DNA of 47,805 bases, taken from IMG/VR virus record IMGVR_UViG_3300009537_000024, positions 1-47,805 of that record; one strand, written 5' to 3'. Made by a program: the position numbers and the translations under genes. Source of the DNA: a virus. The notes below the pieces were generated by a model. It was not told the origin of the DNA, did no database searches, and was given only the letters and a program-made list of their open reading frames with translations. Numbering within the stretch: position 1 is the first letter of the stretch; every line of letters begins with the position of its first letter. This document shows, one piece after another, positions 1 through 47,805 of the stretch.

Positions 1-99
1 AAACATCACATGCTACAACCAGACCCTGCATCAGATGGTGGAGGGCTTCTATAACAACGCCGCTTTCGCAGTCAATCAATACAAGGCAATTTATGGCTG
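1..99. repeat. Terminal direct repeat (circular closure / assembly overlap)
   Basis: Bases 1-99 are identical to 47707-47805; the unique unit is 47,706 bp. Confidence 0.95.
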
Positions 100-1357
100 T
101 CAGTGTGTCCCTACCACGAATGCCACGGAGGCTACGCGCCTTTTCCTGTTCAGGGGCAATCAGGTTACAGCCATTCCACACTCCACGCAGCAGGTCAGCT
201 ACGCGCCGCTGGTCATTACATGGTATCAAAGCCGGCTCTGGAAAGCCAACGACCAAGTCAGCGGCGACGGGCATGACCTCGCTTGGAGCGAGCTTGACGA
301 TGGACTGACCTTCTCGCCCGCGAACAACATTGGGGTAGAACCCGGCATCGGGGGGCGCATTACCGGCCTGTGGCCTGTGCGCAGCACGGTGCCGCAGCTG
401 GTCGTGTTCAAGGAGAACGCGATCCACCGCTTCAAACCCCGGTGGGGCAGCAGCTCGGCTTTCATCCCCGGCGCGGGCGACGAGCTGGACACGCTCACGT
501 CGAGCGTCGAACCGATCAGTATCGGCGTGGGCTGCGTCGCCACCCGCTCGATCGTGGGCACCCCCGGATTCCGAGGCGGCGACGTCATTTACTTGGCCCG
601 AGACGGCATTCGGTCGCTCGCTCGCGCACAGGACGACAGCCTGGTGGGCGTCAGCGAGCGCCTGTCGGAGTCGATTCCGGACTGGATCAAGCGCATCAAC
701 TTCGAGGCGGCCGGCCGAGCGGTGGCCGCGCTGCACGGCAACGCTTACCACCTGGCGGTTCCTATGGACGGGGACACGGACAACAGTCACGTCCTTCGCA
801 TGGAACTGGAGACAGGTGCTTGGTCCCTCCACACGTGGGAGGCGCGCGACCTCCATAGCGTGCCGATTCAGGAAGAGGACCGTCTGTACGTGCAATACAA
901 CACGGCTTTCACAGAGGAGTCTACGCATACCGGGCTGCCGCACGTGCCTGTGTTTCACCTGTATCGGGCCTATCATCAAGATCGAGACCCTGGCTTTACG
1001 ACTATTGCTTATGAGCTGCAAACGCGCGCCCATGTGTTCGGAACGGCGCGGCAGGAGAAGGCGTTTGACCGTGCCTTATTTGTAGGTACCACGGACACCA
1101 ATGAAACACATCGTATGAGGGTTTCGTACAGTGTGGATTTCGGTGACTGGACAACCCTGGCGTCGCTCTTTATCTTGTCTGCTCCCGTGGGGGGCACCAA
1201 GCTTATTCAACGGCGTTTCAGCCTTCGGGACATTCCCACAGGTACGATGGTACGCTTCCGTCTTACAAGCGGTGGCTCCGATTCCGCACAGCCCCAGATC
1301 TACTACATGGACGTGAGTGCCACGCCGATGCAGGAGATCTACGACAACAGCCGCTGA
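1..1357 (+). CDS. Virion structural protein, putative tail nozzle (tubular-B-like); 3' part of the junction-spanning gene that starts at 47402
   Basis: The frame of ORF 35..1357 stays open upstream through the repeat. Joined gene 47402..47706+1..1357 = 553 aa. It lies just before the internal-virion genes, as in T7-like order. Function is positional only. Confidence 0.6.
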   Translation, partial: NITCYNQTLHQMVEGFYNNAAFAVNQYKAIYGCQCVPTTNATEATRLFLFRGNQVTAIPHSTQQVSYAPLVITWYQSRLWKANDQVSGDGHDLAWSELDDGLTFSPANNIGVEPGIGGRITGLWPVRSTVPQLVVFKENAIHRFKPRWGSSSAFIPGAGDELDTLTSSVEPISIGVGCVATRSIVGTPGFRGGDVIYLARDGIRSLARAQDDSLVGVSERLSESIPDWIKRINFEAAGRAVAALHGNAYHLAVPMDGDTDNSHVLRMELETGAWSLHTWEARDLHSVPIQEEDRLYVQYNTAFTEESTHTGLPHVPVFHLYRAYHQDRDPGFTTIAYELQTRAHVFGTARQEKAFDRALFVGTTDTNETHRMRVSYSVDFGDWTTLASLFILSAPVGGTKLIQRRFSLRDIPTGTMVRFRLTSGGSDSAQPQIYYMDVSATPMQEIYDNSR

Positions 1358-1367
1358 GAGAAAAACC

Positions 1368-2189
1368 ATGGCAAGTTTTGGTGATGTAGCAGTAGGGACG
1401 GGCCTGGGCGCTCTGTCGCAGGGTGCTTTTGCGCCTCTTGTGGGCGCTTTTGCCGCCTCTGACGCGGCAGAAACGGAAGCTATTCGCTTCCGTCGCTTCC
1501 GTGAGCAGCAGCAACAGGGTATTCATGCGACTATTAAGCAGGCCGATGCTGCCGGTCAAAGTGTTTCGCAGTCGCCTTTGGCGCGCGAAGCAAAAAACTT
1601 TCTGTTTGATACCTTTCGTCGGGATATGCCAATAGGGGCTGCCGACCAGAGCAATCAGCTGGCCCAGCAATTGCGCGTTGCCCAAGAATCGCGGGGCCTG
1701 CGCCGTTCCACGTCAAGTGCAGTGGCCGAGGCTACGAGCCTGGCTGCGTTCAACTCGCAGTTGGCATTTCAGCAGCAGCAGTTTCAGGCGAGCCTGCTCC
1801 CCGCAGTAGAGCAATTCGCCACACTGGCGGAAAGAACACGCAATGTGCGTATGGGTACCGACTTAGGCGCGCAGATTGGGTTCTACACCGGCGCACCCAT
1901 ACCCGGTATTTCACAACACAACGCACTTATTGGCGGACAAGGCGGTACCTCCGCGGCAATCGAAGCGGGTAGCGCTGGCCAGGCCGCGTTCACCTCGAAT
2001 TTCATGAATATGTTTGGCATGGTTGGCGGTGGCGGCATGGGTGGTATGGGTGGCGGCATGGGTGGCGGCATGGGTGGTATGGGGGGCATGGGTAAAATGG
2101 GCGGCGCAGCCGGCCCACAAAGCGGGCTATTCTCCATACCCAAGGGTCAGACCGGTTTCAGTTCTGGCGGAATGTTCGCACAGACGTAA
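1368..2189 (+). CDS. Internal virion/ejection protein with C-terminal Gly-Met repeat tail
   Basis: ATG at 1368 (M18 of ORF 1317..2189), 273 aa. Gln-rich, ending in GGGGMGGMGGGMGGGMGGMGGMGKMGG. Position matches the small internal core protein of podoviruses. Confidence 0.6.
   Translation: MASFGDVAVGTGLGALSQGAFAPLVGAFAASDAAETEAIRFRRFREQQQQGIHATIKQADAAGQSVSQSPLAREAKNFLFDTFRRDMPIGAADQSNQLAQQLRVAQESRGLRRSTSSAVAEATSLAAFNSQLAFQQQQFQASLLPAVEQFATLAERTRNVRMGTDLGAQIGFYTGAPIPGISQHNALIGGQGGTSAAIEAGSAGQAAFTSNFMNMFGMVGGGGMGGMGGGMGGGMGGMGGMGKMGGAAGPQSGLFSIPKGQTGFSSGGMFAQT
2025..2105 (+). repeat. Coding microsatellite (ggc/ggt-atg units) encoding the (G2-3M)n tail
   Basis: ggcatgggtggtatgggtggcggcatgggtggcggcatgggtggtatggggggcatgggtaaaatgggc. 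Confidence 0.8.
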
Positions 2190-2197
2190 GGTAGAAT

Positions 2198-3325
2198 ATG
2201 GCCAGCGAAATCTCGCAGATTCTGCTGCAGGGCGCACAACTGATTGGTAATACCATTCAGTCGCAGCAGCAGCTATTTCAGCAACGCCAAAAACTCGCCG
2301 CGGATGTCGGGCAGGCCGAAGCTGCCCTGAGTCTCGAAAAGCGCAAACTGGAACTGCAGCAAGAGAACGATGAACTTGCGCGCCAGCTGGAGGAGCGGCG
2401 CGTCGAGGTGTCCGAGCGCAACGCTGCCGTGTCCGAGGGCAACCTAAATCTCGCCCAAGAAGGCAGGGCGCTCAGGGAAGCGCTTGACCGCGCCCGGCTG
2501 CGTGAGTTCAGCGCCAACGCCACGCTGGCCGAGCAGAGAGCGCGCAGTACCGGCGAGCCCCTTGACCTTACCACTGCGGGTGGGCGCGAGGCGAACCGTG
2601 TGCTGCAGCAGTACATCGAGGCCGAGGTCGACGCTAACCCCAAATGGATCGAGAGCGCGGGCGTCGACCCCCGCATTGCGGCGCGGCTGCGTGGGCAGTC
2701 GAACGACACAGTGCGCGACGAGCTGAAGTTCCTTAGCGAGCGCGCGCAGTCTCTCCAGACCGGCCTCGCCACCGGGCAGCCGGGCCTGACGCAGCGCCAG
2801 GTCGACGATGTCATCGCGCAGCGCGACGAAATCTTCAAGTACCTCGGCGCTCGGACCACGATCGTCAACCAGGCGCTGGCCGGGCAGGGCGAAGCAAGCG
2901 AGATCATCGGCAAGGCCCGCCAGCGCATGCTTGAAGTAACGAACATGCGTCCCGGCGGCGTGAACGACCGCGCCGCTGCACTGGCCGAGTCCATCTCTGC
3001 GTTCGCCGCGGGCGACGAGCCGTCCCCACTCGCCGCGCTACAGTCCGCACTCAACCCCGAGGTCGACCCGGCGGTGGCCGCGCCGCGCATCAAGAGCACG
3101 CTGCTGTCGGACCCGACCGCAGAAGGCGCGGCTCAGCTGATCGCGGAGGAGTGGGACGCGCTGCTGCGCCCCTTCAATGACAAGGCTGGTTTCCTGGCCG
3201 CACTGCAGGAGCTGCGGGTGTACGCGAAGTACATCAACCCCAGCATCGATTTCAATTCCGCCTATGCCCCCGTCATTTCCGAGCTGGCTCGTCGGCGCGG
3301 GCTTACTAAGAAAACGACACGCTAA
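2198..3325 (+). CDS. Coiled-coil internal virion protein
   Basis: 375-aa ORF rich in Q/E/R/L/A heptad-like sequence. Its stop overlaps the next start (TAATG). Function is positional. Confidence 0.6.
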   Translation: MASEISQILLQGAQLIGNTIQSQQQLFQQRQKLAADVGQAEAALSLEKRKLELQQENDELARQLEERRVEVSERNAAVSEGNLNLAQEGRALREALDRARLREFSANATLAEQRARSTGEPLDLTTAGGREANRVLQQYIEAEVDANPKWIESAGVDPRIAARLRGQSNDTVRDELKFLSERAQSLQTGLATGQPGLTQRQVDDVIAQRDEIFKYLGARTTIVNQALAGQGEASEIIGKARQRMLEVTNMRPGGVNDRAAALAESISAFAAGDEPSPLAALQSALNPEVDPAVAAPRIKSTLLSDPTAEGAAQLIAEEWDALLRPFNDKAGFLAALQELRVYAKYINPSIDFNSAYAPVISELARRRGLTKKTTR

Positions 3326-6300
3326 TGCCCGATCCACTCGAAGCCCTCGTCGACCAGGCGCTGGGCTCCTCGCCCGAAGATCCCCTGTCGCGGCTCGTAG
3401 ACAACGCTGTTGGCGCCCCCGATCCGTCGTCGCTCAACGGCTACGACGAGCGCGTGTCGGGCACGATCGCCACGGACAAGGCCCTTGGCGATTCCCAGGC
3501 CACCGTGCCCGAGCTGCCTGAGGACATGCTGTCCCGCACAGCGTCCGAGGTCTATCCTCCCTCAGTGGGCGAAGCCGTGGTCGAGGCTGGCAAGCGTGGG
3601 CTGACGCTGAAGTACGCGGGCGGACTCTTCGAGGACATCGAGAGCGCCGCGCAACTGTCCGCCCAGGCTTTCATCGCGAGCACGGGCGGCAGCAAGCGCA
3701 ACGTGGACGACCCTACGTACCGTAAACTTATTGCCGCGTATCGGTGGATTCACACCAACACACAGAGCGAAATGGCGGACGAGGAGAAGACGTCCGTGCT
3801 CCAGGCCACGGGTGGTCAGGCTTTCGACATCGCCCTGGACCGCGGTATGGGCCGACTCACGGACCTGGACCAGCGCCTGGAGGACCCGAACCTTGGCGTG
3901 CTGGAGCGCAACCGTGCCGAAGCCGAGCGCGAGCAGCTGCACGTAGCCCTCGCACAGATCCAGGGCTGGCGTAGTCGGCTCGCGGAGGGGGACGCGCCGA
4001 CGATGAGCAAGGTGCGCACATTTCTCAAGAGTGCTATTCGGCAGGACGACCAGAGTGGTGAGCAGGACAGCCTGTCCGTGCGCCAACTGAATGACGTGCT
4101 GCTGCCGAAGACGGTGAGCGCCGTGCCCGACCTTAACTTGGGCGCGCGCTACCAGGCCGGACGAGAGTCCGCGCCTTTGCAGCACGCCATGCACACGCTC
4201 TTGTCTGGAGCGGACAACCCGCGCGGCGCTGAACAAGTGCTGCGCCTCTCCGCACAGTCCGCCCTCCAGCGCGTACGGGCCGCCCGCTTCGGTGTCACGC
4301 CCGACGACGTGGACGCCATGGGCGACAGCGCGCTGTTGTTCAAGACGTACCCGCAGCTCGCGCAGAACGCGATCGTGCAGGCAACGTCCCAGCTCCCGTC
4401 CGACGGCATCTCTGCAGACGCAGTCGAGGCGGGGCGCACTGCGACGCTGCCGTCCGGTGTCGTGCGGGACATCCTACGTAACGTAGACACCGCGGCTGAG
4501 AAGCTGGCACGCTACGATGCCGGCCAGGCGCCGGTGGAAATGGACCCTATCGCGCGCGCAGTGGATGAGGCCGGCGGTGCAGCGGCGCGCGGCATCGGCG
4601 AGATGTTCATGGGTGCGGCCAACCTCAGCGACCGCGCCATGAAGGCGATCACCGCCACGCGCCGCAACACGACGCAGGCGTACGGCTGGTCGCTGAAGCC
4701 CTGGGAGCTGGCGCCCATCGACCGCGAGCGCGTCCGCCAAGGTATCGCGAACGGCGAGGTCGACGTCGGCGCAGCCATGCGCGTTGCCGGCATGGAGGAC
4801 GATTGGGTTGCGGGCTGGGTGCTCACCGCCGAACACCTGGGCACAAAACTTACATCAGCAGTCGATCAGTTGACTACTGTCGGTGGCCCCGACCTGCCGA
4901 GCCTCAGCAGCAGCATCGCCCAAGAGCGCGTCGGGAAGTTCCTGAAAGGTCTCGAAGAGTCCAAAGAGCCGGACACGCTCGGCATCGGCAAGATCGTCGC
5001 CGAGAAGCTGCAGGGCCTACCTGAGAGCGCCCTGACGCCCGACACTATGCGCACCGTACTCAACGCGGTGCAGACAGAACTCATTCACCGCAACCCGGTG
5101 GTCGAAGAGATCCGGGACCTGGACAAGCAGTACTTCGCCGACGCTGCGCGCGCCCAGAAGGGTGATTCCTTTCTGGAGCAGCTGTACACGACCACGAAGG
5201 CTGCCCTGTTCCGCGCTGTGGTCACGGACACCGCCGAGATCATGACGCTGCTTGCTGACAGCCCATCGCGTGCGCCGGCATTGGGCGCAATCGCGGTCGG
5301 GGCGAACGCAATCGGTGGGCGCGTCTTCGGAAACATCCATGACGGGCTGAACCGTGGCCTCGCCTCGATCACGGAGCGTGGACGTCTCCGCCGCGCCCTC
5401 AAGGACCTGAGCTACTTTGACTCGCAGGCCGCCGAGAACGTGGCGCGCGCGTTCCAGAACCACCCGGTGGCCGGGCTCACCGACACGAAGAACCGGGCGA
5501 TCTCGACCGTGGCGCAGAAGCTCGCGGACGAGGCGAAGGCTGAGTTGCGCGATGTCGGCCGCATCACGACGCAGGACCACACCATGTTTCAGCGCGGGCG
5601 CCGAAAGAAGGTGCGCGAGCTTGACCGGTTGCTGGCCGCGAACAAGGTCGACCCGGCCGACGCCCTCGACATTATGGGCATGCCGGAAGAACTCATACGG
5701 GACATACAGTCCCCTGTCCGCGCGCAGTTCCTCAACGACGTGGTCACGGGAGTGCTCGACAAGGTGGGTCTGCGCGGGCACTCCCTGTCCCCCTTCGCGG
5801 CAGCGCGCACACGGTCGAACGTCTTCAAGCAGATCAACGACTTGATCGACCAGGGCGCGGACCTCTCCCAGGTCCAAGGCATCATGGCGCCGCTTGTCGG
5901 CACCCAGGACGGATACCGCAACTGGTTCCGCGCCATGAAGGACAAGGCGATTGGCCCGCGCATCGACTGGGAGAAGACGAGCCTCACCGCCGCGGCTGCG
6001 CAGTGGGCCAAGGAGGCAGCGCCCGCGGTCACCGCACTGCGCGACTACAACGTGCTCATCCAGGGCCGGCAGCACGACCTGCTCGACCTCGCCATGCGCC
6101 GGCTCGACAACGACGAGGCTGTGCTACGCCAGTTCCCGAACCTGGAGCCGGGCATCGACAAGCAATTGCGACGCATCGAGCGCAACCGGGAACTGCTGGG
6201 CACCGCACTGGAGGAGGTGCAGTCGCGCGGCTGGCGCGAGTCGGTGCGCCTGTCCGGCCACGACTCGCTGCTCGACACTCTCACGTTCACGGATCTACGC

Positions 6301-9300
6301 ACCTGGTGGGAGGCGTCCCAAGGCGCGGGTGCGCGGCACCAGCTCTGGACGTCGCACAAGGGCGCGCGCAACGCGGACGGCACACTCATTCCGCCGCGCG
6401 AGTTCTTCGAGCAGATGGACGAGATCGCACGCATTGAGGAGTCCGCCTTGAGCGGAGCCCTCACGGGCAAGGAGCGGAAGAAGGCGCTCCGGTTTGTTGG
6501 TCGACAGAAGCGCGAGTTTGTGCGCACGCTGTTCGACCGCGAGATTCCCGAGAAGTTTCTGCAGTCGGGCGACGAGTTCGTGTTTGATCCGCAGTGGATC
6601 AGCAAGGTTGAGGGGCGGCGTGCGGATCTGGAGAGTAGGATCGCACGCGCGGAAGACCCCGGCGAGGCGGCAGCCCTGGCCGAGCGGCGCGACCGGCTGC
6701 CGAAGGTCGTCAAGCAAGATCTGCCCACCCAGATCGCACGCGCCCAGGAGTTGGCACAGACCATCGCCGCGCAAGACTTCGACGCCGTAGCGGGCAAGAT
6801 GAACGGCTGGGACTTCACCCGCCCGGCCGACGTCGCGGAGCACATGCGCCAACTGGCGATCTCTTCGCGCGGCAAGCTCGTGGCGCAAATGCTCAAGGCG
6901 CAGCACTTCTTCGAGGAGTACCACAGGCTGACGCCACAGTTGCGCGACGCCTTCGATGACATGCTTGGCAAGGCGGGGCGCGGCGAGTACCGCAGCTGGC
7001 AAGACTTCTTCGAGGAGCACCCGGACCTGCGCACCCGCTTTGGCGAGGGCGGCGAGGCCGAGAGCATGGGGCGCGCGTTCGAGAACATGGAGGGCGTGCG
7101 CATGGATCTGGTGACCGAGCTGCACCGGCTCGGTCGGATCTCGGACGAGGCGTATGAGAACTACGCGCGCCCGTATTCGCCGCAGTTCTACTCCGCCGAA
7201 GAGTTCCCTCGCCTGCTCGGCCGGGCAGCTCGTAGGCGGGTAGAGAAGCAGATCAAGAAGGGGCGCTCCGACTTCGACCCGTCTGTGCAAGAGTCCGACG
7301 CCTTCGAGCTGCAGCGCGACATCTACCAGACACGCCTACTGATCCAGCAGCGCGGCAGCGAGTGGATCGACAAGCGCTTCGACAGCCGCATGGAGGCGCA
7401 CCGCTACGTCGCCGACCACTACGGCCTGCGCACGAAGTCTGCCAAGCCGCTCGAAGGTACGTCTGGCATCGAGGCCCGCACCGGGCTCGGTGACCGCTAC
7501 GTTGTGCTCGATCCGCTCGGCGAAGACCACGCCGCGCAGCTGGGCCTCATAGGCCGAGGTGCCGCGCTGGGCGCGCGGACGATCGACCTGATGCGCATGG
7601 TCCCGATCTGGCAGGTACACAAGGCGTTCGATCGCCCCGGCTTCATGATGACGCAGGCCGAGTGGAACCTTGCCCAGCGCACTCCGGCCGGGAAGCGCAT
7701 GACCCGCGACTTCATCGAGATCCCCAAGAAGAGCAGCCTCTTCGAGCCGATCGCCGGCAAGTACGTGCACAAGGACGTGGCGCTGAACATCCAGCGCGCG
7801 CTACACATGCAGAAGATGGCCGACGACATGGCACGCGAGTTCACCGAGGCCGCGATCACGGACGTGCCCGGCTGGGCCGGCGGGCTCTCGAAGGTGGCGT
7901 CGTGGCTGCAGGACCGCACGGTCTCGATCCGGCAACTCATCGGCACGAACGGGATCGAGCGCTTCGGGCGCACGCACATGATGAACCGCGTGACGGACTC
8001 GCAGCTCTTCGCCCCTGCCGCCGCCGGGCGCAGCTACCTGACCAGCCCGAAGGGCAAGCAGGCGCAGCGCTGGGCGCGGCAGTTCCTCCTTGGGCGCGAG
8101 GGCGGCAAGGGCGGCATCATGGAGAGCTTCAACGCCACGAAGAGTCTCGCGCGCGAACTCGACAAGCTGAAGCAGACGGACCCGCAGCTTGGGCAGTGGG
8201 TCGAGGACGCGGCGCGCGGTGGCATGCTCGGTGACAGCATGCTCGGCACCAACCCCGTGTCCGCCGACGCCTACAAGTCCATGACGGAAGCCTTCTTTGG
8301 CGAGAGCGCCGAGGGCATTATCCGGGGCACCTCAGCGGAGGCAAAGGGGGCGCCAGCCCGACGGGCCGCGCGCTTGGCCCGCGTCGAGAGCGACCTTGAC
8401 GGTCTGGCCGAGCAGATCAAAGGCTTGACGGCCAGCGACCCGAACTTCACGAAGCTGAACAATCTCGCGTCCCGCCTCGAAGGCGAGAAGTACGCGCTGC
8501 AGGCCGCGATCGACGCGGAGCCCACCAAGTTTCACCGGCGCCTCGACGAAGCTGTGGGCTGGCTCCTCGGTACGCGCAACAAGCGCGGCACGTTCGACGA
8601 GTACCGCAACTACACGCACTCGTTGTATCAGCGCGAGGGCAACATTCACCGACTGGGTGCGTACCTCCACATAAGGCAGCTGGGCCACAGCCACGAGTAC
8701 GCGATCAGCCGCGTGCGCACCTTCATGCAGGACTACTCGAACATCCGCGGCGCGTTCAGCTTGCTGCGCGACATCCCGGTGGCGAACCCGATCCTGTCGT
8801 TCCCCTTGGAGATGATCCGCATCCAGCTCAACCAATTGCGGCAGTCGCCGGGAATGCTGCTGGGGTGGCTCACTGCCGCACCGATGCTGTCCGCGCCCGC
8901 GCTGATGATGGATGGCATCGACCCGATCGAGTACTACAAGGCGCGCGGACAGGGCAGCACATGGGACGCAGTCGTGCACGCCACGAGCACGCTCGTCACG
9001 CCCTCGGTCACAGGCGACGGAGTGGACGAGTGGCAGGCGCCCCAGCTCGGCGCGCTGCAGTTGCTGCGCAAGTCAACGGGCCTGGAGGGCGCACTCACGA
9101 GACGCACCGAAGAAGTGCCGGGGCCGGCGGGCCTGCTCGGCGGAGCGGCCCTGCGCGTTGCCGGGCAGTTCACCGGCAACCCGGCCATGGACGCGCTGTA
9201 CACCATGACCACCGACCAGGACGCTGTCACGCACGAGAAGATCGGCGGTGGCTTCTTCGGCGCGGTGGGGCACTCGGTCATGGAACTGTCGCGCCTGATT

Positions 9301-10284
9301 GTGCCCGGCTCCAGCCCCTGGTTCGGCTCGGTCGGGCGCACGAACGTGGACGGCCTGCGCTACCCGCCGCGTCCAGGTACGGGCCGGCTCGACCCGCCGA
9401 TCGGGCGCCTGCTGTACTCGCTCACGGGCATTCGACACACCGGCAGTGCGCTGGACTACGCGGACATTGTCTCGGGCGAGCCGCTGGCGTACTCGACCAA
9501 GCTCGCGCTCGACGCCATGAACATCGCCTCGCTCGACGACATGCCGGTGCCCGAGACCTTGGCGCGCGGGCGATCGATCTCGGACGAGGACCTGTCCGTG
9601 TGGATGTTCTACGCGAATCGAAAGAACGGGCTGTACCCGGAAGGCTTCGGTCGCGGCCAGTTCGAGCACCTGGAGGAGCGCATGAGCCTCGCCGGCTACA
9701 TGGAGGCGCACGGCGAAAAAACGGGCGACTCGGCGCTGGTCGGCTGGGCACAACGCGAGAGGGCCAAGACCGTCAAGCAGCTCGAAAAGGAGCTGAACGC
9801 GCACCCGCAGTTCCGGGTCGTGGGCGTGTCCGAGGAGGTCCTGCGACGCGAGGGCGAGAAGCTGCTCAAGGGCGAGGCGGACCGCGCCAACTTCGGCGAG
9901 ACCTTTGCCGAGGCCGACCTGATCCACCAAGTCACGTCGCTGCTGACCATGAGCGCGGCCGGGATCAAGGACGACGTCATGGTACACCTGGCCCGCAAGG
10001 CCGCAATGCAGACGGGCAACGACCCGGAGGGCTTCCGCGGGTGGTCCGACCCGGCCGTCATGGAGGTCGCGCTGCAGCACATCCGCCAGCACTTCGAGAC
10101 GAAGGACCCGCGAATGACCGGCGACCGCGCACTGCGGATCTTGCAGTACGCGCTCACCGAACAGCTCCCTGGCGCCTACGAGGACAGGTCGCGCAAGATC
10201 CTACAGGACCAGGAAAGCATCGAGCGGTTCAAACGCTACCGCGAACTCAAGCACGGCGAGCAGGAGGGCGAATTTGACGACTGA
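3325..10284 (+). CDS. Giant internal virion / ejection protein (2319 aa)
   Basis: Uninterrupted 6.96-kb ORF, last gene of the virion arm, in the gp16-like position. I saw no polymerase, HExxH or lysozyme motif. Confidence 0.7.
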   Translation: MPDPLEALVDQALGSSPEDPLSRLVDNAVGAPDPSSLNGYDERVSGTIATDKALGDSQATVPELPEDMLSRTASEVYPPSVGEAVVEAGKRGLTLKYAGGLFEDIESAAQLSAQAFIASTGGSKRNVDDPTYRKLIAAYRWIHTNTQSEMADEEKTSVLQATGGQAFDIALDRGMGRLTDLDQRLEDPNLGVLERNRAEAEREQLHVALAQIQGWRSRLAEGDAPTMSKVRTFLKSAIRQDDQSGEQDSLSVRQLNDVLLPKTVSAVPDLNLGARYQAGRESAPLQHAMHTLLSGADNPRGAEQVLRLSAQSALQRVRAARFGVTPDDVDAMGDSALLFKTYPQLAQNAIVQATSQLPSDGISADAVEAGRTATLPSGVVRDILRNVDTAAEKLARYDAGQAPVEMDPIARAVDEAGGAAARGIGEMFMGAANLSDRAMKAITATRRNTTQAYGWSLKPWELAPIDRERVRQGIANGEVDVGAAMRVAGMEDDWVAGWVLTAEHLGTKLTSAVDQLTTVGGPDLPSLSSSIAQERVGKFLKGLEESKEPDTLGIGKIVAEKLQGLPESALTPDTMRTVLNAVQTELIHRNPVVEEIRDLDKQYFADAARAQKGDSFLEQLYTTTKAALFRAVVTDTAEIMTLLADSPSRAPALGAIAVGANAIGGRVFGNIHDGLNRGLASITERGRLRRALKDLSYFDSQAAENVARAFQNHPVAGLTDTKNRAISTVAQKLADEAKAELRDVGRITTQDHTMFQRGRRKKVRELDRLLAANKVDPADALDIMGMPEELIRDIQSPVRAQFLNDVVTGVLDKVGLRGHSLSPFAAARTRSNVFKQINDLIDQGADLSQVQGIMAPLVGTQDGYRNWFRAMKDKAIGPRIDWEKTSLTAAAAQWAKEAAPAVTALRDYNVLIQGRQHDLLDLAMRRLDNDEAVLRQFPNLEPGIDKQLRRIERNRELLGTALEEVQSRGWRESVRLSGHDSLLDTLTFTDLRTWWEASQGAGARHQLWTSHKGARNADGTLIPPREFFEQMDEIARIEESALSGALTGKERKKALRFVGRQKREFVRTLFDREIPEKFLQSGDEFVFDPQWISKVEGRRADLESRIARAEDPGEAAALAERRDRLPKVVKQDLPTQIARAQELAQTIAAQDFDAVAGKMNGWDFTRPADVAEHMRQLAISSRGKLVAQMLKAQHFFEEYHRLTPQLRDAFDDMLGKAGRGEYRSWQDFFEEHPDLRTRFGEGGEAESMGRAFENMEGVRMDLVTELHRLGRISDEAYENYARPYSPQFYSAEEFPRLLGRAARRRVEKQIKKGRSDFDPSVQESDAFELQRDIYQTRLLIQQRGSEWIDKRFDSRMEAHRYVADHYGLRTKSAKPLEGTSGIEARTGLGDRYVVLDPLGEDHAAQLGLIGRGAALGARTIDLMRMVPIWQVHKAFDRPGFMMTQAEWNLAQRTPAGKRMTRDFIEIPKKSSLFEPIAGKYVHKDVALNIQRALHMQKMADDMAREFTEAAITDVPGWAGGLSKVASWLQDRTVSIRQLIGTNGIERFGRTHMMNRVTDSQLFAPAAAGRSYLTSPKGKQAQRWARQFLLGREGGKGGIMESFNATKSLARELDKLKQTDPQLGQWVEDAARGGMLGDSMLGTNPVSADAYKSMTEAFFGESAEGIIRGTSAEAKGAPARRAARLARVESDLDGLAEQIKGLTASDPNFTKLNNLASRLEGEKYALQAAIDAEPTKFHRRLDEAVGWLLGTRNKRGTFDEYRNYTHSLYQREGNIHRLGAYLHIRQLGHSHEYAISRVRTFMQDYSNIRGAFSLLRDIPVANPILSFPLEMIRIQLNQLRQSPGMLLGWLTAAPMLSAPALMMDGIDPIEYYKARGQGSTWDAVVHATSTLVTPSVTGDGVDEWQAPQLGALQLLRKSTGLEGALTRRTEEVPGPAGLLGGAALRVAGQFTGNPAMDALYTMTTDQDAVTHEKIGGGFFGAVGHSVMELSRLIVPGSSPWFGSVGRTNVDGLRYPPRPGTGRLDPPIGRLLYSLTGIRHTGSALDYADIVSGEPLAYSTKLALDAMNIASLDDMPVPETLARGRSISDEDLSVWMFYANRKNGLYPEGFGRGQFEHLEERMSLAGYMEAHGEKTGDSALVGWAQRERAKTVKQLEKELNAHPQFRVVGVSEEVLRREGEKLLKGEADRANFGETFAEADLIHQVTSLLTMSAAGIKDDVMVHLARKAAMQTGNDPEGFRGWSDPAVMEVALQHIRQHFETKDPRMTGDRALRILQYALTEQLPGAYEDRSRKILQDQESIERFKRYRELKHGEQEGEFDD

Positions 10285-10828
10285 TATTCTTGCCCAAATC
10301 GCCGTCGTGGTGACCGCTGTCGCCTTGGCCTCGCGCAGTGTGATACGACGCCTGGACACTCTGGAGGAGAGTGTCGGAAAGCTGTCGCGTCAGGCCGTGA
10401 CAAAGCCCGTACTCAAGAGCGTCGTACGCCGTGAACTCCGTGCCAGCATTCGCGCCGAGCTTGGCCCAGAAATCCGCGCTGCGGTTCGTGGTCTCGCCAA
10501 GGAGGGTGCAAGCCCAGTCATACCAACTGTCGAGCCCCTGCCGGAGGACGTCGAGGTCTTCCGCGCGGCAGGTCCCCAGGTCGGTAGCGTAGGGGCTGTG
10601 CCAAAGAAAGATCGTATTCGCGAGCGCCAGGCGGCGCGTAGCGGACGCGAAGATGGGGATGCCGCTTGACGCGACCGTGCCCCCTGCCGTGATCGTACGC
10701 CCCACCATGAGGTCGGCAACGGCACGCGCAATGTCCGTGTCGCCGCCGGGGGTGCAGAGGAAGTACTCGGGCGCTCCCACGAGGGCAGCGCCGAGCATGT
10801 CGTTGTCGACTTCGCCGGACAGGATCAC
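10247..10828 (-). CDS. ClpP-like (S14 family) serine protease
   Basis: VILSGEVDNDM..CTPGGDTDIARAVADLM..GTVASSGIPIF..FLWHSPY..AYDALEYGL follows the ClpP pattern (INSPGG, G.aaS, iHQP, EA.eyGL). GTG at 10828 follows AAGGAGG+8 nt and overlaps the upstream stop (GTGA). Confidence 0.6.
   Translation of the reverse strand: MILSGEVDNDMLGAALVGAPEYFLCTPGGDTDIARAVADLMVGRTITAGGTVASSGIPIFASATRRLALANTIFLWHSPYATDLGTCRAEDLDVLRQGLDSWYDWACTLLGETTNRSADFWAKLGANAGTEFTAYDALEYGLCHGLTRQLSDTLLQSVQASYHTARGQGDSGHHDGDLGKNISRQIRPPARRA
10274..10669 (+). CDS. Doubtful ORF antisense to the ClpP-like gene (N-terminal TM-like helix)
   Basis: TTG-start ORF overlapping the end of the giant gene. The first ~45 codons look protein-like (ILAQIAVVVTAVALA, amphipathic R/E stretch). 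The remainder is antisense to a homology-supported gene. Confidence 0.2.
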   Translation: MTTDILAQIAVVVTAVALASRSVIRRLDTLEESVGKLSRQAVTKPVLKSVVRRELRASIRAELGPEIRAAVRGLAKEGASPVIPTVEPLPEDVEVFRAAGPQVGSVGAVPKKDRIRERQAARSGREDGDAA

Positions 10829-11118
10829 AGTGCGCGCCTCCTTGCTTTTTTGAATTGGGCCAGGTCCTGCCCGGGGTACCATGCGAGCAGCGCGGCTACG
10901 GCATCCTGCATACACCGGGAGGTGCAGTAGACGTTGTACCCCGCAGGCAACGCGTGCAGGTAGTATGTGGCGGTCCGCACCCGTTCATCGTGCTTCGGGT
11001 CATCGAGCTTATCATCCAGCACAGCGATTTCCGGGTAGGGTTCGGGCACAGGGTACCACCCACCGTCGCGGGGGCCGCCGATGAACAAGTACGCGGCTAC
11101 AGGCCGACTCCAACTCAT
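10825..11118 (-). CDS. Hypothetical protein (97 aa)
   Basis: ATG at 11118 overlaps the methyltransferase stop (ATGA); coding-like composition. Confidence 0.6.
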   Translation of the reverse strand: MSWSRPVAAYLFIGGPRDGGWYPVPEPYPEIAVLDDKLDDPKHDERVRTATYYLHALPAGYNVYCTSRCMQDAVAALLAWYPGQDLAQFKKARRRAL

Positions 11119-11795
11119 CGCGCCACCCTCCGCAGCAGCCAGATCCGCGGCCATGAAAAGTCCCGACGCTCCGTGTCACCGTAGCGCGGGAAATCGTAGC
11201 GGCGCACGTCATCCATCGGGAACAGATTCTTTTGGTCACGCCGTGTCCAGAGCATATAATCGGCTGCTGGAGCAGTATACTCCTCGACACGAAAGAAACG
11301 TGCGAGCGCGTCCAGCGTCTCACAGCTCAGCTCAGTAGACCCAGAGGAACTCGGCGGCACGGACTTCCAACCGCGCTCTGCCCGGTAGTTCTGGACCTTC
11401 TCCCGCACAGACGCCACCCCGTCCGCAAGCAGTAAGTGTCCGCTTTCCTGAACGAGCGCGGCCAAGTTCTCTACCGCCTGTACCCGTGTGTTTTCCGGCA
11501 GGTTGCACAGCACGCGACAGCACAGCACGGTCGTGTAGGGGCCGCCGCTGTACGTGAGCACATCCCCCCGGGTAACACTTGCGTGGTGCGGATACAGGTC
11601 CACACTGTCGAGGAATTTCGCGCCCCGAAGAATGCGTCGGCCGCGCTTCGGATCGCCGCAGCCAATGTCCAGGCAGCTGCGCAGGTCGCAGCGGTCCGCG
11701 AGGTCGTAGAGGCGGCGGGCCTCTTCGTCGGAGAAGTACGTGTCCTGGTGGTACCAGGGTCGGGGGGTGGACCAGAAGTCGTTTGTCATGGCCAT
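11115..11795 (-). CDS. Class I SAM-dependent methyltransferase
   Basis: Motif I LDIGCGDPKRG followed by an acidic-loop strand (FLDSVDL); 226 aa. Confidence 0.7.
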   Translation of the reverse strand: MAMTNDFWSTPRPWYHQDTYFSDEEARRLYDLADRCDLRSCLDIGCGDPKRGRRILRGAKFLDSVDLYPHHASVTRGDVLTYSGGPYTTVLCCRVLCNLPENTRVQAVENLAALVQESGHLLLADGVASVREKVQNYRAERGWKSVPPSSSGSTELSCETLDALARFFRVEEYTAPAADYMLWTRRDQKNLFPMDDVRRYDFPRYGDTERRDFSWPRIWLLRRVAR

Positions 11796-11980
11796 TCCTG
11801 CAGTGGTCCTGCAGCCTCTTTTTTACGTTTTTGATTGGCCTCTGCGGCCTCTTCGTAACTGGACCGCCACACGTAGCCCCGGCAGTCGGAGCATACGACT
11901 ATACCAGGTGCTACCTCGTAAAAGGTAGTGGCGTACGCGCCGCTGGGGCCGTGACCTATGCGCTTCATTTCTTTTCTCAT
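11786..11980 (-). CDS. Small CxxC protein (64 aa)
   Basis: MRKEMKRIG..VVCSDCRGYVW..; its ATG overlaps the DegT stop (ATGA). Confidence 0.5.
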   Translation of the reverse strand: MRKEMKRIGHGPSGAYATTFYEVAPGIVVCSDCRGYVWRSSYEEAAEANQKRKKEAAGPLQEWP

Positions 11981-13002
11981 GCCGTTAACACCGCGCGTGC
12001 GATCTTCGCCGCGTCCTTGCCATTCATCGACAGGTGGCACGGCAGCGTCAAAATCCGCTTCGACAGCGCATACGCATTCGTGCCCTTGTGCTCCGGGTGA
12101 ATCGGGTAGTGCAGGCCCACCTCTATCTCCGCCCGCTTCATTTGTGCGCGCACACACTTGGCCGTGCCCTCGTCGGGCAGCGCGATCACGGCCACATGCC
12201 CCGAGGCGTCGCCAGGCTTCGTGAGCAGCAGCGCGCCCAGGAAGTTCTCGTACGTCTCCAGGATCTCCTGCCGCCGCTTCGCGCACCACTCCCGGCGGCG
12301 CACGGCAAGCTGCGGCACGAGCAGCGCCGCGATCGGCTCCGGCATCCACCCGCAGATCCCCCCGCGCCCGGTCGGCACGCGCTCGTGCTGGCCATAGTTC
12401 AGGAACGCCGCGACCTCGTCCCGCACGGACTGATTCTCCATCGCGCGCCACACGAGCGCACCGCCCTGAGGCACGGCGCACTCCTTCTGCGGGCCGAACG
12501 AGTAGCACACGATCGTGCCGTTATCGATTAGCGCCGTGTGCTCCGTGCCGCCGAAGCGGTGCGCGGCGTCGAGGATCACGGGCTGCCACGTGTCGGATAT
12601 GGGGTACGCCCTGCCCCACAGATCCACCCCTACTGTTGGTGCGCGTAGTCCGACCAGCGGGCAGCCATGTACGTCCGTGTCCACCAGCTGAATGTCGATC
12701 CCCTGAAGAAGCGCCGGCGCCGCGGTTGCGCTGTAGGTGAGAAGCGGGACAGCGTGCAGATCTGGCTTGGGACCCAGAGCGTACGCAGCCGCGAGCGCCG
12801 ACGTGCAGGAATTCGTCAGGTGTACCCACGAGGTGGGCACACCCAGTGCGTTGGCCACCATGGTGGTGGCGTTGACGTGACACACCCCAGGCTTCCACTG
12901 CCCCCGCAGAATCGCTGCGCTGACGCGCGACGCGGTCTTGGCTTCGCAGACGGAGGTGTGGAGCTTGCGGTACGTGTCAGCCAATTTTCTTCTCCGCACC
13001 AT
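11977..13002 (-). CDS. DegT/DnrJ/EryC1/StrS-type PLP-dependent sugar aminotransferase
   Basis: NSCTSALAAAY, DAAHRFG, YSFGPQKE..QGGAL (PLP lysine region) and LHYPIHPEH all match the family signature order. Confidence 0.85.
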   Translation of the reverse strand: MVRRRKLADTYRKLHTSVCEAKTASRVSAAILRGQWKPGVCHVNATTMVANALGVPTSWVHLTNSCTSALAAAYALGPKPDLHAVPLLTYSATAAPALLQGIDIQLVDTDVHGCPLVGLRAPTVGVDLWGRAYPISDTWQPVILDAAHRFGGTEHTALIDNGTIVCYSFGPQKECAVPQGGALVWRAMENQSVRDEVAAFLNYGQHERVPTGRGGICGWMPEPIAALLVPQLAVRRREWCAKRRQEILETYENFLGALLLTKPGDASGHVAVIALPDEGTAKCVRAQMKRAEIEVGLHYPIHPEHKGTNAYALSKRILTLPCHLSMNGKDAAKIARAVLTA

Positions 13003-13111
13003 TCACCCGAATCACCAACCCCCAACCGTTCTGTCCCGCTTCATACGCTTTGGCCAGTACGGCGGCCAGGTCGGGGTTGTCCGTGTTTACTACCATGGGC
13101 TCTACGCTCAT
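12977..13111 (-). CDS. Small ORF (44 aa)
   Basis: ATG 13111 overlaps the upstream stop (ATGA). MSVEPMVVNTDNPDLAAVLAKAYEAGQNGWGLVIRVNGAEKKIG; overlaps the DegT start by 26 nt. Confidence 0.35.
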   Translation of the reverse strand: MSVEPMVVNTDNPDLAAVLAKAYEAGQNGWGLVIRVNGAEKKIG

Positions 13112-13374
13112 CCGACCTTCTCCTCCAGAAACAGCACCCTCGTCTCCAGCCCCTTCAACTGCGTCTCGACAGCAGCCGGGACCTTAGTCTGACCCCTGGG
13201 GGCCGTCTTCAAGGAATCCCCCAGTGCGCGGATCTCTTGCTGAAATTGCCGCGCCTCCTCGTACGCCGCGTCCAGCTTCTTCTGCCGGTGCTGGTGCTGG
13301 TTCAGTAGGTGCTCGAACTGATCGAGCCTTCGGTGCACTTTTGCCAGTTCGCTGTGCAGGTCGAGTTCGCTCAT
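13108..13374 (-). CDS. Coiled-coil protein (88 aa)
   Basis: AAGGAG 5 nt upstream of the ATG; heptad-like sequence LDQFEHLLNQHQHRQKKLDAAYEEARQFQQEI. Confidence 0.65.
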   Translation of the reverse strand: MSELDLHSELAKVHRRLDQFEHLLNQHQHRQKKLDAAYEEARQFQQEIRALGDSLKTAPRGQTKVPAAVETQLKGLETRVLFLEEKVG

Positions 13375-13471
13375 TGATCTCCTTCAGGATACTCAAGATT
13401 TCCGGGAGCTTTTCTTCGAGCGCGATGATGCGGTCGTAGATCGCTCGGGTGTGGTCTGGGTTCACGCTCAT
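13184..13471 (-). CDS. Short coiled-coil ORF whose reading frame runs on over the next gene
   Basis: MSVNPDHTRAIYDRIIALEEKLPEILSILKEINE looks coding. The remaining ~60 codons, up to the first in-frame stop at 13184, look like out-of-frame sequence. Confidence 0.4.
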   Translation of the reverse strand: MSVNPDHTRAIYDRIIALEEKLPEILSILKEINERTRPAQRTGKSAPKARSVRAPTEPAPAPAEEAGRGVRGGAAISARDPRTGGFLEDGPQGSD

Positions 13472-13605
13472 CGTCTTCCCTGTAATTCTGCCACCGCCAC
13501 TCGCAGCCGTCGCACGATCGCCTCCGTCTCGGCCTGCCTCACTTCGAGCTGCAGGACGAGCGCCGCGATCTCTGTGAGCTTGGGCGTCGGTGGCTTCTTG
13601 GGCAT
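13468..13605 (-). CDS. Small helical protein (45 aa)
   Basis: MPKKPPTPKLTEIAALVLQLEVRQAETEAIVRRLRVAVAELQGRR; high GC3; its stop overlaps the next ATG (ATGA). Confidence 0.5.
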   Translation of the reverse strand: MPKKPPTPKLTEIAALVLQLEVRQAETEAIVRRLRVAVAELQGRR

Positions 13606-13687
13606 TGAAAAAGGCCGGCCAGCGGGGTCTTCCCGCATTTCCCCGCCACATGCAGGGGTCCTCCTTGGACGATGGCCGGCACCCGAA

Positions 13688-14002
13688 TCATTCCGCCGCG
13701 TCGATGCAGATCATCTCAAACTTCTTGCCGTTGACGTTCTCATCCCGCACCGACAAGCTCACCTTCTGCCCGCGCAGGTCCGCGTCCCCGAAGATCCCGC
13801 CGAGCTGGCGGCACCGCGTCGCGTTCAGCACGAGTGCCTTGCGCGTCTCCGCGAACTCCAGGATCGGCTTGTCCTCCTGCTCCTTGCCCACCGGCTTCGA
13901 GCCTGAGAACGCGATCGTGTACGTCACGGGCGGCTGGCCCTTGAGGTCGTCGATCTTGAAGTACCCCGGCAGCGCGCCGGACAGTTCCGTGGCTGTTGCC
14001 AT
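13688..14002 (-). CDS. Hypothetical protein (104 aa)
   Basis: Clean ORF in the recombination/replication neighbourhood; no motif recognised. Confidence 0.65.
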   Translation of the reverse strand: MATATELSGALPGYFKIDDLKGQPPVTYTIAFSGSKPVGKEQEDKPILEFAETRKALVLNATRCRQLGGIFGDADLRGQKVSLSVRDENVNGKKFEMICIDAAE

Positions 14003-14014
14003 GTCGTTTCCTCC

Positions 14015-14389
14015 TTAGTCCCTGTACGCCGCCCGAATCGCATCGATCCGGCCCCGCGCCGTACGAGCATCGATTGTACCATCGAGGAGCTGAAGCGCAA
14101 CCTCGATCTCCCCACGCTTCTTGTAAGCGTACGCCCAGAGCGCGCTTAGGTACGCGAAAACCTCTGCGTGCGCACGGATCGAAAAGCGCGTAATGTGCGC
14201 ACGGTCCCTGCCCTGCCGAGTGACTTGGCCAACGCCCGCCTGCCGCTGAATGCCGGCCAGGTAGTCGTAGCCGATCTGCTCGACCGAGTAGTGTACGGAG
14301 CCGGAGCCCTCGAACACGATCGAGCCCTCGGTGTCGAGCAGCGCGGCATGGTACATTACAATATCGTCACGCAGCCCCATCGGCCACAT
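14015..14389 (-). CDS. LAGLIDADG-type (single-motif) homing endonuclease-like protein
   Basis: HAALLDTEGSIVF near the N-terminus matches the LAGLIDADG helix-acidic motif. About 120 aa, like I-CreI-type monomers. Start uncertain (14389/14380/14356). Confidence 0.5.
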   Translation of the reverse strand: MWPMGLRDDIVMYHAALLDTEGSIVFEGSGSVHYSVEQIGYDYLAGIQRQAGVGQVTRQGRDRAHITRFSIRAHAEVFAYLSALWAYAYKKRGEIEVALQLLDGTIDARTARGRIDAIRAAYRD

Positions 14390-15128
14390 CTTGGTCCGTG
14401 CTACCTGTGCCTGCTCCGCCGTAACAGGTCGCAAACATCGGACACCACGTTTCGGAGCAGAGCCCACCAGGGAAAGCCTTCCGCCAGTGTCCCGTCTTCC
14501 ACCTGTTCTCGATTTGGCGGCAGGTGTGGCAGACGAACTCCCACGCCTCTGCGAGGTCCTTGTCCGTGTACTCACTCGTCACAAGCTCCGCTTCGTGGTT
14601 CTCAGTGAAGTAAACGAAGCCGATCCGACGAATGCCTGTGACCTTGCAGTAGATGCGCCCCTGAAGGCTTCTGTCGCATTCGGTCTGCGTCAGCTTCTTC
14701 CGCATGTTGTTGACCGACTTCCAATCGATCAGCATCTCTCCGTAGTCCTCGTGGTGCGCCCGCAGGTCGACCTTGCCCACCAGCGGGCGCGCGCAGCCGT
14801 CGAGCGGGGTGCGAATCCAGAACTCCCGCTCCCTTGGGACCAGCTTCTCGGCAATCGTATGTACCCTCGACAGCCACCCCTCCAGCTCATTGCGCGACAG
14901 AATTCCGGGCGTGTCCAGCACCTCGTCGTAGCTGTGGCTGGTCGCACTTGGGAAGCCGTAGTTGCCCCACAACTCCAGCGCAGAGTGGATCTGATTGCCC
15001 CGCCGGCTCGCGTCCGTGTCCTCCCACGGGGTCAGCTTCTCGTAGGCGTAGCGCAACTCACAGATCTCGGCGAACGTCTTGATGCTGGAGAAGCTGTGGT
15101 TATAACGTTTCGGCTCTACAAGGTCCAC
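14367..15128 (-). CDS. Cas4/RecB-like PD-(D/E)XK exonuclease with Cys cluster
   Basis: N-terminal Cys (EICELRY), GKVDL...LIDWKS (D..D/ExK), and C-terminal CSETWCPMFATC, giving a 1+3 Cys arrangement typical of Fe-S Cas4-family nucleases. Confidence 0.75.
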   Translation of the reverse strand: MDLVEPKRYNHSFSSIKTFAEICELRYAYEKLTPWEDTDASRRGNQIHSALELWGNYGFPSATSHSYDEVLDTPGILSRNELEGWLSRVHTIAEKLVPREREFWIRTPLDGCARPLVGKVDLRAHHEDYGEMLIDWKSVNNMRKKLTQTECDRSLQGRIYCKVTGIRRIGFVYFTENHEAELVTSEYTDKDLAEAWEFVCHTCRQIENRWKTGHWRKAFPGGLCSETWCPMFATCYGGAGTGSTDQDVADGAA

Positions 15129-15364
15129 TTCTTCTCCAGGTTCTCAATCGCCACCCGTTCCTCTCCCCGCCGTAGAACAATGTATGAGCACCCAAGCTCC
15201 TGCAACAGGTCGCCCAAGTCGCACAAGTCCGCCTCCCGCAACAGGTGCACGGCGGTCTCCGTAGCACACAGCGGACGACTGATCTTACGCCCGCGAATAG
15301 GATTCACGTGCTCGGGGCGGTCTTGCGGCTGAGGAAACAATTCACGCCGCTCGTCTTCGTACAT
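15116..15364 (-). CDS. Hypothetical protein (82 aa)
   Basis: MYEDERRELF...; internal ATG of ORF 15116..15637, chosen by coding pattern. Confidence 0.5.
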   Translation of the reverse strand: MYEDERRELFPQPQDRPEHVNPIRGRKISRPLCATETAVHLLREADLCDLGDLLQELGCSYIVLRRGEERVAIENLEKKWTL

Positions 15365-15366
15365 AC

Positions 15367-15498
15367 TCACCACACACACTCCAGAATCAACGGACCAACG
15401 TGGAAACAGACAGAATGCCCGCGCCGCGGGTACTTCACCGCTACGTAGGTAACCCCCACAGCCCAGAAGGCCCAATCCCAACCCATGCAGATTCTCAT
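15367..15498 (-). CDS. Small membrane peptide (43 aa)
   Basis: MRICMGWDWAFWAVGVTYVAV...; its ATG overlaps the upstream stop (ATGA). Confidence 0.4.
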   Translation of the reverse strand: MRICMGWDWAFWAVGVTYVAVKYPRRGHSVCFHVGPLILECVW

Positions 15499-15677
15499 CG
15501 CGTAACCTCCTTGCCACGATCCACTTTGTACTGTTCCATCTGCAATCCCCACACCGTGATCTGCGCCTCGTGCGCTCGGTCAAGCACGCGCTCGGCAGAC
15601 ATCCACTGTAACGCCCACCATACGAGCCAGAGCACACCGATGCCCAAAATCAGATGCTTGATGTCACGACCCTTCAT
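15495..15677 (-). CDS. Small N-terminally anchored membrane protein (60 aa)
   Basis: HLILGIGVLWLVWWALQW TM helix followed by a charged helix; 4-nt overlap with the upstream gene. Confidence 0.55.
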   Translation of the reverse strand: MKGRDIKHLILGIGVLWLVWWALQWMSAERVLDRAHEAQITVWGLQMEQYKVDRGKEVTR

Positions 15678-16153
15678 ACTCTACTCCTGCCCTTTTCCCG
15701 CTCACTGTCTGGCGCCTCCGTAGATCGCACCCAGGCCGGTAAGCCCGCGGCCACGGCCGCTGCGCGACGCGCTGCCTCGCGCTCCTGCCGGGTCATCTTC
15801 GTGGTGGTGATGCGTGTAATCGCGGCCACCACCGCAGCGCGCGCGTTGGCCTCCGCTGTGTCCGCACGGCGGGCACGAAACAAGCCCGTGGCGCGCAGCA
15901 CAGGGCGACGGGGCGAGGGGCTGTCGAGCACAAAGCCGAGCAGGCCGGCTGCCGGCCACCAGCGCTCGGCCTCCACAGCCTCGCCGTCCTCATCGAATCC
16001 TTGCAGCGTCACGCCTACGGCCACGTAGTCCACCTCAGCAGGCCACGTCAGCGCTTCGACCGGCGGTGACTGGTCCTGCCCGAGCCAGTCGTACGCGACG
16101 AGCAGCTCCAGGTCATTGATGGGGTGTCGTTCCGTCGTTATCACGGCTTCCAC
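15674..16153 (-). CDS. Hypothetical protein (159 aa)
   Basis: Clean ORF; Ala/Arg-rich C-terminus. Confidence 0.6.
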   Translation of the reverse strand: MEAVITTERHPINDLELLVAYDWLGQDQSPPVEALTWPAEVDYVAVGVTLQGFDEDGEAVEAERWWPAAGLLGFVLDSPSPRRPVLRATGLFRARRADTAEANARAAVVAAITRITTTKMTRQEREAARRAAAVAAGLPAWVRSTEAPDSEREKGRSRV

Positions 16154-16971
16154 TCCTCCTTCGTGCCCTCCGGCCAGGGCAAGTGGTAGAACCGGGCGAG
16201 CGACCGGGTGAAGTGCTCGCGCGGCTTACGCAGATCCGACCGCTTCTCGGCCTGCGCACGCTCCAGCATGAACAGAATCTGCCACGTCGTGCGCTCGCGC
16301 GCCGCCGTGTCGATCACAGCGTTGATCTCGGGGCCGCTGATCGGCGCGTCCTCGTCCGTCACGTTCTCGACCGTGCCGAGGAACGGCCGCATGAGCATGT
16401 GCGCCAGCGCCGTGAGCGCGCGATCGATGTGCGTTGTGTACGCCAGGTAGTTGTCGGTCAGCGTGCGCCCGAGCAGCGCCGAGTTGATCGCGGTCTCGAC
16501 CCGCACAGGGCCAGCGCTGTTGAAGCCGCCCCACACCGTGCCGAAGCGCACGATCTGCACGCCCCGCTGCCCGGTCCAGCGCGACTCGAACATGCGCTTG
16601 GCGTACCCGTACGCGCTCGCGCCCATCAGCTCTATGACCTGCATCGAACTCGGGAACAGCAGCGGGTGGCCGGCGCGCACCCACTTCTCGGGCTGCGTGA
16701 AGGTGATATCCTCCAGCGCCGCGCACCACTTGCCCCGGTCCTCGTCCGTGGCCAGCCCCTCCGGTTCCCGGTGCACAGCAGCCAGCCACACGACCGGGCG
16801 CCCGTCAGCGGGCGGCTCCATCTCGCGCACGTCCTTGGCGTAGGCTGGCGGCACGTTGCCGTACACGCCTGCGTCCACGCTCTCGACCTCGAAGCCGATC
16901 GAGCGCAGTAGCGGACACAGGCGCGCGCCCAGGTAGCCCTCGCCGCCGACGACGATTACGCCTTCACTCAT
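16141..16971 (-). CDS. NAD(P)-dependent SDR-family epimerase/dehydratase-like enzyme
   Basis: N-terminal Rossmann motif VVGGEGYLG (GxxGxxG), catalytic PSS...YGYAK (S...YxxxK); 276 aa from ATG 16971. Confidence 0.7.
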   Translation of the reverse strand: MSEGVIVVGGEGYLGARLCPLLRSIGFEVESVDAGVYGNVPPAYAKDVREMEPPADGRPVVWLAAVHREPEGLATDEDRGKWCAALEDITFTQPEKWVRAGHPLLFPSSMQVIELMGASAYGYAKRMFESRWTGQRGVQIVRFGTVWGGFNSAGPVRVETAINSALLGRTLTDNYLAYTTHIDRALTALAHMLMRPFLGTVENVTDEDAPISGPEINAVIDTAARERTTWQILFMLERAQAEKRSDLRKPREHFTRSLARFYHLPWPEGTKEEWKP

Positions 16972-17308
16972 CTTCGCCTCCGTCGTACATCTCATCCACC
17001 GCTCGCTTACGCGCCGCCACTGCGCACGGCGATTCCGGATCGGGGTAGGTGTATTTCTGGTTGTCCAGGGGTCCGTAACAGGAGCAGTGCCCCAGACACA
17101 GCTCGTGGAAGGTGCCATCAGACAGCTTCACAATGGCGGTACCTCCACCTTCGTAGGCTTCGTGCCCGTACCAGTACACCACGGACCGCACGTCATCTCG
17201 GAAGTCGCATTCCTTGAAGTACGCGTCCCACTCCTCTCGGTATAGCTCGTAGGCAGTTAGCCCGCCCTCGGCCAGATCCTCATCAATGTCGATCGTGTAC
17301 TCACTCAT
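16964..17308 (-). CDS. Highly acidic small protein (114 aa)
   Basis: MSEYTIDIDEDLAEGG...DEMYDGGEDE; D/E-rich with an HCSC motif. Confidence 0.6.
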   Translation of the reverse strand: MSEYTIDIDEDLAEGGLTAYELYREEWDAYFKECDFRDDVRSVVYWYGHEAYEGGGTAIVKLSDGTFHELCLGHCSCYGPLDNQKYTYPDPESPCAVAARKRAVDEMYDGGEDE

Positions 17309-17585
17309 CCCACATCTCCTCCGTGTTCATGAACGAATCCAACTCCTCCCACGCCCGCAGGTACCCGTCCCGATACGACTGCGGCCGGCAGCTCAGGTCC
17401 CGCTGCACGCCGAAGTTGTAGTCCGCCGCTGCGTCGTCGGCGGGACGGGCATTGGCTTTCTTGGAGCCCTTGAAAGGTAAGTAGTTTCCAGAGGTCACGG
17501 GTTTCTCCGTATTTACCGCAGTGCGCCCGCGGTCTCGTTGCCTATAGAGCCTGACCCCCACCTCTTTGTTGTACGACGCTCTCAT
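17301..17585 (-). CDS. Hypothetical protein (94 aa)
   Basis: Clean ORF, overlapping its neighbours by 4-8 nt. Confidence 0.6.
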   Translation of the reverse strand: MRASYNKEVGVRLYRQRDRGRTAVNTEKPVTSGNYLPFKGSKKANARPADDAAADYNFGVQRDLSCRPQSYRDGYLRAWEELDSFMNTEEMWDE

Positions 17586-17884
17586 ACTGGCCCCCTACAA
17601 TGCAGTGAGCCGGGGAACGTACAGCGGGGCGAGCCGCAGTGGCCCTGCGCGTCCAATTGCTCTTCGACCCAGCGCGTGATACAAGCGGTATGCGCCTCCC
17701 CTTCTTTCGGGCAGTCGTCGCGCCGCCCCATTTCCTCGTCGGTAAGGATCAGCTCCTGTATCTCTTCGCCCGCAGGAAGAAGGAACATGTGCCAACGAAA
17801 ACCGTCTCGCTCGGCGGCTCCGGCGCGCTCCCGAAGACTCCCAACAGCCAAGCAGGATCTCCCCCGCACTTTGAACGTAAACAT
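17582..17884 (-). CDS. Hypothetical protein with C-terminal CGSPRC Cys motif
   Basis: ATG 17884 overlaps the polymerase stop (TGATG). The C-terminal HCGSPRCTFPGSLHC is paralogous to the tail of 22568..22879. Confidence 0.55.
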   Translation of the reverse strand: MFTFKVRGRSCLAVGSLRERAGAAERDGFRWHMFLLPAGEEIQELILTDEEMGRRDDCPKEGEAHTACITRWVEEQLDAQGHCGSPRCTFPGSLHCRGPV

Positions 17885-19977
17885 CAGCTCCAAACCTCAC
17901 TCACAATCACCTCAGGAACAGGAATCGCCACGCCGCATGAACACACAGCACTCTCGGCCTCGGCCAGTATCGTCTCCAGCTTGCCCGCGGTCCACTGCGC
18001 GCGCTCTTTGGGCGCCTGCAGCGTGACCGAATCGTGCACCACCGCTGCCACCTCCAGCCCCGCCGCACACAGCGCGTTGAACGCCAGCGTAATCACCTCC
18101 GCCCCGATCCCCTGGAAGAAGCAGTTCGCAGCCTGACTGAAGCGCCGGTTGGGCACGACGCGCCCGCTCGGCAGGCGCACCTCGTACACCGCACCGTCAG
18201 CCAGCCCCCGCTGCAGCTCCCACTTGCTCGGCCACGGGTCACTTGGCACCCCGTTGAGATCGAGCCATGCGTCCTTGCGCCACCCGTCGGGCATCGCCTG
18301 CCACGGGTCCACCCGGAACAGCTGCAGGAACTCGGCGCAATCTGTCATGGCCGAGAACCACCGATCGCGCACGTCGGCGGCCTGCTCCAGGCTCCAGTCC
18401 AGCCCGGCCTGGATCGCCATGCGCCTGAACTTCTTCGGGCCGAGCCCGCCGAGGAGCGAGAAGTTGGCGATCTTCGCCGTCTGCCTCTCGTCGTCTGTGA
18501 CCTCCTCGGCGGGCTTGCGGAACAGGAGTGCGGCGGTGTTCCGGTGCACGTCGCCCCCAACGTCGAGCACCTGCCGGAGCGGCCCTCCACCCAAGCCAAG
18601 CCGGTGGAACGCCTCGCACGCACAGTACAGCTCCAAGCTCTTGTAGTCCGCGCTGACGAACACGTGCCCCTCCGCTGGCACGTACAGGTCGCGGATCTTC
18701 TTGGGCTGGTTCTGAAGGTTGGGCCTGTAACACGACCACCGGCCCGTCTGCGCGAACGCCACCATGTAGTGCGCGTACACGCGATCGGCCCCCGTCTCCC
18801 GCAGCGGGCGGAAGTACGTACCGAGGAGCTTGCGGACTTTGCCCAGCGCCAGGTATTCCTGCAGGCCGGGGGGCAACTCTTCTCGGTACGGCTTCCAGAA
18901 CTTCGCGTCGAGCGACAGCTGCCCGCTCTCGGACACGGGGTACTGCCCCTCGACCGGCACCTGCCCGGGCGCCGCCGCCTGCAGGCCAAGCTCGCCCGCA
19001 GCACGTGCGAACTCCTCCCTGAGCTTGGTCTGCGGGATCTTGACGACGGCGCCCACGGCTTGCGTCCCATAAACAGGCAATGAAGCCACACTATGTTCTT
19101 TGCGCTTCTTACGACCAACCACCCAGGTGCGAATCATGCGGTTGTTCAGAACGTCGGGCGTCCACTTCCTCGGGGGTGGGTCGCCACGGTACTCTATTAT
19201 ATAGGGTACAGCGCCCGGCTCGCGCACCAATTCCGCTAAGCCGTGCTCGCGCAACACCATAAGGTGCTCGTCTTCGCGGCGCGCGTACTCGTCGTGCAGC
19301 TCGGTGAGCCGCTCGGGCGAGACGCCGAGGCCGACGGACTCCAAGTTGAAGGCCATCCACGCTGCGGCCGAGGAGAAGAGGCGGTCGGGGTTGACTGTGC
19401 CCGTCTCCTCTGCGTAGATCTGGAAGGCGCGGAAGTGCGGGGGTCGAGGGGACAGGCCACCGTACGGGGTGTCCAGCAGGGTCTTGGCCAGGTCGTATGT
19501 GACCCGAGCGTCCATGCGCGCGTACTCAGCTTGCTCGGAGGTCAGGGCCTTTCCTGGGACGAAACTCGTACGTACCCCGCCTTTTTCAAGCTCCACTCCC
19601 AGCACACCGCTGGCACAAGCAGCAAGAGTGCGACTACCGTCGAGATCAGGAAAGCGAAGAGTATGAAGCACGCGAGTGTCCAGCACACGACCTCCAGCAA
19701 TAGCTCGGCGCCACCCTTCGTGATTGCCGAAATGCCTTGCCAAGACTGCGACATCAAACGCCGCATTGTGCATAGCGATGTCATCATCCGACTCCAGAAT
19801 GCGCGTGAGCAGCACCCGCAGGGCGTGCTCGCGCTCAGGTGTATCGACCGCGGTCACGTCACAGACGGACCCGTTGCAGTACGAGACGCAGGCGAGGCGG
19901 GGCACGTGCACGCGGGTGCGGATCTTGGCGCCCAGGCCCTCGATCATTTCCGTTTCTGTGTCAATCGCCCACAGCAC
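17884..19977 (-). CDS. Family A DNA polymerase with 3'-5' exonuclease domain
   Basis: Exo I AIDTET; motif A ADYKSLELY; motif B RQTAKIANFSLLGGLG; motif C VHDS. GTG 19977 follows GGGAGG+6 nt. Confidence 0.93.
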   Translation of the reverse strand: MLWAIDTETEMIEGLGAKIRTRVHVPRLACVSYCNGSVCDVTAVDTPEREHALRVLLTRILESDDDIAMHNAAFDVAVLARHFGNHEGWRRAIAGGRVLDTRVLHTLRFPDLDGSRTLAACASGVLGVELEKGGVRTSFVPGKALTSEQAEYARMDARVTYDLAKTLLDTPYGGLSPRPPHFRAFQIYAEETGTVNPDRLFSSAAAWMAFNLESVGLGVSPERLTELHDEYARREDEHLMVLREHGLAELVREPGAVPYIIEYRGDPPPRKWTPDVLNNRMIRTWVVGRKKRKEHSVASLPVYGTQAVGAVVKIPQTKLREEFARAAGELGLQAAAPGQVPVEGQYPVSESGQLSLDAKFWKPYREELPPGLQEYLALGKVRKLLGTYFRPLRETGADRVYAHYMVAFAQTGRWSCYRPNLQNQPKKIRDLYVPAEGHVFVSADYKSLELYCACEAFHRLGLGGGPLRQVLDVGGDVHRNTAALLFRKPAEEVTDDERQTAKIANFSLLGGLGPKKFRRMAIQAGLDWSLEQAADVRDRWFSAMTDCAEFLQLFRVDPWQAMPDGWRKDAWLDLNGVPSDPWPSKWELQRGLADGAVYEVRLPSGRVVPNRRFSQAANCFFQGIGAEVITLAFNALCAAGLEVAAVVHDSVTLQAPKERAQWTAGKLETILAEAESAVCSCGVAIPVPEVIVSEVWS

Positions 19978-20494
19978 TGAGCACCTCCCGTATATCCCGC
20001 CCGTCAATCTCGTCCCCGATCGCGTCCCACCCCGGTGCGGCCTCGCGGGCGAAGAGTTCCACACACCGCGCTTCGGGGTGCGCCGCACGAATGTGGTGCC
20101 TCACGAAATCAGGCTTTTGCGAATGCTTGCGGCGCGGCCACCATAGCACCGATCCGATCCGCTTGTCGGGCGCCGGAGGACTCATCTTACCACGCACTCC
20201 GACGAGCAGCAACTCGTGCTGCCCCCGAAACCAGTAGCCCATGCCGATGTTGACCTTGTCCCACACCGCATGCGTCTTGTACTTGAACCCCCACGCCGCC
20301 ATGACTTCAAGCGCCTCTGGCAGCTTCGGTGCCGTGGCCCAGAGGTACAGCACGCTGTTCTTGGCGGCCGGGATCTTGAGCGCGCAAAGGTCCGCCTGCG
20401 TCATCGTCGGGTACTTGTTCTCGATTTCGCGCGACTTGCTGCGGCTGAAGGAGTAGCGCCACGGCGGGTCCGCCAGGATCACGTCGTATTTCAT
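19961..20494 (-). CDS. MT-A70 family N6-adenine DNA methyltransferase
   Basis: DVILADPPWRY (DPPW catalytic motif); AAGGA 5 nt before ATG 20494. Confidence 0.88.
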   Translation of the reverse strand: MKYDVILADPPWRYSFSRSKSREIENKYPTMTQADLCALKIPAAKNSVLYLWATAPKLPEALEVMAAWGFKYKTHAVWDKVNIGMGYWFRGQHELLLVGVRGKMSPPAPDKRIGSVLWWPRRKHSQKPDFVRHHIRAAHPEARCVELFAREAAPGWDAIGDEIDGRDIREVLSAVGD

Positions 20495-20596
20495 TCTGGT
20501 CCTTGCATCCAGCGCCACCAGGCGGGTGTTGGTGTAAAGGGGTCACAACAGTATATCCCGTAGGCTACTACCAACACAACGCACACGAAGGTCATA

Positions 20597-20800
20597 TCAC
20601 CGCTCCGGACAATGCAAACACATGAACGACAACAGCTCGCGCCACGTCACACTCCGCGCCGCGCTCTGGTTCTTCTCCCGCACGACCAGCCCCGAGGGCC
20701 CGATCGACACGACGAAGGCGCGGTCGTCGAAGCCCCTGATGTTGGAGGGTAGTGAAACCTCACGGTCGATTGCGCGGGCGGTGTTGATGTCAAGCGCCAT
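20597..20800 (-). CDS. Hypothetical protein (67 aa)
   Basis: Clean ORF, overlapping the upstream gene by 11 nt. Confidence 0.55.
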   Translation of the reverse strand: MALDINTARAIDREVSLPSNIRGFDDRAFVVSIGPSGLVVREKNQSAARSVTWRELLSFMCLHCPER

Positions 20801-21011
20801 TACGTCTCCTGCCTATAGACCACCCTGCTTTGAATGCCTCAGCCAGGGTGACATGTGCCAGGTCGGGGGCCTCTACCCAGTCGGTGAAGTCGTCCGCCCA
20901 CTCATCGCGCAGCGCGAACGCCTCTAACACGGTATACTTGCACGGACACCGTTGTTCGTGGGGCTGATCATGGTGACAAAAAGGGCAGCGCCAGGGGAAT
21001 TTATAGGTCAT
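20790..21011 (-). CDS. Small Cys/His-rich protein (73 aa)
   Basis: MTYKFPWRCPFCHHDQPHEQRCPCK...; ATG 21011 overlaps the upstream stop (TGATG). Confidence 0.55.
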   Translation of the reverse strand: MTYKFPWRCPFCHHDQPHEQRCPCKYTVLEAFALRDEWADDFTDWVEAPDLAHVTLAEAFKAGWSIGRRRNGA

Positions 21012-21396
21012 CAGTGCACACACCTGTCGTCTTCGGGATCACGGCCGCAGTAGTAGCATCGGCGACCAGCACCTTCCCCAACTGCCTCACCACCCCCCGC
21101 CTCTGCTCCGGGCGCAGGCGCGGCCAGTTCAGGGCTGTCCACGACAGCTTCATCAGGACCCAGTGGATTGTTCGCAGCGCTCTGTGTTCGCCAGAGGGGG
21201 CAGTTGCAGCAGTGGATTGCGCCTGGCGGGTTCCAGCCGCGGCAGCCGTTGCACTGCCACCCGTACGCGCGGAGGAGGTCGAGCGCCCCAGATCTGGGGG
21301 CCACCCCCACTTTCGCATCTGCTCCTCGATCAGCAGCTCCTCCGAGAACTGCACCCTGCGCAGTGACTCCTCGCGCGTCGGCTTCGGCTCGGTCAT
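21001..21396 (-). CDS. Alternative-frame ORF overlapping the 3' half of 21011..21679
   Basis: GAGGA+4 nt before ATG 21396. Very high GC3 at 21396-21300 (MTEPKPTREESLRRVQFSEELLIEEQMRKWGW) and again at 21180-21040. See findings. Confidence 0.3.
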   Translation of the reverse strand: MTEPKPTREESLRRVQFSEELLIEEQMRKWGWPPDLGRSTSSARTGGSATAAAAGTRQAQSTAATAPSGEHRALRTIHWVLMKLSWTALNWPRLRPEQRRGVVRQLGKVLVADATTAAVIPKTTGVCTDDL

Positions 21397-21679
21397 CGTG
21401 TCCTCGTTCGTCATGTGCATGCCACCATAGGTAACTCAGCCCCGCCGAAGCGTGCGTCAGGTGCGACTCCCCGGTCTCGGGGTCCAGGTCCTCGCCGGAG
21501 CGCCACGCCCACAGGTGGCGCAGCACGCTGGCGTAGAGGCGCGTTGCTGTGAGGCCGCGCCAGTTGCCGACCTCGTACTTCCGGTCGCCGCTCTCGCACA
21601 CACGGGCCACAGCGAGCAGCCAGCGGGCGTCGAGGTCGTCGGTGGCCGGCTTGCCGGCGTCGTTCTTGGTTCCGCCCAT
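21011..21679 (-). CDS. dATP/dGTP pyrophosphohydrolase-like (DUF5664-type) domain fused by readthrough to a RanBP2-type zinc finger
   Basis: KNDAGKP..LLAVARV..G..KY..GNWR..RLYASVLRHLWAW..GEDLDPETGESHLTHA matches my recollection of the domain. WQCNGCRGWNPPGAIHCCNC fits W-x-C-x2-C-x3-N-x6-C-x2-C. Confidence 0.55.
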   Translation of the reverse strand: MGGTKNDAGKPATDDLDARWLLAVARVCESGDRKYEVGNWRGLTATRLYASVLRHLWAWRSGEDLDPETGESHLTHASAGLSYLWWHAHDERGHDDRAEADARGVTAQGAVLGGAADRGADAKVGVAPRSGALDLLRAYGWQCNGCRGWNPPGAIHCCNCPLWRTQSAANNPLGPDEAVVDSPELAAPAPGAEAGGGEAVGEGAGRRCYYCGRDPEDDRCVH

Positions 21680-21918
21680 TAGATCACCTGCCTCCAGCAC
21701 AACACGATCCGCACCTGTAATACAAACGACACCCCCGACACCGCCACCAACGAGCCGACCCCGAGCAGGACGCCCTGCGCAGCGAACAGCGCGTTCACAC
21801 AGGACATGCCCACCATACCCCACCAGCGCCGCCGAGGCGACGGGGAAGCGAGGACCCACAGAGCGGCGATATCAATGACAAAGGCCGCCCAGCCCAAGAG
21901 GTGGGCAAGGTTACTCAT
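21679..21918 (-). CDS. Small multi-pass membrane protein (79 aa)
   Basis: Three hydrophobic segments (GWAAFVIDIAALWVLA, VNALFAAQGVLLGVGSLVAV...). Confidence 0.6.
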   Translation of the reverse strand: MSNLAHLLGWAAFVIDIAALWVLASPSPRRRWWGMVGMSCVNALFAAQGVLLGVGSLVAVSGVSFVLQVRIVLCWRQVI

Positions 21919-22198
21919 GGGCCTCTAACGCCTTGAGCAGCTCTCGCACTGCGTCGGGGAAGGTGGGGAAGGTGAAATCCCGCCCATCGAAGTCATCCGC
22001 TATGCGATATCCCCAGTCGCCATTCGACAAGCGATACACCCACGCCTCAGGCCGCCCCGGCGGACTCACCGAGCCGTCGTCGTTGACGCGCCAGCCGGCG
22101 AACTCGCCGGTGCCACGCTTAGCTTCCAGCGCACGGATACGTGCCATCAGCTTCTCGACGACGGCTTCGAGTCGATAACAGTCGTGGCAGTCTTCCAT
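21911..22198 (-). CDS. Hypothetical protein (95 aa)
   Basis: MEDCHDCYRLEAVVEKL...; preceded by the 30-bp leader repeat containing GGGAGGGGAG. Confidence 0.6.
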   Translation of the reverse strand: MEDCHDCYRLEAVVEKLMARIRALEAKRGTGEFAGWRVNDDGSVSPPGRPEAWVYRLSNGDWGYRIADDFDGRDFTFPTFPDAVRELLKALEAHE

Positions 22199-22223
22199 CA
22201 CTCCCCTCCCGCGCGCTCGGCGC
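22194..22223 (-). repeat. 30-bp leader repeat, copy 1 (RBS + start codon)
   Basis: tccatcactcccctcccgcgcgctcggcgc, identical to 22529..22558. Minus strand reads gcgccgagcgcgcGGGAGGGGAGtgATGga. Confidence 0.9.
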
Positions 22224-22533
22224 TCACACTCGCGCGGCCGGCCATGAACGCCTCGCGCCTGGCGTCGTCCGGCCACGTCAGAGGACCCGGCCGCGAGCGC
22301 ATGTAGGCGTCCCACGCAGACTCGGCGGCGCTCAGCTCGGCGACCGGCCCCGCGTAGAGCGGGTGGCTCGGGTCGAGGCTTTGCGCGAGCGCGATCAGGT
22401 CGTACGCGCCGCGCAGCGAGTCGGGCAGCTTGTTGCCGCCAGCTCGGTAGAGCGCGAGCAGGTCAGCGGCGGCGAGGTCGAGATGGCCGTAGCGCCGCTG
22501 CGTCTCTTCGATGAGGATCTTCTCGGCGTCCAT
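22198..22533 (-). CDS. Hypothetical protein (111 aa)
   Basis: MDAEKILIEETQRRYGHLDL...; preceded by leader repeat copy 2. Confidence 0.6.
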   Translation of the reverse strand: MDAEKILIEETQRRYGHLDLAAADLLALYRAGGNKLPDSLRGAYDLIALAQSLDPSHPLYAGPVAELSAAESAWDAYMRSRPGPLTWPDDARREAFMAGRASVSAERAGGE

Positions 22534-22558
22534 CACTCCCCTCCCGCGCGCTCGGCGC
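22529..22558 (-). repeat. 30-bp leader repeat, copy 2 (RBS + start codon)
   Basis: Identical to 22194..22223. Confidence 0.9.
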
Positions 22559-22567
22559 CTTGATTCG

Positions 22568-22879
22568 TCATCGCAACCCCTTCCAACAAAACGCACTCCC
22601 CGTCCACGTGCACCGGGGCGAGCCGCAGTCGCAGGTGTCGGGGGCCGAGACCTTCTTGATTTCTTCGTTGATGGTGCGCTCGATCGCTCTGCTAAGTTGG
22701 GAGCCCCAGTCGGTTGGCGGCTCGCGCTCGGTGCGGGTGTACGCCTCAATGCGCGCCTCGGCCTCCATCAGCTCGCGGCATGTGTACCAGGTCCCGCACG
22801 CGCACTGAAAGCGCAAGCCGCACTGCTCCACTTGCTGGCATTTGTACTCCGCTTGGCAGTGGCGGCACCAGGGTTTCAT
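22568..22879 (-). CDS. Cys-rich zinc-binding-like protein (103 aa)
   Basis: MKPWCRHCQAEYKCQQVEQCGLRFQCACGTWYTC... and C-terminal CDCGSPRCTWTGSAFC. Confidence 0.6.
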   Translation of the reverse strand: MKPWCRHCQAEYKCQQVEQCGLRFQCACGTWYTCRELMEAEARIEAYTRTEREPPTDWGSQLSRAIERTINEEIKKVSAPDTCDCGSPRCTWTGSAFCWKGLR

Positions 22880-23178
22880 TCGGCCGCCTCCTGTTGCTGG
22901 GGAAACCGAATCTCCACCACCCGCTCGACGCAGGAGAAGGAGATGCCGATCATGGCGACGACGAAGAGGACACGGAGCAGGATCGATGCGATGCCCGCGC
23001 CGCATAGGTCACGGTATTCGCACCCCCTTGTGGGGTACTCCTTATCGGCTCGCTTCACACATCGCCACCACCACCACACCCCACAGAACGCCACGAACGC
23101 GCTCAACCACGCCACCAGGTGCAGCGGAATCCAAAGCAGGGCGCGGAAGGAATCGGGGTTGTTCAGGATCTCGTTCAT
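22876..23178 (-). CDS. Membrane protein (100 aa)
   Basis: Hydrophobic segments LLWIPLHLVAWLSAFVAFCGVWWWW and IASILLRVLFVVAMIGISF; ATGA coupling. Confidence 0.6.
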   Translation of the reverse strand: MNEILNNPDSFRALLWIPLHLVAWLSAFVAFCGVWWWWRCVKRADKEYPTRGCEYRDLCGAGIASILLRVLFVVAMIGISFSCVERVVEIRFPQQQEAAE

Positions 23179-23408
23179 GTGTTCACTCCTGCAATGAGGC
23201 GGACAAAGGCAGGCATGAGCACAAAGCCGGTCAGCATTGCCGTAGCTATAGCCCATACCGGAGGAAGCATCCAGATTCCTCCGTCAGTTTTCTTGTGGAA
23301 CAGTGAACATACACCGACCACCACCACCGCCTGCAGCACCCACAGCAACCAAACCACGATCTGCGCCAGTCCCACGAGGCGGGTCGTGTTGTCGAAGAAC
23401 TCTATCAT
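23175..23408 (-). CDS. Membrane protein (77 aa)
   Basis: LVGLAQIVVWLLWVLQAVVVVGVCSLF and PPVWAIATAMLTGFVLMPAFV; ATGA coupling. Confidence 0.6.
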   Translation of the reverse strand: MIEFFDNTTRLVGLAQIVVWLLWVLQAVVVVGVCSLFHKKTDGGIWMLPPVWAIATAMLTGFVLMPAFVRLIAGVNT

Positions 23409-24868
23409 CTCGAAGCCTCCTTCAGCTTCCCGTCCACCACCCGGAGCCCGAGCGCCGTGCCCCCTTCGAGGGTGTCCACGGGCGCGTTGGCGGGCAGGAG
23501 GTCGACGTTGACAGGGCGGCGGGGGAATGCCGCGCGTTCTCGTTTCAGCAATTGCAAGGCAAGGGTACCGATTGTAGCACGGTGAGCCGAATCTGTCAAG
23601 GGCGGGCGCTTCCCGAACACTTCTAAGTATGCACCCGCAGCACGCTTGGCGAAAACGGTACACCTGTCCACCGTGGGTAGGGTGTGCTTACGCCCGCGCT
23701 TCATGGCCCAGTAGCACTCAGCCACCAGCTCGTCTCGATGATCCAGCGCGTAGTCCTTTGCGAAGTGCGGCGGCGCACCGTCCGCCCACCGGGACGTGTC
23801 GCCCCACACCTGCACCCTCCATGCCCGAGAGATCAGATCCTCGTGCAGCGTCGCGCGCCCGAACACGAACGTGAGGATCGCCGACCGCGCACGAAAGTTC
23901 GTACTCGCGCGATCGTACCGCAGGCGCTCCGCGGCACCGCGCTGGGTTAGGATCGAAGCAAGCCACGGGTTGGACCAGTCCACCACACCGTCCAGGTTGT
24001 CCATAACTGCGACAAGATGTCCGGCCCCGTAATGACTCGCCATCTGGTCCGGCGACGACGTGCGGGACGGCGTGATTGCCGGCGTCCTGTACCCGTGTAG
24101 CAGGTTTGCCACGGCCTCCGCCGCCTCACTCTTCCCCATTCCCTGCATCCAGCTGTCGATCGTCAGGAGGGGCACAGAGTGCGTCAGATACGACACGTCG
24201 AAGCACCCGAGCAGGAACATGTGCAGGCGGGCGTGCGAGATCTCGTCGAGCCAGAACTCGGAGAACAGCTGTTTGAGTCGTGGATAGTTTCGTCCACACT
24301 CAGCGGGCGGTGCAGGCATTTCGTACACGGGATCGGTAGGCACATCACCCACCAGCGGCCACCGCAGCCGCGCGCCCAGCTCCGGGATCTCGTCCTCGTG
24401 GATCAGGAGCCCGCTGTAGTTGTCCGTGGCGCACAGCGGCAGCAGGTGCAGCAGCCGTTCGCCCTGGGGGTTCGTGGCGAGGTCGGCCACCAGCTCCGCG
24501 AGTTCGTACCGGCTCAGGCGCTCGGCGTCCAGGCTCGCGCTGTTGCGCGCACACGTGAGCGGCACTTGTACGTATTGCACCCCGAAAGCGATGTGGCTCG
24601 TGAGCAGTGCGCGCGTCTGGCTCTCGGTCGCGGGCTGCTCGATGCGCGCGCCAAAGCGAAAGCAGGGCGAGCCGCCGGAGCGGAGCAGGACCCCCTGCTT
24701 GAGCAGCATCTCCCGCAGCGCCACGATGAAGGCAGGGTTGCGGCTCTGGAACTCGGTGAGCGGGCGCCCCGGTCCTGGTGCGCGCACTTGCGTGACCAGG
24801 AGGAAGTCGGGGCGATCCGCGACCGTGTACAGGTGGTAGCCTCGCGTTTGGTGCAGGTGCTCAAGCAC
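23405..24868 (-). CDS. P-loop NTPase, putative replicative (SF3/D5-like) helicase-primase
   Basis: Walker A-like WMQGMGKSEAA and Walker B-like HLVAVMDNLDG in the C-terminal half; 487 aa, upstream of the polymerase region. The N-terminal domain was not identified. Confidence 0.55.
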   Translation of the reverse strand: MLEHLHQTRGYHLYTVADRPDFLLVTQVRAPGPGRPLTEFQSRNPAFIVALREMLLKQGVLLRSGGSPCFRFGARIEQPATESQTRALLTSHIAFGVQYVQVPLTCARNSASLDAERLSRYELAELVADLATNPQGERLLHLLPLCATDNYSGLLIHEDEIPELGARLRWPLVGDVPTDPVYEMPAPPAECGRNYPRLKQLFSEFWLDEISHARLHMFLLGCFDVSYLTHSVPLLTIDSWMQGMGKSEAAEAVANLLHGYRTPAITPSRTSSPDQMASHYGAGHLVAVMDNLDGVVDWSNPWLASILTQRGAAERLRYDRASTNFRARSAILTFVFGRATLHEDLISRAWRVQVWGDTSRWADGAPPHFAKDYALDHRDELVAECYWAMKRGRKHTLPTVDRCTVFAKRAAGAYLEVFGKRPPLTDSAHRATIGTLALQLLKRERAAFPRRPVNVDLLPANAPVDTLEGGTALGLRVVDGKLKEASR

Positions 24869-24872
24869 GCCC

Positions 24873-25103
24873 CTACTCCTCCCCCCGCTGCACTTTCAGC
24901 TTGCGCCGCAGCTCAAAGATGCTCACGCCCTGCTCCGCTAACCAGAACTCCACGGGCGCCACGTCCTCGTTGTACATCTTGCGCACGAACTCGACCAGTT
25001 TTTGATGGTATGACGCCACCTGTAACAGTCGATCCTCCAGCTGATCGATTCGTGCCTTCAGGTCACGCACGTCACTATCTGCAGCCGCACCAAGCCAACT
25101 CAT
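24873..25103 (-). CDS. Hypothetical protein (76 aa)
   Basis: Coiled-coil-like N-terminus; ATGA coupling. Confidence 0.6.
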   Translation of the reverse strand: MSWLGAAADSDVRDLKARIDQLEDRLLQVASYHQKLVEFVRKMYNEDVAPVEFWLAEQGVSIFELRRKLKVQRGEE

Positions 25104-25318
25104 CGCTCCTCCCCCCTCACCAACACCTTCCCGCCCGCTTCGAGCACGTCCCGCGCAAGCAACTGCCGGAGCGCCGCCGCGAGCGTCTGCGTGAGGTCTA
25201 TGACCGCGGCCCGTTTCGGGGGGCAGGTGATGGTGGCAACTTCTTCGCTATTCGAGATCATGCGGTCATCCATGTGAAGGACCGTCACGATTACACGCGC
25301 CTCCGCTCTCTCTGACAT
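25100..25318 (-). CDS. Hypothetical protein (72 aa)
   Basis: MSERAEARVIVTVLHMDDRM...; internal ATG chosen by coding pattern. Confidence 0.5.
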   Translation of the reverse strand: MSERAEARVIVTVLHMDDRMISNSEEVATITCPPKRAAVIDLTQTLAAALRQLLARDVLEAGGKVLVRGEER

Positions 25319-25319
25319 G

Positions 25320-25499
25320 TCAACCCTTCCGTCCATATTTCTGACACCACCGCGCAAGCTCCGCGTCCTGCGCGAGACAGTTCGTACACAGCCGCACGAT
25401 GCGCTGTTGCTTGATGCGCCGCCGCTTCTGGGTGCGGTGCGCGGTTTCCAGGATGCCCGAGACCTCGGCGGGCTCGCCACAGAAGGCGCAGGGGATCAT
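25320..25499 (-). CDS. Zinc-ribbon protein (59 aa)
   Basis: CAFCGE...CTNC (CxxC..CxxC) with a basic linker; ATGA coupling. Confidence 0.6.
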   Translation of the reverse strand: MIPCAFCGEPAEVSGILETAHRTQKRRRIKQQRIVRLCTNCLAQDAELARWCQKYGRKG

Positions 25500-25783
25500 G
25501 AGGACCACCGGCTACGATACTGCTCCGCAACGTGATCGCAGGCATTGGCGGCCGTGAGCAAGGTTTGTGCCGCGCCTCTCGTCAGCACGAAGGCGCCGAC
25601 TTTCACGGAGTAGTGCCAGGCACCCTCATCGTAAGCCAGCGTGGCCAGCACCCAGTCCGTCTCCGCCTGGGTTCCATACCCCTTGGTCCACGTATGCAGC
25701 TTGCCGGCATCCGGCACAGCCCAACCGCGCGCTCTCAGCTCGTGGGCCGTTTCGAGTAGGGTGACTCGTTCTTCGAGGTCCAT
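25496..25783 (-). CDS. Hypothetical protein (95 aa)
   Basis: MDLEERVTLLETAHELRARGW...; internal ATG of ORF 25496..25885. Confidence 0.55.
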   Translation of the reverse strand: MDLEERVTLLETAHELRARGWAVPDAGKLHTWTKGYGTQAETDWVLATLAYDEGAWHYSVKVGAFVLTRGAAQTLLTAANACDHVAEQYRSRWSS

Positions 25784-25959
25784 GGTACACACTCCTCTCC
25801 GGCCGCATACCGCGCGGCCTCTTCGGTTTCGAAATCCGCGATCGGCTCGAAGTCGTCGCGTAGTACGGCCAGACGGTACGCGCACTCGGGCACAGCGCGG
25901 CGAGTTAGGCGGTACGTGTGGCCGTTGGCAGTGATGATGCGGTGTTCAAACATGTACAT
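25735..25959 (-). CDS. Hypothetical protein (74 aa)
   Basis: GAGGA+7 nt before ATG 25959. The upstream part of ORF 25735..26115 is the palindromic element read as protein. Confidence 0.45.
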   Translation of the reverse strand: MYMFEHRIITANGHTYRLTRRAVPECAYRLAVLRDDFEPIADFETEEAARYAAGEECVPWTSKNESPYSKRPTS

Positions 25960-26069
25960 TGCTCGATCCTCGGCATTTTGTATGCGATCGGCCGTCAATC
26001 CTACCGCCCATCCCGCCGCGCGCCAAGAAAAATCCGCCAAGTCTTTCGACCGAGCGGAGATAGGACTTC

Positions 26070-26172
26070 CACTGCACATACGTACGTTCCCGCTCTGTAC
26101 AATACCTATAGACAATTACCTAATTTTCCTTAGGTATTCTTGAGAGAGGGAACGCACATATGTGCAATGAAT
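26070..26172. promoter_or_regulatory. AT-rich quasi-palindromic element A (inverted copy of element B); candidate promoter/operator
   Basis: 80/103 ungapped identity to the reverse complement of 30372..30474, with a perfect 27-bp core at 26099..26125. Flanked by palindromes ctgcacatacgtac and gcacatatgtgc. On the plus strand: TAGACA(26109)-16 nt-TAGGTA(26131), then purine-rich SD and ATG 26160. Confidence 0.5.
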
Positions 26173-26198
26173 GGCGCAAGTGCGCGTGGGGTGGCGGG

Positions 26199-26576
26199 TT
26201 AGGTGTTCACGCCTAAGCGTACCAGCGCGCTCTCGGCCTGCCATTCTGACAGTGCGCCCGGTCCCCAATCGTCAACGTCCAGCCGGTCCTCCCGCTCCGC
26301 GATCTTGGCCGCGTCCCGCTCCGCACCCGCAATCGAGCGCCGGTCGGACGATGCCCGCTCTTCGGGGCGGAGGCTCGGCTGGCCGCGTTGGTTGAGAGCG
26401 ATGCGGTAGCGCACCGCGCCCCAGTAAGCGTACGCTTTCGCGGCGCCTCGTGCCTGCGCCGAAGAGACGCGCACCGCGCGGATAGGACCGTGGGCGTGAA
26501 CGTACTCCGCGAGGCGCTCTCGTGCGGTGAGGGTGGGGCGTAAGGTGTTCGTGGTGGGGTCGAGGGTGAGGGTCAT
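26199..26576 (-). CDS. Hypothetical protein (125 aa)
   Basis: Clean ORF, last gene of the cassette. Confidence 0.65.
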   Translation of the reverse strand: MTLTLDPTTNTLRPTLTARERLAEYVHAHGPIRAVRVSSAQARGAAKAYAYWGAVRYRIALNQRGQPSLRPEERASSDRRSIAGAERDAAKIAEREDRLDVDDWGPGALSEWQAESALVRLGVNT

Positions 26577-26866
26577 GTGTCCAATCCTTTCTCGAAACCG
26601 TGCCGCTTCAACAGCTCATCCGTCTCGCCCCACAGCGTCCCGCAGTCTAGCCGCCCCGTCTCGCCGTCGAGCAGGCGGATGAATGCCTTGGCCATGTCGA
26701 GGAAGGCGGGACCGAGGACGCCATCGGCGCCGATAGGTGTTTCGTATCGGTCCTTGTGGTACTCGGCGTATCGGTGCAGGGCGTTCCGGAAGCCTACGAT
26801 AGGCGTTTCGGGGCCGCGCGGGACGCTCAGGGCGCGCGCGTGCATGTCGATCCAGCTGCCTTTCAT
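26573..26866 (-). CDS. Hypothetical protein (97 aa)
   Basis: Clean ORF; ATGA coupling on both sides. Confidence 0.65.
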   Translation of the reverse strand: MKGSWIDMHARALSVPRGPETPIVGFRNALHRYAEYHKDRYETPIGADGVLGPAFLDMAKAFIRLLDGETGRLDCGTLWGETDELLKRHGFEKGLDT

Positions 26867-27279
26867 TCGTCGTTCTCCTTATCAATCTCCACCCCGAGCC
26901 GTTCGGCCAGCGCGGGCGTGAGTTCTTCGAGTGCTTCGTGGTAGCCAGGGAATACAATTCCCGTGCCGCTGGCGTTGGACTGGTAGTAGAACCCATCCGT
27001 GAGTTCCAGGTAATCCCCGGAACCGTCGAGCTTCCTCACCGCGGCGTCGAACTCGGCTCGCGTGTCGAAACCGTACGCTTCGTGGACTTCGTCTTCCGGA
27101 ACCGGGCGCATTTCGTCGTACACTGTTTCGAGGGCTTCCTCGAAAGACTGCGCGCGTACGATCCACGTAGGGGCTTCGTAGTTCTGGTAGAGCCAGAGTG
27201 AACCGAAGCCGTTGTCGTATACGTTGACGGCGCTACCATCCACACGGGCGCCCGTTAGGCGTTCATCGTCGCGGATCAT
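26863..27279 (-). CDS. Acidic hypothetical protein (138 aa)
   Basis: Preceded by ggagaccacgcc-ATG, identical to the junction at 27617. MIRDDERLTG... Confidence 0.6.
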   Translation of the reverse strand: MIRDDERLTGARVDGSAVNVYDNGFGSLWLYQNYEAPTWIVRAQSFEEALETVYDEMRPVPEDEVHEAYGFDTRAEFDAAVRKLDGSGDYLELTDGFYYQSNASGTGIVFPGYHEALEELTPALAERLGVEIDKENDE

Positions 27280-27617
27280 GGCGTGGTCTCCTCGATGGCT
27301 TGGTCGATTGCGCGACCTATCAAGACTTTCGCGAATTCGGCCCCGGGCCAGGGCTTGTGAAAATCGCGGATGTGTTGGGCTCGTATGGCTTTCAACTGAC
27401 TGTGTGCGGCGGCCCGTCCTATCTTGCGGGCTTCGGCGCTGTCGGGAAGCGGTGCGCCATCGAGCGCGCGCAGTGTGTGCATCGCGCACCATATGCGGCG
27501 CCCGTCGGCGAGTTCGAGCAGCGTGTCGCATCCTTTGTTCCACGGTTCCCATTTTACTACGGTACCGTGATCGCCATAGTACGGATCACTTACGGCACGT
27601 CCGATGGGGATTGTCAT
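27276..27617 (-). CDS. Hypothetical protein (113 aa)
   Basis: ggagaccacgcc-ATG junction; lies downstream of hammerhead copy a. Confidence 0.6.
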   Translation of the reverse strand: MTIPIGRAVSDPYYGDHGTVVKWEPWNKGCDTLLELADGRRIWCAMHTLRALDGAPLPDSAEARKIGRAAAHSQLKAIRAQHIRDFHKPWPGAEFAKVLIGRAIDQAIEETTP

Positions 27618-27645
27618 GGCGTGGTCTCCGTTGCAATGCAATGCT

Positions 27646-27707
27646 GGCATCATCAGGCGACCGGAGCATACCCGATCGCGACGCGACGCGCGGTCGCGTT
27701 TCGCCCC
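27646..27707 (-). ncRNA. Type II hammerhead ribozyme-like motif, copy a (variant core spacing)
   Basis: GGGGC-GAAA-CGCGAC(cgcgc)GUCGCGU-C|GCGAUCGG(guaugcu)CCGGUCGC-CUGAUGA-U-GCC. Core nucleotides are present with one extra U before G10.1 and a weak stem II. The 5' end overlaps the UAG stop at 27707-27709. Confidence 0.55.
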
Positions 27708-27925
27708 TATTCCACAATAGTCAGTCCCGCCGATGTCAGCGCCGCGGGGCGCCATAGTGACGCTATGCGCCCCCATGCGGGATCCTGCGATGCTTTTAGC
27801 GCCGCCAACGCAGCATCGGTACCATCGCGATAGTGAGCAGCGCGATGGACGATGTCGCTGGCAAGCGATTCGGGAGTCAAGTAGAATGTGGTGTTTTCTG
27901 TGGTAGCGACGACAACGAAACACAT
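27707..27925 (-). CDS. Hypothetical protein (72 aa)
   Basis: GAGGA+8 nt before ATG 27925 (M12 of ORF 27707..27958). Confidence 0.5.
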   Translation of the reverse strand: MCFVVVATTENTTFYLTPESLASDIVHRAAHYRDGTDAALAALKASQDPAWGRIASLWRPAALTSAGLTIVE

Positions 27926-27936
27926 GGCGCTAATCC

Positions 27937-28023
27937 TCACAAGACCATCGCGAGCCACACAAGGGCCGCGAAGTAACCGAGTCCGATCACGGCGAGTCCG
28001 AGTCCGCGTCCGTTGTGTCTCAT
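27937..28023 (-). CDS. Micro-ORF encoding a 28-aa hydrophobic peptide
   Basis: MRHNGRGLGLAVIGLGYFAALVWLAMVL; ATG overlaps the upstream stop (ATGA). Below the 60-aa ORF-track cutoff. Confidence 0.35.
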   Translation of the reverse strand: MRHNGRGLGLAVIGLGYFAALVWLAMVL

Positions 28024-28196
28024 CGTAGCTTTCTCAGAAGGCGCTGCACGCGATCACGTTCCGCTGTACACTGCTCACACACTACCACGGGACAGCCCGT
28101 GACCGTCCCCGTAGGCTTGTCGCAATCCTTGCATCGGGGCTCCGGCAAGGGTAGTTCTGCGTACCATGGGCATGCTTTGTGACTGTGGCGACTCAC
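28020..28196 (-). CDS. Zinc-ribbon-like small protein (58 aa, GTG start)
   Basis: VSRHSHKACPWYAELPLPEPRCKDCDKPTGTVTGCPVVVCEQC...; GTG 28196 overlaps the stop of the preceding micro-ORF (GTGA). Confidence 0.4.
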   Translation of the reverse strand: MSRHSHKACPWYAELPLPEPRCKDCDKPTGTVTGCPVVVCEQCTAERDRVQRLLRKLR

Positions 28197-28333
28197 GAAA
28201 ACTCCCCTCTCACGAAAGCCGCCAATGTCGCGTCCGGACCATGCGCCGTCCAGTATCGCATCGCACGGCCCAAGGCGAACGAGCGGAGACCGAGAACGTT
28301 GCGGGCGAAGGCGGAGAAGGTGTATGCTCTCAT
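28193..28333 (-). CDS. Small ORF (46 aa)
   Basis: GAGGA+4 nt before ATG 28333. MRAYTFSAFARNVLGLRSFALGRAMRYWTAHGPDATLAAFVRGEFS; high GC3. Confidence 0.35.
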   Translation of the reverse strand: MRAYTFSAFARNVLGLRSFALGRAMRYWTAHGPDATLAAFVRGEFS

Positions 28334-28342
28334 GGGTTCCTC

Positions 28343-28534
28343 TCAGGGTAGGGCGTTCGGTGTGACCCGTTTGGCTCGGGAGTCGTCGCCGAAACACTTG
28401 TCGGGATGCGGAAGGAACGTCACGTTGTATCGCGTTTTGCCGTACTCTCGGACCTTGCGGATGCCTTGATCGCGATCGTACTTTCGTGCACGTTCGCGAG
28501 CGAAAGCGTAGGCTTCTTCGTAGTCATCGAACAT
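28343..28534 (-). CDS. Hypothetical protein (63 aa)
   Basis: MFDDYEEAYAFARERARKYDRDQG...; internal ATG of ORF 28343..28582. Confidence 0.5.
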   Translation of the reverse strand: MFDDYEEAYAFARERARKYDRDQGIRKVREYGKTRYNVTFLPHPDKCFGDDSRAKRVTPNALP

Positions 28535-28536
28535 GC

Positions 28537-28620
28537 TCAGTCGCTCCAGACGTAGAACCGAAGATGTTCGGAAATCCACCACGCGAGGCCGATCAGGCCG
28601 ACGATGACTTGCGGATTCAC
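28537..28620 (-). CDS. Micro-ORF encoding a 27-aa hydrophobic peptide (GTG start)
   Basis: VNPQVIVGLIGLAWWISEHLRFYVWSD; GTG overlaps the upstream stop (GTGA). Confidence 0.3.
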   Translation of the reverse strand: MNPQVIVGLIGLAWWISEHLRFYVWSD

Positions 28621-28928
28621 GCGTCGTCTCCGTAGGTTTCGACCAGGTACTCTTCGGCCTCTTCGCGCGTCTCGAATGCCGTCCAGTCCGTGCAGTCCAG
28701 GTATCCGGGAGCGGAGAGACGACAAAGAACGCCGTGCGGGTGGCGTGTCACGGTAGCGTCAAAATCGCCGCCGAAACTACGATACTCGTAGTCGCTATAC
28801 CCTTCGTCGGGGTAGTGCGAGTTGCCGTGGTTGGCGTCGATCTCGATCCACGGCCCCTCGTAGAACTCCGGCTCCATGAATCCCTCGGCCATCGTGGCAA
28901 GCGCTTGCTCGCGTTCGTGCTCGGTCAT
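28617..28928 (-). CDS. Highly acidic small protein (103 aa)
   Basis: ggagacacgcca-ATG junction. MTEHEREQALATMAEGFMEPEFYEG...EEAEEYLVETYGDDA; lies downstream of hammerhead copy b. Confidence 0.6.
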   Translation of the reverse strand: MTEHEREQALATMAEGFMEPEFYEGPWIEIDANHGNSHYPDEGYSDYEYRSFGGDFDATVTRHPHGVLCRLSAPGYLDCTDWTAFETREEAEEYLVETYGDDA

Positions 28929-28946
28929 TGGCGTGTCTCCATTGCG

Positions 28947-29020
28947 GCGTGCTGGCTCGTCAGCGGATCGGAGCATACCCGATCCGGACGCGCCCCGACA
29001 AGGGACGCGTTTCGCCACGC
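28947..29020 (-). ncRNA. Type II hammerhead ribozyme (canonical core), copy b
   Basis: GCGUGGC-GAAA-CGCGUCC(cuuguc)GGGGCGCGU-C|CGGAUCGG(guaugcu)CCGAUCCG-CUGACGA-GCCA(gca)CGC. C3-A9, G12-A14, A15.1/U16.1 and the GUC triplet are all present, and three stems pair. Confidence 0.75.
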
Positions 29021-29024
29021 CATG

Positions 29025-29264
29025 TTACTCGGCGGAAATTTGGGCGTCAATCTCGGGGTAGTCGAGGCGCATCGTCGTGAGCTTGTACAGGTCGCGCCAT
29101 TGCCGGGTGCTGTCCGGGAGCGTCGCGCCTCGCAATCGCGGCGGGCACAGCGAAAAATGCACGCGGACGGTTGCGTTGACGATGCCGGGGACTGCGGCAA
29201 CGGTGCCGACGAAGCCTTGGCCGAAGTGAATGTCGGTCTCGGGACGGTACGTTATGCGGATCAT
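29025..29264 (-). CDS. Hypothetical protein (79 aa)
   Basis: MIRITYRPETDIHFG...; ATGA coupling to the upstream gene. Confidence 0.55.
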   Translation of the reverse strand: MIRITYRPETDIHFGQGFVGTVAAVPGIVNATVRVHFSLCPPRLRGATLPDSTRQWRDLYKLTTMRLDYPEIDAQISAE

Positions 29265-29416
29265 ACGTACCTCCCACAAGCGATTGCGTAGGCGTCCGCG
29301 TGGTTCAGCAACCCGCACCCGCGCAGTACAAGCTTGATCTCGCGGCCGTGCAATTCGACGGACAGCACCGCGCGCAACCGTGCAACGGTCCATGTGTCTC
29401 GTGTCATTCGTATCAT
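29261..29416 (-). CDS. Hypothetical protein (51 aa)
   Basis: gggagaacacgcc-ATG junction of the cassette family; MIRMTRDTWTVARLRAVL... Confidence 0.5.
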   Translation of the reverse strand: MIRMTRDTWTVARLRAVLSVELHGREIKLVLRGCGLLNHADAYAIACGRYV

Positions 29417-29998
29417 GGCGTGTTCTCCCGTCGCGACATTGCGACGCCTGGTCCCTTGCCAGAAACGTGCCGGACGCGGCAAGGGCCGTAAGCGGCTTGG
29501 CTCGGCACGTACCGACAATTATTGGCGCCGCTTTGTGTCACGGCAAGCACAAAATGTCGGTGATCGGCCCTTGCCCCGTGATCGGTATCGGTGCCGGTAT
29601 CGGCCTTGTGCCGAGCCCCGTGCTTCCCGTAGGGTGACACTGGGCCGGTTCGGATACGGTCCGTAGGACGATTACGGCACAGGCACCCGTACCACGGCCC
29701 CAGAGCATGCCATTCGGTACAGGGAGCATGGCGTAGGCGTTAGGAGAACGCGCATTGTGTATGAAAATCCAACACAATCGGCCCTCCCTCAGCCTCCGGC
29801 TTGACCACGGCCCATTGCCATAACTCCGTGCCCACGCGCAGGTTACTATCCGGGCACGCGCGCGGTTCTTATCTCTGAGGCAAGGGGCGTGCCAGGCCAG
29901 AAAAAAGGGGGTGGGGAGGGGGGAAGTGCGGGGAAAGAACTATACATCTGTGGCTGGAGACTCCCGCCCCCGATCGACGCATTTTGTCGGTGCCCGGC
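29417..29998 (-). other. 580-bp non-coding island (structured leader, possible ncRNA, origin or internal promoter/terminator region)
   Basis: No ORF with coding-like composition. Multiple hairpins (cccttgcc/ggcaaggg, attgtgt/acacaat, cgtgccc/gggcacg, gggccg/cggccc three-way junction). Direct repeats (cggtatcgg x2). G-run tract at 29907-29933. Confidence 0.5.
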
Positions 29999-30163
29999 TC
30001 ACAGCCATGCCTGCCACCCCAAATGAACGAACGCCGCGAACGCAATCCCCACCTCGCCCTTCTGCCAGATCCACGCCGTGCCGATCCCCACGACGAGCAT
30101 GCTGGCGAAGTAGGCCCCGTACTTGATCCGCTCCAGAACGCGGTCGGCTCGTGTGTGGGTCAT
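29999..30163 (-). CDS. Small membrane protein (54 aa)
   Basis: MTHTRADRVLERIKYGAYFASMLVVGIGTAWIW...AFAAFVHLGWQAWL; ggagacaccccg-ATG junction; ATGA coupling. Confidence 0.55.
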   Translation of the reverse strand: MTHTRADRVLERIKYGAYFASMLVVGIGTAWIWQKGEVGIAFAAFVHLGWQAWL

Positions 30164-30384
30164 CGGGGTGTCTCCTGGTCGTTGACATTTTGTCGGTGGT
30201 CGGCTACTGCGCAGGCACTTGGCGAAGCCCGGTGCAGGCGCCAACCGCACACCCCCAGCAAGGCCCCTCCCTGCCCCGTAGCGGCCACGAAACGCTCAGC
30301 GGGTACCACCACAGGTTCGTGATTCGCGAACGCCGAACAGAGGCGCCCAGAGGCCTTGAGCGGGAAGGGCGTTTCACTGCACAT
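30160..30384 (-). CDS. Hypothetical protein (74 aa), first gene downstream of element B
   Basis: AGGAG+7 nt before ATG 30384, which lies inside the flanking palindrome. Stop overlaps the next ATG (ATGA). GC3 about 69 percent. Confidence 0.45.
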   Translation of the reverse strand: MCSETPFPLKASGRLCSAFANHEPVVVPAERFVAATGQGGALLGVCGWRLHRASPSACAVADHRQNVNDQETPR

Positions 30385-30477
30385 ATGTACACTCCTTCTT
30401 CTGATAGAACCTAAGGACAATTAGGTAATTGTCTATAGGTATTGTTCAGGGGGGTAATGCACATACGTGCAATGAAT
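30375..30477. promoter_or_regulatory. AT-rich quasi-palindromic element B (inverted copy of element A); candidate early/middle promoter-operator
   Basis: Perfect 27-bp core 30419..30445 = reverse complement of 26099..26125. Inner palindrome ACAATTA-GG-TAATTGT. On the minus strand: TAGACA(30435)-16 nt-TAGGTT(30413), then AGGAG and ATG 30384. Confidence 0.5.
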
Positions 30478-30504
30478 CTCGTAAGTCCTTTAACGAAGCC
30501 GACC

Positions 30505-30834
30505 TTATACATTTTGTACCCGGTCGACCATTGCCTTGTACAGGCCCAGTACCCGGCCTTGGGCCACCCCATGGGCCTGCCCCGTGGCCTCCGTGCCCAA
30601 GTACGCCTCCACGGCCTGCACCATATCCACCGTGTCCTCGCTCTGCCCAGCCATGTACGTGAGCGCCCGCGGCACGTCCTTCTCCGCGAACACGAGTTTT
30701 CGCCGTCGCACGGACCCGCACCCGACGTAGCGCTGCGCTGCCCGCGCCACGGCTTCGCTCCGGCACGTCACCGCCGCGCCCAGGCGGCCGTCGCGCACGA
30801 ACAGTTCACAGAAGGCCCAGGGTGTGTCAATCAT
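30505..30834 (-). CDS. Hypothetical protein (109 aa), paralog of 31074..31421
   Basis: MIDTPWAFCELF..AAVTCRSEAVARAAQRYVGCGSVRRRKL aligns with MIDSKLAHFSLV..AVVRFNDPARAKAAQKELGFGHVRAAQL. Confidence 0.65.
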   Translation of the reverse strand: MIDTPWAFCELFVRDGRLGAAVTCRSEAVARAAQRYVGCGSVRRRKLVFAEKDVPRALTYMAGQSEDTVDMVQAVEAYLGTEATGQAHGVAQGRVLGLYKAMVDRVQNV

Positions 30835-31081
30835 CGCACCACGCCTCCTTCATAGCCTCCCACTCCTCGCCCTTGCCGCGGATGACCTGGATCGGGCCGA
30901 AGTCCGTGTACAGGCACATGGACACAGGCAGGTTCGCCCGGTGCTGTGGCGGGTAGCGCCGGATCTCGTTCGTTTCGCCCACCAGGCTCCAGAACTGCTT
31001 GGCGGGTAGAGTGATGGTTTCGGGAGCAGCCCCGAGCGCTTCGCACAAGCGCCCAATGGCGCACTCAACTGAATCACGCAT
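30827..31081 (-). CDS. Hypothetical protein (84 aa)
   Basis: Clean ORF with 8-nt overlaps. Confidence 0.6.
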   Translation of the reverse strand: MRDSVECAIGRLCEALGAAPETITLPAKQFWSLVGETNEIRRYPPQHRANLPVSMCLYTDFGPIQVIRGKGEEWEAMKEAWCDD

Positions 31082-31421
31082 CGATCCCTGCCTCCCTCAG
31101 CGCCTCCTGGTACACCCGCTCCAGCTCCTCGATCGCGGCCTGGCGCGCTGCCGGGTCGGGAGCGTCGCCGACAATTTTCGGGTAGGTGCGCTCGTAGGCA
31201 AGCATGGCGGCCATGAGCCGCACGTCCTCGTCGCCAGCCATTTCCGCATAGAGGTCTACGAGCCGCCCGCCGCCCACCGACAACTGCGCCGCACGCACGT
31301 GTCCGAACCCCAGCTCCTTCTGTGCCGCCTTCGCCCGCGCCGGGTCATTGAACCGCACGACCGCGCGCACCGCGCCCTCGTGGGTAACCAGGCTGAAATG
31401 GGCCAGTTTGCTGTCGATCAT
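31074..31421 (-). CDS. Hypothetical protein (115 aa), paralog of 30505..30834
   Basis: Internal ATG 31421 overlaps the upstream stop (ATGA). Confidence 0.6.
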   Translation of the reverse strand: MIDSKLAHFSLVTHEGAVRAVVRFNDPARAKAAQKELGFGHVRAAQLSVGGGRLVDLYAEMAGDEDVRLMAAMLAYERTYPKIVGDAPDPAARQAAIEELERVYQEALREAGIDA

Positions 31422-31741
31422 TGTACGTCCGTATCCTCCACGATGTTGACCCACGGGTGTTTCCGTCCAGCTTCTGTACACTCTCGGTAGCCCGGAAAGT
31501 GCGGATCCTCCATCGCGCGCTCGATGATGCGCAGGGAAGACAGCAGCGCGGACCTCGCAGCGGCCAGAGCGGTGTTGGTCGTGTAAATCGACAGTTCCTG
31601 TCCAAAGCCCAGCCACGGCGTCTGCCGGATCAGCCACTCGCGCGGTCCCACCATAACCTCCAGCGGGGCCACGTTCAACGAAAACCAGCCCGGCTTTTCT
31701 GCCAACGGGCGCCAGACGGGTCTGTATTTGTCGGGGATCAT
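31418..31741 (-). CDS. Hypothetical protein (107 aa)
   Basis: Clean ORF, ATGA coupling. Confidence 0.6.
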   Translation of the reverse strand: MIPDKYRPVWRPLAEKPGWFSLNVAPLEVMVGPREWLIRQTPWLGFGQELSIYTTNTALAAARSALLSSLRIIERAMEDPHFPGYRECTEAGRKHPWVNIVEDTDVQ

Positions 31742-32070
31742 AGCCCTCCTTCGTACTCTCTCAACCGTTCCTTCAAAAACGCCACGGCCCGCGCCACCTG
31801 GTTCCGGTCCAGCTTCTCCGCCAGTGCCGCCTCCCGGTGCGTGGCACCCTGCAAAATCCGTACCAGCGCGCTCGCCTCCCGGACCGCGCCCGCGTCGAAC
31901 AGGTACTCGATCGCGGCTTTCAGGTCCACGCGAAAATCCAAAGCCCGCTCCTCGCCCTCCGACACTGCTGTGTAGAGGTCACCCATGTACGACAGCCAAC
32001 GGGGCCGCCGGCCCGCTGAGCGCGAGATTTCCAACATTCTCGCCGTAACCTTGTCTGAATTTGTCGACAT
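31738..32070 (-). CDS. Small HTH protein resembling sigma-70 region 4 / LuxR-type DNA-binding domain
   Basis: ILQGATHREAALAEKLDRNQVARAVAFLKERL fits the region-4.2 HTH pattern. It is the first gene of the minus arm. Start may be 32070 or 31986. Confidence 0.45.
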   Translation of the reverse strand: MSTNSDKVTARMLEISRSAGRRPRWLSYMGDLYTAVSEGEERALDFRVDLKAAIEYLFDAGAVREASALVRILQGATHREAALAEKLDRNQVARAVAFLKERLREYEGGL

Positions 32071-32077
32071 CGACGCC

Positions 32078-32398
32078 GTGCCCCCTTTGTCTTGCGGCGT
32101 CTACGTCATGCTGAATGCTGCCGGCGACGTCCTGTACGTCGGCCAAACGGGCAGCTTTAAGCTCCGGATGCGCGATCACGAGCGGACAAAGAAGTGGTGG
32201 CCGCAGGTTGAAAAAATCGTGGCGTATCCATGCGCAGATGCCGACCTTCGGTTGTGTCTGGAGGCGGTGACCATCCTGCGATACCGGCCACGGCATAACC
32301 GGGCCATCAAAATCGCGCTGAAGAACACCGGGGATATCTACGAGATTCAGTTTGTGGGCACCTCATCTTACCGCAAACAGAAGCGGAAGTCAAGCTGA
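32078..32398 (+). CDS. GIY-YIG nuclease domain protein (free-standing homing-endonuclease-like)
   Basis: GVYVML..GDVLYVGQT..KLRMRDHER...E(AVTILRYRPRHN) matches GIY..YIG..R..H..E..N spacing. GTG 32078 is proposed; the ORF is open from 31985. Confidence 0.7.
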   Translation: MPPLSCGVYVMLNAAGDVLYVGQTGSFKLRMRDHERTKKWWPQVEKIVAYPCADADLRLCLEAVTILRYRPRHNRAIKIALKNTGDIYEIQFVGTSSYRKQKRKSS

Positions 32399-33003
32399 TG
32401 GCAGAGCTTGGGAAGCGCCCGAAGAAGCAGACGCGCCACCCGGTGCCCGAAGAGGAGCAGATCCAGGCGCCGGACGCGCAGCTGGAGCGTAAGAAACTCT
32501 CGGCCGCGCTCATGCAGATCGCGACCAAGGCGCTCGCCGTGTCGCCGCGGGACGTGGACGTCTACACCCCCCGCGAGCTGGACCTGAGGATTGCCGAGGC
32601 CATGTTGGCCGGCGCGATCACGTACAAGGCCATCGGTGAAGTGCTGGAAGAGAACCCGGCAGCGATTGCCCGCTACATGCGCGACCCGCTCGTGTGCGCG
32701 TGGATCAGCCGCACGGTACATGGCCACGTCCAGCATCGCCTCGGAATGGTCGACGCGGCCATGCTCAACCGCGCCATGGCGGGCAGCACCTCGGCCGCGA
32801 AGCTCCTGTACGAGCGCTACGGCCAGATGGTCCAGCGTAGTGTGAACATCAACATTGGCGGCAAGGGCGTGGACTTCACGAAGTTCGACGATGCCGATCT
32901 CGACGCCTTCATCAAGGACGCGAACAAGAATGCCGGAGTCATTGACGTCGCGCGAGGAGAAGATCAAGCTCCTCCAAGCGATCGAGGAGAGGAAGAGGCG
33001 TAA
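32398..33003 (+). CDS. terS: Putative terminase small subunit
   Basis: Sits immediately upstream of TerL and overlaps it. Basic N-terminus and an HTH-like ITYKAIGEVLEENPAAIARYM. Confidence 0.5.
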   Translation: MAELGKRPKKQTRHPVPEEEQIQAPDAQLERKKLSAALMQIATKALAVSPRDVDVYTPRELDLRIAEAMLAGAITYKAIGEVLEENPAAIARYMRDPLVCAWISRTVHGHVQHRLGMVDAAMLNRAMAGSTSAAKLLYERYGQMVQRSVNINIGGKGVDFTKFDDADLDAFIKDANKNAGVIDVARGEDQAPPSDRGEEEA

Positions 33004-34528
33004 GCGCGCAGCGCCCCTCTTCTACGCAGAGCCGCACGGCAAGCAGGTCGACTTCATCCGCGCGCAGGGCGAGAAGCGTATCGTGCTCATGTCGGGCTCG
33101 AACCGCTCGGGTAAGACCTGGGTGGCCGGCGTCGACGCGGTTGAATTCGCCTACGGCTACCGCATCCACCAGGCTGCAGCCGATGGCGCAATCGATCTGA
33201 CCGCCGAGGGCGACTACCCGCCCCGCGAGGCCGTGCCGCCTAAGTACTGGATTCGCCGGCTGGACGGCCCGCCCCTGCGCGACCAGCGCTCGATCCTTGT
33301 CGTGACCGGCCTCACCATGGAGAAGGGTATCGGGCAGATCCTGTGGCCCGAGATCGAGGGCCTGTTGCCCCTGGCGCTCCGGAGCCGGCTCCACGTCGCG
33401 CGTGGCCCACACGGCGTACCGCACCGGATCTCGCACCCCGACGGCAGCTGGCAGATCCACTTCGGCTCGATCCAGCAGGGCTCGATGGTCTTCGAGGGCC
33501 AGAAGGTCGATTACGCCCACTTCGACGAGCCGCCCAGCCGCACGGTCTTCACCGCGGTGTGGCGCGGCTGCATCGACTACTTCGCGAGCGTCGGTTTCAC
33601 TTTCACCCCGCTCGGCCACGACGCGCCCTGGCTCTATGAGGAGTTCTACGTCAACGAGCGGGACGACGTCGCCATTGTCGAGGTCGCGCCCGAGGACAAT
33701 CCGCACGTCACCGCAGAGGCATTCGCAGCATTCACGGCCGGCGTGGCACTCTCCGAAGAGGAAGAGCTGGCACGCACACGCGGTAAGTTCGGATTCCTAA
33801 CCCACCGGGCTTTCCAGAACTATGACCGCAACGTGCACCTCATCGAGCCATTCGACATTCCCCGTGAATGGCCTCGTGCGTGCTGGTGCGACCCCGCGTC
33901 ACGTCGGCCGTACTACTTCCTGTGGGCGGCCTTCGACGTCGTAAACAAGTCGTGGGTCGTGTACCGGGAGTTCCCGTACGACAAGCTGCACCACCAGTAT
34001 CGCTCCAGCTCGTGGACGATCGAGGACTACGCCACGATCTTGCGTAACCTGGAAGGACAGGAGCGTGTCGACTGCCGCGTGATCGACCCCCGCTTCGGCG
34101 TGGCGGAGTACTCAATCAAGGGGCAGAAGGTCACGTCCGTAGTCGAGGACTTTGCCAAGTTCGGCATCTACTTCGACCCGCGCGTGCCGGACACTGGGCG
34201 CGAAGAGACCGGCATCGAGCGCATTCGGCAGCTGCTGCACTACGACACGAAGCTCCCGATTGGTCCTTTCAATCGACCTAAGCTCTTCATTTTCAACACG
34301 GTCAAGTCCCTCCCCCACTCGATGGAAAACTACGCCTTCGTGGCACCCAATGCGCGGGACGATCGTGTGCTGGCGGAAAAGACCGGTGAAGCGTTCAAAG
34401 ACCCGGTGGACACTCTGCGGTACGGAATATTGTACGGGCCTCCTGCCCGCATGTCCGACCAACACAACTCCTACATCAAAGAGAGGGACTTCCTTGCTGA
34501 GAATGCGATTGACGATGATTGGCTGTAG
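32930..34528 (+). CDS. terL: Terminase large subunit
   Basis: Walker A MSGSNRSGKT, Walker B-like YAHFDEP, and C-terminal RNaseH-like nuclease acidic residues (CDPASR, VIDPRFG, DPVDTLRY). ATG 32930 chosen within ORF 32855..34528. Confidence 0.9.
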   Translation: MPESLTSREEKIKLLQAIEERKRRKRAAPLFYAEPHGKQVDFIRAQGEKRIVLMSGSNRSGKTWVAGVDAVEFAYGYRIHQAAADGAIDLTAEGDYPPREAVPPKYWIRRLDGPPLRDQRSILVVTGLTMEKGIGQILWPEIEGLLPLALRSRLHVARGPHGVPHRISHPDGSWQIHFGSIQQGSMVFEGQKVDYAHFDEPPSRTVFTAVWRGCIDYFASVGFTFTPLGHDAPWLYEEFYVNERDDVAIVEVAPEDNPHVTAEAFAAFTAGVALSEEEELARTRGKFGFLTHRAFQNYDRNVHLIEPFDIPREWPRACWCDPASRRPYYFLWAAFDVVNKSWVVYREFPYDKLHHQYRSSSWTIEDYATILRNLEGQERVDCRVIDPRFGVAEYSIKGQKVTSVVEDFAKFGIYFDPRVPDTGREETGIERIRQLLHYDTKLPIGPFNRPKLFIFNTVKSLPHSMENYAFVAPNARDDRVLAEKTGEAFKDPVDTLRYGILYGPPARMSDQHNSYIKERDFLAENAIDDDWL

Positions 34529-34757
34529 TTTGCTCGTGGGCTGCGGGACGTACGAGGTTGCAGACCCCGTCACTGGCGCGGTCACCGTAGTCAACCCCGT
34601 GGCCGAGATCGGCACGGCCGCGTATGACGCCGCGCGCGAGGCCGTGCCTGCCAGCCCCACCGATCTCATGGGATGGATCGGCGCCGGCATTGCGGCCCTG
34701 GTCGCGGCGGGAGCGACGGGGGCCAAGATCTACATGAACAAGAAGAAGAAGGCATGA
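34503..34757 (+). CDS. Lipoprotein with C-terminal transmembrane anchor (u-spanin-like architecture)
   Basis: MRLTMIGCSLLVGC lipobox-type signal, then C-terminal GWIGAGIAALVAAGATGAKIY followed by KKKK. 84 aa, overlapping the TerL 3' end. Confidence 0.4.
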   Translation: MRLTMIGCSLLVGCGTYEVADPVTGAVTVVNPVAEIGTAAYDAAREAVPASPTDLMGWIGAGIAALVAAGATGAKIYMNKKKKA

Positions 34758-35464
34758 CCAAGCAACGCACGCCCGCCACCACCATCCGCATCGCGCGTGC
34801 CTTTGAGGGTCCCCGCCACGAGCGCCTGGAGAAGGTGTGGGACTGCATCGCGGAATACGTCCAGGACGACGCGCGTCTTATCGTAGAGCCGAATAGGTCG
34901 CCGCGCATATCGCACGCTGATATCTTCGGCCGCATGTACGCCAAGGACAGCGAGGAGCCCAACAGGTTCCTGCTACTTACGGAGTACGACTGGCTGCCCG
35001 ACCTCAGCGGTGACTGGCTGCCCACGCACGTGTTCGACGAGACGGATCTCGCGGTGCTGGTCACCCAATACTACACGCGCAACCCCGAAAACATGCGGCT
35101 GCGTAAACATCAGGGTAAACCAGGCGGCTGGTACATTCTGGTCGACAAAGCTCGCGCCCCCCATATCCGCACCTTCCACGGAGAACCCGACCCCGCTAAC
35201 CAGCTGTCCAGCGAAGCCGACGCGCTGATTCTGCCCGGTGAGGACTGCTACCCGCTCCACTACGGGGTCGAGTACCCCATGGGCACTCACCTGTTCTGGT
35301 CGCGCCACTACCACGACGGTGACGACGACGATGTGGTTGCGGGTGTCCGCCTCGGCGACATGCGCGTCCTGCACGACCAGGCCGTCACACTTTGGCTTCG
35401 GCTCCAGCCGACCGAGTTTCTCAAACTCGTACTGGGCCGTCACCCGGAGATTCTTGATGCGTAA
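34754..35464 (+). CDS. Hypothetical protein (236 aa), possibly GT-A-like
   Basis: ATGA coupling. LLLTEYDWLP acidic motif and a DGDDDD tract; no firm family assignment. Confidence 0.5.
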   Translation: MTKQRTPATTIRIARAFEGPRHERLEKVWDCIAEYVQDDARLIVEPNRSPRISHADIFGRMYAKDSEEPNRFLLLTEYDWLPDLSGDWLPTHVFDETDLAVLVTQYYTRNPENMRLRKHQGKPGGWYILVDKARAPHIRTFHGEPDPANQLSSEADALILPGEDCYPLHYGVEYPMGTHLFWSRHYHDGDDDDVVAGVRLGDMRVLHDQAVTLWLRLQPTEFLKLVLGRHPEILDA

Positions 35465-36170
35465 CCGAGTCCCCACGACCGCCCGCCGCTTCGGCATTAT
35501 GTTGAGGGTTCATCGCCGCCACCAGTATCTGAAGCGGATCTTTGACAACTTTCGCAAGCTGGCACAAGGCCGGGAAGTGTTCATCTCGATTCAGGTCGAT
35601 CGTCCCACCCCCGAGGTAGCGGCGCGATTGGGCAAGCTTGTGGAGAAGCTACCCCAGAGCATCAAGGTCGGCTTTATGGAGTCACCGTTCCCGCTCCTGG
35701 AGCGTAAAGAGCGGTATATGGAGGCGCTCCAGATCCAGTACGAGCATCTTAAGGACTTAGCGGCTCGGGATCTACAAGCCGCGGCACTCTGGGATGACGA
35801 TTTTTGGCTTAGCCCCCGAGGGCTGCGTGAGCTTCGAGGGCACCTGGACATTTTGGAGGTTGATCGCGTAGAGGCGCGCAGCATTTTCCTATGGGACAAC
35901 CCCGAACAGCACAACACCAACTTTCCGCCGCATTGGCAGGCGCTGGTCTTCCGCGTCTTCCCCAGCGACAACTTCCCTCGCGACTACACCGTCCACTGTC
36001 CCGTCCGCGCCGCCGCCGGGTCCAGTACCCGGCTGAAGAATCCGCTGCTGAACGCGGGGTATATGGACGAAGAGGACCGGCGGCTGACCTGGTTGGCGTA
36101 CCGGCGCGCGGGTAAGATCGACGCACATACAATTAAACTAACCCTACCCCCGACCTTGGAGAAGGTGTAA
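35457..36170 (+). CDS. Putative GT-A-fold glycosyltransferase-like protein (237 aa)
   Basis: N-terminal beta-alpha start (FGIMLRVHRR..L..I..) and a DxD-like ALWDDDFWL; weak, motif-level only. Confidence 0.4.
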   Translation: MRNRVPTTARRFGIMLRVHRRHQYLKRIFDNFRKLAQGREVFISIQVDRPTPEVAARLGKLVEKLPQSIKVGFMESPFPLLERKERYMEALQIQYEHLKDLAARDLQAAALWDDDFWLSPRGLRELRGHLDILEVDRVEARSIFLWDNPEQHNTNFPPHWQALVFRVFPSDNFPRDYTVHCPVRAAAGSSTRLKNPLLNAGYMDEEDRRLTWLAYRRAGKIDAHTIKLTLPPTLEKV

Positions 36171-38197
36171 TGGCAATCACCCGGATGAATCCCGTTAGCG
36201 TGGAGGTCGTGGGCGACTATGTTGATTCGCTCTCAGACCAGATCGACAAGTTGGTCAAGCGCGTCGAGGACGTCGACAACGCCAACGCGGGGTGGACCCG
36301 GAAGCAGCTTAACTACATCAAGGCGCGCACCGGAAAACGCAAGCAGAAGCGCGTGCCTTGGGTCGGGGCGAGCAACATCAACGTCCCCCTCGTGGACGGC
36401 ATCATTCGCCGCTGGCGCCCTGGCATTACGTCACTGGTGCTGGACGCCAACCCCGTCGCGTTCTTTGTGGCGCGGGAGCCGGGCGACTTCGATCCTGCCC
36501 GCGTGGTCGAGCCCTTCTTCACCTGGCTCTTCGTCGACCACATGGACACGCCCCGCGAGGTGGCGCGACTCGTGGACCTGATCGCCTCGCGCGGGCACGC
36601 ATACGCCCGCGAAGGCTGGAAGTACGAGACCCAGCGCCAGGCACGCATCGCGCGCGTCGAGTCACTGTTCCCCGAGGGGCTGGAGGCGTACCTGCAGGGT
36701 CAAGCGCAGGCGCAGGAGCAGGCCAAAGCTGTGGGCGCCGTGTCTCAGGACGAGAACTTCTCTCCTGTCGCAGCCGTCATGAAGCGGATCGCGGACGAGT
36801 ACGGCATGAGCATCAACGACCCACAGGAGCGTGATTACCTCCTGCTGGCCGCAAACATGTTCCTGCAGGGGGCGCCTGCGGTGAAGCTCGTGTATGAGTC
36901 AGTGAAGCATGACCGCCCCGAATGGTACGCGTTGGACCCGGTCAACGTCATTACCGAGCGCTGCGGCGACCCGGAGATGGCCGACTTCTTTGTGGTCATT
37001 CACGAGTTGACGCAGGACGAACTCAAGCGCATGGCCCGCGACGGCCGCTTCCCGTCTGGGCGCGCACAGGGGCTGGGCAAGAAAGTGGAGGAGCGCGGCA
37101 ACCGTGATTCCAGTATGGGCAATCGGTCCGGAGGGGCGGGCGGCAGCATGGCCCGCCGGCAGATCCGTGATTATATGGATCGGCGCTCCGGTGTTTTCAC
37201 AAACAAGAAAATTCGAAAACAAGACCATCTCGTAACACTGTGGGAAACGTATTGTAACCTGGACATCAACGGCGACGGCCTCCAGGAGCGGTGCGTGGTC
37301 TGGTACGCTCCGGAGCACAAGTATGTGCTGGACGCGCGGGAGTTTCTCCTGCCCGTGGATACTTGGCCCATTACCGTGTACCAATTCGAGGCGCACGCGG
37401 AATCGCCCACCGACTCGCGCGGTGTACCTGAGCTGCTGTCCGAGCTGCACAAGCTGGTCAACGCCTTCCACAACGCGCGCATTGACGCAAGCCAAATCAT
37501 CCTCGCCCCGGTCATGCAGCGCCGGGCTACGGCAGGGGATTACGCCCAGTCTATTCAGTGGCGCCCCGGGGCAATTATCCCCGTACAGCAGGTGGGGGAC
37601 GTCGCGCCGATTGACCAGAACCTCAACATCCTGGTGGGCCTCCTCCAAGAGGAGCAGAATGAACAGCGTATCGCGGAGTCCTACATCGGGACCTTCGACG
37701 CCACCATCAACCAGCTCAACCAGCCCACCGAGCGCCGCACGGCCACCGAGGTCAGTGCGATCACCCAACTCGCGCAGAACGTTTTCGGCCTCGACGCGCG
37801 CATGTTCCAAGTTTCCATGGCTCGCAGCTTCAGGAAGATCTGGCAGCTGTGGCTCGAATACGGGCCGGAGGAGATCTTCTTCCGGGTCACCGGCGAGCAG
37901 CAGCCGCGGCTCGCCCAGAAGTCGGAGATCGCGCGCCTTTACGACATCACCCCCGCGGGCACCCCTTCGTCCACCAATAAGGCATATCTCATGGCCTCGA
38001 TGGAAAAGGTGCTGCAGATCGTCATTAGCGACCAGTCGGGCCGCTTCGACGTAGGCGCGCTGCTCGAAGCGTACTTTAAGTTGATCGACCTCAACCTTGC
38101 CAAAATGGTCGTCCGCACGCAGGAGCAGACCCAGCAGGCACAACAGATCATGCAAGCCGCCGCTGCGCTGAGCGGAGGAGAAATACAGCCATTCTAA
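36170..38197 (+). CDS. Portal protein
   Basis: 675 aa, between the terminase region and scaffold/capsid. Acidic/Gln-rich C-terminus; typical size and position. Confidence 0.8.
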   Translation: MAITRMNPVSVEVVGDYVDSLSDQIDKLVKRVEDVDNANAGWTRKQLNYIKARTGKRKQKRVPWVGASNINVPLVDGIIRRWRPGITSLVLDANPVAFFVAREPGDFDPARVVEPFFTWLFVDHMDTPREVARLVDLIASRGHAYAREGWKYETQRQARIARVESLFPEGLEAYLQGQAQAQEQAKAVGAVSQDENFSPVAAVMKRIADEYGMSINDPQERDYLLLAANMFLQGAPAVKLVYESVKHDRPEWYALDPVNVITERCGDPEMADFFVVIHELTQDELKRMARDGRFPSGRAQGLGKKVEERGNRDSSMGNRSGGAGGSMARRQIRDYMDRRSGVFTNKKIRKQDHLVTLWETYCNLDINGDGLQERCVVWYAPEHKYVLDAREFLLPVDTWPITVYQFEAHAESPTDSRGVPELLSELHKLVNAFHNARIDASQIILAPVMQRRATAGDYAQSIQWRPGAIIPVQQVGDVAPIDQNLNILVGLLQEEQNEQRIAESYIGTFDATINQLNQPTERRTATEVSAITQLAQNVFGLDARMFQVSMARSFRKIWQLWLEYGPEEIFFRVTGEQQPRLAQKSEIARLYDITPAGTPSSTNKAYLMASMEKVLQIVISDQSGRFDVGALLEAYFKLIDLNLAKMVVRTQEQTQQAQQIMQAAAALSGGEIQPF

Positions 38198-38214
38198 GAC
38201 CAAAGTAGGTACCT

Positions 38215-38457
38215 ATGGACCTAACCAATGAGGAACTGCTGCGCACTGTGCGACAGTGCTTGGCGAACACCGAACTTATGACCGCGCTGCGCGAGTTGCT
38301 GGCACGAGCCGACGCCGACGCACTGGCCACCATTCGGGGGTCTGCGTCCGAGGCCGATTTCCAGGAGGCCCGCGAGACCCTGCGCGCAAACGAACGCTTC
38401 CGCTACTACTTCAGAGCGGCACGCAAGGAAACCGAGAAGGACCCTTTCAATGGCTGA
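38215..38457 (+). CDS. Hypothetical head-module protein (80 aa)
   Basis: Clean ORF between portal and scaffold. Confidence 0.6.
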   Translation: MDLTNEELLRTVRQCLANTELMTALRELLARADADALATIRGSASEADFQEARETLRANERFRYYFRAARKETEKDPFNG

Positions 38458-39163
38458 CGAAGCACAGACCGCCAACACCGAAGACCGAATCAACTCGCTG
38501 CTTGCCAAGAGCGAAGCAGCCAGCGCCCAGGCTGAGTCCGCAGCGGCGTCCAACGCGCTGCTCACGCAGAGACTCGCCAGGTTAGAAGAGACACTGTCCG
38601 GGATTTCGCGACCACGCCAGTCGGAGACGCCGCCCAAAGTCGCGTCTACGGAGAAGGCGTCGGGGTCGGACATCGCGGAAATAGTGAAGGGCATCGTCCA
38701 AGAGGCGATTGGCCCGCTTGTGCAGGAGCGCGAAGAGCGTAAGGCACAGGAGACGCGAGCCGCGAGGCACAACGCCGCCTGGTCCAGGGCTGTTGCGGAG
38801 AACCCCGAGTTGTCCGATGCGGCCTCACCCCTGCGCAAGACTGCGGAGCGTATCTGGGAAGGCAGGCCCGACCTGCAGGTCCTGGACGACGCACCGCTAA
38901 TCGTAGCGAACTTGGCCAGGTCGTTCCTGGTCACGGAGCGCGCGACCGAGCAAGGCAAGACCGAAGTGAAGCGACAGGCAGGGGTTACTCGCCCCGTGCC
39001 GGTGACTCAGCGAACACAGTTCACTGAGTCAGAAAAGGATCAGGCAGTCAGTGATGTGCGCGAGGACGCAGCGGAACACGGCGTAAGCGCCGGTGCCGGG
39101 CCTCGCACATTCACCAACCTGTTCCGGGCCTCGCTCACGGAGGCACTTAAAAAGGCAGAGTAA
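38450..39163 (+). CDS. Scaffolding protein
   Basis: 237 aa, helical, A/E/Q/R-rich, directly upstream of the capsid gene. Confidence 0.7.
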   Translation: MADEAQTANTEDRINSLLAKSEAASAQAESAAASNALLTQRLARLEETLSGISRPRQSETPPKVASTEKASGSDIAEIVKGIVQEAIGPLVQEREERKAQETRAARHNAAWSRAVAENPELSDAASPLRKTAERIWEGRPDLQVLDDAPLIVANLARSFLVTERATEQGKTEVKRQAGVTRPVPVTQRTQFTESEKDQAVSDVREDAAEHGVSAGAGPRTFTNLFRASLTEALKKAE

Positions 39164-40114
39164 ATGGCAACTCTTGTAACTTGGGATGAATTCTCTGGTA
39201 CCGAGGTGAAGGGCGGGACGATCAAGGAGATCGTCATGGCCGAGGTGGCCAACCTGGTCGCCACGGACCGGCCGCTTATGTCGATCCTGGGTGTGGAGGA
39301 TGTCGAATCGACGTTCGTCGAGCGCCTGGAGGACACTCTCGGCTCCCGCGGGCATAATGCCGTGTCGGAAGGTCAGCCGTTCACCGCGCCGGACCTCACG
39401 ACCGCGAGCCGTCTGGGCTACCACGTCCAGCGATTCGCCAAGTGGGGCCAGGTCTCGGATGAGCAGCGGGACACCGCGCACTACAACGAGGACCCGTTCA
39501 GCTACCAGGTCGGCAAGTCGACGGACGAGATGCTGAACGACGTCGAGCATACGCTGCATCGCGGCACCGTGGCCTCGGGCGCGTCGGGTACTGCCCGCCA
39601 GCTCGAAGGTCTCATCTCGGTGTTCAACGTGGCGGGCACGGTGACGTTCCAGACGAACTCCTCCGGCACGACGTTCACGGAGCAGCAGTTCATCGCGCGG
39701 CTCCAGGCATTCAAGGACAACAACCTCACCACGAACCCGCGTGTCGCGCTCGTGAACTCTTGGCTCAAGCGCTCCATCTCGGAGTTCTCGACCAAGATCA
39801 CGCGCAACCTCGATGCGGTGGGTGCCCGGCAGATCCTCCTCATCGAGCGGCATACGTCCGACTTTGGTGATGTGGATGTCGTGTACACGCGCGATCAGCT
39901 CAACGCCGCGTCGGCGACCGTGAACGGTAACTCGTTCATTGTCATCGATCCGGAGATGTTCTCGACTGGTTGGTTCAAGCGACCGACCTTCGAGCAGCTG
40001 TCTCGCGACGGGTTCCGCGACCGCTTCCAGATGACGACCCAGCTGACGCTGCTCTACAAGAGCCGCAACGGCGGTGGTGGTGGTTTGGGCTACGTCGCGA
40101 ACGTCACTCTCTAA
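39164..40114 (+). CDS. Major capsid protein (HK97 fold, SU10/DUF5309-like)
   Basis: 316 aa. N-terminal pattern ..ATDRPLMSILG...E.LEDTL....NAVSEG resembles SU10-type capsid proteins. Followed by a strong terminator. Confidence 0.8.
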   Translation: MATLVTWDEFSGTEVKGGTIKEIVMAEVANLVATDRPLMSILGVEDVESTFVERLEDTLGSRGHNAVSEGQPFTAPDLTTASRLGYHVQRFAKWGQVSDEQRDTAHYNEDPFSYQVGKSTDEMLNDVEHTLHRGTVASGASGTARQLEGLISVFNVAGTVTFQTNSSGTTFTEQQFIARLQAFKDNNLTTNPRVALVNSWLKRSISEFSTKITRNLDAVGARQILLIERHTSDFGDVDVVYTRDQLNAASATVNGNSFIVIDPEMFSTGWFKRPTFEQLSRDGFRDRFQMTTQLTLLYKSRNGGGGGLGYVANVTL

Positions 40115-40122
40115 CCCACTGA

Positions 40123-40166
40123 GGCGCTGGGGGCAGGCCCTGAAAACCTGTCCCCTCGCCTTTTTT
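40123..40166 (+). terminator. Rho-independent terminator after the capsid gene
   Basis: ggcgctgggggcagg-ccctgaaaa-cctgtcccctcgcc followed by tttttt; 9-bp GC stem (one G-U) plus an outer ggcg/cgcc extension. Confidence 0.8.
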
Positions 40167-40177
40167 CTGGAGTTCCC

Positions 40178-40318
40178 ATGGCCGATAACGCCAAGAAAAA
40201 GAAGAAGGTGGGGGATACCACCCTGTTCGAGAAGATTTTTGGGAAGCCCGCGGGCACTGGGGTAGCCGGCTCCATGGGCAACCCCGACCGGAATCGAAAA
40301 CCGAAGAAGAAGAAGTAG
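40178..40318 (+). CDS. Small basic protein (46 aa)
   Basis: MADNAKKKKKVGDTTLFEKIFGKPAGTGVAGSMGNPDRNRKPKKKK; below the ORF-track cutoff. Confidence 0.4.
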   Translation: MADNAKKKKKVGDTTLFEKIFGKPAGTGVAGSMGNPDRNRKPKKKK

Positions 40319-40321
40319 TAC

Positions 40322-40666
40322 ATGGCCGTCATCCATACCAGCGACAAGGAAAAGAAACGCCGCCTCATGAAGGCTGTCATCGACGCCTGCATGCAGCTTT
40401 GTCCGTGGTATCTCGATGAATGCGTCCAGGCGCTCAAAGAGACGAAGAAGTCCGAATTCGACCCGAAGACCGGCAAACTCCGTGCCGAGGCGCGGGGCGA
40501 CATGGAGCACGGCGGCTACATCCGCGTACGCTTTCCTCGTGAGCTATTCTTTCTCATGCGGCGCTTTTGGCCTACGTTCGGGGACGATGACTCCGACCTG
40601 AAGCTGCTTGCTGATGAGTTCCCTGACCTTGTCCAACACCGCGGCGGGAGACACGTACACCAATGA
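40322..40666 (+). CDS. Hypothetical virion-module protein (114 aa)
   Basis: Clean ORF, ATGA coupling downstream. Confidence 0.6.
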   Translation: MAVIHTSDKEKKRRLMKAVIDACMQLCPWYLDECVQALKETKKSEFDPKTGKLRAEARGDMEHGGYIRVRFPRELFFLMRRFWPTFGDDDSDLKLLADEFPDLVQHRGGRHVHQ

Positions 40667-40995
40667 GTCGGTCTATTCAGAAAGATCTCACCGATTTCTT
40701 CGGGCGCTCGCTGGGCGTTACTCACGGTACGTTCAGCACCGTGGTAACTTTGCCTGATGCAGTCAATCTCCTGCAGGTGCAGTTCGATTGTGCGACCACA
40801 TCGTCCGATAGCACATTCCGCATTAGTCGAAGCGGCGCGCGCATTAAAACGGGTTCCTTCGCAGCCGGCCCCGGCACACGTGAAGTGACCTGGCTTGGCC
40901 GTGTGATTCACTGCCCGGAGGGAGTGGTCTTCACCAGAGATAGCGCTGATTCCCATCAACTGTTCTACACGCTGATCTACTCACTGCCGCACTAA
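40663..40995 (+). CDS. Hypothetical virion-module protein (110 aa)
   Basis: Clean ORF. Confidence 0.6.
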   Translation: MSRSIQKDLTDFFGRSLGVTHGTFSTVVTLPDAVNLLQVQFDCATTSSDSTFRISRSGARIKTGSFAAGPGTREVTWLGRVIHCPEGVVFTRDSADSHQLFYTLIYSLPH

Positions 40996-40996
40996 C

Positions 40997-41812
40997 ATGC
41001 CAATCAGTGCAGAGCCCACCAGTGTCTGGCTGCTGGATGAACTCAGTGGAAACGATCGGGTAGATAGCCTCGGCGGCCCCAGCTTCGTCGACGCGGATGC
41101 GGGCACCCCCACGGCCTCTAACGCCACGGCCCTCTTCGGTCGCAGCGCAGATTTCACAGCCAAGACGGCGTATCTGCGCATGGCCGCCACGACCTCGGTG
41201 AACCCGCAGGGCACCTTTTCGCTTGCAGTTGGGATACGCTTTGCCAACAGTAACCACCAGCAGGCTTACCTGGTGGCGAAGCGAGATTTTGCGGGAGACG
41301 TGGCAGACAGATTTTGGTTTATCGATCATCTCGATACGACCAACGCGCCGGAGCGCTTTCGGTTTGTTCTGCGCAATTCAGCGAATAGCGCCGATCAAAC
41401 TGTGGAATTCGCGCACGTGCCTACCGACAATGCTTGGATCCTCGTTATCGCAAAGTATGACGCTACCGCACAAGTTGTGGGGTTGTCGGTCAACGGCAGC
41501 GCTTTCACCACGGCGGCCGCCACGGGGGGCATACGCACAGACGCAGCCACGATTGTAACGTCCCTGGCTAAGGAGGGCGATGCTGCCGTCACCGCCAATA
41601 CGGGGCGCGGCTCACAGCTGCTGGACCACCTGATGTACTGGGACGGCGACGCGCTGTCTGACGCGGATGCGTCGTTTTTGTACAACGACGGCAATTGGCA
41701 GGATTATCCCTTTTCTTCGCCCGAGGCTGTAGTGGCCAGCGTGGGAGATGGGAGCCTTGGACCCGGCGGGCGCGCTCGAATATATAACGCTATTTTCCTG
41801 TTGGGGGGATGA
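40997..41812 (+). CDS. LamG/concanavalin-A-like lectin domain protein
   Basis: FSLAVGIRF...YLVAKRD...FVLRNS...WILVIAKYD...LSVNG and a terminal LDHLMYWDGDALSDADASFLYNDG follow the LamG beta-sandwich pattern. Confidence 0.55.
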   Translation: MPISAEPTSVWLLDELSGNDRVDSLGGPSFVDADAGTPTASNATALFGRSADFTAKTAYLRMAATTSVNPQGTFSLAVGIRFANSNHQQAYLVAKRDFAGDVADRFWFIDHLDTTNAPERFRFVLRNSANSADQTVEFAHVPTDNAWILVIAKYDATAQVVGLSVNGSAFTTAAATGGIRTDAATIVTSLAKEGDAAVTANTGRGSQLLDHLMYWDGDALSDADASFLYNDGNWQDYPFSSPEAVVASVGDGSLGPGGRARIYNAIFLLGG

Positions 41813-42105
41813 TAATGGCTCTTCTCGATCGATTAATCGACGGCGGTGAAAGCGGAAAGATTCCGGTGCATACCTTCATGGCCGCGGTCGGGGAGGTGCG
41901 CGACGGTGAGGCGACACTCGCGCAGCTCGCAGCGGCCTTTAACCTCGATGCGCAGGAACAAGCGCAGCTCGCCGAACTCGGGACACGGCTCGCGGCGGAT
42001 GCCTTCACTGCCGACGGCGTGCTGCACCGTGTGTTGATCCTTGGCGAGGCAGGGCTCTACGACAAGGCGCGCATCAAGACGCGGCTCGGACTCGCACTTG
42101 GCTAA
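41809..42105 (+). CDS. Hypothetical protein (98 aa)
   Basis: Clean ORF, overlapping both neighbours. Confidence 0.6.
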   Translation: MIMALLDRLIDGGESGKIPVHTFMAAVGEVRDGEATLAQLAAAFNLDAQEQAQLAELGTRLAADAFTADGVLHRVLILGEAGLYDKARIKTRLGLALG

Positions 42106-43385
42106 TGGCATTCAAAGCTGCGGTCATTAATGACGTCTGCGCGACCGGCGGCGGGACGCAGGACTTTACTTCCGCCGGATTCGGGACGCCTGACGCCTAC
42201 ATGGTGATCGTTTCGCATGCAACAGCGAACGATACCGAGGCGAGTGGCGCGTGTCTGAGTGTTGGCTTTGGCGACAAGACGACCGAGGGATGTAATGCTA
42301 CGTTTTGTCGTGACCAGCTAACGAGTACGAACACGTTTCGTGGAGGATATAACGGCTCCGTTCTTATCCTTAAAAACTCCACATCTTCAAATGCCGGCGC
42401 TGCACAGTTCTCTGCAGCTATCACCGACGGTATTCGCCTCAACTGGACGACGACTCCCGAACAAGCCTACAAAATTACTGTCGTGCTTTTCCAGGGTGTG
42501 AGCGCGAAATGTCTCATTAATGTCACGTCTGGGGTAACGAACGCGGTTGGCTTTGAAGCAGATCTCGTTTTCCTCGCGTCAGCGCGCAGTACGTTGGCAG
42601 AGCACAAAACGCCGATCGAGATTACGACGTACGGCGCACTCAGTGTCGGAATCGCGGTAAATGAAGCGACGGCTAAAAACATGTCGCACAACTGGGGTAG
42701 CCAGAATGCCTTCGCGACAGGCGCCCCATACAGTGTGCTCCATAACGACGTCTGTATGTCGAATCCAAGCAACAGTAGCGATAACGACACGCACTATACA
42801 ATTGACACGTACGACTCCGACGGCTTCACCGTTAATAAGGTCAACGGAACCGACGAGAAACCACTCGCCCTTTTGGCGCTGAAACTTACCGATGGTGAAG
42901 CGATCTCGCTCCTCACGCGGACATCGCGAACGACAGTCGGCGAGGATTCATACGGTGTTGGCTTCACGCCCGGCTTTCTCTTCGCTGTTGGCACAGCCCA
43001 CGACACACTCAACGAGTACATTAATAACGATCAGCAGTGCAGTGCGTTCTGTATTGGCGTCTATGACGGTACCCTGGCCGCATCTCACGCGATCACTGAC
43101 GAGGATGCCAGTGCGGACTCAGAAGCACATTCTTATTTTGCCACCGATATCCATTGCCGCATAGCTAACGGCGCGGGAGCCTCAGCAGAACTATATCAGT
43201 TCGACCCCACATTCCATACAGGCGGGTATACCCTGACGTATACGGGAACGCCTGATGGTACCGCACGTCACATGCTGGTACTCGCCATTGGTGCTCCGCC
43301 GCCTGCGCAGGTAAACACGTACGACGGTAGTCTGGGCGGAGGTGGCGAAACACGCCCTTCCTATACAGGTTGGTTTTTCTATTAA
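42105..43385 (+). CDS. Fibre/receptor-binding-like virion protein (426 aa), low-GC
   Basis: S/T/N/G-rich beta-type composition. Local GC about 45-52 percent (two lines counted) against 68 percent in a line of the giant gene. 10 N-x-S/T sequons within the first ~250 aa. Confidence 0.5.
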   Translation: MAFKAAVINDVCATGGGTQDFTSAGFGTPDAYMVIVSHATANDTEASGACLSVGFGDKTTEGCNATFCRDQLTSTNTFRGGYNGSVLILKNSTSSNAGAAQFSAAITDGIRLNWTTTPEQAYKITVVLFQGVSAKCLINVTSGVTNAVGFEADLVFLASARSTLAEHKTPIEITTYGALSVGIAVNEATAKNMSHNWGSQNAFATGAPYSVLHNDVCMSNPSNSSDNDTHYTIDTYDSDGFTVNKVNGTDEKPLALLALKLTDGEAISLLTRTSRTTVGEDSYGVGFTPGFLFAVGTAHDTLNEYINNDQQCSAFCIGVYDGTLAASHAITDEDASADSEAHSYFATDIHCRIANGAGASAELYQFDPTFHTGGYTLTYTGTPDGTARHMLVLAIGAPPPAQVNTYDGSLGGGGETRPSYTGWFFY

Positions 43386-43394
43386 GGAGCATGA

Positions 43395-45986
43395 ATGTCC
43401 GCCACACTCAGTGTCAATATCATTACCAAGGATCAGCCTAAGGCTACTGCACGTGCCGTAGCTTCGCTACAGAGCCTCGTACGCGCGGGAGACGAGGTAA
43501 TCGTTGTGGATACCGGGTCCTCGCCCACGAACCTCAAGGACCTGAAACGCCGCCTCCCCCTTGCTCTACCGGACAGTGTGGATCTCTGTGTACTGGAGCA
43601 TCCTGAGCTGTCCGTGTCTTTACAGCCATATATCGACGAGTGGCTGCCGGAGCGTTCGGGCGAGATTGAGACCCACGAGCAGTACAAGAACCTGCGCGGT
43701 ATCCTCGACTTCGCCGCCGCACGGAACGTGGCCCTCGATGCCTCGACGCGCGATGTCGTATTCTGGATCGACAGCGACGATGTCCTTGTTGAGAAGGACC
43801 CCGGCCAACTGCGTAGCGTGATCGATCGCGCGCTGGGCGACCCTGAGCCCACGTACAGCGCGCTGTTCCTGACGTACGAGTACGCCTTCACAGAGGACGG
43901 CACCCCCTCGACCATCCTGAAGCGCGAGCGCGCAGTACGTCGCGGCGAGTTCCGGTGGAAGGGACGCTGCCACGAGACTCTGATTCCAGAGGACCATTGT
44001 AAACTACCGGTTGGGTTTGGTGCAGACCTGTATTCCGTGATCCGCCACACCGAGGCTCGAAAAACCGGCGCCATCTGCGATATCCGCAACTACCTCGCTC
44101 TGCGCAAGGAGGTTGAGGAGACCAGGGAAAAGTGGCTCGACCCACGCACGCAGATGTACATCGGTAATGCTGCGCGCGGCCTGCAACGGTTCAAGGAGGC
44201 CCTCGGCTACTACAAGGACTTCTTCTACCGCTCCGGCTCGCCAGACGACCGCTACGCCACGTGCCACTACATCTGTGACATTCTCATGCGCGAGGAGATC
44301 CAGCGCCCGGTTGAGGCGGCAAAGTGGTATCGCGAAGCTATCGCGATCTTCCCGAAGGACCCGCGCGCGTACTTCGGTCTGTCGCGCTGCTATGCCGCGC
44401 AGATGCGGTGGTCGGAGTGCATTGACTGGTTCGAGATTGCCCGAGGATTCGAGCCGCCGGAGCACACCCTCCACACGTACGATCCAAACTCGGTATTCTA
44501 TACGCCGTTCATCATCGCGGCCAAGGCGTACTTGGAGCTGGAAGACCCCGATAAAGCTATCGAATGCATTCATGCCGCAAAGCGCTTCCGTCCGAACGCG
44601 CCCGACATCGACACTGTGGTGCAGACCGTGGAGCAGCTCGCCGCCGGCCAGCGTCTCACTAACATCTTGATCGAGGTGGGCCGGCATGTCAAGGGCGGCA
44701 GCCACCGGGCGCGCGAAATGCTGGGCAAAGTGCTGCCGTACCTCTACGCCGTTCCTGAGGCTCTGGAGAAAGTCGGCATTGGCTTGCCCCAAGAGGACCC
44801 ACGGAACGACGCGCCCGAGCTGGCGATCTTCTGCGGCGAGACTGCCGAGCAGTGGGGGCCGGCGTCTGCCAAGACAGGGATCGGGGGCAGTGAAAAGATG
44901 ATCTTGCTCCTCGCCCCGCTCCTCCAGCGGCTCGGCTGGAACGTGACAGTCTACGCCTCGGTGCCGTTCAAGCAACGCGGCGTGTACCCGGACGGCGTGC
45001 GGTGGGCGCATTGGGCCGAGTTCGACCGCACGAAGCCGCTGGATGTGCTCATCGGCTGGCGCTTCCACGGCCACATGCTGATTCCTGTCTCGGCTAATCT
45101 GCGCGTGCTGTGGCTCCACGACGTCCAGCACCCGGACCAGTACACTACCGAAATCCTGGAGTGTACGGACTATGTAATCGCGGAAAGCGAGTACCACGTG
45201 CAGCCATTGCGGGGGGTGGTGCCGGATGAAAAGCTGGTGGTGCTGCGTAACGCCGTGGCGCCGCCCGACCGGGACATGCTGGAGGGCAAGGACCCAAAGC
45301 GTGTCATCTTCCTGCAGAGTCCCGATCGCGGGCTCGTGACCGCGCTCAAGATGGTAGCCGCCGCGCAGAAGGTGGACCCCGAGATTAAGGCGACGGTGCT
45401 CTACGGCTTCAGCCCCTATGCCCGCAAGTGCCGCGCTCAGCGCGATCACCAGCACATACCGGATCTCGGAAGAGACGGAAGTCTGGACGAGTACGAGCTG
45501 GAGGTCTGCCGGCTGATCGACGAGACGAACGCAGACCAGGGCAACCGTGTGGGGTTTGAACAGGTGTGGGAGCAACTCCAGCATGCCGGCATTTGGCTGT
45601 ACCCCACCCGCTTCCCCGAGATCTCGTGCATGTCAGCAATGGAGGCTCAAGTTGCGGGTTGTGTGTGCATTACTTCTGGCTATGCTGCTCTGTCTGAGAC
45701 AGTGCTCCCCGAAGCGCAGGCCCTGGGAGAAGATCTCGGTCCCGTGGAGGATTCCGAGGATTATATCCAACGAGGCGCGTGTGCGATTCTGGCTGCGACG
45801 AAAGTCCCCGCCCATGATCCTCGTCGGGCAGCTCAATCGGATGCCGCGCGTGCTGCTTACGACGTGAAGTTGCTCGCGGAAGACTGGACTGAGTTGTTTC
45901 GTGCGGGTGAGTCCAAGAGTGGCGGCTTAGAGGACTCCGAAAGCGGCAGCGTGCGGCCGGCCCGCGTTTCACAGGAGGCAGGATGA
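43395..45986 (+). CDS. Multidomain glycosyltransferase: GT2 (GT-A) - TPR-like repeats - GT-B (GT4/GT41-like)
   Basis: N-terminus: SVNIITKD..VIVVDTGS..ARNVAL..VFWIDSDDVL (GT2, DxD). Middle: TPR-like helices (ALGYYKDF, AAKWYREAIAIFP, AYFGLSRCY). C-terminus: GIGGSEKM ... EISCMSAMEAQVAGCVCITS (GT-B E-x7-E-like region). Confidence 0.8.
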   Translation: MSATLSVNIITKDQPKATARAVASLQSLVRAGDEVIVVDTGSSPTNLKDLKRRLPLALPDSVDLCVLEHPELSVSLQPYIDEWLPERSGEIETHEQYKNLRGILDFAAARNVALDASTRDVVFWIDSDDVLVEKDPGQLRSVIDRALGDPEPTYSALFLTYEYAFTEDGTPSTILKRERAVRRGEFRWKGRCHETLIPEDHCKLPVGFGADLYSVIRHTEARKTGAICDIRNYLALRKEVEETREKWLDPRTQMYIGNAARGLQRFKEALGYYKDFFYRSGSPDDRYATCHYICDILMREEIQRPVEAAKWYREAIAIFPKDPRAYFGLSRCYAAQMRWSECIDWFEIARGFEPPEHTLHTYDPNSVFYTPFIIAAKAYLELEDPDKAIECIHAAKRFRPNAPDIDTVVQTVEQLAAGQRLTNILIEVGRHVKGGSHRAREMLGKVLPYLYAVPEALEKVGIGLPQEDPRNDAPELAIFCGETAEQWGPASAKTGIGGSEKMILLLAPLLQRLGWNVTVYASVPFKQRGVYPDGVRWAHWAEFDRTKPLDVLIGWRFHGHMLIPVSANLRVLWLHDVQHPDQYTTEILECTDYVIAESEYHVQPLRGVVPDEKLVVLRNAVAPPDRDMLEGKDPKRVIFLQSPDRGLVTALKMVAAAQKVDPEIKATVLYGFSPYARKCRAQRDHQHIPDLGRDGSLDEYELEVCRLIDETNADQGNRVGFEQVWEQLQHAGIWLYPTRFPEISCMSAMEAQVAGCVCITSGYAALSETVLPEAQALGEDLGPVEDSEDYIQRGACAILAATKVPAHDPRRAAQSDAARAAYDVKLLAEDWTELFRAGESKSGGLEDSESGSVRPARVSQEAG

Positions 45987-46279
45987 ACATCAACGAGTAC
46001 AGCACCATTTCGTGGGACCCAGTGGGCTCGGCTCTGTACACTGTACGGCTGGAGACTCCAACCGGGGGTGTGCTTCACAACATCGCCAACATTGTAGGCA
46101 TCAGCCTGCCGGCGACGGACCTGCTGCTCAACGCTGGCGCGCCGCGAACCGGTGTTTCCCAGGGAGGATCGTACAAGATTCGTGTACAGACGCAGGGAGC
46201 GTTCGGTAACAGCACCGGCGCGGTCGTCGATGTGATCGTCCAGGGTGCACCAGACCCTGCTAACGTCATCATTAGCTGA
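45983..46279 (+). CDS. Small beta-rich (Ig-like?) virion protein (98 aa)
   Basis: ATGA coupling to the glycosyltransferase; alternating beta-strand pattern. Confidence 0.55.
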   Translation: MNINEYSTISWDPVGSALYTVRLETPTGGVLHNIANIVGISLPATDLLLNAGAPRTGVSQGGSYKIRVQTQGAFGNSTGAVVDVIVQGAPDPANVIIS

Positions 46280-46288
46280 GGGTAGTTC

Positions 46289-47242
46289 ATGGCCACGGTA
46301 GGCAACATCATCGATCAGGCTCTGCGGCTCGTCAACCGGGTCGACTCGTCGTACCGGCAGCGAGCCCTCGACGCGATCGAGCGCAACATTCGGTACTACG
46401 CCGAGCGCCTACCGTGGCCATCTCTCGTCCGGCAGGAAACGTTCTACTCGAATGGCACGGACAACTTCGTGTTCCCGCAGCGCGTCCGACAGCTGATCTC
46501 AGTCGGCGACAACACACACAAGTCGTACGTGCCGCCGGGCAAGCACTTCGAGCGCCAGTACCCCGAGTGGCAGCTGGGCAGCAAGCCCTCGGGCGGCCCG
46601 TTTCAGTGGCGGCCCATGGGCGTCGTGCCCGTCATCCAGGACCCTGCCGCGGCTACGTACCTGGAGCTGAACACGCAGGCGTCGGACTCGCAGACGGTGT
46701 ACATTCGCGGTACCGCGCAGGACACCACCGCGTCCGGCACGCCGCTGGAGTTCTACGAGACGGAGGAGTCTGTCACAGCTGTGCAGACCCCCGTCACCAC
46801 AACTAACCTATTCTACCGTGTGTTCTCGATCGAAGCGGCTAACCTCGATCGCGGCAGCGACGTGATCGCGCGCTACTCTACCGGCTCGCTCCCGGCCGCT
46901 CGCGTGCCGACTTTCGACCGCCACAGCAAGTACAACAGGATTGAGTGGCTCGCGAAGCCGGCCGCGGGTGCAGCGTTCCAGTGCCAGTACTACGCCGACC
47001 CACCCAAGATGAACTCCGAGACGCAGGCGCTTGACCCGCAGATCCCCGAGGATTACCTGCTGTGGCGCACAGTGGGTGATCTACATTGGATCGCGGAGCA
47101 GCCCCAAGCAGCCAACGCCGCATGGGGTCGCGCGGACGAGCTGCTCAAGACCAAGATTGACGCCGAGACGACGCACGGCGACCAGAACCACCAGGCTATC
47201 CCGTTCGCGCCTTTCATTGTAAACGACGAGTCATGGGAATGA
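46289..47242 (+). CDS. Virion protein, putative head-tail adaptor / tubular-A-like (317 aa)
   Basis: Precedes the nozzle-like gene and the internal proteins, as in T7-like order; positional only. Confidence 0.5.
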   Translation: MATVGNIIDQALRLVNRVDSSYRQRALDAIERNIRYYAERLPWPSLVRQETFYSNGTDNFVFPQRVRQLISVGDNTHKSYVPPGKHFERQYPEWQLGSKPSGGPFQWRPMGVVPVIQDPAAATYLELNTQASDSQTVYIRGTAQDTTASGTPLEFYETEESVTAVQTPVTTTNLFYRVFSIEAANLDRGSDVIARYSTGSLPAARVPTFDRHSKYNRIEWLAKPAAGAAFQCQYYADPPKMNSETQALDPQIPEDYLLWRTVGDLHWIAEQPQAANAAWGRADELLKTKIDAETTHGDQNHQAIPFAPFIVNDESWE

Positions 47243-47418
47243 TCGATTGGGTATCGGCTGCTCGCAAAATCCTCTCTGAGGAGGAGCGGCGTGAGTATGA
47301 TAAACTCGCGCGCGAGTGCATGGAGCATGCGACGGGTAAATGTTTTTGCGGTGGCCCCGCGGACCACGTCCCTAATGGAATACATTGTAGGCGTCCGCTG
47401 AATGTTCCCGAGAAATGA
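47233..47418 (+). CDS. Small Cys/His protein (61 aa)
   Basis: CMEHATGKCFCGGPADHVPNGIHC; overlaps both neighbours. Confidence 0.5.
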   Translation: MGMIDWVSAARKILSEEERREYDKLARECMEHATGKCFCGGPADHVPNGIHCRRPLNVPEK

Positions 47419-47805
47419 AGATCTCTTAGTAGATGCGACAGAATCGCTGGACGGAGGCGCGTACCAGAATGCGCGTGTCTGGAAAGCGCCTCCTAACACC
47501 TACGCCGACGGGTACAATATAGACGTCTCGGAGGTGGGTGTCTGGAAGCGCCGCCGCGGCGTTGCCTCGCGCGGCACCTCGCCTGGGCGGTCCGGCGGCT
47601 TTATCTGGACACGCAACTCCTTGGGCACTCCGCTGCTCTGGACCATTTGGGGCAGCCAAATCTTCCGCACCACGGGCTTCGGCGAGATCGATGCCCTGCC
47701 CGTGACAAACATCACATGCTACAACCAGACCCTGCATCAGATGGTGGAGGGCTTCTATAACAACGCCGCTTTCGCAGTCAATCAATACAAGGCAATTTAT
47801 GGCTG
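47402..47805 (+). CDS. 5' part of the junction-spanning nozzle-like gene (continues at base 100 via the repeat)
   Basis: ATG 47402 directly follows an in-frame TGA and overlaps the stop of 47233..47418. The frame is open to the window end and in phase with ORF 35..1357 (47,706 is divisible by 3). Confidence 0.7.
   Translation, partial: MFPRNEDLLVDATESLDGGAYQNARVWKAPPNTYADGYNIDVSEVGVWKRRRGVASRGTSPGRSGGFIWTRNSLGTPLLWTIWGSQIFRTTGFGEIDALPVTNITCYNQTLHQMVEGFYNNAAFAVNQYKAIYG
47707..47805. repeat. Terminal direct repeat (second copy)
   Basis: Identical to 1-99. Confidence 0.95.

Follow-up and report, generated by a model that had tools for sequence, protein, structure and literature searches.

Two putative type II hammerhead ribozymes flank a block of small genes in an uncultured phage

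Two sites on the minus strand of an uncultured high-GC phage carry the complete core and stems of a type II hammerhead ribozyme. Judged from the sequence, both of them (copies a and b, Table 1) are very probably functional self-cleaving ribozymes in the sense strand of the minus-strand early transcript, and they would most likely serve to cut this long early mRNA into shorter pieces.

The window, by which we mean the whole 47,805-nucleotide stretch of DNA that was analysed (IMG/VR record IMGVR_UViG_3300009537_000024), appears to be a phage genome or genome-sized contig (~48 kb, 63% G+C) and encodes a terminase, a portal protein, a major head protein, an amidase and a family A DNA polymerase. 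Because the genes between ~10.2 kb and 32 kb are on the minus strand, both ribozymes have the sense orientation within a block of genes that are early or of unknown function. Identity of the DNA polymerase to those of known phages does not exceed 28%, and searches of the region against GenBank phages by megablast and blastn gave no match; annotated relatives were therefore unusable for comparison. Ten neighbouring proteins had zero matches in Pfam. With the protein at 23405-24868 as an anchor, a scan of viral contigs for close relatives was empty, and four homologues were found on contigs that have no hammerhead but are too short to reach the ribozyme region. Long hairpins, which may be processing sites, occur in the same operon as the ribozymes. 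An apparent inversion of the centre between two 115-nt elements was considered as an invertible switch and rejected, since it is probably explained by each element being a long imperfect hairpin.

On the minus strand, copy a (27705-27641) reads GGC-GAA-ACGCGAC(cgcgc)GUCGCGU-C/GCGAUCGG(guaugcu)CCGGUCGC-CUGAUGA-U-GCC-AGCAU and copy b (29017-28950) reads UGGC-GAA-ACGCGUCCC(uuguc)GGGGCGCGU-C/CGGAUCGG(guaugcu)CCGAUCCG-CUGACGA-GCCA-GCA, where loops are in lower case and the slash marks the predicted cut. All the elements that an earlier note had described for copy a are present at the coordinates of Table 1: the cleavage position that it predicted agrees with the GUC triplet and the register of the core, the AGCAU tail is complementary to AUGCU of loop I, and the UAG stop codon adjoins stem II. 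Copy b, in the same sense, consists of UGGC, GAA, a 9-bp stem III, GUC, a stem I with the GUAUGCU loop, CUGACGA, GCCA and the tail AGCA, and it may be closed by an outer helix of GGCG (29021-29018) with CGCC (28949-28946).

Table 1 Coordinates of the two hammerheads, the segment between them and their orthologues. Positions are those of the window, except for L037 and L038, which have their own numbering; cleavage positions are predictions.
Feature	Position	Strand	Basis or remark
Hammerhead copy a, type II	27641..27705	-	sequence, Rfam RF02276, descriptor, covariance model R2, L038 orthologue
Copy a stem II 5' strand GGC	27705-27703	-	sequence
Copy a G12 A13 A14	27702-27700	-	sequence
Copy a stem III, 7 bp	ACGCGAC 27699-27693, loop CGCGC, GUCGCGU 27687-27681	-	sequence
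Copy a C17	27680	-	GUC triplet
Copy a stem I, 8 bp	GCGAUCGG 27679-27672, loop GUAUGCU 27671-27665, CCGGUCGC 27664-27657	-	sequence
Copy a core CUGAUGA	27656-27650	-	sequence
Copy a extra U after A9	27649	-	sequence
Copy a stem II 3' strand GCC	27648-27646	-	sequence
Copy a tail AGCAU, complementary to loop I AUGCU	27645-27641	-	sequence
Copy a predicted cleavage, 3' of C17	27680/27679	-	GUC triplet and core register
UAG stop of ORF 27925-27707	27707..27709	-	one nt ahead of copy a stem II 5' strand
Shine-Dalgarno GGAG 27629-27626 and AUG 27617-27615	27615..27629	-	gene downstream of copy a
Hammerhead copy b, type II	28950..29017	-	sequence, Rfam, MFE fold, descriptor, L037/L038 orthologues
Copy b core CUGACGA	28963-28957	-	sequence
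Copy b predicted cleavage, 3' of C17 (28987)	28987/28986	-	core register; activity inferred
UAA stop of ORF 29264-29025	29025..29027	-	upstream of copy b
Shine-Dalgarno GGAG and AUG 28928-28926	28926..28940	-	gene downstream of copy b
RNA segment between predicted cuts, 1307 nt	27680..28986	-	seven tightly packed ORFs
ORF, 103 aa	28928-28617	-	in 1307-nt segment
ORF, 27 aa, hydrophobic	28620-28537	-	in 1307-nt segment
ORF, 63 aa	28534-28343	-	in 1307-nt segment
ORF, 46 aa	28333-28193	-	in 1307-nt segment
ORF, 58 aa, CxxC...CxxC	28196-28020	-	in 1307-nt segment
ORF, 28 aa, hydrophobic	28023-27937	-	in 1307-nt segment
ORF, 72 aa	27925-27707	-	in 1307-nt segment
Copy b orthologues	L037 653-726; L038 1-74		G-C pair inserted in stem III; tail AGCAUG
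Copy a orthologue	L038 1283-1354		stem I identical; stem III A-U to G-C; N7 U to G; inserted U to A

As the earlier note had observed, GAAA, the GUC triplet, the 7-nt loop GUAUGCU, CUGAnGA and GCCAGCA are common to both copies. The two basal pairs of stem I show a compensatory swap (one copy has G-C/C-G, the other C-G/G-C), and stem III pairs in both despite the change of sequence, with A-U as its sixth pair in one and U.G in the other. The stem II strands GGC/GCC are identical. Both copies show the type II topology, with loops closing stems I and III and an open stem II. Both have the unpaired residues C3-U4-G5-A6-N7-G8-A9, and the stretch GAA-A...U-C with the GUC triplet supplies G12-A13-A14, the pair A15.1-U16.1 and H17. 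Loop I and the tail can form 5 bp in copy a (AUGCU with AGCAU) and 4 bp in copy b (UGCU with AGCA), so that a type II pseudoknot, for which about 4 bp or more were required to link loop I with the tail that directly follows stem II, is present in both. The short stem II and this complementarity had been listed as departures from the canonical form, but they are normal for type II: stems II go down to 1-2 bp, those of 1-3 bp are usual and active, and the pseudoknot is standard, functionally required and found in the majority of members (PMC3088659). An AUU/AAU extension of the copy a stem II, also proposed, found no support from the relatives.

The match to the hammerhead is far above chance. 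Our descriptor of the type II fold demanded GAAA, 4 or more bp of stem III with an A-U closing pair, UH, 5 or more bp of stem I, CUGANGA and 2 or more bp of stem II, and it tolerated one base inserted between the last two. Exactly two sites in the window fitted it, compared with none in 300 dinucleotide-preserving shuffles. Copy a scored 81.7 bits against covariance model R2. A covariance model made from both copies found no third copy in the window, nor were other Rfam ribozymes found there.

When the whole window was searched with Rfam at its gathering thresholds, nothing was reported. A local E-value search gave RF02276 (Hammerhead_II) 31.8 bits for copy a (E = 6.5e-4) and 31.0 bits for copy b (E = 1.1e-3), and this was the sole Rfam family with a significant match in the region for either copy. 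Both scores are below the family's gathering cut-off of 37 bits, which is an operational threshold and not a structural one; for this reason routine annotation would miss the lineage of the window. In the cmscan alignment the nucleotides after CUGAnGA, including the first residue of stem II, are placed as insertions, and an offset in the stem II annotation of RF02276 may be part of the cause of the shortfall.

The minimum free energy (MFE) fold of copy b is the three-way junction (z = -3.1). In plain MFE folding, copy a adopts a structure other than the hammerhead, with a z-score of 0.07. Its hammerhead fold is no more than 2 kcal/mol less stable than this MFE, a figure that leaves out the pseudoknot, worth about -3.8 kcal/mol. 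The extra U between A9 and G10.1 that the earlier note pointed out is indeed there, at 27649. It forms a bulge, because it is unable to pair with C11.1. It is not, however, peculiar to copy a, since the copy a orthologue in a relative of the window (contig L038) has an A at this position and both hammerheads of another metagenomic locus, L010, have a U.

These features raise the question of whether copy a is a decaying, catalytically dead duplicate, with an extra U and a short stem II, so that only copy b cuts. The inserted nucleotide adjoins the core, the MFE fold is a different structure with a z-score of 0.07, and the Rfam score is sub-threshold. An extra A at this position moderately reduces the rate of the (+) hammerhead of the viroid CChMVd (PMC1636495). 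Even so, we consider a dead copy a decidedly unlikely: the L038 orthologue keeps all the core nucleotides while its stem III has changed from A-U to G-C and its inserted base is an A, which indicates selection and not decay; one of the two L010 hammerheads with the extra U reaches 56 bits in Rfam; and stems II of 1-3 bp are, as noted above, usual and active in this class. A U at this position is moreover reported, in work by De la Pena and Flores from 2001, to raise the cleavage rate.

The most direct comparison came from contigs that share genes with the segment. For the gene downstream of copy b, homologues with 64-70% identity on L037 and L038 (JGI sample 3300053780) have a hammerhead upstream, and L038, a relative with ~70% protein identity, carries orthologues of both copies, 1282 nt apart. 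The orthologues on these contigs score 31.3-33.0 bits in Rfam, again under the cut-off of 37, and the pseudoknot of the copy a orthologue has only 3 bp. Homologues of the segment's micro-ORFs are also present in L037/L038. The earlier note had staked its reading on pairing being conserved in homologous phages, and the reading survived, as L038 keeps both copies with compensatory changes.

The surroundings of copy a are different in L038. Its orthologue directly follows the homologue of the 28-aa micro-ORF, meaning that the 72-aa gene of the window is missing there, and the gene downstream is also a different one. The flanks are thus non-homologous, and the ribozyme stands out between them like an island, with 91-95% identity. 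Since the pair is kept while the flanking genes are replaced, selection at these junctions appears to act on the ribozyme and not on its neighbours.

At homologous junctions, a hammerhead is present for the copy b gene, in L037 and L038, and absent for the gene downstream of copy a. Homologues of the latter with 50-57% identity (L030-L036, in four other phage contexts) have tightly packed upstream genes and no hammerhead, so that this gene does not need the ribozyme; a viral-contig scan with the same gene was empty. A weak hammerhead match in L036 was rejected, as it spans coding sequence and lacks stem I pairing. L039, which encodes a distant homologue of g28928 (38% identity), had no hammerhead; the g28928 family comprises 50 homologues besides the window's own protein.

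Further relatives were sought by DNA pattern scans of viral, metagenome and genome contigs, followed by model searches and Rfam. A strict DNA pattern had no match in viral contigs. Looser patterns also brought up candidates that were rejected as chance or coding matches lacking GAAA, stem III or stem I pairing (L006-L009, L011-L013, L014, L016-L018, L022, L023, L025-L029). Hammerheads with the same loop I and tail were found in L005/L019 (45.3 bits in Rfam), L015 (45.4), L020/L021 (46.8) and L010 (37.1), all of which pass the gathering cut-off. L005, L015, L010 and L021 each contain another hammerhead of more diverged sequence on the same strand, at a distance of 0.6-1.8 kb, which scores 72.1 bits in L005, 67.8 in L015 and 56.3 in L010, whereas the one in L021 (1806-1876) was detected by custom covariance models only. 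These second copies often carry another loop/tail pair, GUGGUG with GCCGC or GCCA, a covariation that supports the pseudoknot. In L024, a type II copy is located 200 nt upstream of an apparent type III permutation that has its stem I and loop in common with it. Every ribozyme locus long enough to show its neighbourhood had a same-sense pair, 0.2-1.8 kb apart; such pairs recur in L005, L010, L015, L021, L024 and L038. The GUAUGCU-loop relatives are surrounded by genes that have no homology to genes of the window.

To quantify the conservation of pairing, we used a model-based alignment of 12 distinct sequences, because MAFFT misplaced the ribozyme stems. Standard pairs were present in 98% of cells, and both sides had changed in 13 of the 17 pairs, including all eight of stem I and four of the six of stem III; the middle pair of stem II is G-C in the lineage of the window and C-G elsewhere. 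The covariation score was 0.753, compared with 0.173 in shuffles, none of which (0/500) scored as high, and pairing fell to 28-44% when the partner columns were slid; fitting the sequences to the model biases such a count towards the structure, yet the margin is wide. The pseudoknot was paired in 73% in a column-based count, a figure lowered by gap placement. The unpaired core residues (CUGAnGA, GAA and the GUC triplet) are invariant across the 12 diverged sequences. The view that the covariation reflects a conserved RNA structure and not chance is thus upheld by this alignment together with L038.

The same data bear on a role without catalysis, in which the hairpin clusters would act as protein-binding, RNase or pause sites, or as DNA recombination hotspots at module boundaries. 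The island of identity between the unrelated flanks of L038 and the window does resemble a recombination junction, and the operon contains the long hairpins mentioned above as possible processing sites. However, an invariant unpaired core combined with freely covarying stems is the signature of a catalytic fold and not of generic hairpins or DNA sites, and if the sites do serve for recombination, this could be a side effect and not an alternative. We regard a purely non-catalytic role as extremely improbable.

The position of the two copies between genes is strictly regular: each follows a stop codon and precedes the next ribosome-binding site. Each ribozyme starts 1-3 nt past the stop codon (for copy b, counted to the outer GGCG helix at 29021), and the 3' ends are 12-15 nt ahead of GGAG and ~23 nt ahead of the AUG (27617 and 28928). 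After the predicted cleavage, the 113-aa gene at 27617-27276, which follows copy a, would have a leader of 62 nt, and the gene that follows copy b one of 58 nt. Four gene starts have the motif GGAGAC-N6-ATG (repeat family D3), two of them outside the ribozyme junctions, and this recurrent translation-start motif explains why the similarity of the two copies continues downstream of the ribozymes. The arrangement of stop codon, hammerhead and Shine-Dalgarno/AUG is also seen in most of the parsed relatives, where the stop may overlap or abut the ribozyme (UAGCC in L015 and L010, UGAGGAC in L021).

That the same-sense copies delimit a segment of about 1.3 kb with seven small ORFs, two of them hydrophobic micro-peptides, was confirmed, and the predicted cuts are 1307 nt apart. 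A Shine-Dalgarno match was found at six of the seven ORFs in a scan of start sites whose list does not contain the micro-ORF at 28023. None of the ORFs of the segment had a Pfam match.

From this layout, the following course of events can be proposed. The hairpins of stem III and stem I would form as the RNA is made. Once CUGAnGA-GCC-AGCA has been transcribed, the 3-bp stem II and the 4-5-bp pseudoknot (UGCU/AUGCU with the tail) would lock stems I and II side by side, and the 2'-OH of C17 would attack the next phosphate. With each cut, the stop codon of one gene would be separated from the ribosome-binding site of the gene that follows. The upstream piece would retain its stop codon and terminate in the hairpin of stem III, carrying a 2',3'-cyclic phosphate (on 27680 for copy a), and the downstream piece would begin with a 5'-OH (on 27679) followed by the stable stem I hairpin, its own Shine-Dalgarno sequence and AUG being intact. 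Because only the 3-bp stem II would link the products after the cut, their release is probably fast and re-ligation unlikely. The polycistronic mRNA would in this way be divided into units of one or a few genes, here the 1.3-kb unit of seven ORFs, and the stability and translation of each unit would be insulated from those of its neighbours. While the motif, its core, the covariation, the conservation in a relative and the placement are direct observations, cleavage in vivo and its consequences for the fate of the mRNA are what we infer. Clustered phage hammerheads have been proposed to divide long transcripts into mRNAs that carry one gene or a few (PMC3088659; PMC6765202; PMC6155905).

The tight spacing also allows a conditional form of cleavage, in which a terminating ribosome covers GGC-GAAA and blocks folding, so that the rate of cutting would report translation of the upstream ORF. 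The upstream stop codon is 0-8 nt from the 5' strand of stem II and abuts or overlaps the ribozyme in most of the parsed relatives, and in L038 the Shine-Dalgarno sequence of the next gene overlaps the tail of the pseudoknot. On the other hand, tight packing may just reflect the compactness of phage genomes, and a fast ribozyme can fold and cut ahead of the ribosome; such coupling seems unlikely to us.

The two cuts could in principle do more than process the transcript. The ends of the excised segment might rebuild a chimeric hammerhead and be ligated to give a circular, translatable seven-ORF RNA, or the flanks might be joined and the segment spliced out. Pairing in the chimeric core is conceivable because the GGC/GCC strands of stem II are the same in both copies. 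The strands are also interchangeable in the L038 and L010 pairs, but not in those of L005, L015 and L021, and compatibility is accordingly not conserved among pairs. A 6-bp helix of UUGUGG with CCGCAA could extend the chimeric stem II, although a helix of this length is at the level of chance; otherwise, ends 1.3 kb apart would be held by only 3 bp. Moreover, Perreault et al. sought circular or spliced products of clustered phage hammerheads and detected none (PMC3088659). In a milder variant, the hammerheads would be portable junction modules for the exchange of small-gene cassettes between phages. Taken jointly, circularisation or splicing and this module variant are very improbable, and processing of the early mRNA is our preferred reading.

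The sites belong to the type II hammerhead class, and the clustered arrangement in phages was first described in 2011. Their lineage is slightly atypical in that its Rfam scores are sub-threshold, its GUAUGCU/AGCA pseudoknot is its own, and one paralogue has an inserted base after A9. The conservation of the pair amid shuffled neighbour genes is neat and will be no surprise to specialists. The pair leaves the current picture of hammerhead biology unchanged, and it adds a well-documented natural case to the question of what self-cleaving ribozymes do in phages. With its strict order of stop codon, ribozyme and ribosome-binding site, the layout lends itself to a direct test of a natural 'insulator' model. 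An engineered counterpart is RiboJ, reportedly devised by Lou and colleagues in 2012 as a type III, sTRSV-derived insulator with its hammerhead just 5' of the ribosome-binding site. The likeness, namely that the upstream RNA context would be cut off and a hairpin left at the new 5' end, concerns how the elements work and not what they belong to, as those of the window are natural and type II.

Pairs of same-sense hammerheads that delimit an RNA segment are also known from viroids, satellites and retrozymes (PMC4918200). Those are of type III or I and lie in tandem repeats of a non-coding replicon, with a long helix at the ends and a ligase, whereas the segment of the window is protein-coding, occurs once, is part of an operon of a dsDNA phage and has only the 3-bp stem II to hold its ends; it is therefore unlike a viroid- or retrozyme-like replicon. 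The resemblance of copy a to the CChMVd (+) hammerhead with its A10 is limited to one nucleotide inserted at the same core position and tolerated by the fold (De la Pena and Flores 2001, cited in PMC1636495); the CChMVd-type hammerheads are type III from viroids and satellites, and in the type II phage copies the base is a U, also in L010, or an A in L038.

Among known systems, RF02276 Hammerhead_II is the closest in structure, sharing the topology, the core, a stem II of 2-3 bp, the pseudoknot of loop I with the tail and the phage-associated intergenic setting (PMC3088659). The copies of the window and their orthologues differ from it in their scores of 31-33 bits (cut-off 37), in the loop/tail pair GUAUGCU/AGCA where the model has an AGCC tail, and, for copy a, in the one nucleotide inserted after A9. 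Type II hammerheads with the pseudoknot are known to cluster around small phage genes, and some of them cleave in vitro and in vivo (PMC3088659; PMC6155905). The window shows the same arrangement, with two same-sense intergenic copies and small ORFs between them in a phage genome, and phage hammerheads on either side of short blocks of small genes have already been published, as has the question whether circular or spliced products arise (PMC3088659). In the prophage clusters of Agrobacterium tumefaciens, Azorhizobium caulinodans and Clostridium scindens (PMC3088659, Fig. 3), the ribozymes likewise have the same sense, are 0.2-2 kb apart and enclose small non-conserved ORFs, and the proposed role, processing of polycistronic phage mRNA, is the same (PMC3088659). 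The pair described here differs from these clusters in that its two members are closely paralogous and share loop and tail, and in that its host is an uncultured ~48-kb phage and not an annotated prophage.

The 4.2-kb block that contains both hammerheads is flanked by two related elements of ~105 nt, one on each side, which share an exact 23-nt core and are predicted, as minus-sense RNA, to fold into very long, near-perfect hairpins. The computed folding energies were −65.7 and −49 kcal/mol (z-scores of −9.4 and −8.8), and the minus-sense hairpins were more stable than the plus-sense ones. Near-palindromic boxes like TGCACATATGTGCA were searched for with up to one mismatch, and none was found in the window outside these two elements. 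The 3' arm of the hairpin includes the start codon (AUG) of the ORF that follows (MCSGSP.../MCSETP...); in the element at 30.4 kb, an AAGGAG Shine-Dalgarno sequence precedes this codon. The elements may be RNase III-type processing sites, hairpins for translational control, or operator/promoter regions. Five copies of the CATTTTGTnnnnGGTCGGC motif occur within a weakly coding stretch adjoining the long hairpins; these could be iterons or regulator-binding sites.

Coordinates of the features described in the text; positions are those of the window unless a contig is named
Feature	Positions	Strand	Remarks
Related pair of long-hairpin elements, ~105 nt each	26068-26171; 30373-30476	minus	
Direct motif copies (n = 5, ~20-26 nt), CATTTTGTnnnnGGTCGGC	25974-25993; 29549-29574; 29979-30004; 30185-30210; 30509-30534	plus	repeat families D2 and D5
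Translation-start context GGAGAC(C)ACGCC-ATG	27272-27291; 27610-27629; 28612-28631; 29409-29428	minus	repeat family D3
2319-aa ORF	3325-10284	plus	strong coding signal, GC3 = 0.86
863-aa protein, two glycosyltransferase-like regions	43395-45986	plus	
Tandem paralogues of the gene after hammerhead b, contig L038	100-444; 459-770		
Hammerhead pair, type II and apparent type III permutation, contig L024	1192-1259; 1395-1462	minus	

The GC content at third codon positions is clearly weaker in the small-gene block (27600-30400, minus strand) than in neighbouring genes (0.55-0.75 versus 0.8-0.9), suggesting that the block has a different origin or is under lower expression constraint. Elsewhere in the window, the 2319-aa ORF, for which no PHROG match was found, presumably encodes a giant protein of the virion or tail, and the gene of the 863-aa protein with glycosyltransferase-like regions is situated among late genes.

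Within the 4.2-kb block, a common translation-start context is found at four gene starts, and its recurrence accounts for the sequence similarity that extends downstream of both hammerheads. The protein encoded after hammerhead b belongs to a family of small (~100 aa) proteins comprising the window's own member and 50 metagenomic homologues, in which no Pfam domain was found; the tandem paralogues on L038, a contig of a related phage, show 64% and 69% identity to the window's member.

Two hammerheads were seen on the metagenome contig L024, where a type II copy lies 200 nt 5' of an apparent type III circular permutation. Stem I and the GUAUGCU loop of the permuted copy are identical to those of the type II copy, and its AGCA falls within a closed loop II (GGC-AGCAAC-GCC-GAAA-UAC), which would turn the interaction into a loop-loop kiss.

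Follow-up and report, generated by a model that had tools for sequence, protein, structure and literature searches.

Two copies of a type II hammerhead ribozyme motif, designated HH1 and HH2, are situated on the same strand of the phage genome analyzed here, HH2 being ~1.3 kb downstream of HH1. We expect that both are likely to cleave themselves co-transcriptionally and so to split the RNA of their operon into separately stable and separately translated pieces. The window, i.e., the whole stretch of 47,805 nucleotides that was analyzed, is a complete 47.7-kb phage genome represented by a single JGI metagenome contig, and an exact 99-bp repeat is common to both of its ends. The terminase, portal and major head proteins are encoded on the plus strand, and among the minus-strand genes are those of a family A DNA polymerase and a PD-(D/E)XK nuclease. 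The major capsid protein has only distant relatives (identity ≤35%), indicating a phage with no close annotated relative, and megablast and blastn searches with the region likewise turned up no close relative in a set of 50,697 deposited phage genomes. Both hammerheads belong to a leftward (minus-strand) operon that contains many small ORFs and runs from a divergent region at ~32.1-32.8 kb towards the replication genes. Based on this position, and on the lack of an integrase among the ORFs scanned, the labels "early" and "lytic" that were originally given to these genes and this phage are no more than plausible.

The two hammerheads bracket six small ORFs (g1-g6), with 1307 nt (28986 to 27680) between the predicted cuts. 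The region is arranged as follows, in the direction of transcription:

29025..29264, minus strand: u1, the upstream ORF, 79 aa, stop TAA at 29027-29025
28946..29021, minus strand: HH1, type II hammerhead, recognized by its sequence, the descriptor scan, RF02276, model R2 and covariation
28940-28936, minus strand: GGAGA before the g1 ATG
28617..28928, minus strand: g1, first gene after HH1, 103 aa, pI 4.1, ATG at 28928-28926
28534-28343, minus strand: g2, 63 aa
28333-28193, minus strand: g3, 46 aa
28196-28020, minus strand: g4, 58 aa, Cys-rich
28023-27937, minus strand: g5, hydrophobic peptide of 28 aa
27925-27707, minus strand: g6, 72 aa, TAG stop at 27709-27707
27638..27706, minus strand: HH2, second type II hammerhead, recognized by the descriptor scan, RF02276 and model R2
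27629-27625, minus strand: GGAGA before d1
27276..27617, minus strand: d1, first gene after HH2, 113 aa

Each hammerhead starts a few nucleotides past a stop codon and is followed by a C/A-rich spacer, GGAGA and an ATG, all on the coding strand. The u1 stop codon and the HH1 outer helix that follows it are 3 nt apart, and the TAG of g6 directly precedes HH2. The intergenic placement of HH1 between the u1 stop and the g1 ATG, which was part of the original prediction, was confirmed. The same prediction was incomplete in recognizing one ribozyme only: HH1 stands, and HH2, at 27706..27638, had been missed and was found by the descriptor scan. The discovery of HH2 shifts the picture from a single cut to a bracketed block of six genes. 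Their placement on the coding strand between a stop codon and a ribosome-binding site is why an operon-processing role fits these motifs, and the cutting of a polycistronic phage transcript between genes is a published proposal for such elements (PMC3088659, PMC6765202).

On re-reading, the minus-strand letters of HH1 from 29020 to 28947 matched those first reported exactly, and the motif is composed of the following elements:

28949-28946 with 29021-29018, minus strand: outer helix CGCC/GGCG, which comes after a GCA bulge that follows stem II
28956-28953 with 29017-29014, minus strand: stem II, GCCA/UGGC
29013-29011, minus strand: G12 A13 A14
29010 with 28988, minus strand: A15.1-U16.1 pair
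29010-29002 with 28996-28988, minus strand: stem III, 9 bp, loop UUGUC
28989-28987, minus strand: cleavage triplet GUC, C17 = 28987
28987/28986, minus strand: predicted scissile bond, 3' of C17, from hammerhead numbering applied to the sequence
28986-28964, minus strand: stem I hairpin, strands 28986-28978 with 28972-28964
28963-28957, minus strand: CUGACGA (C3 U4 G5 A6 C7 G8 A9)
28953-28950, minus strand: tail AGCA

The invariant core, the A15.1-U16.1 pair and the GUC triplet claimed for this motif were read from the sequence base by base and all are present, and the predicted cleavage between 28987 and 28986 follows from the position of C17. Stem I has 8 Watson-Crick pairs and one G.U pair, i.e., 9 bp in total, and its loop is UAUGC, or GUAUGCU when the G.U pair is open; these lengths, along with the 9 bp of stem III, agree with the 8 bp and 8-9 bp, respectively, that had been anticipated. 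A stem II of "4+4 bp" was correct in part, as there are 4+3 bp inside 29020..28947 and the eighth pair is supplied by G29021-C28946, just outside that interval. With the structural features that define the class present, namely the core, the A15.1-U16.1 pair with its triplet, three helices around the core and a topology in which stems I and III are capped by loops and stem II is open (as type II is defined in PMC3088659), HH1 is, at the level of its sequence, a genuine type II hammerhead motif.

The top Rfam match to HH1 was Hammerhead_II (RF02276) at 31.0 bits, the best match in the window, with an E-value of 1.1e-4 on a local 271-nt region and 0.02 when the whole window was searched with the full set of 4227 Rfam families. 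HH2 had the same best Rfam match when its region was searched alone (31.8 bits, E-value 5.8e-5). Recognition by the Rfam hammerhead models, which had been suggested as a check on HH1, was therefore borne out with respect to the best-matching family and its E-value and not with respect to the gathering score. Both copies fall 5-6 bits below the RF02276 gathering score of 37 bits, which is the operational threshold of the database and not a structural definition. At that threshold the whole window gave no Rfam match, and an E-value scan of the whole window reported only HH1, as HH2 was lost to the filters. Relatives with the same loop I, described below, scored above the threshold (L124, 46.8 bits; L123, 37.1 bits) as well as under it (L121, 31.3 bits; the second copy of L122, hereafter L122b, 33.0 bits). 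Since L124 and L123 pass, we consider that the subfamily straddles the gathering score and is not outside the family.

A score under the curated threshold might suggest a chance resemblance in G+C-rich DNA. We scanned the window with a descriptor of the fold (stem II strand, GAAA, A..U-closed hairpin, H [non-G], hairpin, CUGANGA, stem II strand), whose strict setting requires stems of at least 3/7/7 bp. There were two strict matches in the real window versus none in 300 dinucleotide shuffles (both strands), and loose settings gave one match in 300 such shuffles. These counts, together with the conservation and covariation described below and E-values of ~1e-12 for both copies from an independent model, effectively refute a chance origin. 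The two matches are HH1 and HH2, with stems II/III/I of 4/9/9 bp and 3/7/9 bp, respectively, and both have the order stem II 3' strand, GAAA, stem III hairpin, C17, stem I hairpin, CUGANGA and stem II 5' strand. The elements of HH2 are:

27705-27703 with 27648-27646, minus strand: stem II, GGC/GCC, 3 bp
27702-27699, minus strand: GAAA, of which GAA is 27702-27700
27699-27681, minus strand: stem III, 7 bp, closed by A27699-U27681
27682-27680, minus strand: GUC triplet, C17 = 27680
27680/27679, minus strand: predicted scissile bond, placed from the sequence
27679-27657, minus strand: stem I, 9 bp
27656-27650, minus strand: CUGAUGA
27649, minus strand: extra U between A9 and G10.1
27645-27642, minus strand: tail AGCA

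Loop I (GGGUAUGCUCC) and the tail AGCA are common to HH1 and HH2, and the two copies are 72% identical when their leaders are included. No third or degenerate copy was found in the window by two custom covariance models that were run with filters off.

To assess conservation of the motif, related contigs were retrieved via the g1 protein (51 homologs) and not via the RNA. The following have a hammerhead near these genes:

L121: hammerhead at 655-728, directly before a homolog of g1 that is 70% identical as a protein
L122: first hammerhead at 3-76, then a tandem pair of g1 homologs and further small genes, among them homologs of g3 and g5, then a second hammerhead at 1285-1356
L126: g5, then a hammerhead at 929-967 that is cut by the contig end
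L127: g5, a hammerhead at 214-275, and g1

The type II identity of HH1 is supported by the conservation of the motif at the same junction in these related contigs. L122 has the same two-hammerhead bracket as the window with different gene content, and homologs of g3 and g5 are present in L122, L126, and L127. No homolog of u1 was found upstream of the hammerhead in the relatives. Distant g1 homologs on the longer contigs L128-L133 had no hammerhead nearby, indicating that the ribozyme is not tied to the g1 protein family. Two other candidate elements near the hammerheads were considered and rejected: a sigma-70-like sequence (TTGACG-17-TAACAT, 29050-29022, 9/12 match) as a promoter, because it is not conserved in L121, and an intrinsic terminator, because there is no U-tract after stem III of HH1 or HH2.

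More distant examples were retrieved by sequence pattern. A pattern that fixed only the core and loop I, leaving the stems free, retrieved L123, from a lower-G+C viral contig of 65 kb, and L124/L125. L134, from a viral contig of 150 kb, was retrieved by a second pattern in which the AGC tail and part of stem II were fixed as well. In these unrelated viral contigs the stems are fully paired, yet entirely different. Among nine distinct sequences, standard pairs occupy 99.4% of the pair cells and both sides have changed in 10 of the 18 pairs (one in stem II, three in stem III, and six in stem I), so that compensatory changes are seen in all three stems. The covariation score was 0.583, a value reached in none of 500 shuffles, versus 0.146 for shuffled partners, and slid partners scored no higher than 0.059. 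The A15.1-U16.1 pair is kept in all nine sequences, and the core bases C3 U4 G5 A6 N7 G8 A9 and G12 A13 A14 are invariant in all 11 aligned sequences. An invariant core with compensatory stems points to selection on the ribozyme fold, rather than on the DNA sequence or on a plain hairpin.

Further support for the type II identity comes from model R2, which was built from L123, L124, and L134 only and recovered HH1 at 57.6 bits and HH2 at 56.3 bits, the next best score being 10.9 bits. The loop and core of the R2 training set were fixed by the search pattern, and its stems were free, as was the tail in L123 and L124. Two features vary among the sequences. HH2 and L123 have an extra U between A9 and G10.1, where L122b has an extra A. 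In addition, L121 retains the outer helix of HH1, one of its pairs now being G.U, but HH2 and the others lack it. Judged from these comparisons, the outer helix is a feature of the lineage and not part of the family.

The conservation data also bear on the alternative that the motif is conserved mainly for a non-catalytic role, e.g., as a repeated intergenic recombination linker for the exchange of gene blocks, as a stable hairpin pair or as a nuclease site, with self-cleavage being weak or irrelevant in vivo. Homology with the relatives does begin at the 5' edge of the hammerhead or ~10 nt ahead of it, and the content upstream of that edge differs, the window having u1, L127 having g5 and L121 having unrelated ORFs. 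The identity of HH1 and HH2 as repeats and the shortness of the tertiary contact are also in keeping with such a role. However, in 9-11 sequences the core bases never vary and the stems vary by compensatory substitution, and in the unrelated low-G+C viral contigs the same core is combined with stems that differ entirely. Given these patterns we regard a mainly non-catalytic role as quite unlikely, and a role as a linker would be compatible with catalysis in any case. A related idea is that the hammerheads are, beyond RNA processing, the physical boundaries of exchangeable early-gene cassettes, the excised 1.3-kb RNA perhaps being circularized. The homology edge at the hammerhead, combined with the differing upstream gene, means that the 70-nt ribozyme with its leader could be a recombination linker for the shuffling of gene blocks. 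We consider this idea speculative and on the whole unlikely. If it were true, a newly acquired block would be guaranteed expression as its own insulated RNA.

The original prediction also proposed that the AGCA after the core pairs with UGCU in loop I, and the two segments are indeed complementary (28953-28950 versus 28975-28972). The putative contact would have 4 bp (AGCA/UGCU) only if the neighboring A-U and G.U pairs open, and would otherwise be GCA/UGC with 3 bp. Neither segment varies within the subfamily, so that there is no covariation between them (nine sequences), and L123 and L124, which were retrieved without a constraint on the tail, have AGCA at the same place. Type II hammerheads usually carry a pseudoknot between loop I and the tail directly 3' of stem II, most of at least 4 bp (PMC3088659), and the candidate AGCA pairing sits where that pseudoknot is usually placed, immediately past a stem II of 3 bp. 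In keeping with this, we parsed 151 hammerheads (150 in IMG/VR viral contigs, plus HH1) and found a loop-tail complement of at least 4 bp in 50 of them, versus ~18 when the tails were shuffled. Most of these complements begin 0-1 nt after stem II.

From the placement and conservation of the two copies we infer the following course of events in vivo. As the polycistronic RNA emerges, each motif would fold its stems I, II, and III around the core, probably helped by the short pairing between UGC(U) of loop I and (A)GCA of the tail. Each would then cut itself 3' of C17, at 28987/28986 in HH1 and at 27680/27679 in HH2. The stem III hairpin, which is rich in G+C, is predicted to form the end of each upstream product and to bear a 2',3'-cyclic phosphate. 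Each downstream product would have a 5'-OH ahead of its stem I hairpin (9 bp), after which come a C/A-rich leader of ~20 nt, the GGAGA and the ATG. Ends of these two chemical kinds are established for the hammerhead class (PMC8782182). The net effect would be the release of a 1307-nt six-gene RNA (g1-g6), with the expression of each block insulated from that of its neighbors. Based on general knowledge of bacterial RNA decay, we anticipate that the structures at these ends would slow exonucleases as well as decay that depends on the 5' end.

Several features argue against high activity: the short pseudoknot, the extra helix of HH1, the extra U of HH2, and the free energies of the hammerhead folds, which exceed the predicted minimum by 1.5 kcal/mol in HH1 and by 3.2 kcal/mol in HH2. 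In an example that has been tested, shortening of the pseudoknot from 6 to 4 bp lowered the rate ~20-fold, and a lengthened stem II also lowered activity (PMC3088659). With regard to the extra nucleotide, an insertion between A9 and G10.1 is tolerated in a viroid hammerhead, in which an extra A lowered the rate moderately and a U raised it (PMC3705267). A cleavage-dependent unmasking of the ribosome-binding site was considered as well and has no support, as the unpaired probabilities showed no consistent change in silico.

A further possibility concerns the fate of the excised 1307-nt g1-g6 RNA, which could be joined end to end or spliced to yield a circular or rearranged mRNA, either by the reverse reaction of the hammerhead or through an RtcB-type ligase that joins the 5'-OH and 2',3'-cyclic phosphate termini. 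The block is bracketed by two same-strand hammerheads with the same stem II (GGC/GCC), and because stem II is shared, a full hammerhead could be rebuilt across the excised ends from the HH1 3' half and the HH2 5' half. Circularization or splicing was raised explicitly in the study of clustered phage hammerheads, but circular or spliced products were sought there and none were found (PMC3088659). In the present phage the ends would be held by a stem II of only 3-4 bp, no feature of the sequence requires such a reading, and a ligase gene was not found among the ORFs scanned. We consequently view a circular or rearranged product as very unlikely and favor the processing of the operon RNA into separate pieces.

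Processing of this kind has precedents. Prophage type II hammerheads with a pseudoknot between loop I and the 3' tail commonly flank genes or short gene blocks, as in the triple arrangement that flanks ardA in Agrobacterium tumefaciens, and prophage hammerheads of this type cleave in vitro and in E. coli (PMC3088659). HH1 and HH2 resemble the clusters of Perreault et al. 2011 (PMC3088659, RF02276) in their type II topology, their consensus core and their short stem II followed by a pairing-capable tail. They also resemble them in being intergenic, on the coding strand, and present in several copies that bracket single genes or short blocks of variable content. They differ in having a fixed loop I (GGGUAUGCUCC) and an AGCA tail with a potential pseudoknot of only 3-4 bp, in the added outer helix of HH1 and the extra U after A9 of HH2, and in that both score below the gathering threshold. 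In addition, the earlier examples were assayed for cleavage, whereas HH1 and HH2 are known from their sequences.

The type II hammerheads of Desulfovibrio vulgaris, located by phage-like genes, cleave in vivo, and cyPhyRNA-seq detects them as fragments with a 2',3'-cyclic phosphate and a 5'-OH in cells (PMC8782182). HH1 and HH2 are similar in type, in being beside hypothetical or phage-like genes, and in that two copies are close together. The D. vulgaris copies, however, are in prophage-like regions of a bacterial chromosome, whereas HH1 and HH2 belong to a free phage genome, and the kinship in sequence is confined to the core. An extra nucleotide between A9 and G10.1, as in HH2, L122b, and L123, is also described for the chrysanthemum chlorotic mottle viroid (+) hammerhead in PMC3705267, which cites De la Pena and Flores 2001. 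The viroid hammerhead is of type III and processes replication intermediates of a circular RNA replicon, a context unrelated to that of HH2.

The phage elements may also be compared with ribozyme insulators, although the likeness is a functional analogy only and not one of membership. In insulators of the RiboJ type, a hammerhead just before the ribosome-binding site trims away the upstream RNA to leave a fixed, hairpin-bearing 5' end that is independent of context. RiboJ itself, made for synthetic biology, was reportedly engineered by Lou et al. (Nat Biotechnol, 2012) from a satellite-RNA hammerhead, which has another topology.

Phage hammerheads have been catalogued for 15 years. The bracketing of short, variable phage gene blocks by several hammerheads on the coding strand has been known since 2011 (PMC3088659), and the pair described here is a new example of it and represents a recognizable subfamily. 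The additions made here are a second copy, the conservation of both the g5-hammerhead and the hammerhead-g1 junctions, the mosaic breakpoints at the edge of the ribozyme, and the finding that default Rfam annotation misses both copies. As neither copy is reported at the gathering threshold and one dropped out of the filtered scan, members of this subfamily in phages are probably under-annotated. The biological role of phage hammerheads is still called undefined in a review (PMC6765202). The present genome offers a clean and compact case, i.e., a complete phage genome of 47.7 kb with exactly two ribozymes around six genes. As the relatives keep the ribozyme junctions and vary the genes, we consider the system a reasonable test bed for relating cleavage to mRNA stability, translation and cassette exchange.

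Outside of viral contigs, the loop-plus-core pattern had 26 matches in 185,579 species genomes, 24 of which are by chance, and 14 of those 24 represent one conserved protein-coding motif of gut Firmicutes. A broad bacterial distribution of the motif was rejected, since only two of the 26 matches are hammerheads, both in a Spartobacteria MAG. Protein-seeded searches of IMG/VR with g1 and terminase found no relatives.

With respect to the proteins encoded around HH1, u1 and g1-g6 had no match in Pfam, PHROG or PADLOC, and neither g1 nor the other bracketed proteins had a sequence match in the PDB. The AlphaFold model of g1, a confident one (pLDDT 93), had no fold match in the PDB, and its sole match was to an uncharacterized Burkholderia phage protein in BFVD.

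When the window was compared with related metagenome contigs that carry a hammerhead at the same junctions, the start of nucleotide homology was found to lie either at the hammerhead's 5' edge or about 10 nt ahead of it (in the window, HH1, the type II hammerhead bordering the cassette of six small minus-strand genes, g1 to g6). The start points were as follows:

Window, 29027/29016: start of homology at HH1
L121, 645: start of homology in this contig
L127, 214: start of homology in this contig

What lies upstream of the hammerhead varies: in the window it is the ORF u1, L121 has unrelated ORFs there, and in L127 the position is taken by the peptide gene g5. Judging from these alignments, the ribozyme boundary thus coincides with mosaic junctions between the window and both L121 and L127.

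A promoter-like sequence was also seen at this edge, its end being 1-2 nt ahead of the outer helix of HH1:

29050-29022, minus strand: sigma-70-like match, TTGACG + 17 nt + TAACAT, 9/12

This match is probably fortuitous because it is not conserved in L121. Transcription starting from it would fall within stem II of HH1.

The g5 gene belongs to a family encoding a conserved hydrophobic peptide of 26-28 residues, with a consensus of approximately GLGLAVIGLGYFAALVWL:

Window, 27937-28023: g5
L122, 1205-1285: peptide gene
L126, about 855-928: peptide gene
L127, 110-196: peptide gene

In the three relatives (L122, L126, and L127) the peptide gene is situated immediately 5' of a hammerhead, while in the window g6 alone intervenes between g5 and the second hammerhead, HH2. 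The first gene of the cassette encodes a very acidic protein:

Window, 28617-28928: g1, 103 aa, pI 4.1

There are 51 metagenomic homologs of g1, and AlphaFold models the protein with high confidence (pLDDT 93). The model had no match among PDB folds, and its sole structural match was an uncharacterised protein of Burkholderia phage BcepSaruman (BFVD). In L129 and L130, two longer contigs with distant g1 homologs, an Ocr-family gene is located two genes downstream of the homolog.

Dense arrays of type II hammerheads, counted at the Rfam gathering score, were found in other IMG/VR contigs, with 10 in L118 (about 14 kb), nine in L120, eight in L016 (6.1 kb) and seven each in L037, L053 (4.2 kb), and L094. 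In some of these contigs the ribozyme density is approximately one per gene. The DNA pattern of hammerhead loop I plus core, GGTATGCTC...CTGATGAGCCAGC, was also matched repeatedly within one conserved protein-coding gene of gut Firmicutes MAGs (L135-L139, L146, L148, L149, L154, L155, L157, and L160), where it encodes, as read by eye, the protein motif PGGMLSNLMSQL. These matches are a caution that coding sequence can mimic short hammerhead-like patterns.

Positions 1-99 of the window are identical to 47707-47805. This exact direct repeat of 99 bp is present at both termini and the contig is, therefore, a complete phage genome that was assembled as a circle and has 47,706 unique bases.

A spurious miRNA match in Rfam brought a further element to notice:

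26068-26172, in a gap between minus-strand genes: long near-perfect palindrome with an A+T-rich centre

The 141-nt stretch that includes it (26050-26190) has a predicted RNA fold of -65.7 kcal/mol (z-score -9.4). The palindrome may act as an origin of replication, be bound by a protein or form a large RNA hairpin. Its A+T-rich centre stands in a G+C-rich genome.

Follow-up and report, generated by a model that had tools for sequence, protein, structure and literature searches.

Which molecule is glycosylated by an enzyme that a phage encodes among its virion genes? This question is raised by a large gene in the 47,805-nucleotide stretch of viral DNA analyzed here (positions 1 to 47,805 of IMG/VR record IMGVR_UViG_3300009537_000024; hereafter the window). 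A first-pass annotation had read the gene as a three-part glycosyltransferase (GT) of the tail module, next to a sequon-rich, fibre-like gene, and had proposed that it modifies the phage's own fibre or capsid. We address here the domains and relatives of this enzyme, its genomic setting, and its possible acceptors.

Domain architecture of the glycosyltransferase

The open reading frame is a real gene with a product of 863 amino acids. An AAGGAG box supports its start, as do homologues whose alignments begin at residue ~5; the 802-aa call in the database (P0001) is too short. As initially proposed, the protein combines a GT2 domain, TPR-like helices, and a GT-B domain (Table 1), an arrangement borne out by Pfam, an AF2 model, and invariant motifs. 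Pfam matches include Glycos_transf_2 (PF00535; 28 bits vs a cut-off of 23.3), TPR_2, TPR_14, and TPR_19. The match to Glyco_transf_4 was below threshold, and PF00534 and PF13692 are on record for many homologues. In the AF2 model (pLDDT 92.3, pTM 0.88), amino acids 225-460 are all-helical. E742 and the WIDSDD residues D126, D128, and D129 do not vary among 42 homologues of 24-82% identity, and E750 hardly does. There is no hydrophobic segment in the protein (maximum Kyte-Doolittle value over 19 residues, 1.39). We conclude that the enzyme is soluble, has two active sites, and most likely glycosylates protein.

Table 1. Positions of the glycosyltransferase, its domains, and other features in the window
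Feature	Position	Strand	Evidence
Bifunctional GT, 863 aa: GT2 (GT-A) + TPR + GT4-like (GT-B)	43395..45986	+	Pfam, profiles, AF2, Foldseek
GT-A/GT2 domain, aa 1-220, motifs VVDTGS and WIDSDD (DxDD)	43395..44054	+	PF00535, GmaR/SunS profile matches, Foldseek
TPR-like helical domain, aa 225-460, presumed protein-substrate binding	44067..44774	+	Pfam TPRs, AF2, PDB TPR matches
GT-B domain, aa 472-838, GIGGSEKM and EISCMSAMEAQ (EX7E), GT4-like	44808..45908	+	Profile A2, E742/E750, Pfam of homologues
SU10-type major capsid protein (MCP)	39164..40114	+	Pfam SU10_MCP, E=6e-40
p114, small helical protein, family unrecognised	40322..40666	+	jackhmmer co-occurrence with GT
271-aa LamG (concanavalin-like) protein	40997..41812	+	Homologous to L002 Laminin_G_3 protein
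Lineage-specific insertion, ~1.7 kb	41692..43382	+	No L168 counterpart (blastn)
98-aa ORF inside insertion	41809-42105	+	
Low-GC all-beta 426-aa protein, in insertion	42105-43385	+	
Beta-rich 98-aa ORF after GT	45983..46279	+	ATGA overlap with GT stop
Head-to-tail adaptor homologue, downstream boundary of the slot	46289..47242	+	L005 protein homology
DegT/DnrJ/EryC1-type nucleotide-sugar aminotransferase	11980..13002	-	Pfam, E=1e-19
p310 family, candidate divergent GT-A fold, invariant DD in LWDDD	35238..36170	+	Weak

Family affinities of the two halves

Profile searches of the PDB with the GT2 and TPR half matched GmaR (E=1e-24), SunS (E=5e-17), and ThuS (E=4e-10), with GmaR the best non-TPR match of the GT; TPR matches of the central domain include the TPRs of OGT. 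Foldseek comparisons of the GT model with SunS/ThuS gave E~3e-14 and TMt of 0.57-0.67, and the rmsd to 7msp_B was 4.1 A over 353 columns. Based on sequence profiles and the predicted structure, this half groups most closely with GmaR and SunS/ThuS, enzymes that act on proteins or peptides.

With profile A2, the GT-B half matched GT4 enzymes, namely MshA-type 7qsg (E=7e-11), GlgM, and PimA. In Foldseek searches with the whole GT model, the top ranks went to SPY and OGT, protein-glycosylating enzymes of TPR-plus-GT-B type (E=5e-17 to 1e-12), and TM-scores to GT41 proteins were low (0.25-0.43). PF13844, the Pfam family for GT41, did not match the window GT and is missing from the Pfam annotations listed for 120 homologues. 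Judged by its sequence, the GT-B half is thus GT4-like, not GT41, and its GT41 likeness is architectural only. The GT41-style N-glycosylation of the first-pass annotation is at odds with the missing PF13844 match, the GT4-type EX7E motif, and the GT4 sequence matches.

GmaR of Listeria is a GT-plus-TPR enzyme that puts O-GlcNAc on flagellin; it is soluble and cytoplasmic, and its target, a structural protein that self-assembles, is modified prior to assembly or export (PMC9638930). The phage GT resembles GmaR in having an N-terminal GT2 domain followed by TPR, but it has a second catalytic domain (GT-B) where GmaR has a C-terminal antirepressor domain, and it is a phage gene in a head module. 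SunS and ThuS likewise consist of a GT-A domain and a helical TPR-like domain and act on peptides, and SunS is phage-borne (SPbeta prophage). They differ from the phage GT in targeting Cys of small bacteriocin peptides and in lacking a GT-B domain, and we see no gene for a bacteriocin-like precursor here. As in the GT41 enzymes OGT, SPINDLY, and XcOGT, TPR immediately precedes a GT-B catalytic domain, although GT41 enzymes lack a further GT-A domain. The GT41 concept, in which TPR delivers protein substrate to the catalytic site, may apply to the phage GT as well.

A conserved slot in the head module

The GT gene does not lie in a tail module, as had been proposed, but between the MCP and adaptor homologue genes. 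The adaptor homologue is 26% identical (E=1e-26) to an L005 protein with a weak match to PF24175 SU10_adaptor. A strong hairpin is located after the MCP gene, upstream of the GT. The 271-aa LamG protein is a possible head decoration. The reported coupling of the GT to a small beta-rich protein was confirmed as an ATGA overlap of the GT stop codon with the start of the next ORF, and size-matched ORFs follow the GT in the relatives L168, L169, and L002.

Elsewhere in the window, the best PDB matches of the DegT-type aminotransferase were WbpE and other sugar aminotransferases, and it is possibly a donor-tailoring enzyme for the GT. Two further GT-A-like ORFs had been suspected between terL and portal. 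One of these, at 34754-35464, gave no such signal. The other, p310, gave a weak one: its top PDB profile matches are the GT-A enzymes MGAT2 (E=0.004), SunS (E=0.2), and B4GALNT1 (E=0.7), and hhalign placed its LWDDD on FWIDSDD of GT2 (probability 26%, E=7e-4). The genome also encodes a MazZ-like dATP/dGTP diphosphohydrolase domain.

Relatives of the GT are encoded by at least 457 viral stretches in IMG/VR. An SU10-type MCP is found upstream on the same strand in 81 of the 85 loci examined, and jackhmmer identified a p114 homologue in 80 of the 85. In relatives, p114 usually abuts and commonly overlaps the GT start, often with a gap of -3 to +20 nt. Both GT and p114 are absent from 82 SU10-type loci of two capsid-related groups, comprising SU10, MW202710, and 80 loci of an MW202710-type sister clade, 58 of which extend 3 kb or more downstream of the MCP. 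The co-occurrence of GT and p114 comes from a few clades, so that shared ancestry alone could explain it. MCP, p114, GT, and adaptor form a conserved cassette. The phages that carry it make up a large clade of uncultured podophages whose capsid, portal, and adaptor are of SU10 type, and the phage collection yielded no cultured member of this clade. Searches of PDB, PHROGs, Pfam, and NCBIfam gave no match for p114, and none of its conserved residues is Ser, Thr, or Cys.

The corresponding slot of SU10 is occupied by gp10, which is Ig-like and a putative minor capsid protein. Among the slot genes of relatives (96 counted) are GT2 (10 times) and Laminin_G_3 (6 times), as well as methyltransferases, GDP-mannose dehydratase, DegT, epimerase, RmlD-like, cytidylyltransferase, LicD, and radical SAM/SPASM genes. 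In relatives, the slot expands into sugar-biosynthesis islands.

Cellular homologues, only 28-31% identical to the phage GT, occur in Desulfarculaceae as a split pair, a GT2-TPR gene and a GT4 gene, located among genes for Maf, FliD, FlgK, and flagellin. Pooling 13 cellular loci, we counted MptE-like/Maf 5 times, FliD 3 times, and Flagellin_N 2 times. The phage islands carry nucleotide-sugar genes similar to those of Maf-type flagellin islands; the phage loci examined contained neither Maf nor flagellar genes. The broader proposal of a phage-encoded GT acting on protein, among virion genes, was supported and STRENGTHENED by the affinity to GmaR, SunS, and ThuS, the capsid-adjacent position in about 80 diverged loci, and the homologues in flagellin loci.

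Possible acceptors

The reading that we favor, and to which we give an even chance, is that the GT O-glycosylates a virion head protein, with the SU10-type MCP as the leading candidate. Expression of the GT gene, which lies beyond the hairpin that follows the MCP gene, would be late and joint with that of the structural genes, and the enzyme would act in the cytoplasm. Its TPR domain, possibly with the help of p114, would bind the head protein, either the MCP or a decoration protein encoded in the slot. The GT2 domain would place a first sugar onto Ser or Thr, in the way that GmaR modifies flagellin, and the GT4 domain would add a second. In relatives, the glycan would grow more complex through the additional GTs, methyltransferases, and nucleotide-sugar enzymes that the slot encodes.

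Passages in two papers describe mycobacteriophage virion proteins that are thought or shown to be decorated by phage GTs, sometimes together with methyltransferases (Freeman et al. 2023, as cited in PMC13313380 and PMC12582341). These systems belong to actinobacteriophage siphoviruses with separate, simpler GT genes, in contrast to the fused GT-A-TPR-GT-B enzyme and its p114 partner fixed beside the MCP. In mycobacteriophages, the glycans reportedly reside on extensions at the C-termini of the capsid and tail-tube proteins. The MCP here has no such extension. Against a capsid acceptor, MCP Ser plus Thr content is 17.4% in GT-bearing phages vs 20.2% in GT-less relatives.

It is unlikely, though a serious alternative and one already named in the first-pass annotation, that the GT and the variable islands remodel host envelope glycans such as O-antigen, capsule, or teichoic-acid-like polymers, which could mean receptor masking, a block to superinfection, or progeny kept from sticking to debris. 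GT2 and GT4 are the usual families of polysaccharide assembly, with acceptors that are mostly lipid-linked or polysaccharide, and the enzymes that the GT-B half matches best by sequence (MshA-type, PimA, GlgM) use small-molecule or lipid acceptors. PHROGs files both GT halves under 'moron, auxiliary metabolic gene and host takeover', and with GDP-mannose dehydratase, DegT, RmlD-like, LicD, and cytidylyltransferase genes the islands of relatives look like O-antigen clusters. However, the GT has no membrane segment, and its TPR domain and GmaR/SunS affinity indicate a protein acceptor. Its gene lies within the late structural operon and, unlike a moron, is nearly universal and fixed between MCP and adaptor at 24-82% identity. 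Moreover, the loci that house cellular homologues are flagellar, not O-antigen, loci.

We consider it less likely still that the GT modifies a host protein (flagellin, pilin, or S-layer) and thereby alters the receptor of competing phages or host behaviour, even though its nearest characterised relatives and cellular homologues are flagellin or peptide glycosylation systems. This would leave the conserved coupling to MCP and p114 in the head module unexplained, and a late enzyme of a lytic-type podophage would have little time to alter exported host structures. In addition, the GT-bearing clade turns up in MAGs of several very different phyla, which makes one conserved host target unlikely.

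One of the acceptors originally put forward, the adjacent 426-aa 'fibre' that the GT would N-glycosylate at N-x-S/T sequons in the manner of GT41/HMW1C, now seems very improbable. In its favor are the adjacency of the two genes, the TPR-plus-GT41 proteins that lead the Foldseek ranking, and the sequons themselves: all 10 are present, at residues 42-247, about twice the 5.0 expected from composition, but the uncorrected p=0.013 is that of one gene among 19 tested and fails multiple-test correction. Each sequon position is common to only 0-2 of 13 homologues. The low GC noted earlier held up in sliding windows, at 54.2% overall (GC3 0.58) and down to 51% in 300-nt windows, vs 63.0% for the contig and 66.6% for the giant gene, with GC3 of 0.70-0.86 in most neighbouring structural genes. 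However, both this gene and the 98-aa ORF of the insertion are missing from L168, L169, and L002; relatives without the insertion keep the GT (82%, 57%, and 55% identical). A member of its small protein family occurs on the contig of another phage, where no GT is called within 7-10 kb. The AF2 model (pLDDT 80.6, pTM 0.87) is compact, all-beta, and globular, not fibrous, and has no PDB match. Its other matches are weak, to unnamed phage proteins and to baseplate or minor-tail proteins. The 426-aa protein is recently inserted cargo outside the conserved system; it is probably not the main target of the GT and could be an incidental extra acceptor.

Glycosylation of modified bases in phage DNA, for which phage enzymes are well known and which the MazZ-like domain and the DegT-like enzyme might bring to mind, is hardly credible given the protein acceptors indicated by TPR and GmaR/SunS affinity, the location in the head rather than the replication module, and the absence of hydroxymethylase, TET, or PurZ-type genes from Pfam scans of the window.

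In conclusion, glycosylation of a head protein remains our preferred reading, and the conservation of this GT beside the capsid gene suggests that these phages sugar-coat their own particles.

Genome Layout and Architecture of the Glycosyltransferase

The 47.8-kb contig (63% GC) is a circularly permuted complete genome, because an alignment with the contig of L168, the nearest relative, runs through its end and start (window 47757-47805 and 1-1355). The 863-aa glycosyltransferase (GT) had been assigned to the tail module in the first-pass annotation; since it is flanked by the gene for the SU10-type major capsid protein (MCP) and by a homologue of the head-to-tail adaptor, we place it outside that module. 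In phage SU10, the equivalent position is occupied by gp10, an Ig-like putative minor capsid protein (PMC9509320). The GT stop codon shares ATGA with the start of a 98-aa ORF, consistent with the coupling to a small downstream protein described earlier, and the 98-aa product has neither a PDB match nor similarity to SU10 gp10. The gene call for the GT ORF in database entry P0001 is 802 aa long (93% coverage), but homologues and AF2 confidence support the 863-aa start.

Features of the contig considered in this analysis
Feature	Position	Strand	Remarks
Giant ORF	3325-10284	+	2319 aa; GC3 0.86
ClpP-like protease domain	10250-10915	-	Pfam E=9e-6; directly after the giant gene
DegT/DnrJ/EryC1-type nucleotide-sugar aminotransferase	11980-13002	-	Pfam E=1e-19; best PDB matches WbpE-like; other genome arm
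N-terminal domain of dATP/dGTP diphosphohydrolase (MazZ-type)	21014-21859	-	282 aa; Pfam E=4e-23; PHROG 801
terL	32855-34528	+	Structural arm
His/Glu/Asp-conserved ORF	34754-35464	+	
LWDDD ORF	35238-36170		
SU10-type portal	36170-38197	+	Pfam E=7e-25
Scaffold-position gene		+	Structural arm; listed between portal and MCP
SU10-type MCP	39164-40114	+	Pfam E=6e-40
Strong hairpin followed by T-run	40121-40166	+	Directly 3' of MCP gene; dG -29.3 kcal/mol, z=-3.4
46-aa lysine-rich ORF	40178-40318	+	After the hairpin
p114, small helical protein	40322-40666	+	
426-aa protein	42105-43385	+	54.2% GC; GC3 0.58
GT	43395-45986	+	863-aa ORF
Head-to-tail adaptor homologue	46289-47242	+	Homologous to the L005 protein carrying the SU10_adaptor family

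Pfam and an AF2 model bear out the proposed three-part build of GT-A/GT2 domain, TPR-like helices and GT-B domain. The N-terminal half matches Glycos_transf_2 (PF00535; 28.0 bits, cut-off 23.3; E=2.5e-6), which is also recorded for most homologues, and several TPR families match the central part. Glyco_transf_4 (PF13439) is sub-threshold for the C-terminal part of the window protein taken alone (19.8 vs 28.5 bits), and many homologues have PF00534/PF13692 on record. In PHROGs, each half matches a different glycosyltransferase family. The AF2 model, built on an alignment of 42 homologues (24-82% identity), has a pLDDT of 92.3 and a pTM of 0.88 and shows the GT-A domain at aa 1-220, a purely helical domain at 225-460 and the GT-B domain at 472-838, with the tail disordered. 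Residues D126, D128 and D129 of WIDSDD, a DxD metal/nucleotide-sugar binding motif, are invariant in this alignment, as is E742 of the EX7E motif in the C-terminal Rossmann half (E742-x7-E750, EISCMSAMEAQ), and E750 is at least 90% conserved, so that both active sites look functional judging by sequence conservation.

The N-terminal half thus belongs to family GT2, with a Pfam score above the gathering score and a DxD motif. When a profile of the whole family was compared with PDB sequences, the best non-TPR matches were the GT domain of GmaR (E=1e-24), SunS (5e-17) and ThuS (4e-10). This specific GT-A similarity, followed by a TPR-like helical domain, corresponds to the GmaR/SunS-type layout. 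SunS and ThuS glycosylate peptide Cys residues. GmaR is a GT2 and TPR enzyme that puts O-GlcNAc on flagellin (PMC9638930).

The earlier comparison of the C-terminal half with GT41 enzymes (OGT and HMW1C-type N-glycosyltransferases) holds for layout and fails for family membership. In the AF2 model, the TPR lies directly N-terminal to the GT-B catalytic domain, as in GT41, and Foldseek with the full model gave SPINDLY (SPY), human OGT and XcOGT as top matches (E=5e-17 to 1e-12), ahead of SunS and ThuS (E~3e-14, TMt 0.57-0.67 across GT-A and helices). The resemblance is architectural only. The SPY, OGT and XcOGT alignments cover about 700 columns at TM-scores of 0.25-0.43 and an rmsd of 16-22 Å, values which refer to the whole model. 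The GT41 family Glyco_transf_41 (PF13844) gave no match at E<=0.01 in the window protein, nor is it among the Pfam assignments precomputed for 120 homologues. When the C-terminal domain was searched as a profile of its own (A2), only GT4 enzymes came up, namely MshA-type 7qsg (7e-11), GlgM and PimA, and both this sequence similarity and the EX7E motif identify a GT4 domain. On the Pfam and motif evidence, we reject membership in GT41 or among the N-glycosyltransferases. We read the protein as two known TPR-glycosyltransferase designs, GT-A then TPR and TPR then GT-B, that share one TPR. By analogy with OGT, the TPR may be used to hold a protein substrate.

Conservation and Variability of the Capsid-Adjacent Locus

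Over 100 full-length relatives of the GT were retrieved by homologue search, many of them on contigs of 39-47 kb, and a scan of IMG/VR confirmed a GT relative in at least 457 viral stretches. We searched the ORFs of 85 GT loci with jackhmmer: 81 have an SU10-type MCP gene upstream of the GT and in the same orientation, and 80 have a homologue of p114, which very often abuts or overlaps the start of the GT. On the downstream side of the GT these related loci have the adaptor, and several contain the minimal order MCP, p114, GT, adaptor. Although MCP, portal and terL are recognizable in SU10 and MW202710, p114 is absent from both. Likewise, 80 further sister-clade loci of the MW202710 type, 58 of which extend downstream for 3 kb or more past the MCP, contain neither GT nor p114. 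A single MCP served as query in the IMG/VR scan for MCP relatives, the MCP alignment being too diverged. Being common in GT loci and missing from GT-less SU10-type loci, p114 thus tracks the GT, in a sample comprising few independent lineages. No match to p114 was found in PHROGs, Pfam or NCBIfam, its profile gave only spurious RecA-fusion matches in the PDB, and a word-indexed homologue search returned only 2 proteins.

Among phage records, protein searches found uncultured Manatee Spring genomes and distant matches only, and no cultured relatives; a nucleotide search with an 11.8-kb region gave no match. Phage-type GT copies accompanied by terL, portal, MCP and p114 also occur, among species-representative genomes, on contigs of metagenome-assembled genomes (MAGs) of several phyla and in a 9.5-Mb Acidobacteriota MAG chromosome (L089; OY969418.1, 5374342-5396342). 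The copy in this chromosome is prophage-like, a hint of the host phylum and of temperate relatives.

The stretch between MCP and adaptor genes differs in its glycan genes from strain to strain. Its 96 plus-strand ORFs in related loci include 10 further GT2 proteins, 6 LamG-domain proteins, many methyltransferases, GDP-mannose 4,6-dehydratase, DegT aminotransferases, epimerases, GT1/GT4 enzymes, cytidylyltransferases, LicD and radical SAM/SPASM proteins. The annotated genome MW202524 follows the same pattern, with MCP, a hypothetical protein, GT, two more GTs, methyltransferases and a hyaluronan-synthase-like gene. In L005/L006, the groundwater relatives that have diverged furthest, a radical SAM/SPASM protein is encoded directly 3' of the GT (12480-13535); SPASM enzymes often modify peptides or proteins. 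The DegT-type aminotransferase of the window may modify a sugar that the GT uses as donor.

Several other features were observed in the window. The motif LF(D/E)xIFG...GGS(M/F)G of the 46-aa ORF is conserved and is found also in L168, L002 and L169. The giant ORF, which has no match in Pfam or PHROGs and has counterparts of 2051-2093 aa at the ends of the L003 and L005 structural arms, may encode an ejection or internal virion protein. The ClpP-like protein encoded next to it on the opposite strand could be a prohead protease, though its position would be unusual for one. The MazZ-type dATP/dGTP diphosphohydrolase family is linked to 2-aminoadenine (Z-base) genomes, and Pfam scans of the window revealed no PurZ-like gene.

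Between terL and portal, two ORFs had been proposed as GT-A-like, and neither has a match in Pfam, PHROGs or NCBIfam. For the LWDDD ORF a hint of this remains, from sequence profiles: its family has an invariant DD in the LWDDD motif, its few weak PDB matches are mostly GT-A enzymes (MGAT2, E=0.004; SunS, 0.2; B4GALNT1, 0.7), and hhalign sets LWDDD on the GT2 DxD motif (probability 26%, E=7e-4). For the other ORF the proposal found no support. Its family also lacks a relative in the PDB, and invariant His, Glu and Asp residues (H22, H54, E77, D79, H179, D188 and others) suggest that the product is an enzyme.

Candidate Acceptors and Alternative Roles

We propose, at roughly even chances, that the GT is expressed late, works in the cytoplasm and attaches O-linked glycans to a head protein, which would be the MCP or one of the decoration proteins encoded between MCP and adaptor. 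Choice of the substrate would fall to the TPR domain, perhaps assisted by p114; the GT2 domain would initiate the glycan, and its extension would be the task of the GT4 domain. An acceptor role for p114 itself is unlikely, given that none of its Ser, Thr or Cys residues is conserved.

For the MCP, composition lends no support, as Ser plus Thr is not enriched in the MCPs of GT-bearing phages. Freeman, in 2023, reportedly located glycan sites in Ser/Thr-rich C-terminal extensions of capsid or tail-tube subunits. No such extension was found on the window MCP, where Pfam SU10_MCP spans residues 22-302 of 316. Five columns of the MCP alignment (T135, S138, T159, S209 and T213) hold Ser or Thr in 80-99% of GT-bearing MCPs, compared with 0-15% in the GT-less sister clade. 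These residues may be candidate glycosylation sites or markers of clade history.

Remodelling of host envelope glycans, which the first-pass annotation had named as an alternative, is in our judgement unlikely. A membrane-like segment was not found in the GT, and its gene stands among structural genes. Both here and in about 80 related loci it lies between MCP and adaptor, an association with virion genes that is shared with virion-glycosylation systems of the actinobacteriophage type.

Genuinely cellular homologues are found in Desulfarculaceae, where they share 28-31% identity and occur as adjacent GT2-TPR and GT4 genes. Their neighbors encode Maf-type (MptE-like) glycosyltransferases, FliD, FlgK and a flagellin-domain protein; pooling 13 cellular loci gave MptE-like five times, FliD and Maf_flag10_N three times each and Flagellin_N twice. 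By this position among flagellar and Maf genes, the cellular loci independently link the GT family to a cytoplasmic process in which a self-assembling structural protein is glycosylated. That the phage enzyme glycosylates a protein of its host is improbable in our estimation; its own neighbors are the capsid and adaptor genes.

The first-pass annotation had proposed glycosylation of the phage's own fibre or capsid and pointed to the 426-aa protein, described as a sequon-rich, low-GC fibre encoded upstream of the GT. The dip in GC at 42.1-43.4 kb is real, the GC3 of 0.58 in this gene comparing with 0.70-0.86 in most neighboring structural genes. It is explained by an insertion: in L168, L169 and L002, whose GTs are 82%, 57% and 55% identical, a LamG gene directly abuts the GT, and blastn found no counterpart of window 41692-43382 in L168. 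The ten sequons are real, but they amount to only twice the compositional expectation (p=0.013, one of 19 genes tested) and each position is common to 0-2 of 13 homologues; we judge the signal not robust. The protein belongs to a small family of 14 members, one of them in a phage contig with no GT called within 7-10 kb. Its AF2 model is compact and all-beta (pLDDT 80.6, pTM 0.87), unlike an elongated trimeric fibre, which would be expected to show a coiled coil, beta-helix or fibre repeats. The protein matches nothing in the PDB at E<=0.001 and nothing in Pfam, PHROGs or NCBIfam, and its BFVD matches are weak (TM<=0.38), mostly to unnamed phage proteins and also to baseplate or minor-tail proteins. 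We therefore discard the fibre identity, a virion beta-sandwich protein being plausible, and N-glycosylation of this protein by the GT is most improbable. Glycosylation of DNA, the remaining alternative, we consider highly implausible for an enzyme whose GT-A and helical domains resemble those of GmaR and SunS.

Discussion

GmaR/SunS-type and OGT-type enzymes were already known, and glycosylation of phage particles has been documented mainly in a few actinobacteriophages and, among eukaryotic viruses, in chloroviruses. In actinobacteriophages, phage-encoded enzymes are known to glycosylate virions, according to the passages of PMC13313380 and PMC12582341 that cite Freeman 2023. In the literature searched, we found neither a fused GT-A-TPR-GT-B enzyme nor a small GT partner such as p114, nor a fixed capsid-adjacent GT/p114 pair with variable glycan islands across hundreds of uncultured podophage contigs.

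We put forward, tentatively and as a possibility rather than a probability, that a large, uncultured environmental podophage clade routinely glycosylates its capsid through a two-gene module, the fused GT-A-TPR-GT-B enzyme and p114, with the islands between MCP and adaptor giving strain-specific glycan coats. Protein glycoengineering could draw on the module too, since its enzyme is compact and soluble and has two active sites. Should the function of the module follow its anatomy, glycosylated capsids would be the conserved norm in a widespread group of environmental podophages. Strain-specific capsid glycan coats would then be a viral counterpart of O-antigen diversity, and variation of the glycan genes would bear on grazing resistance, surface sticking, recognition and persistence of phage particles.
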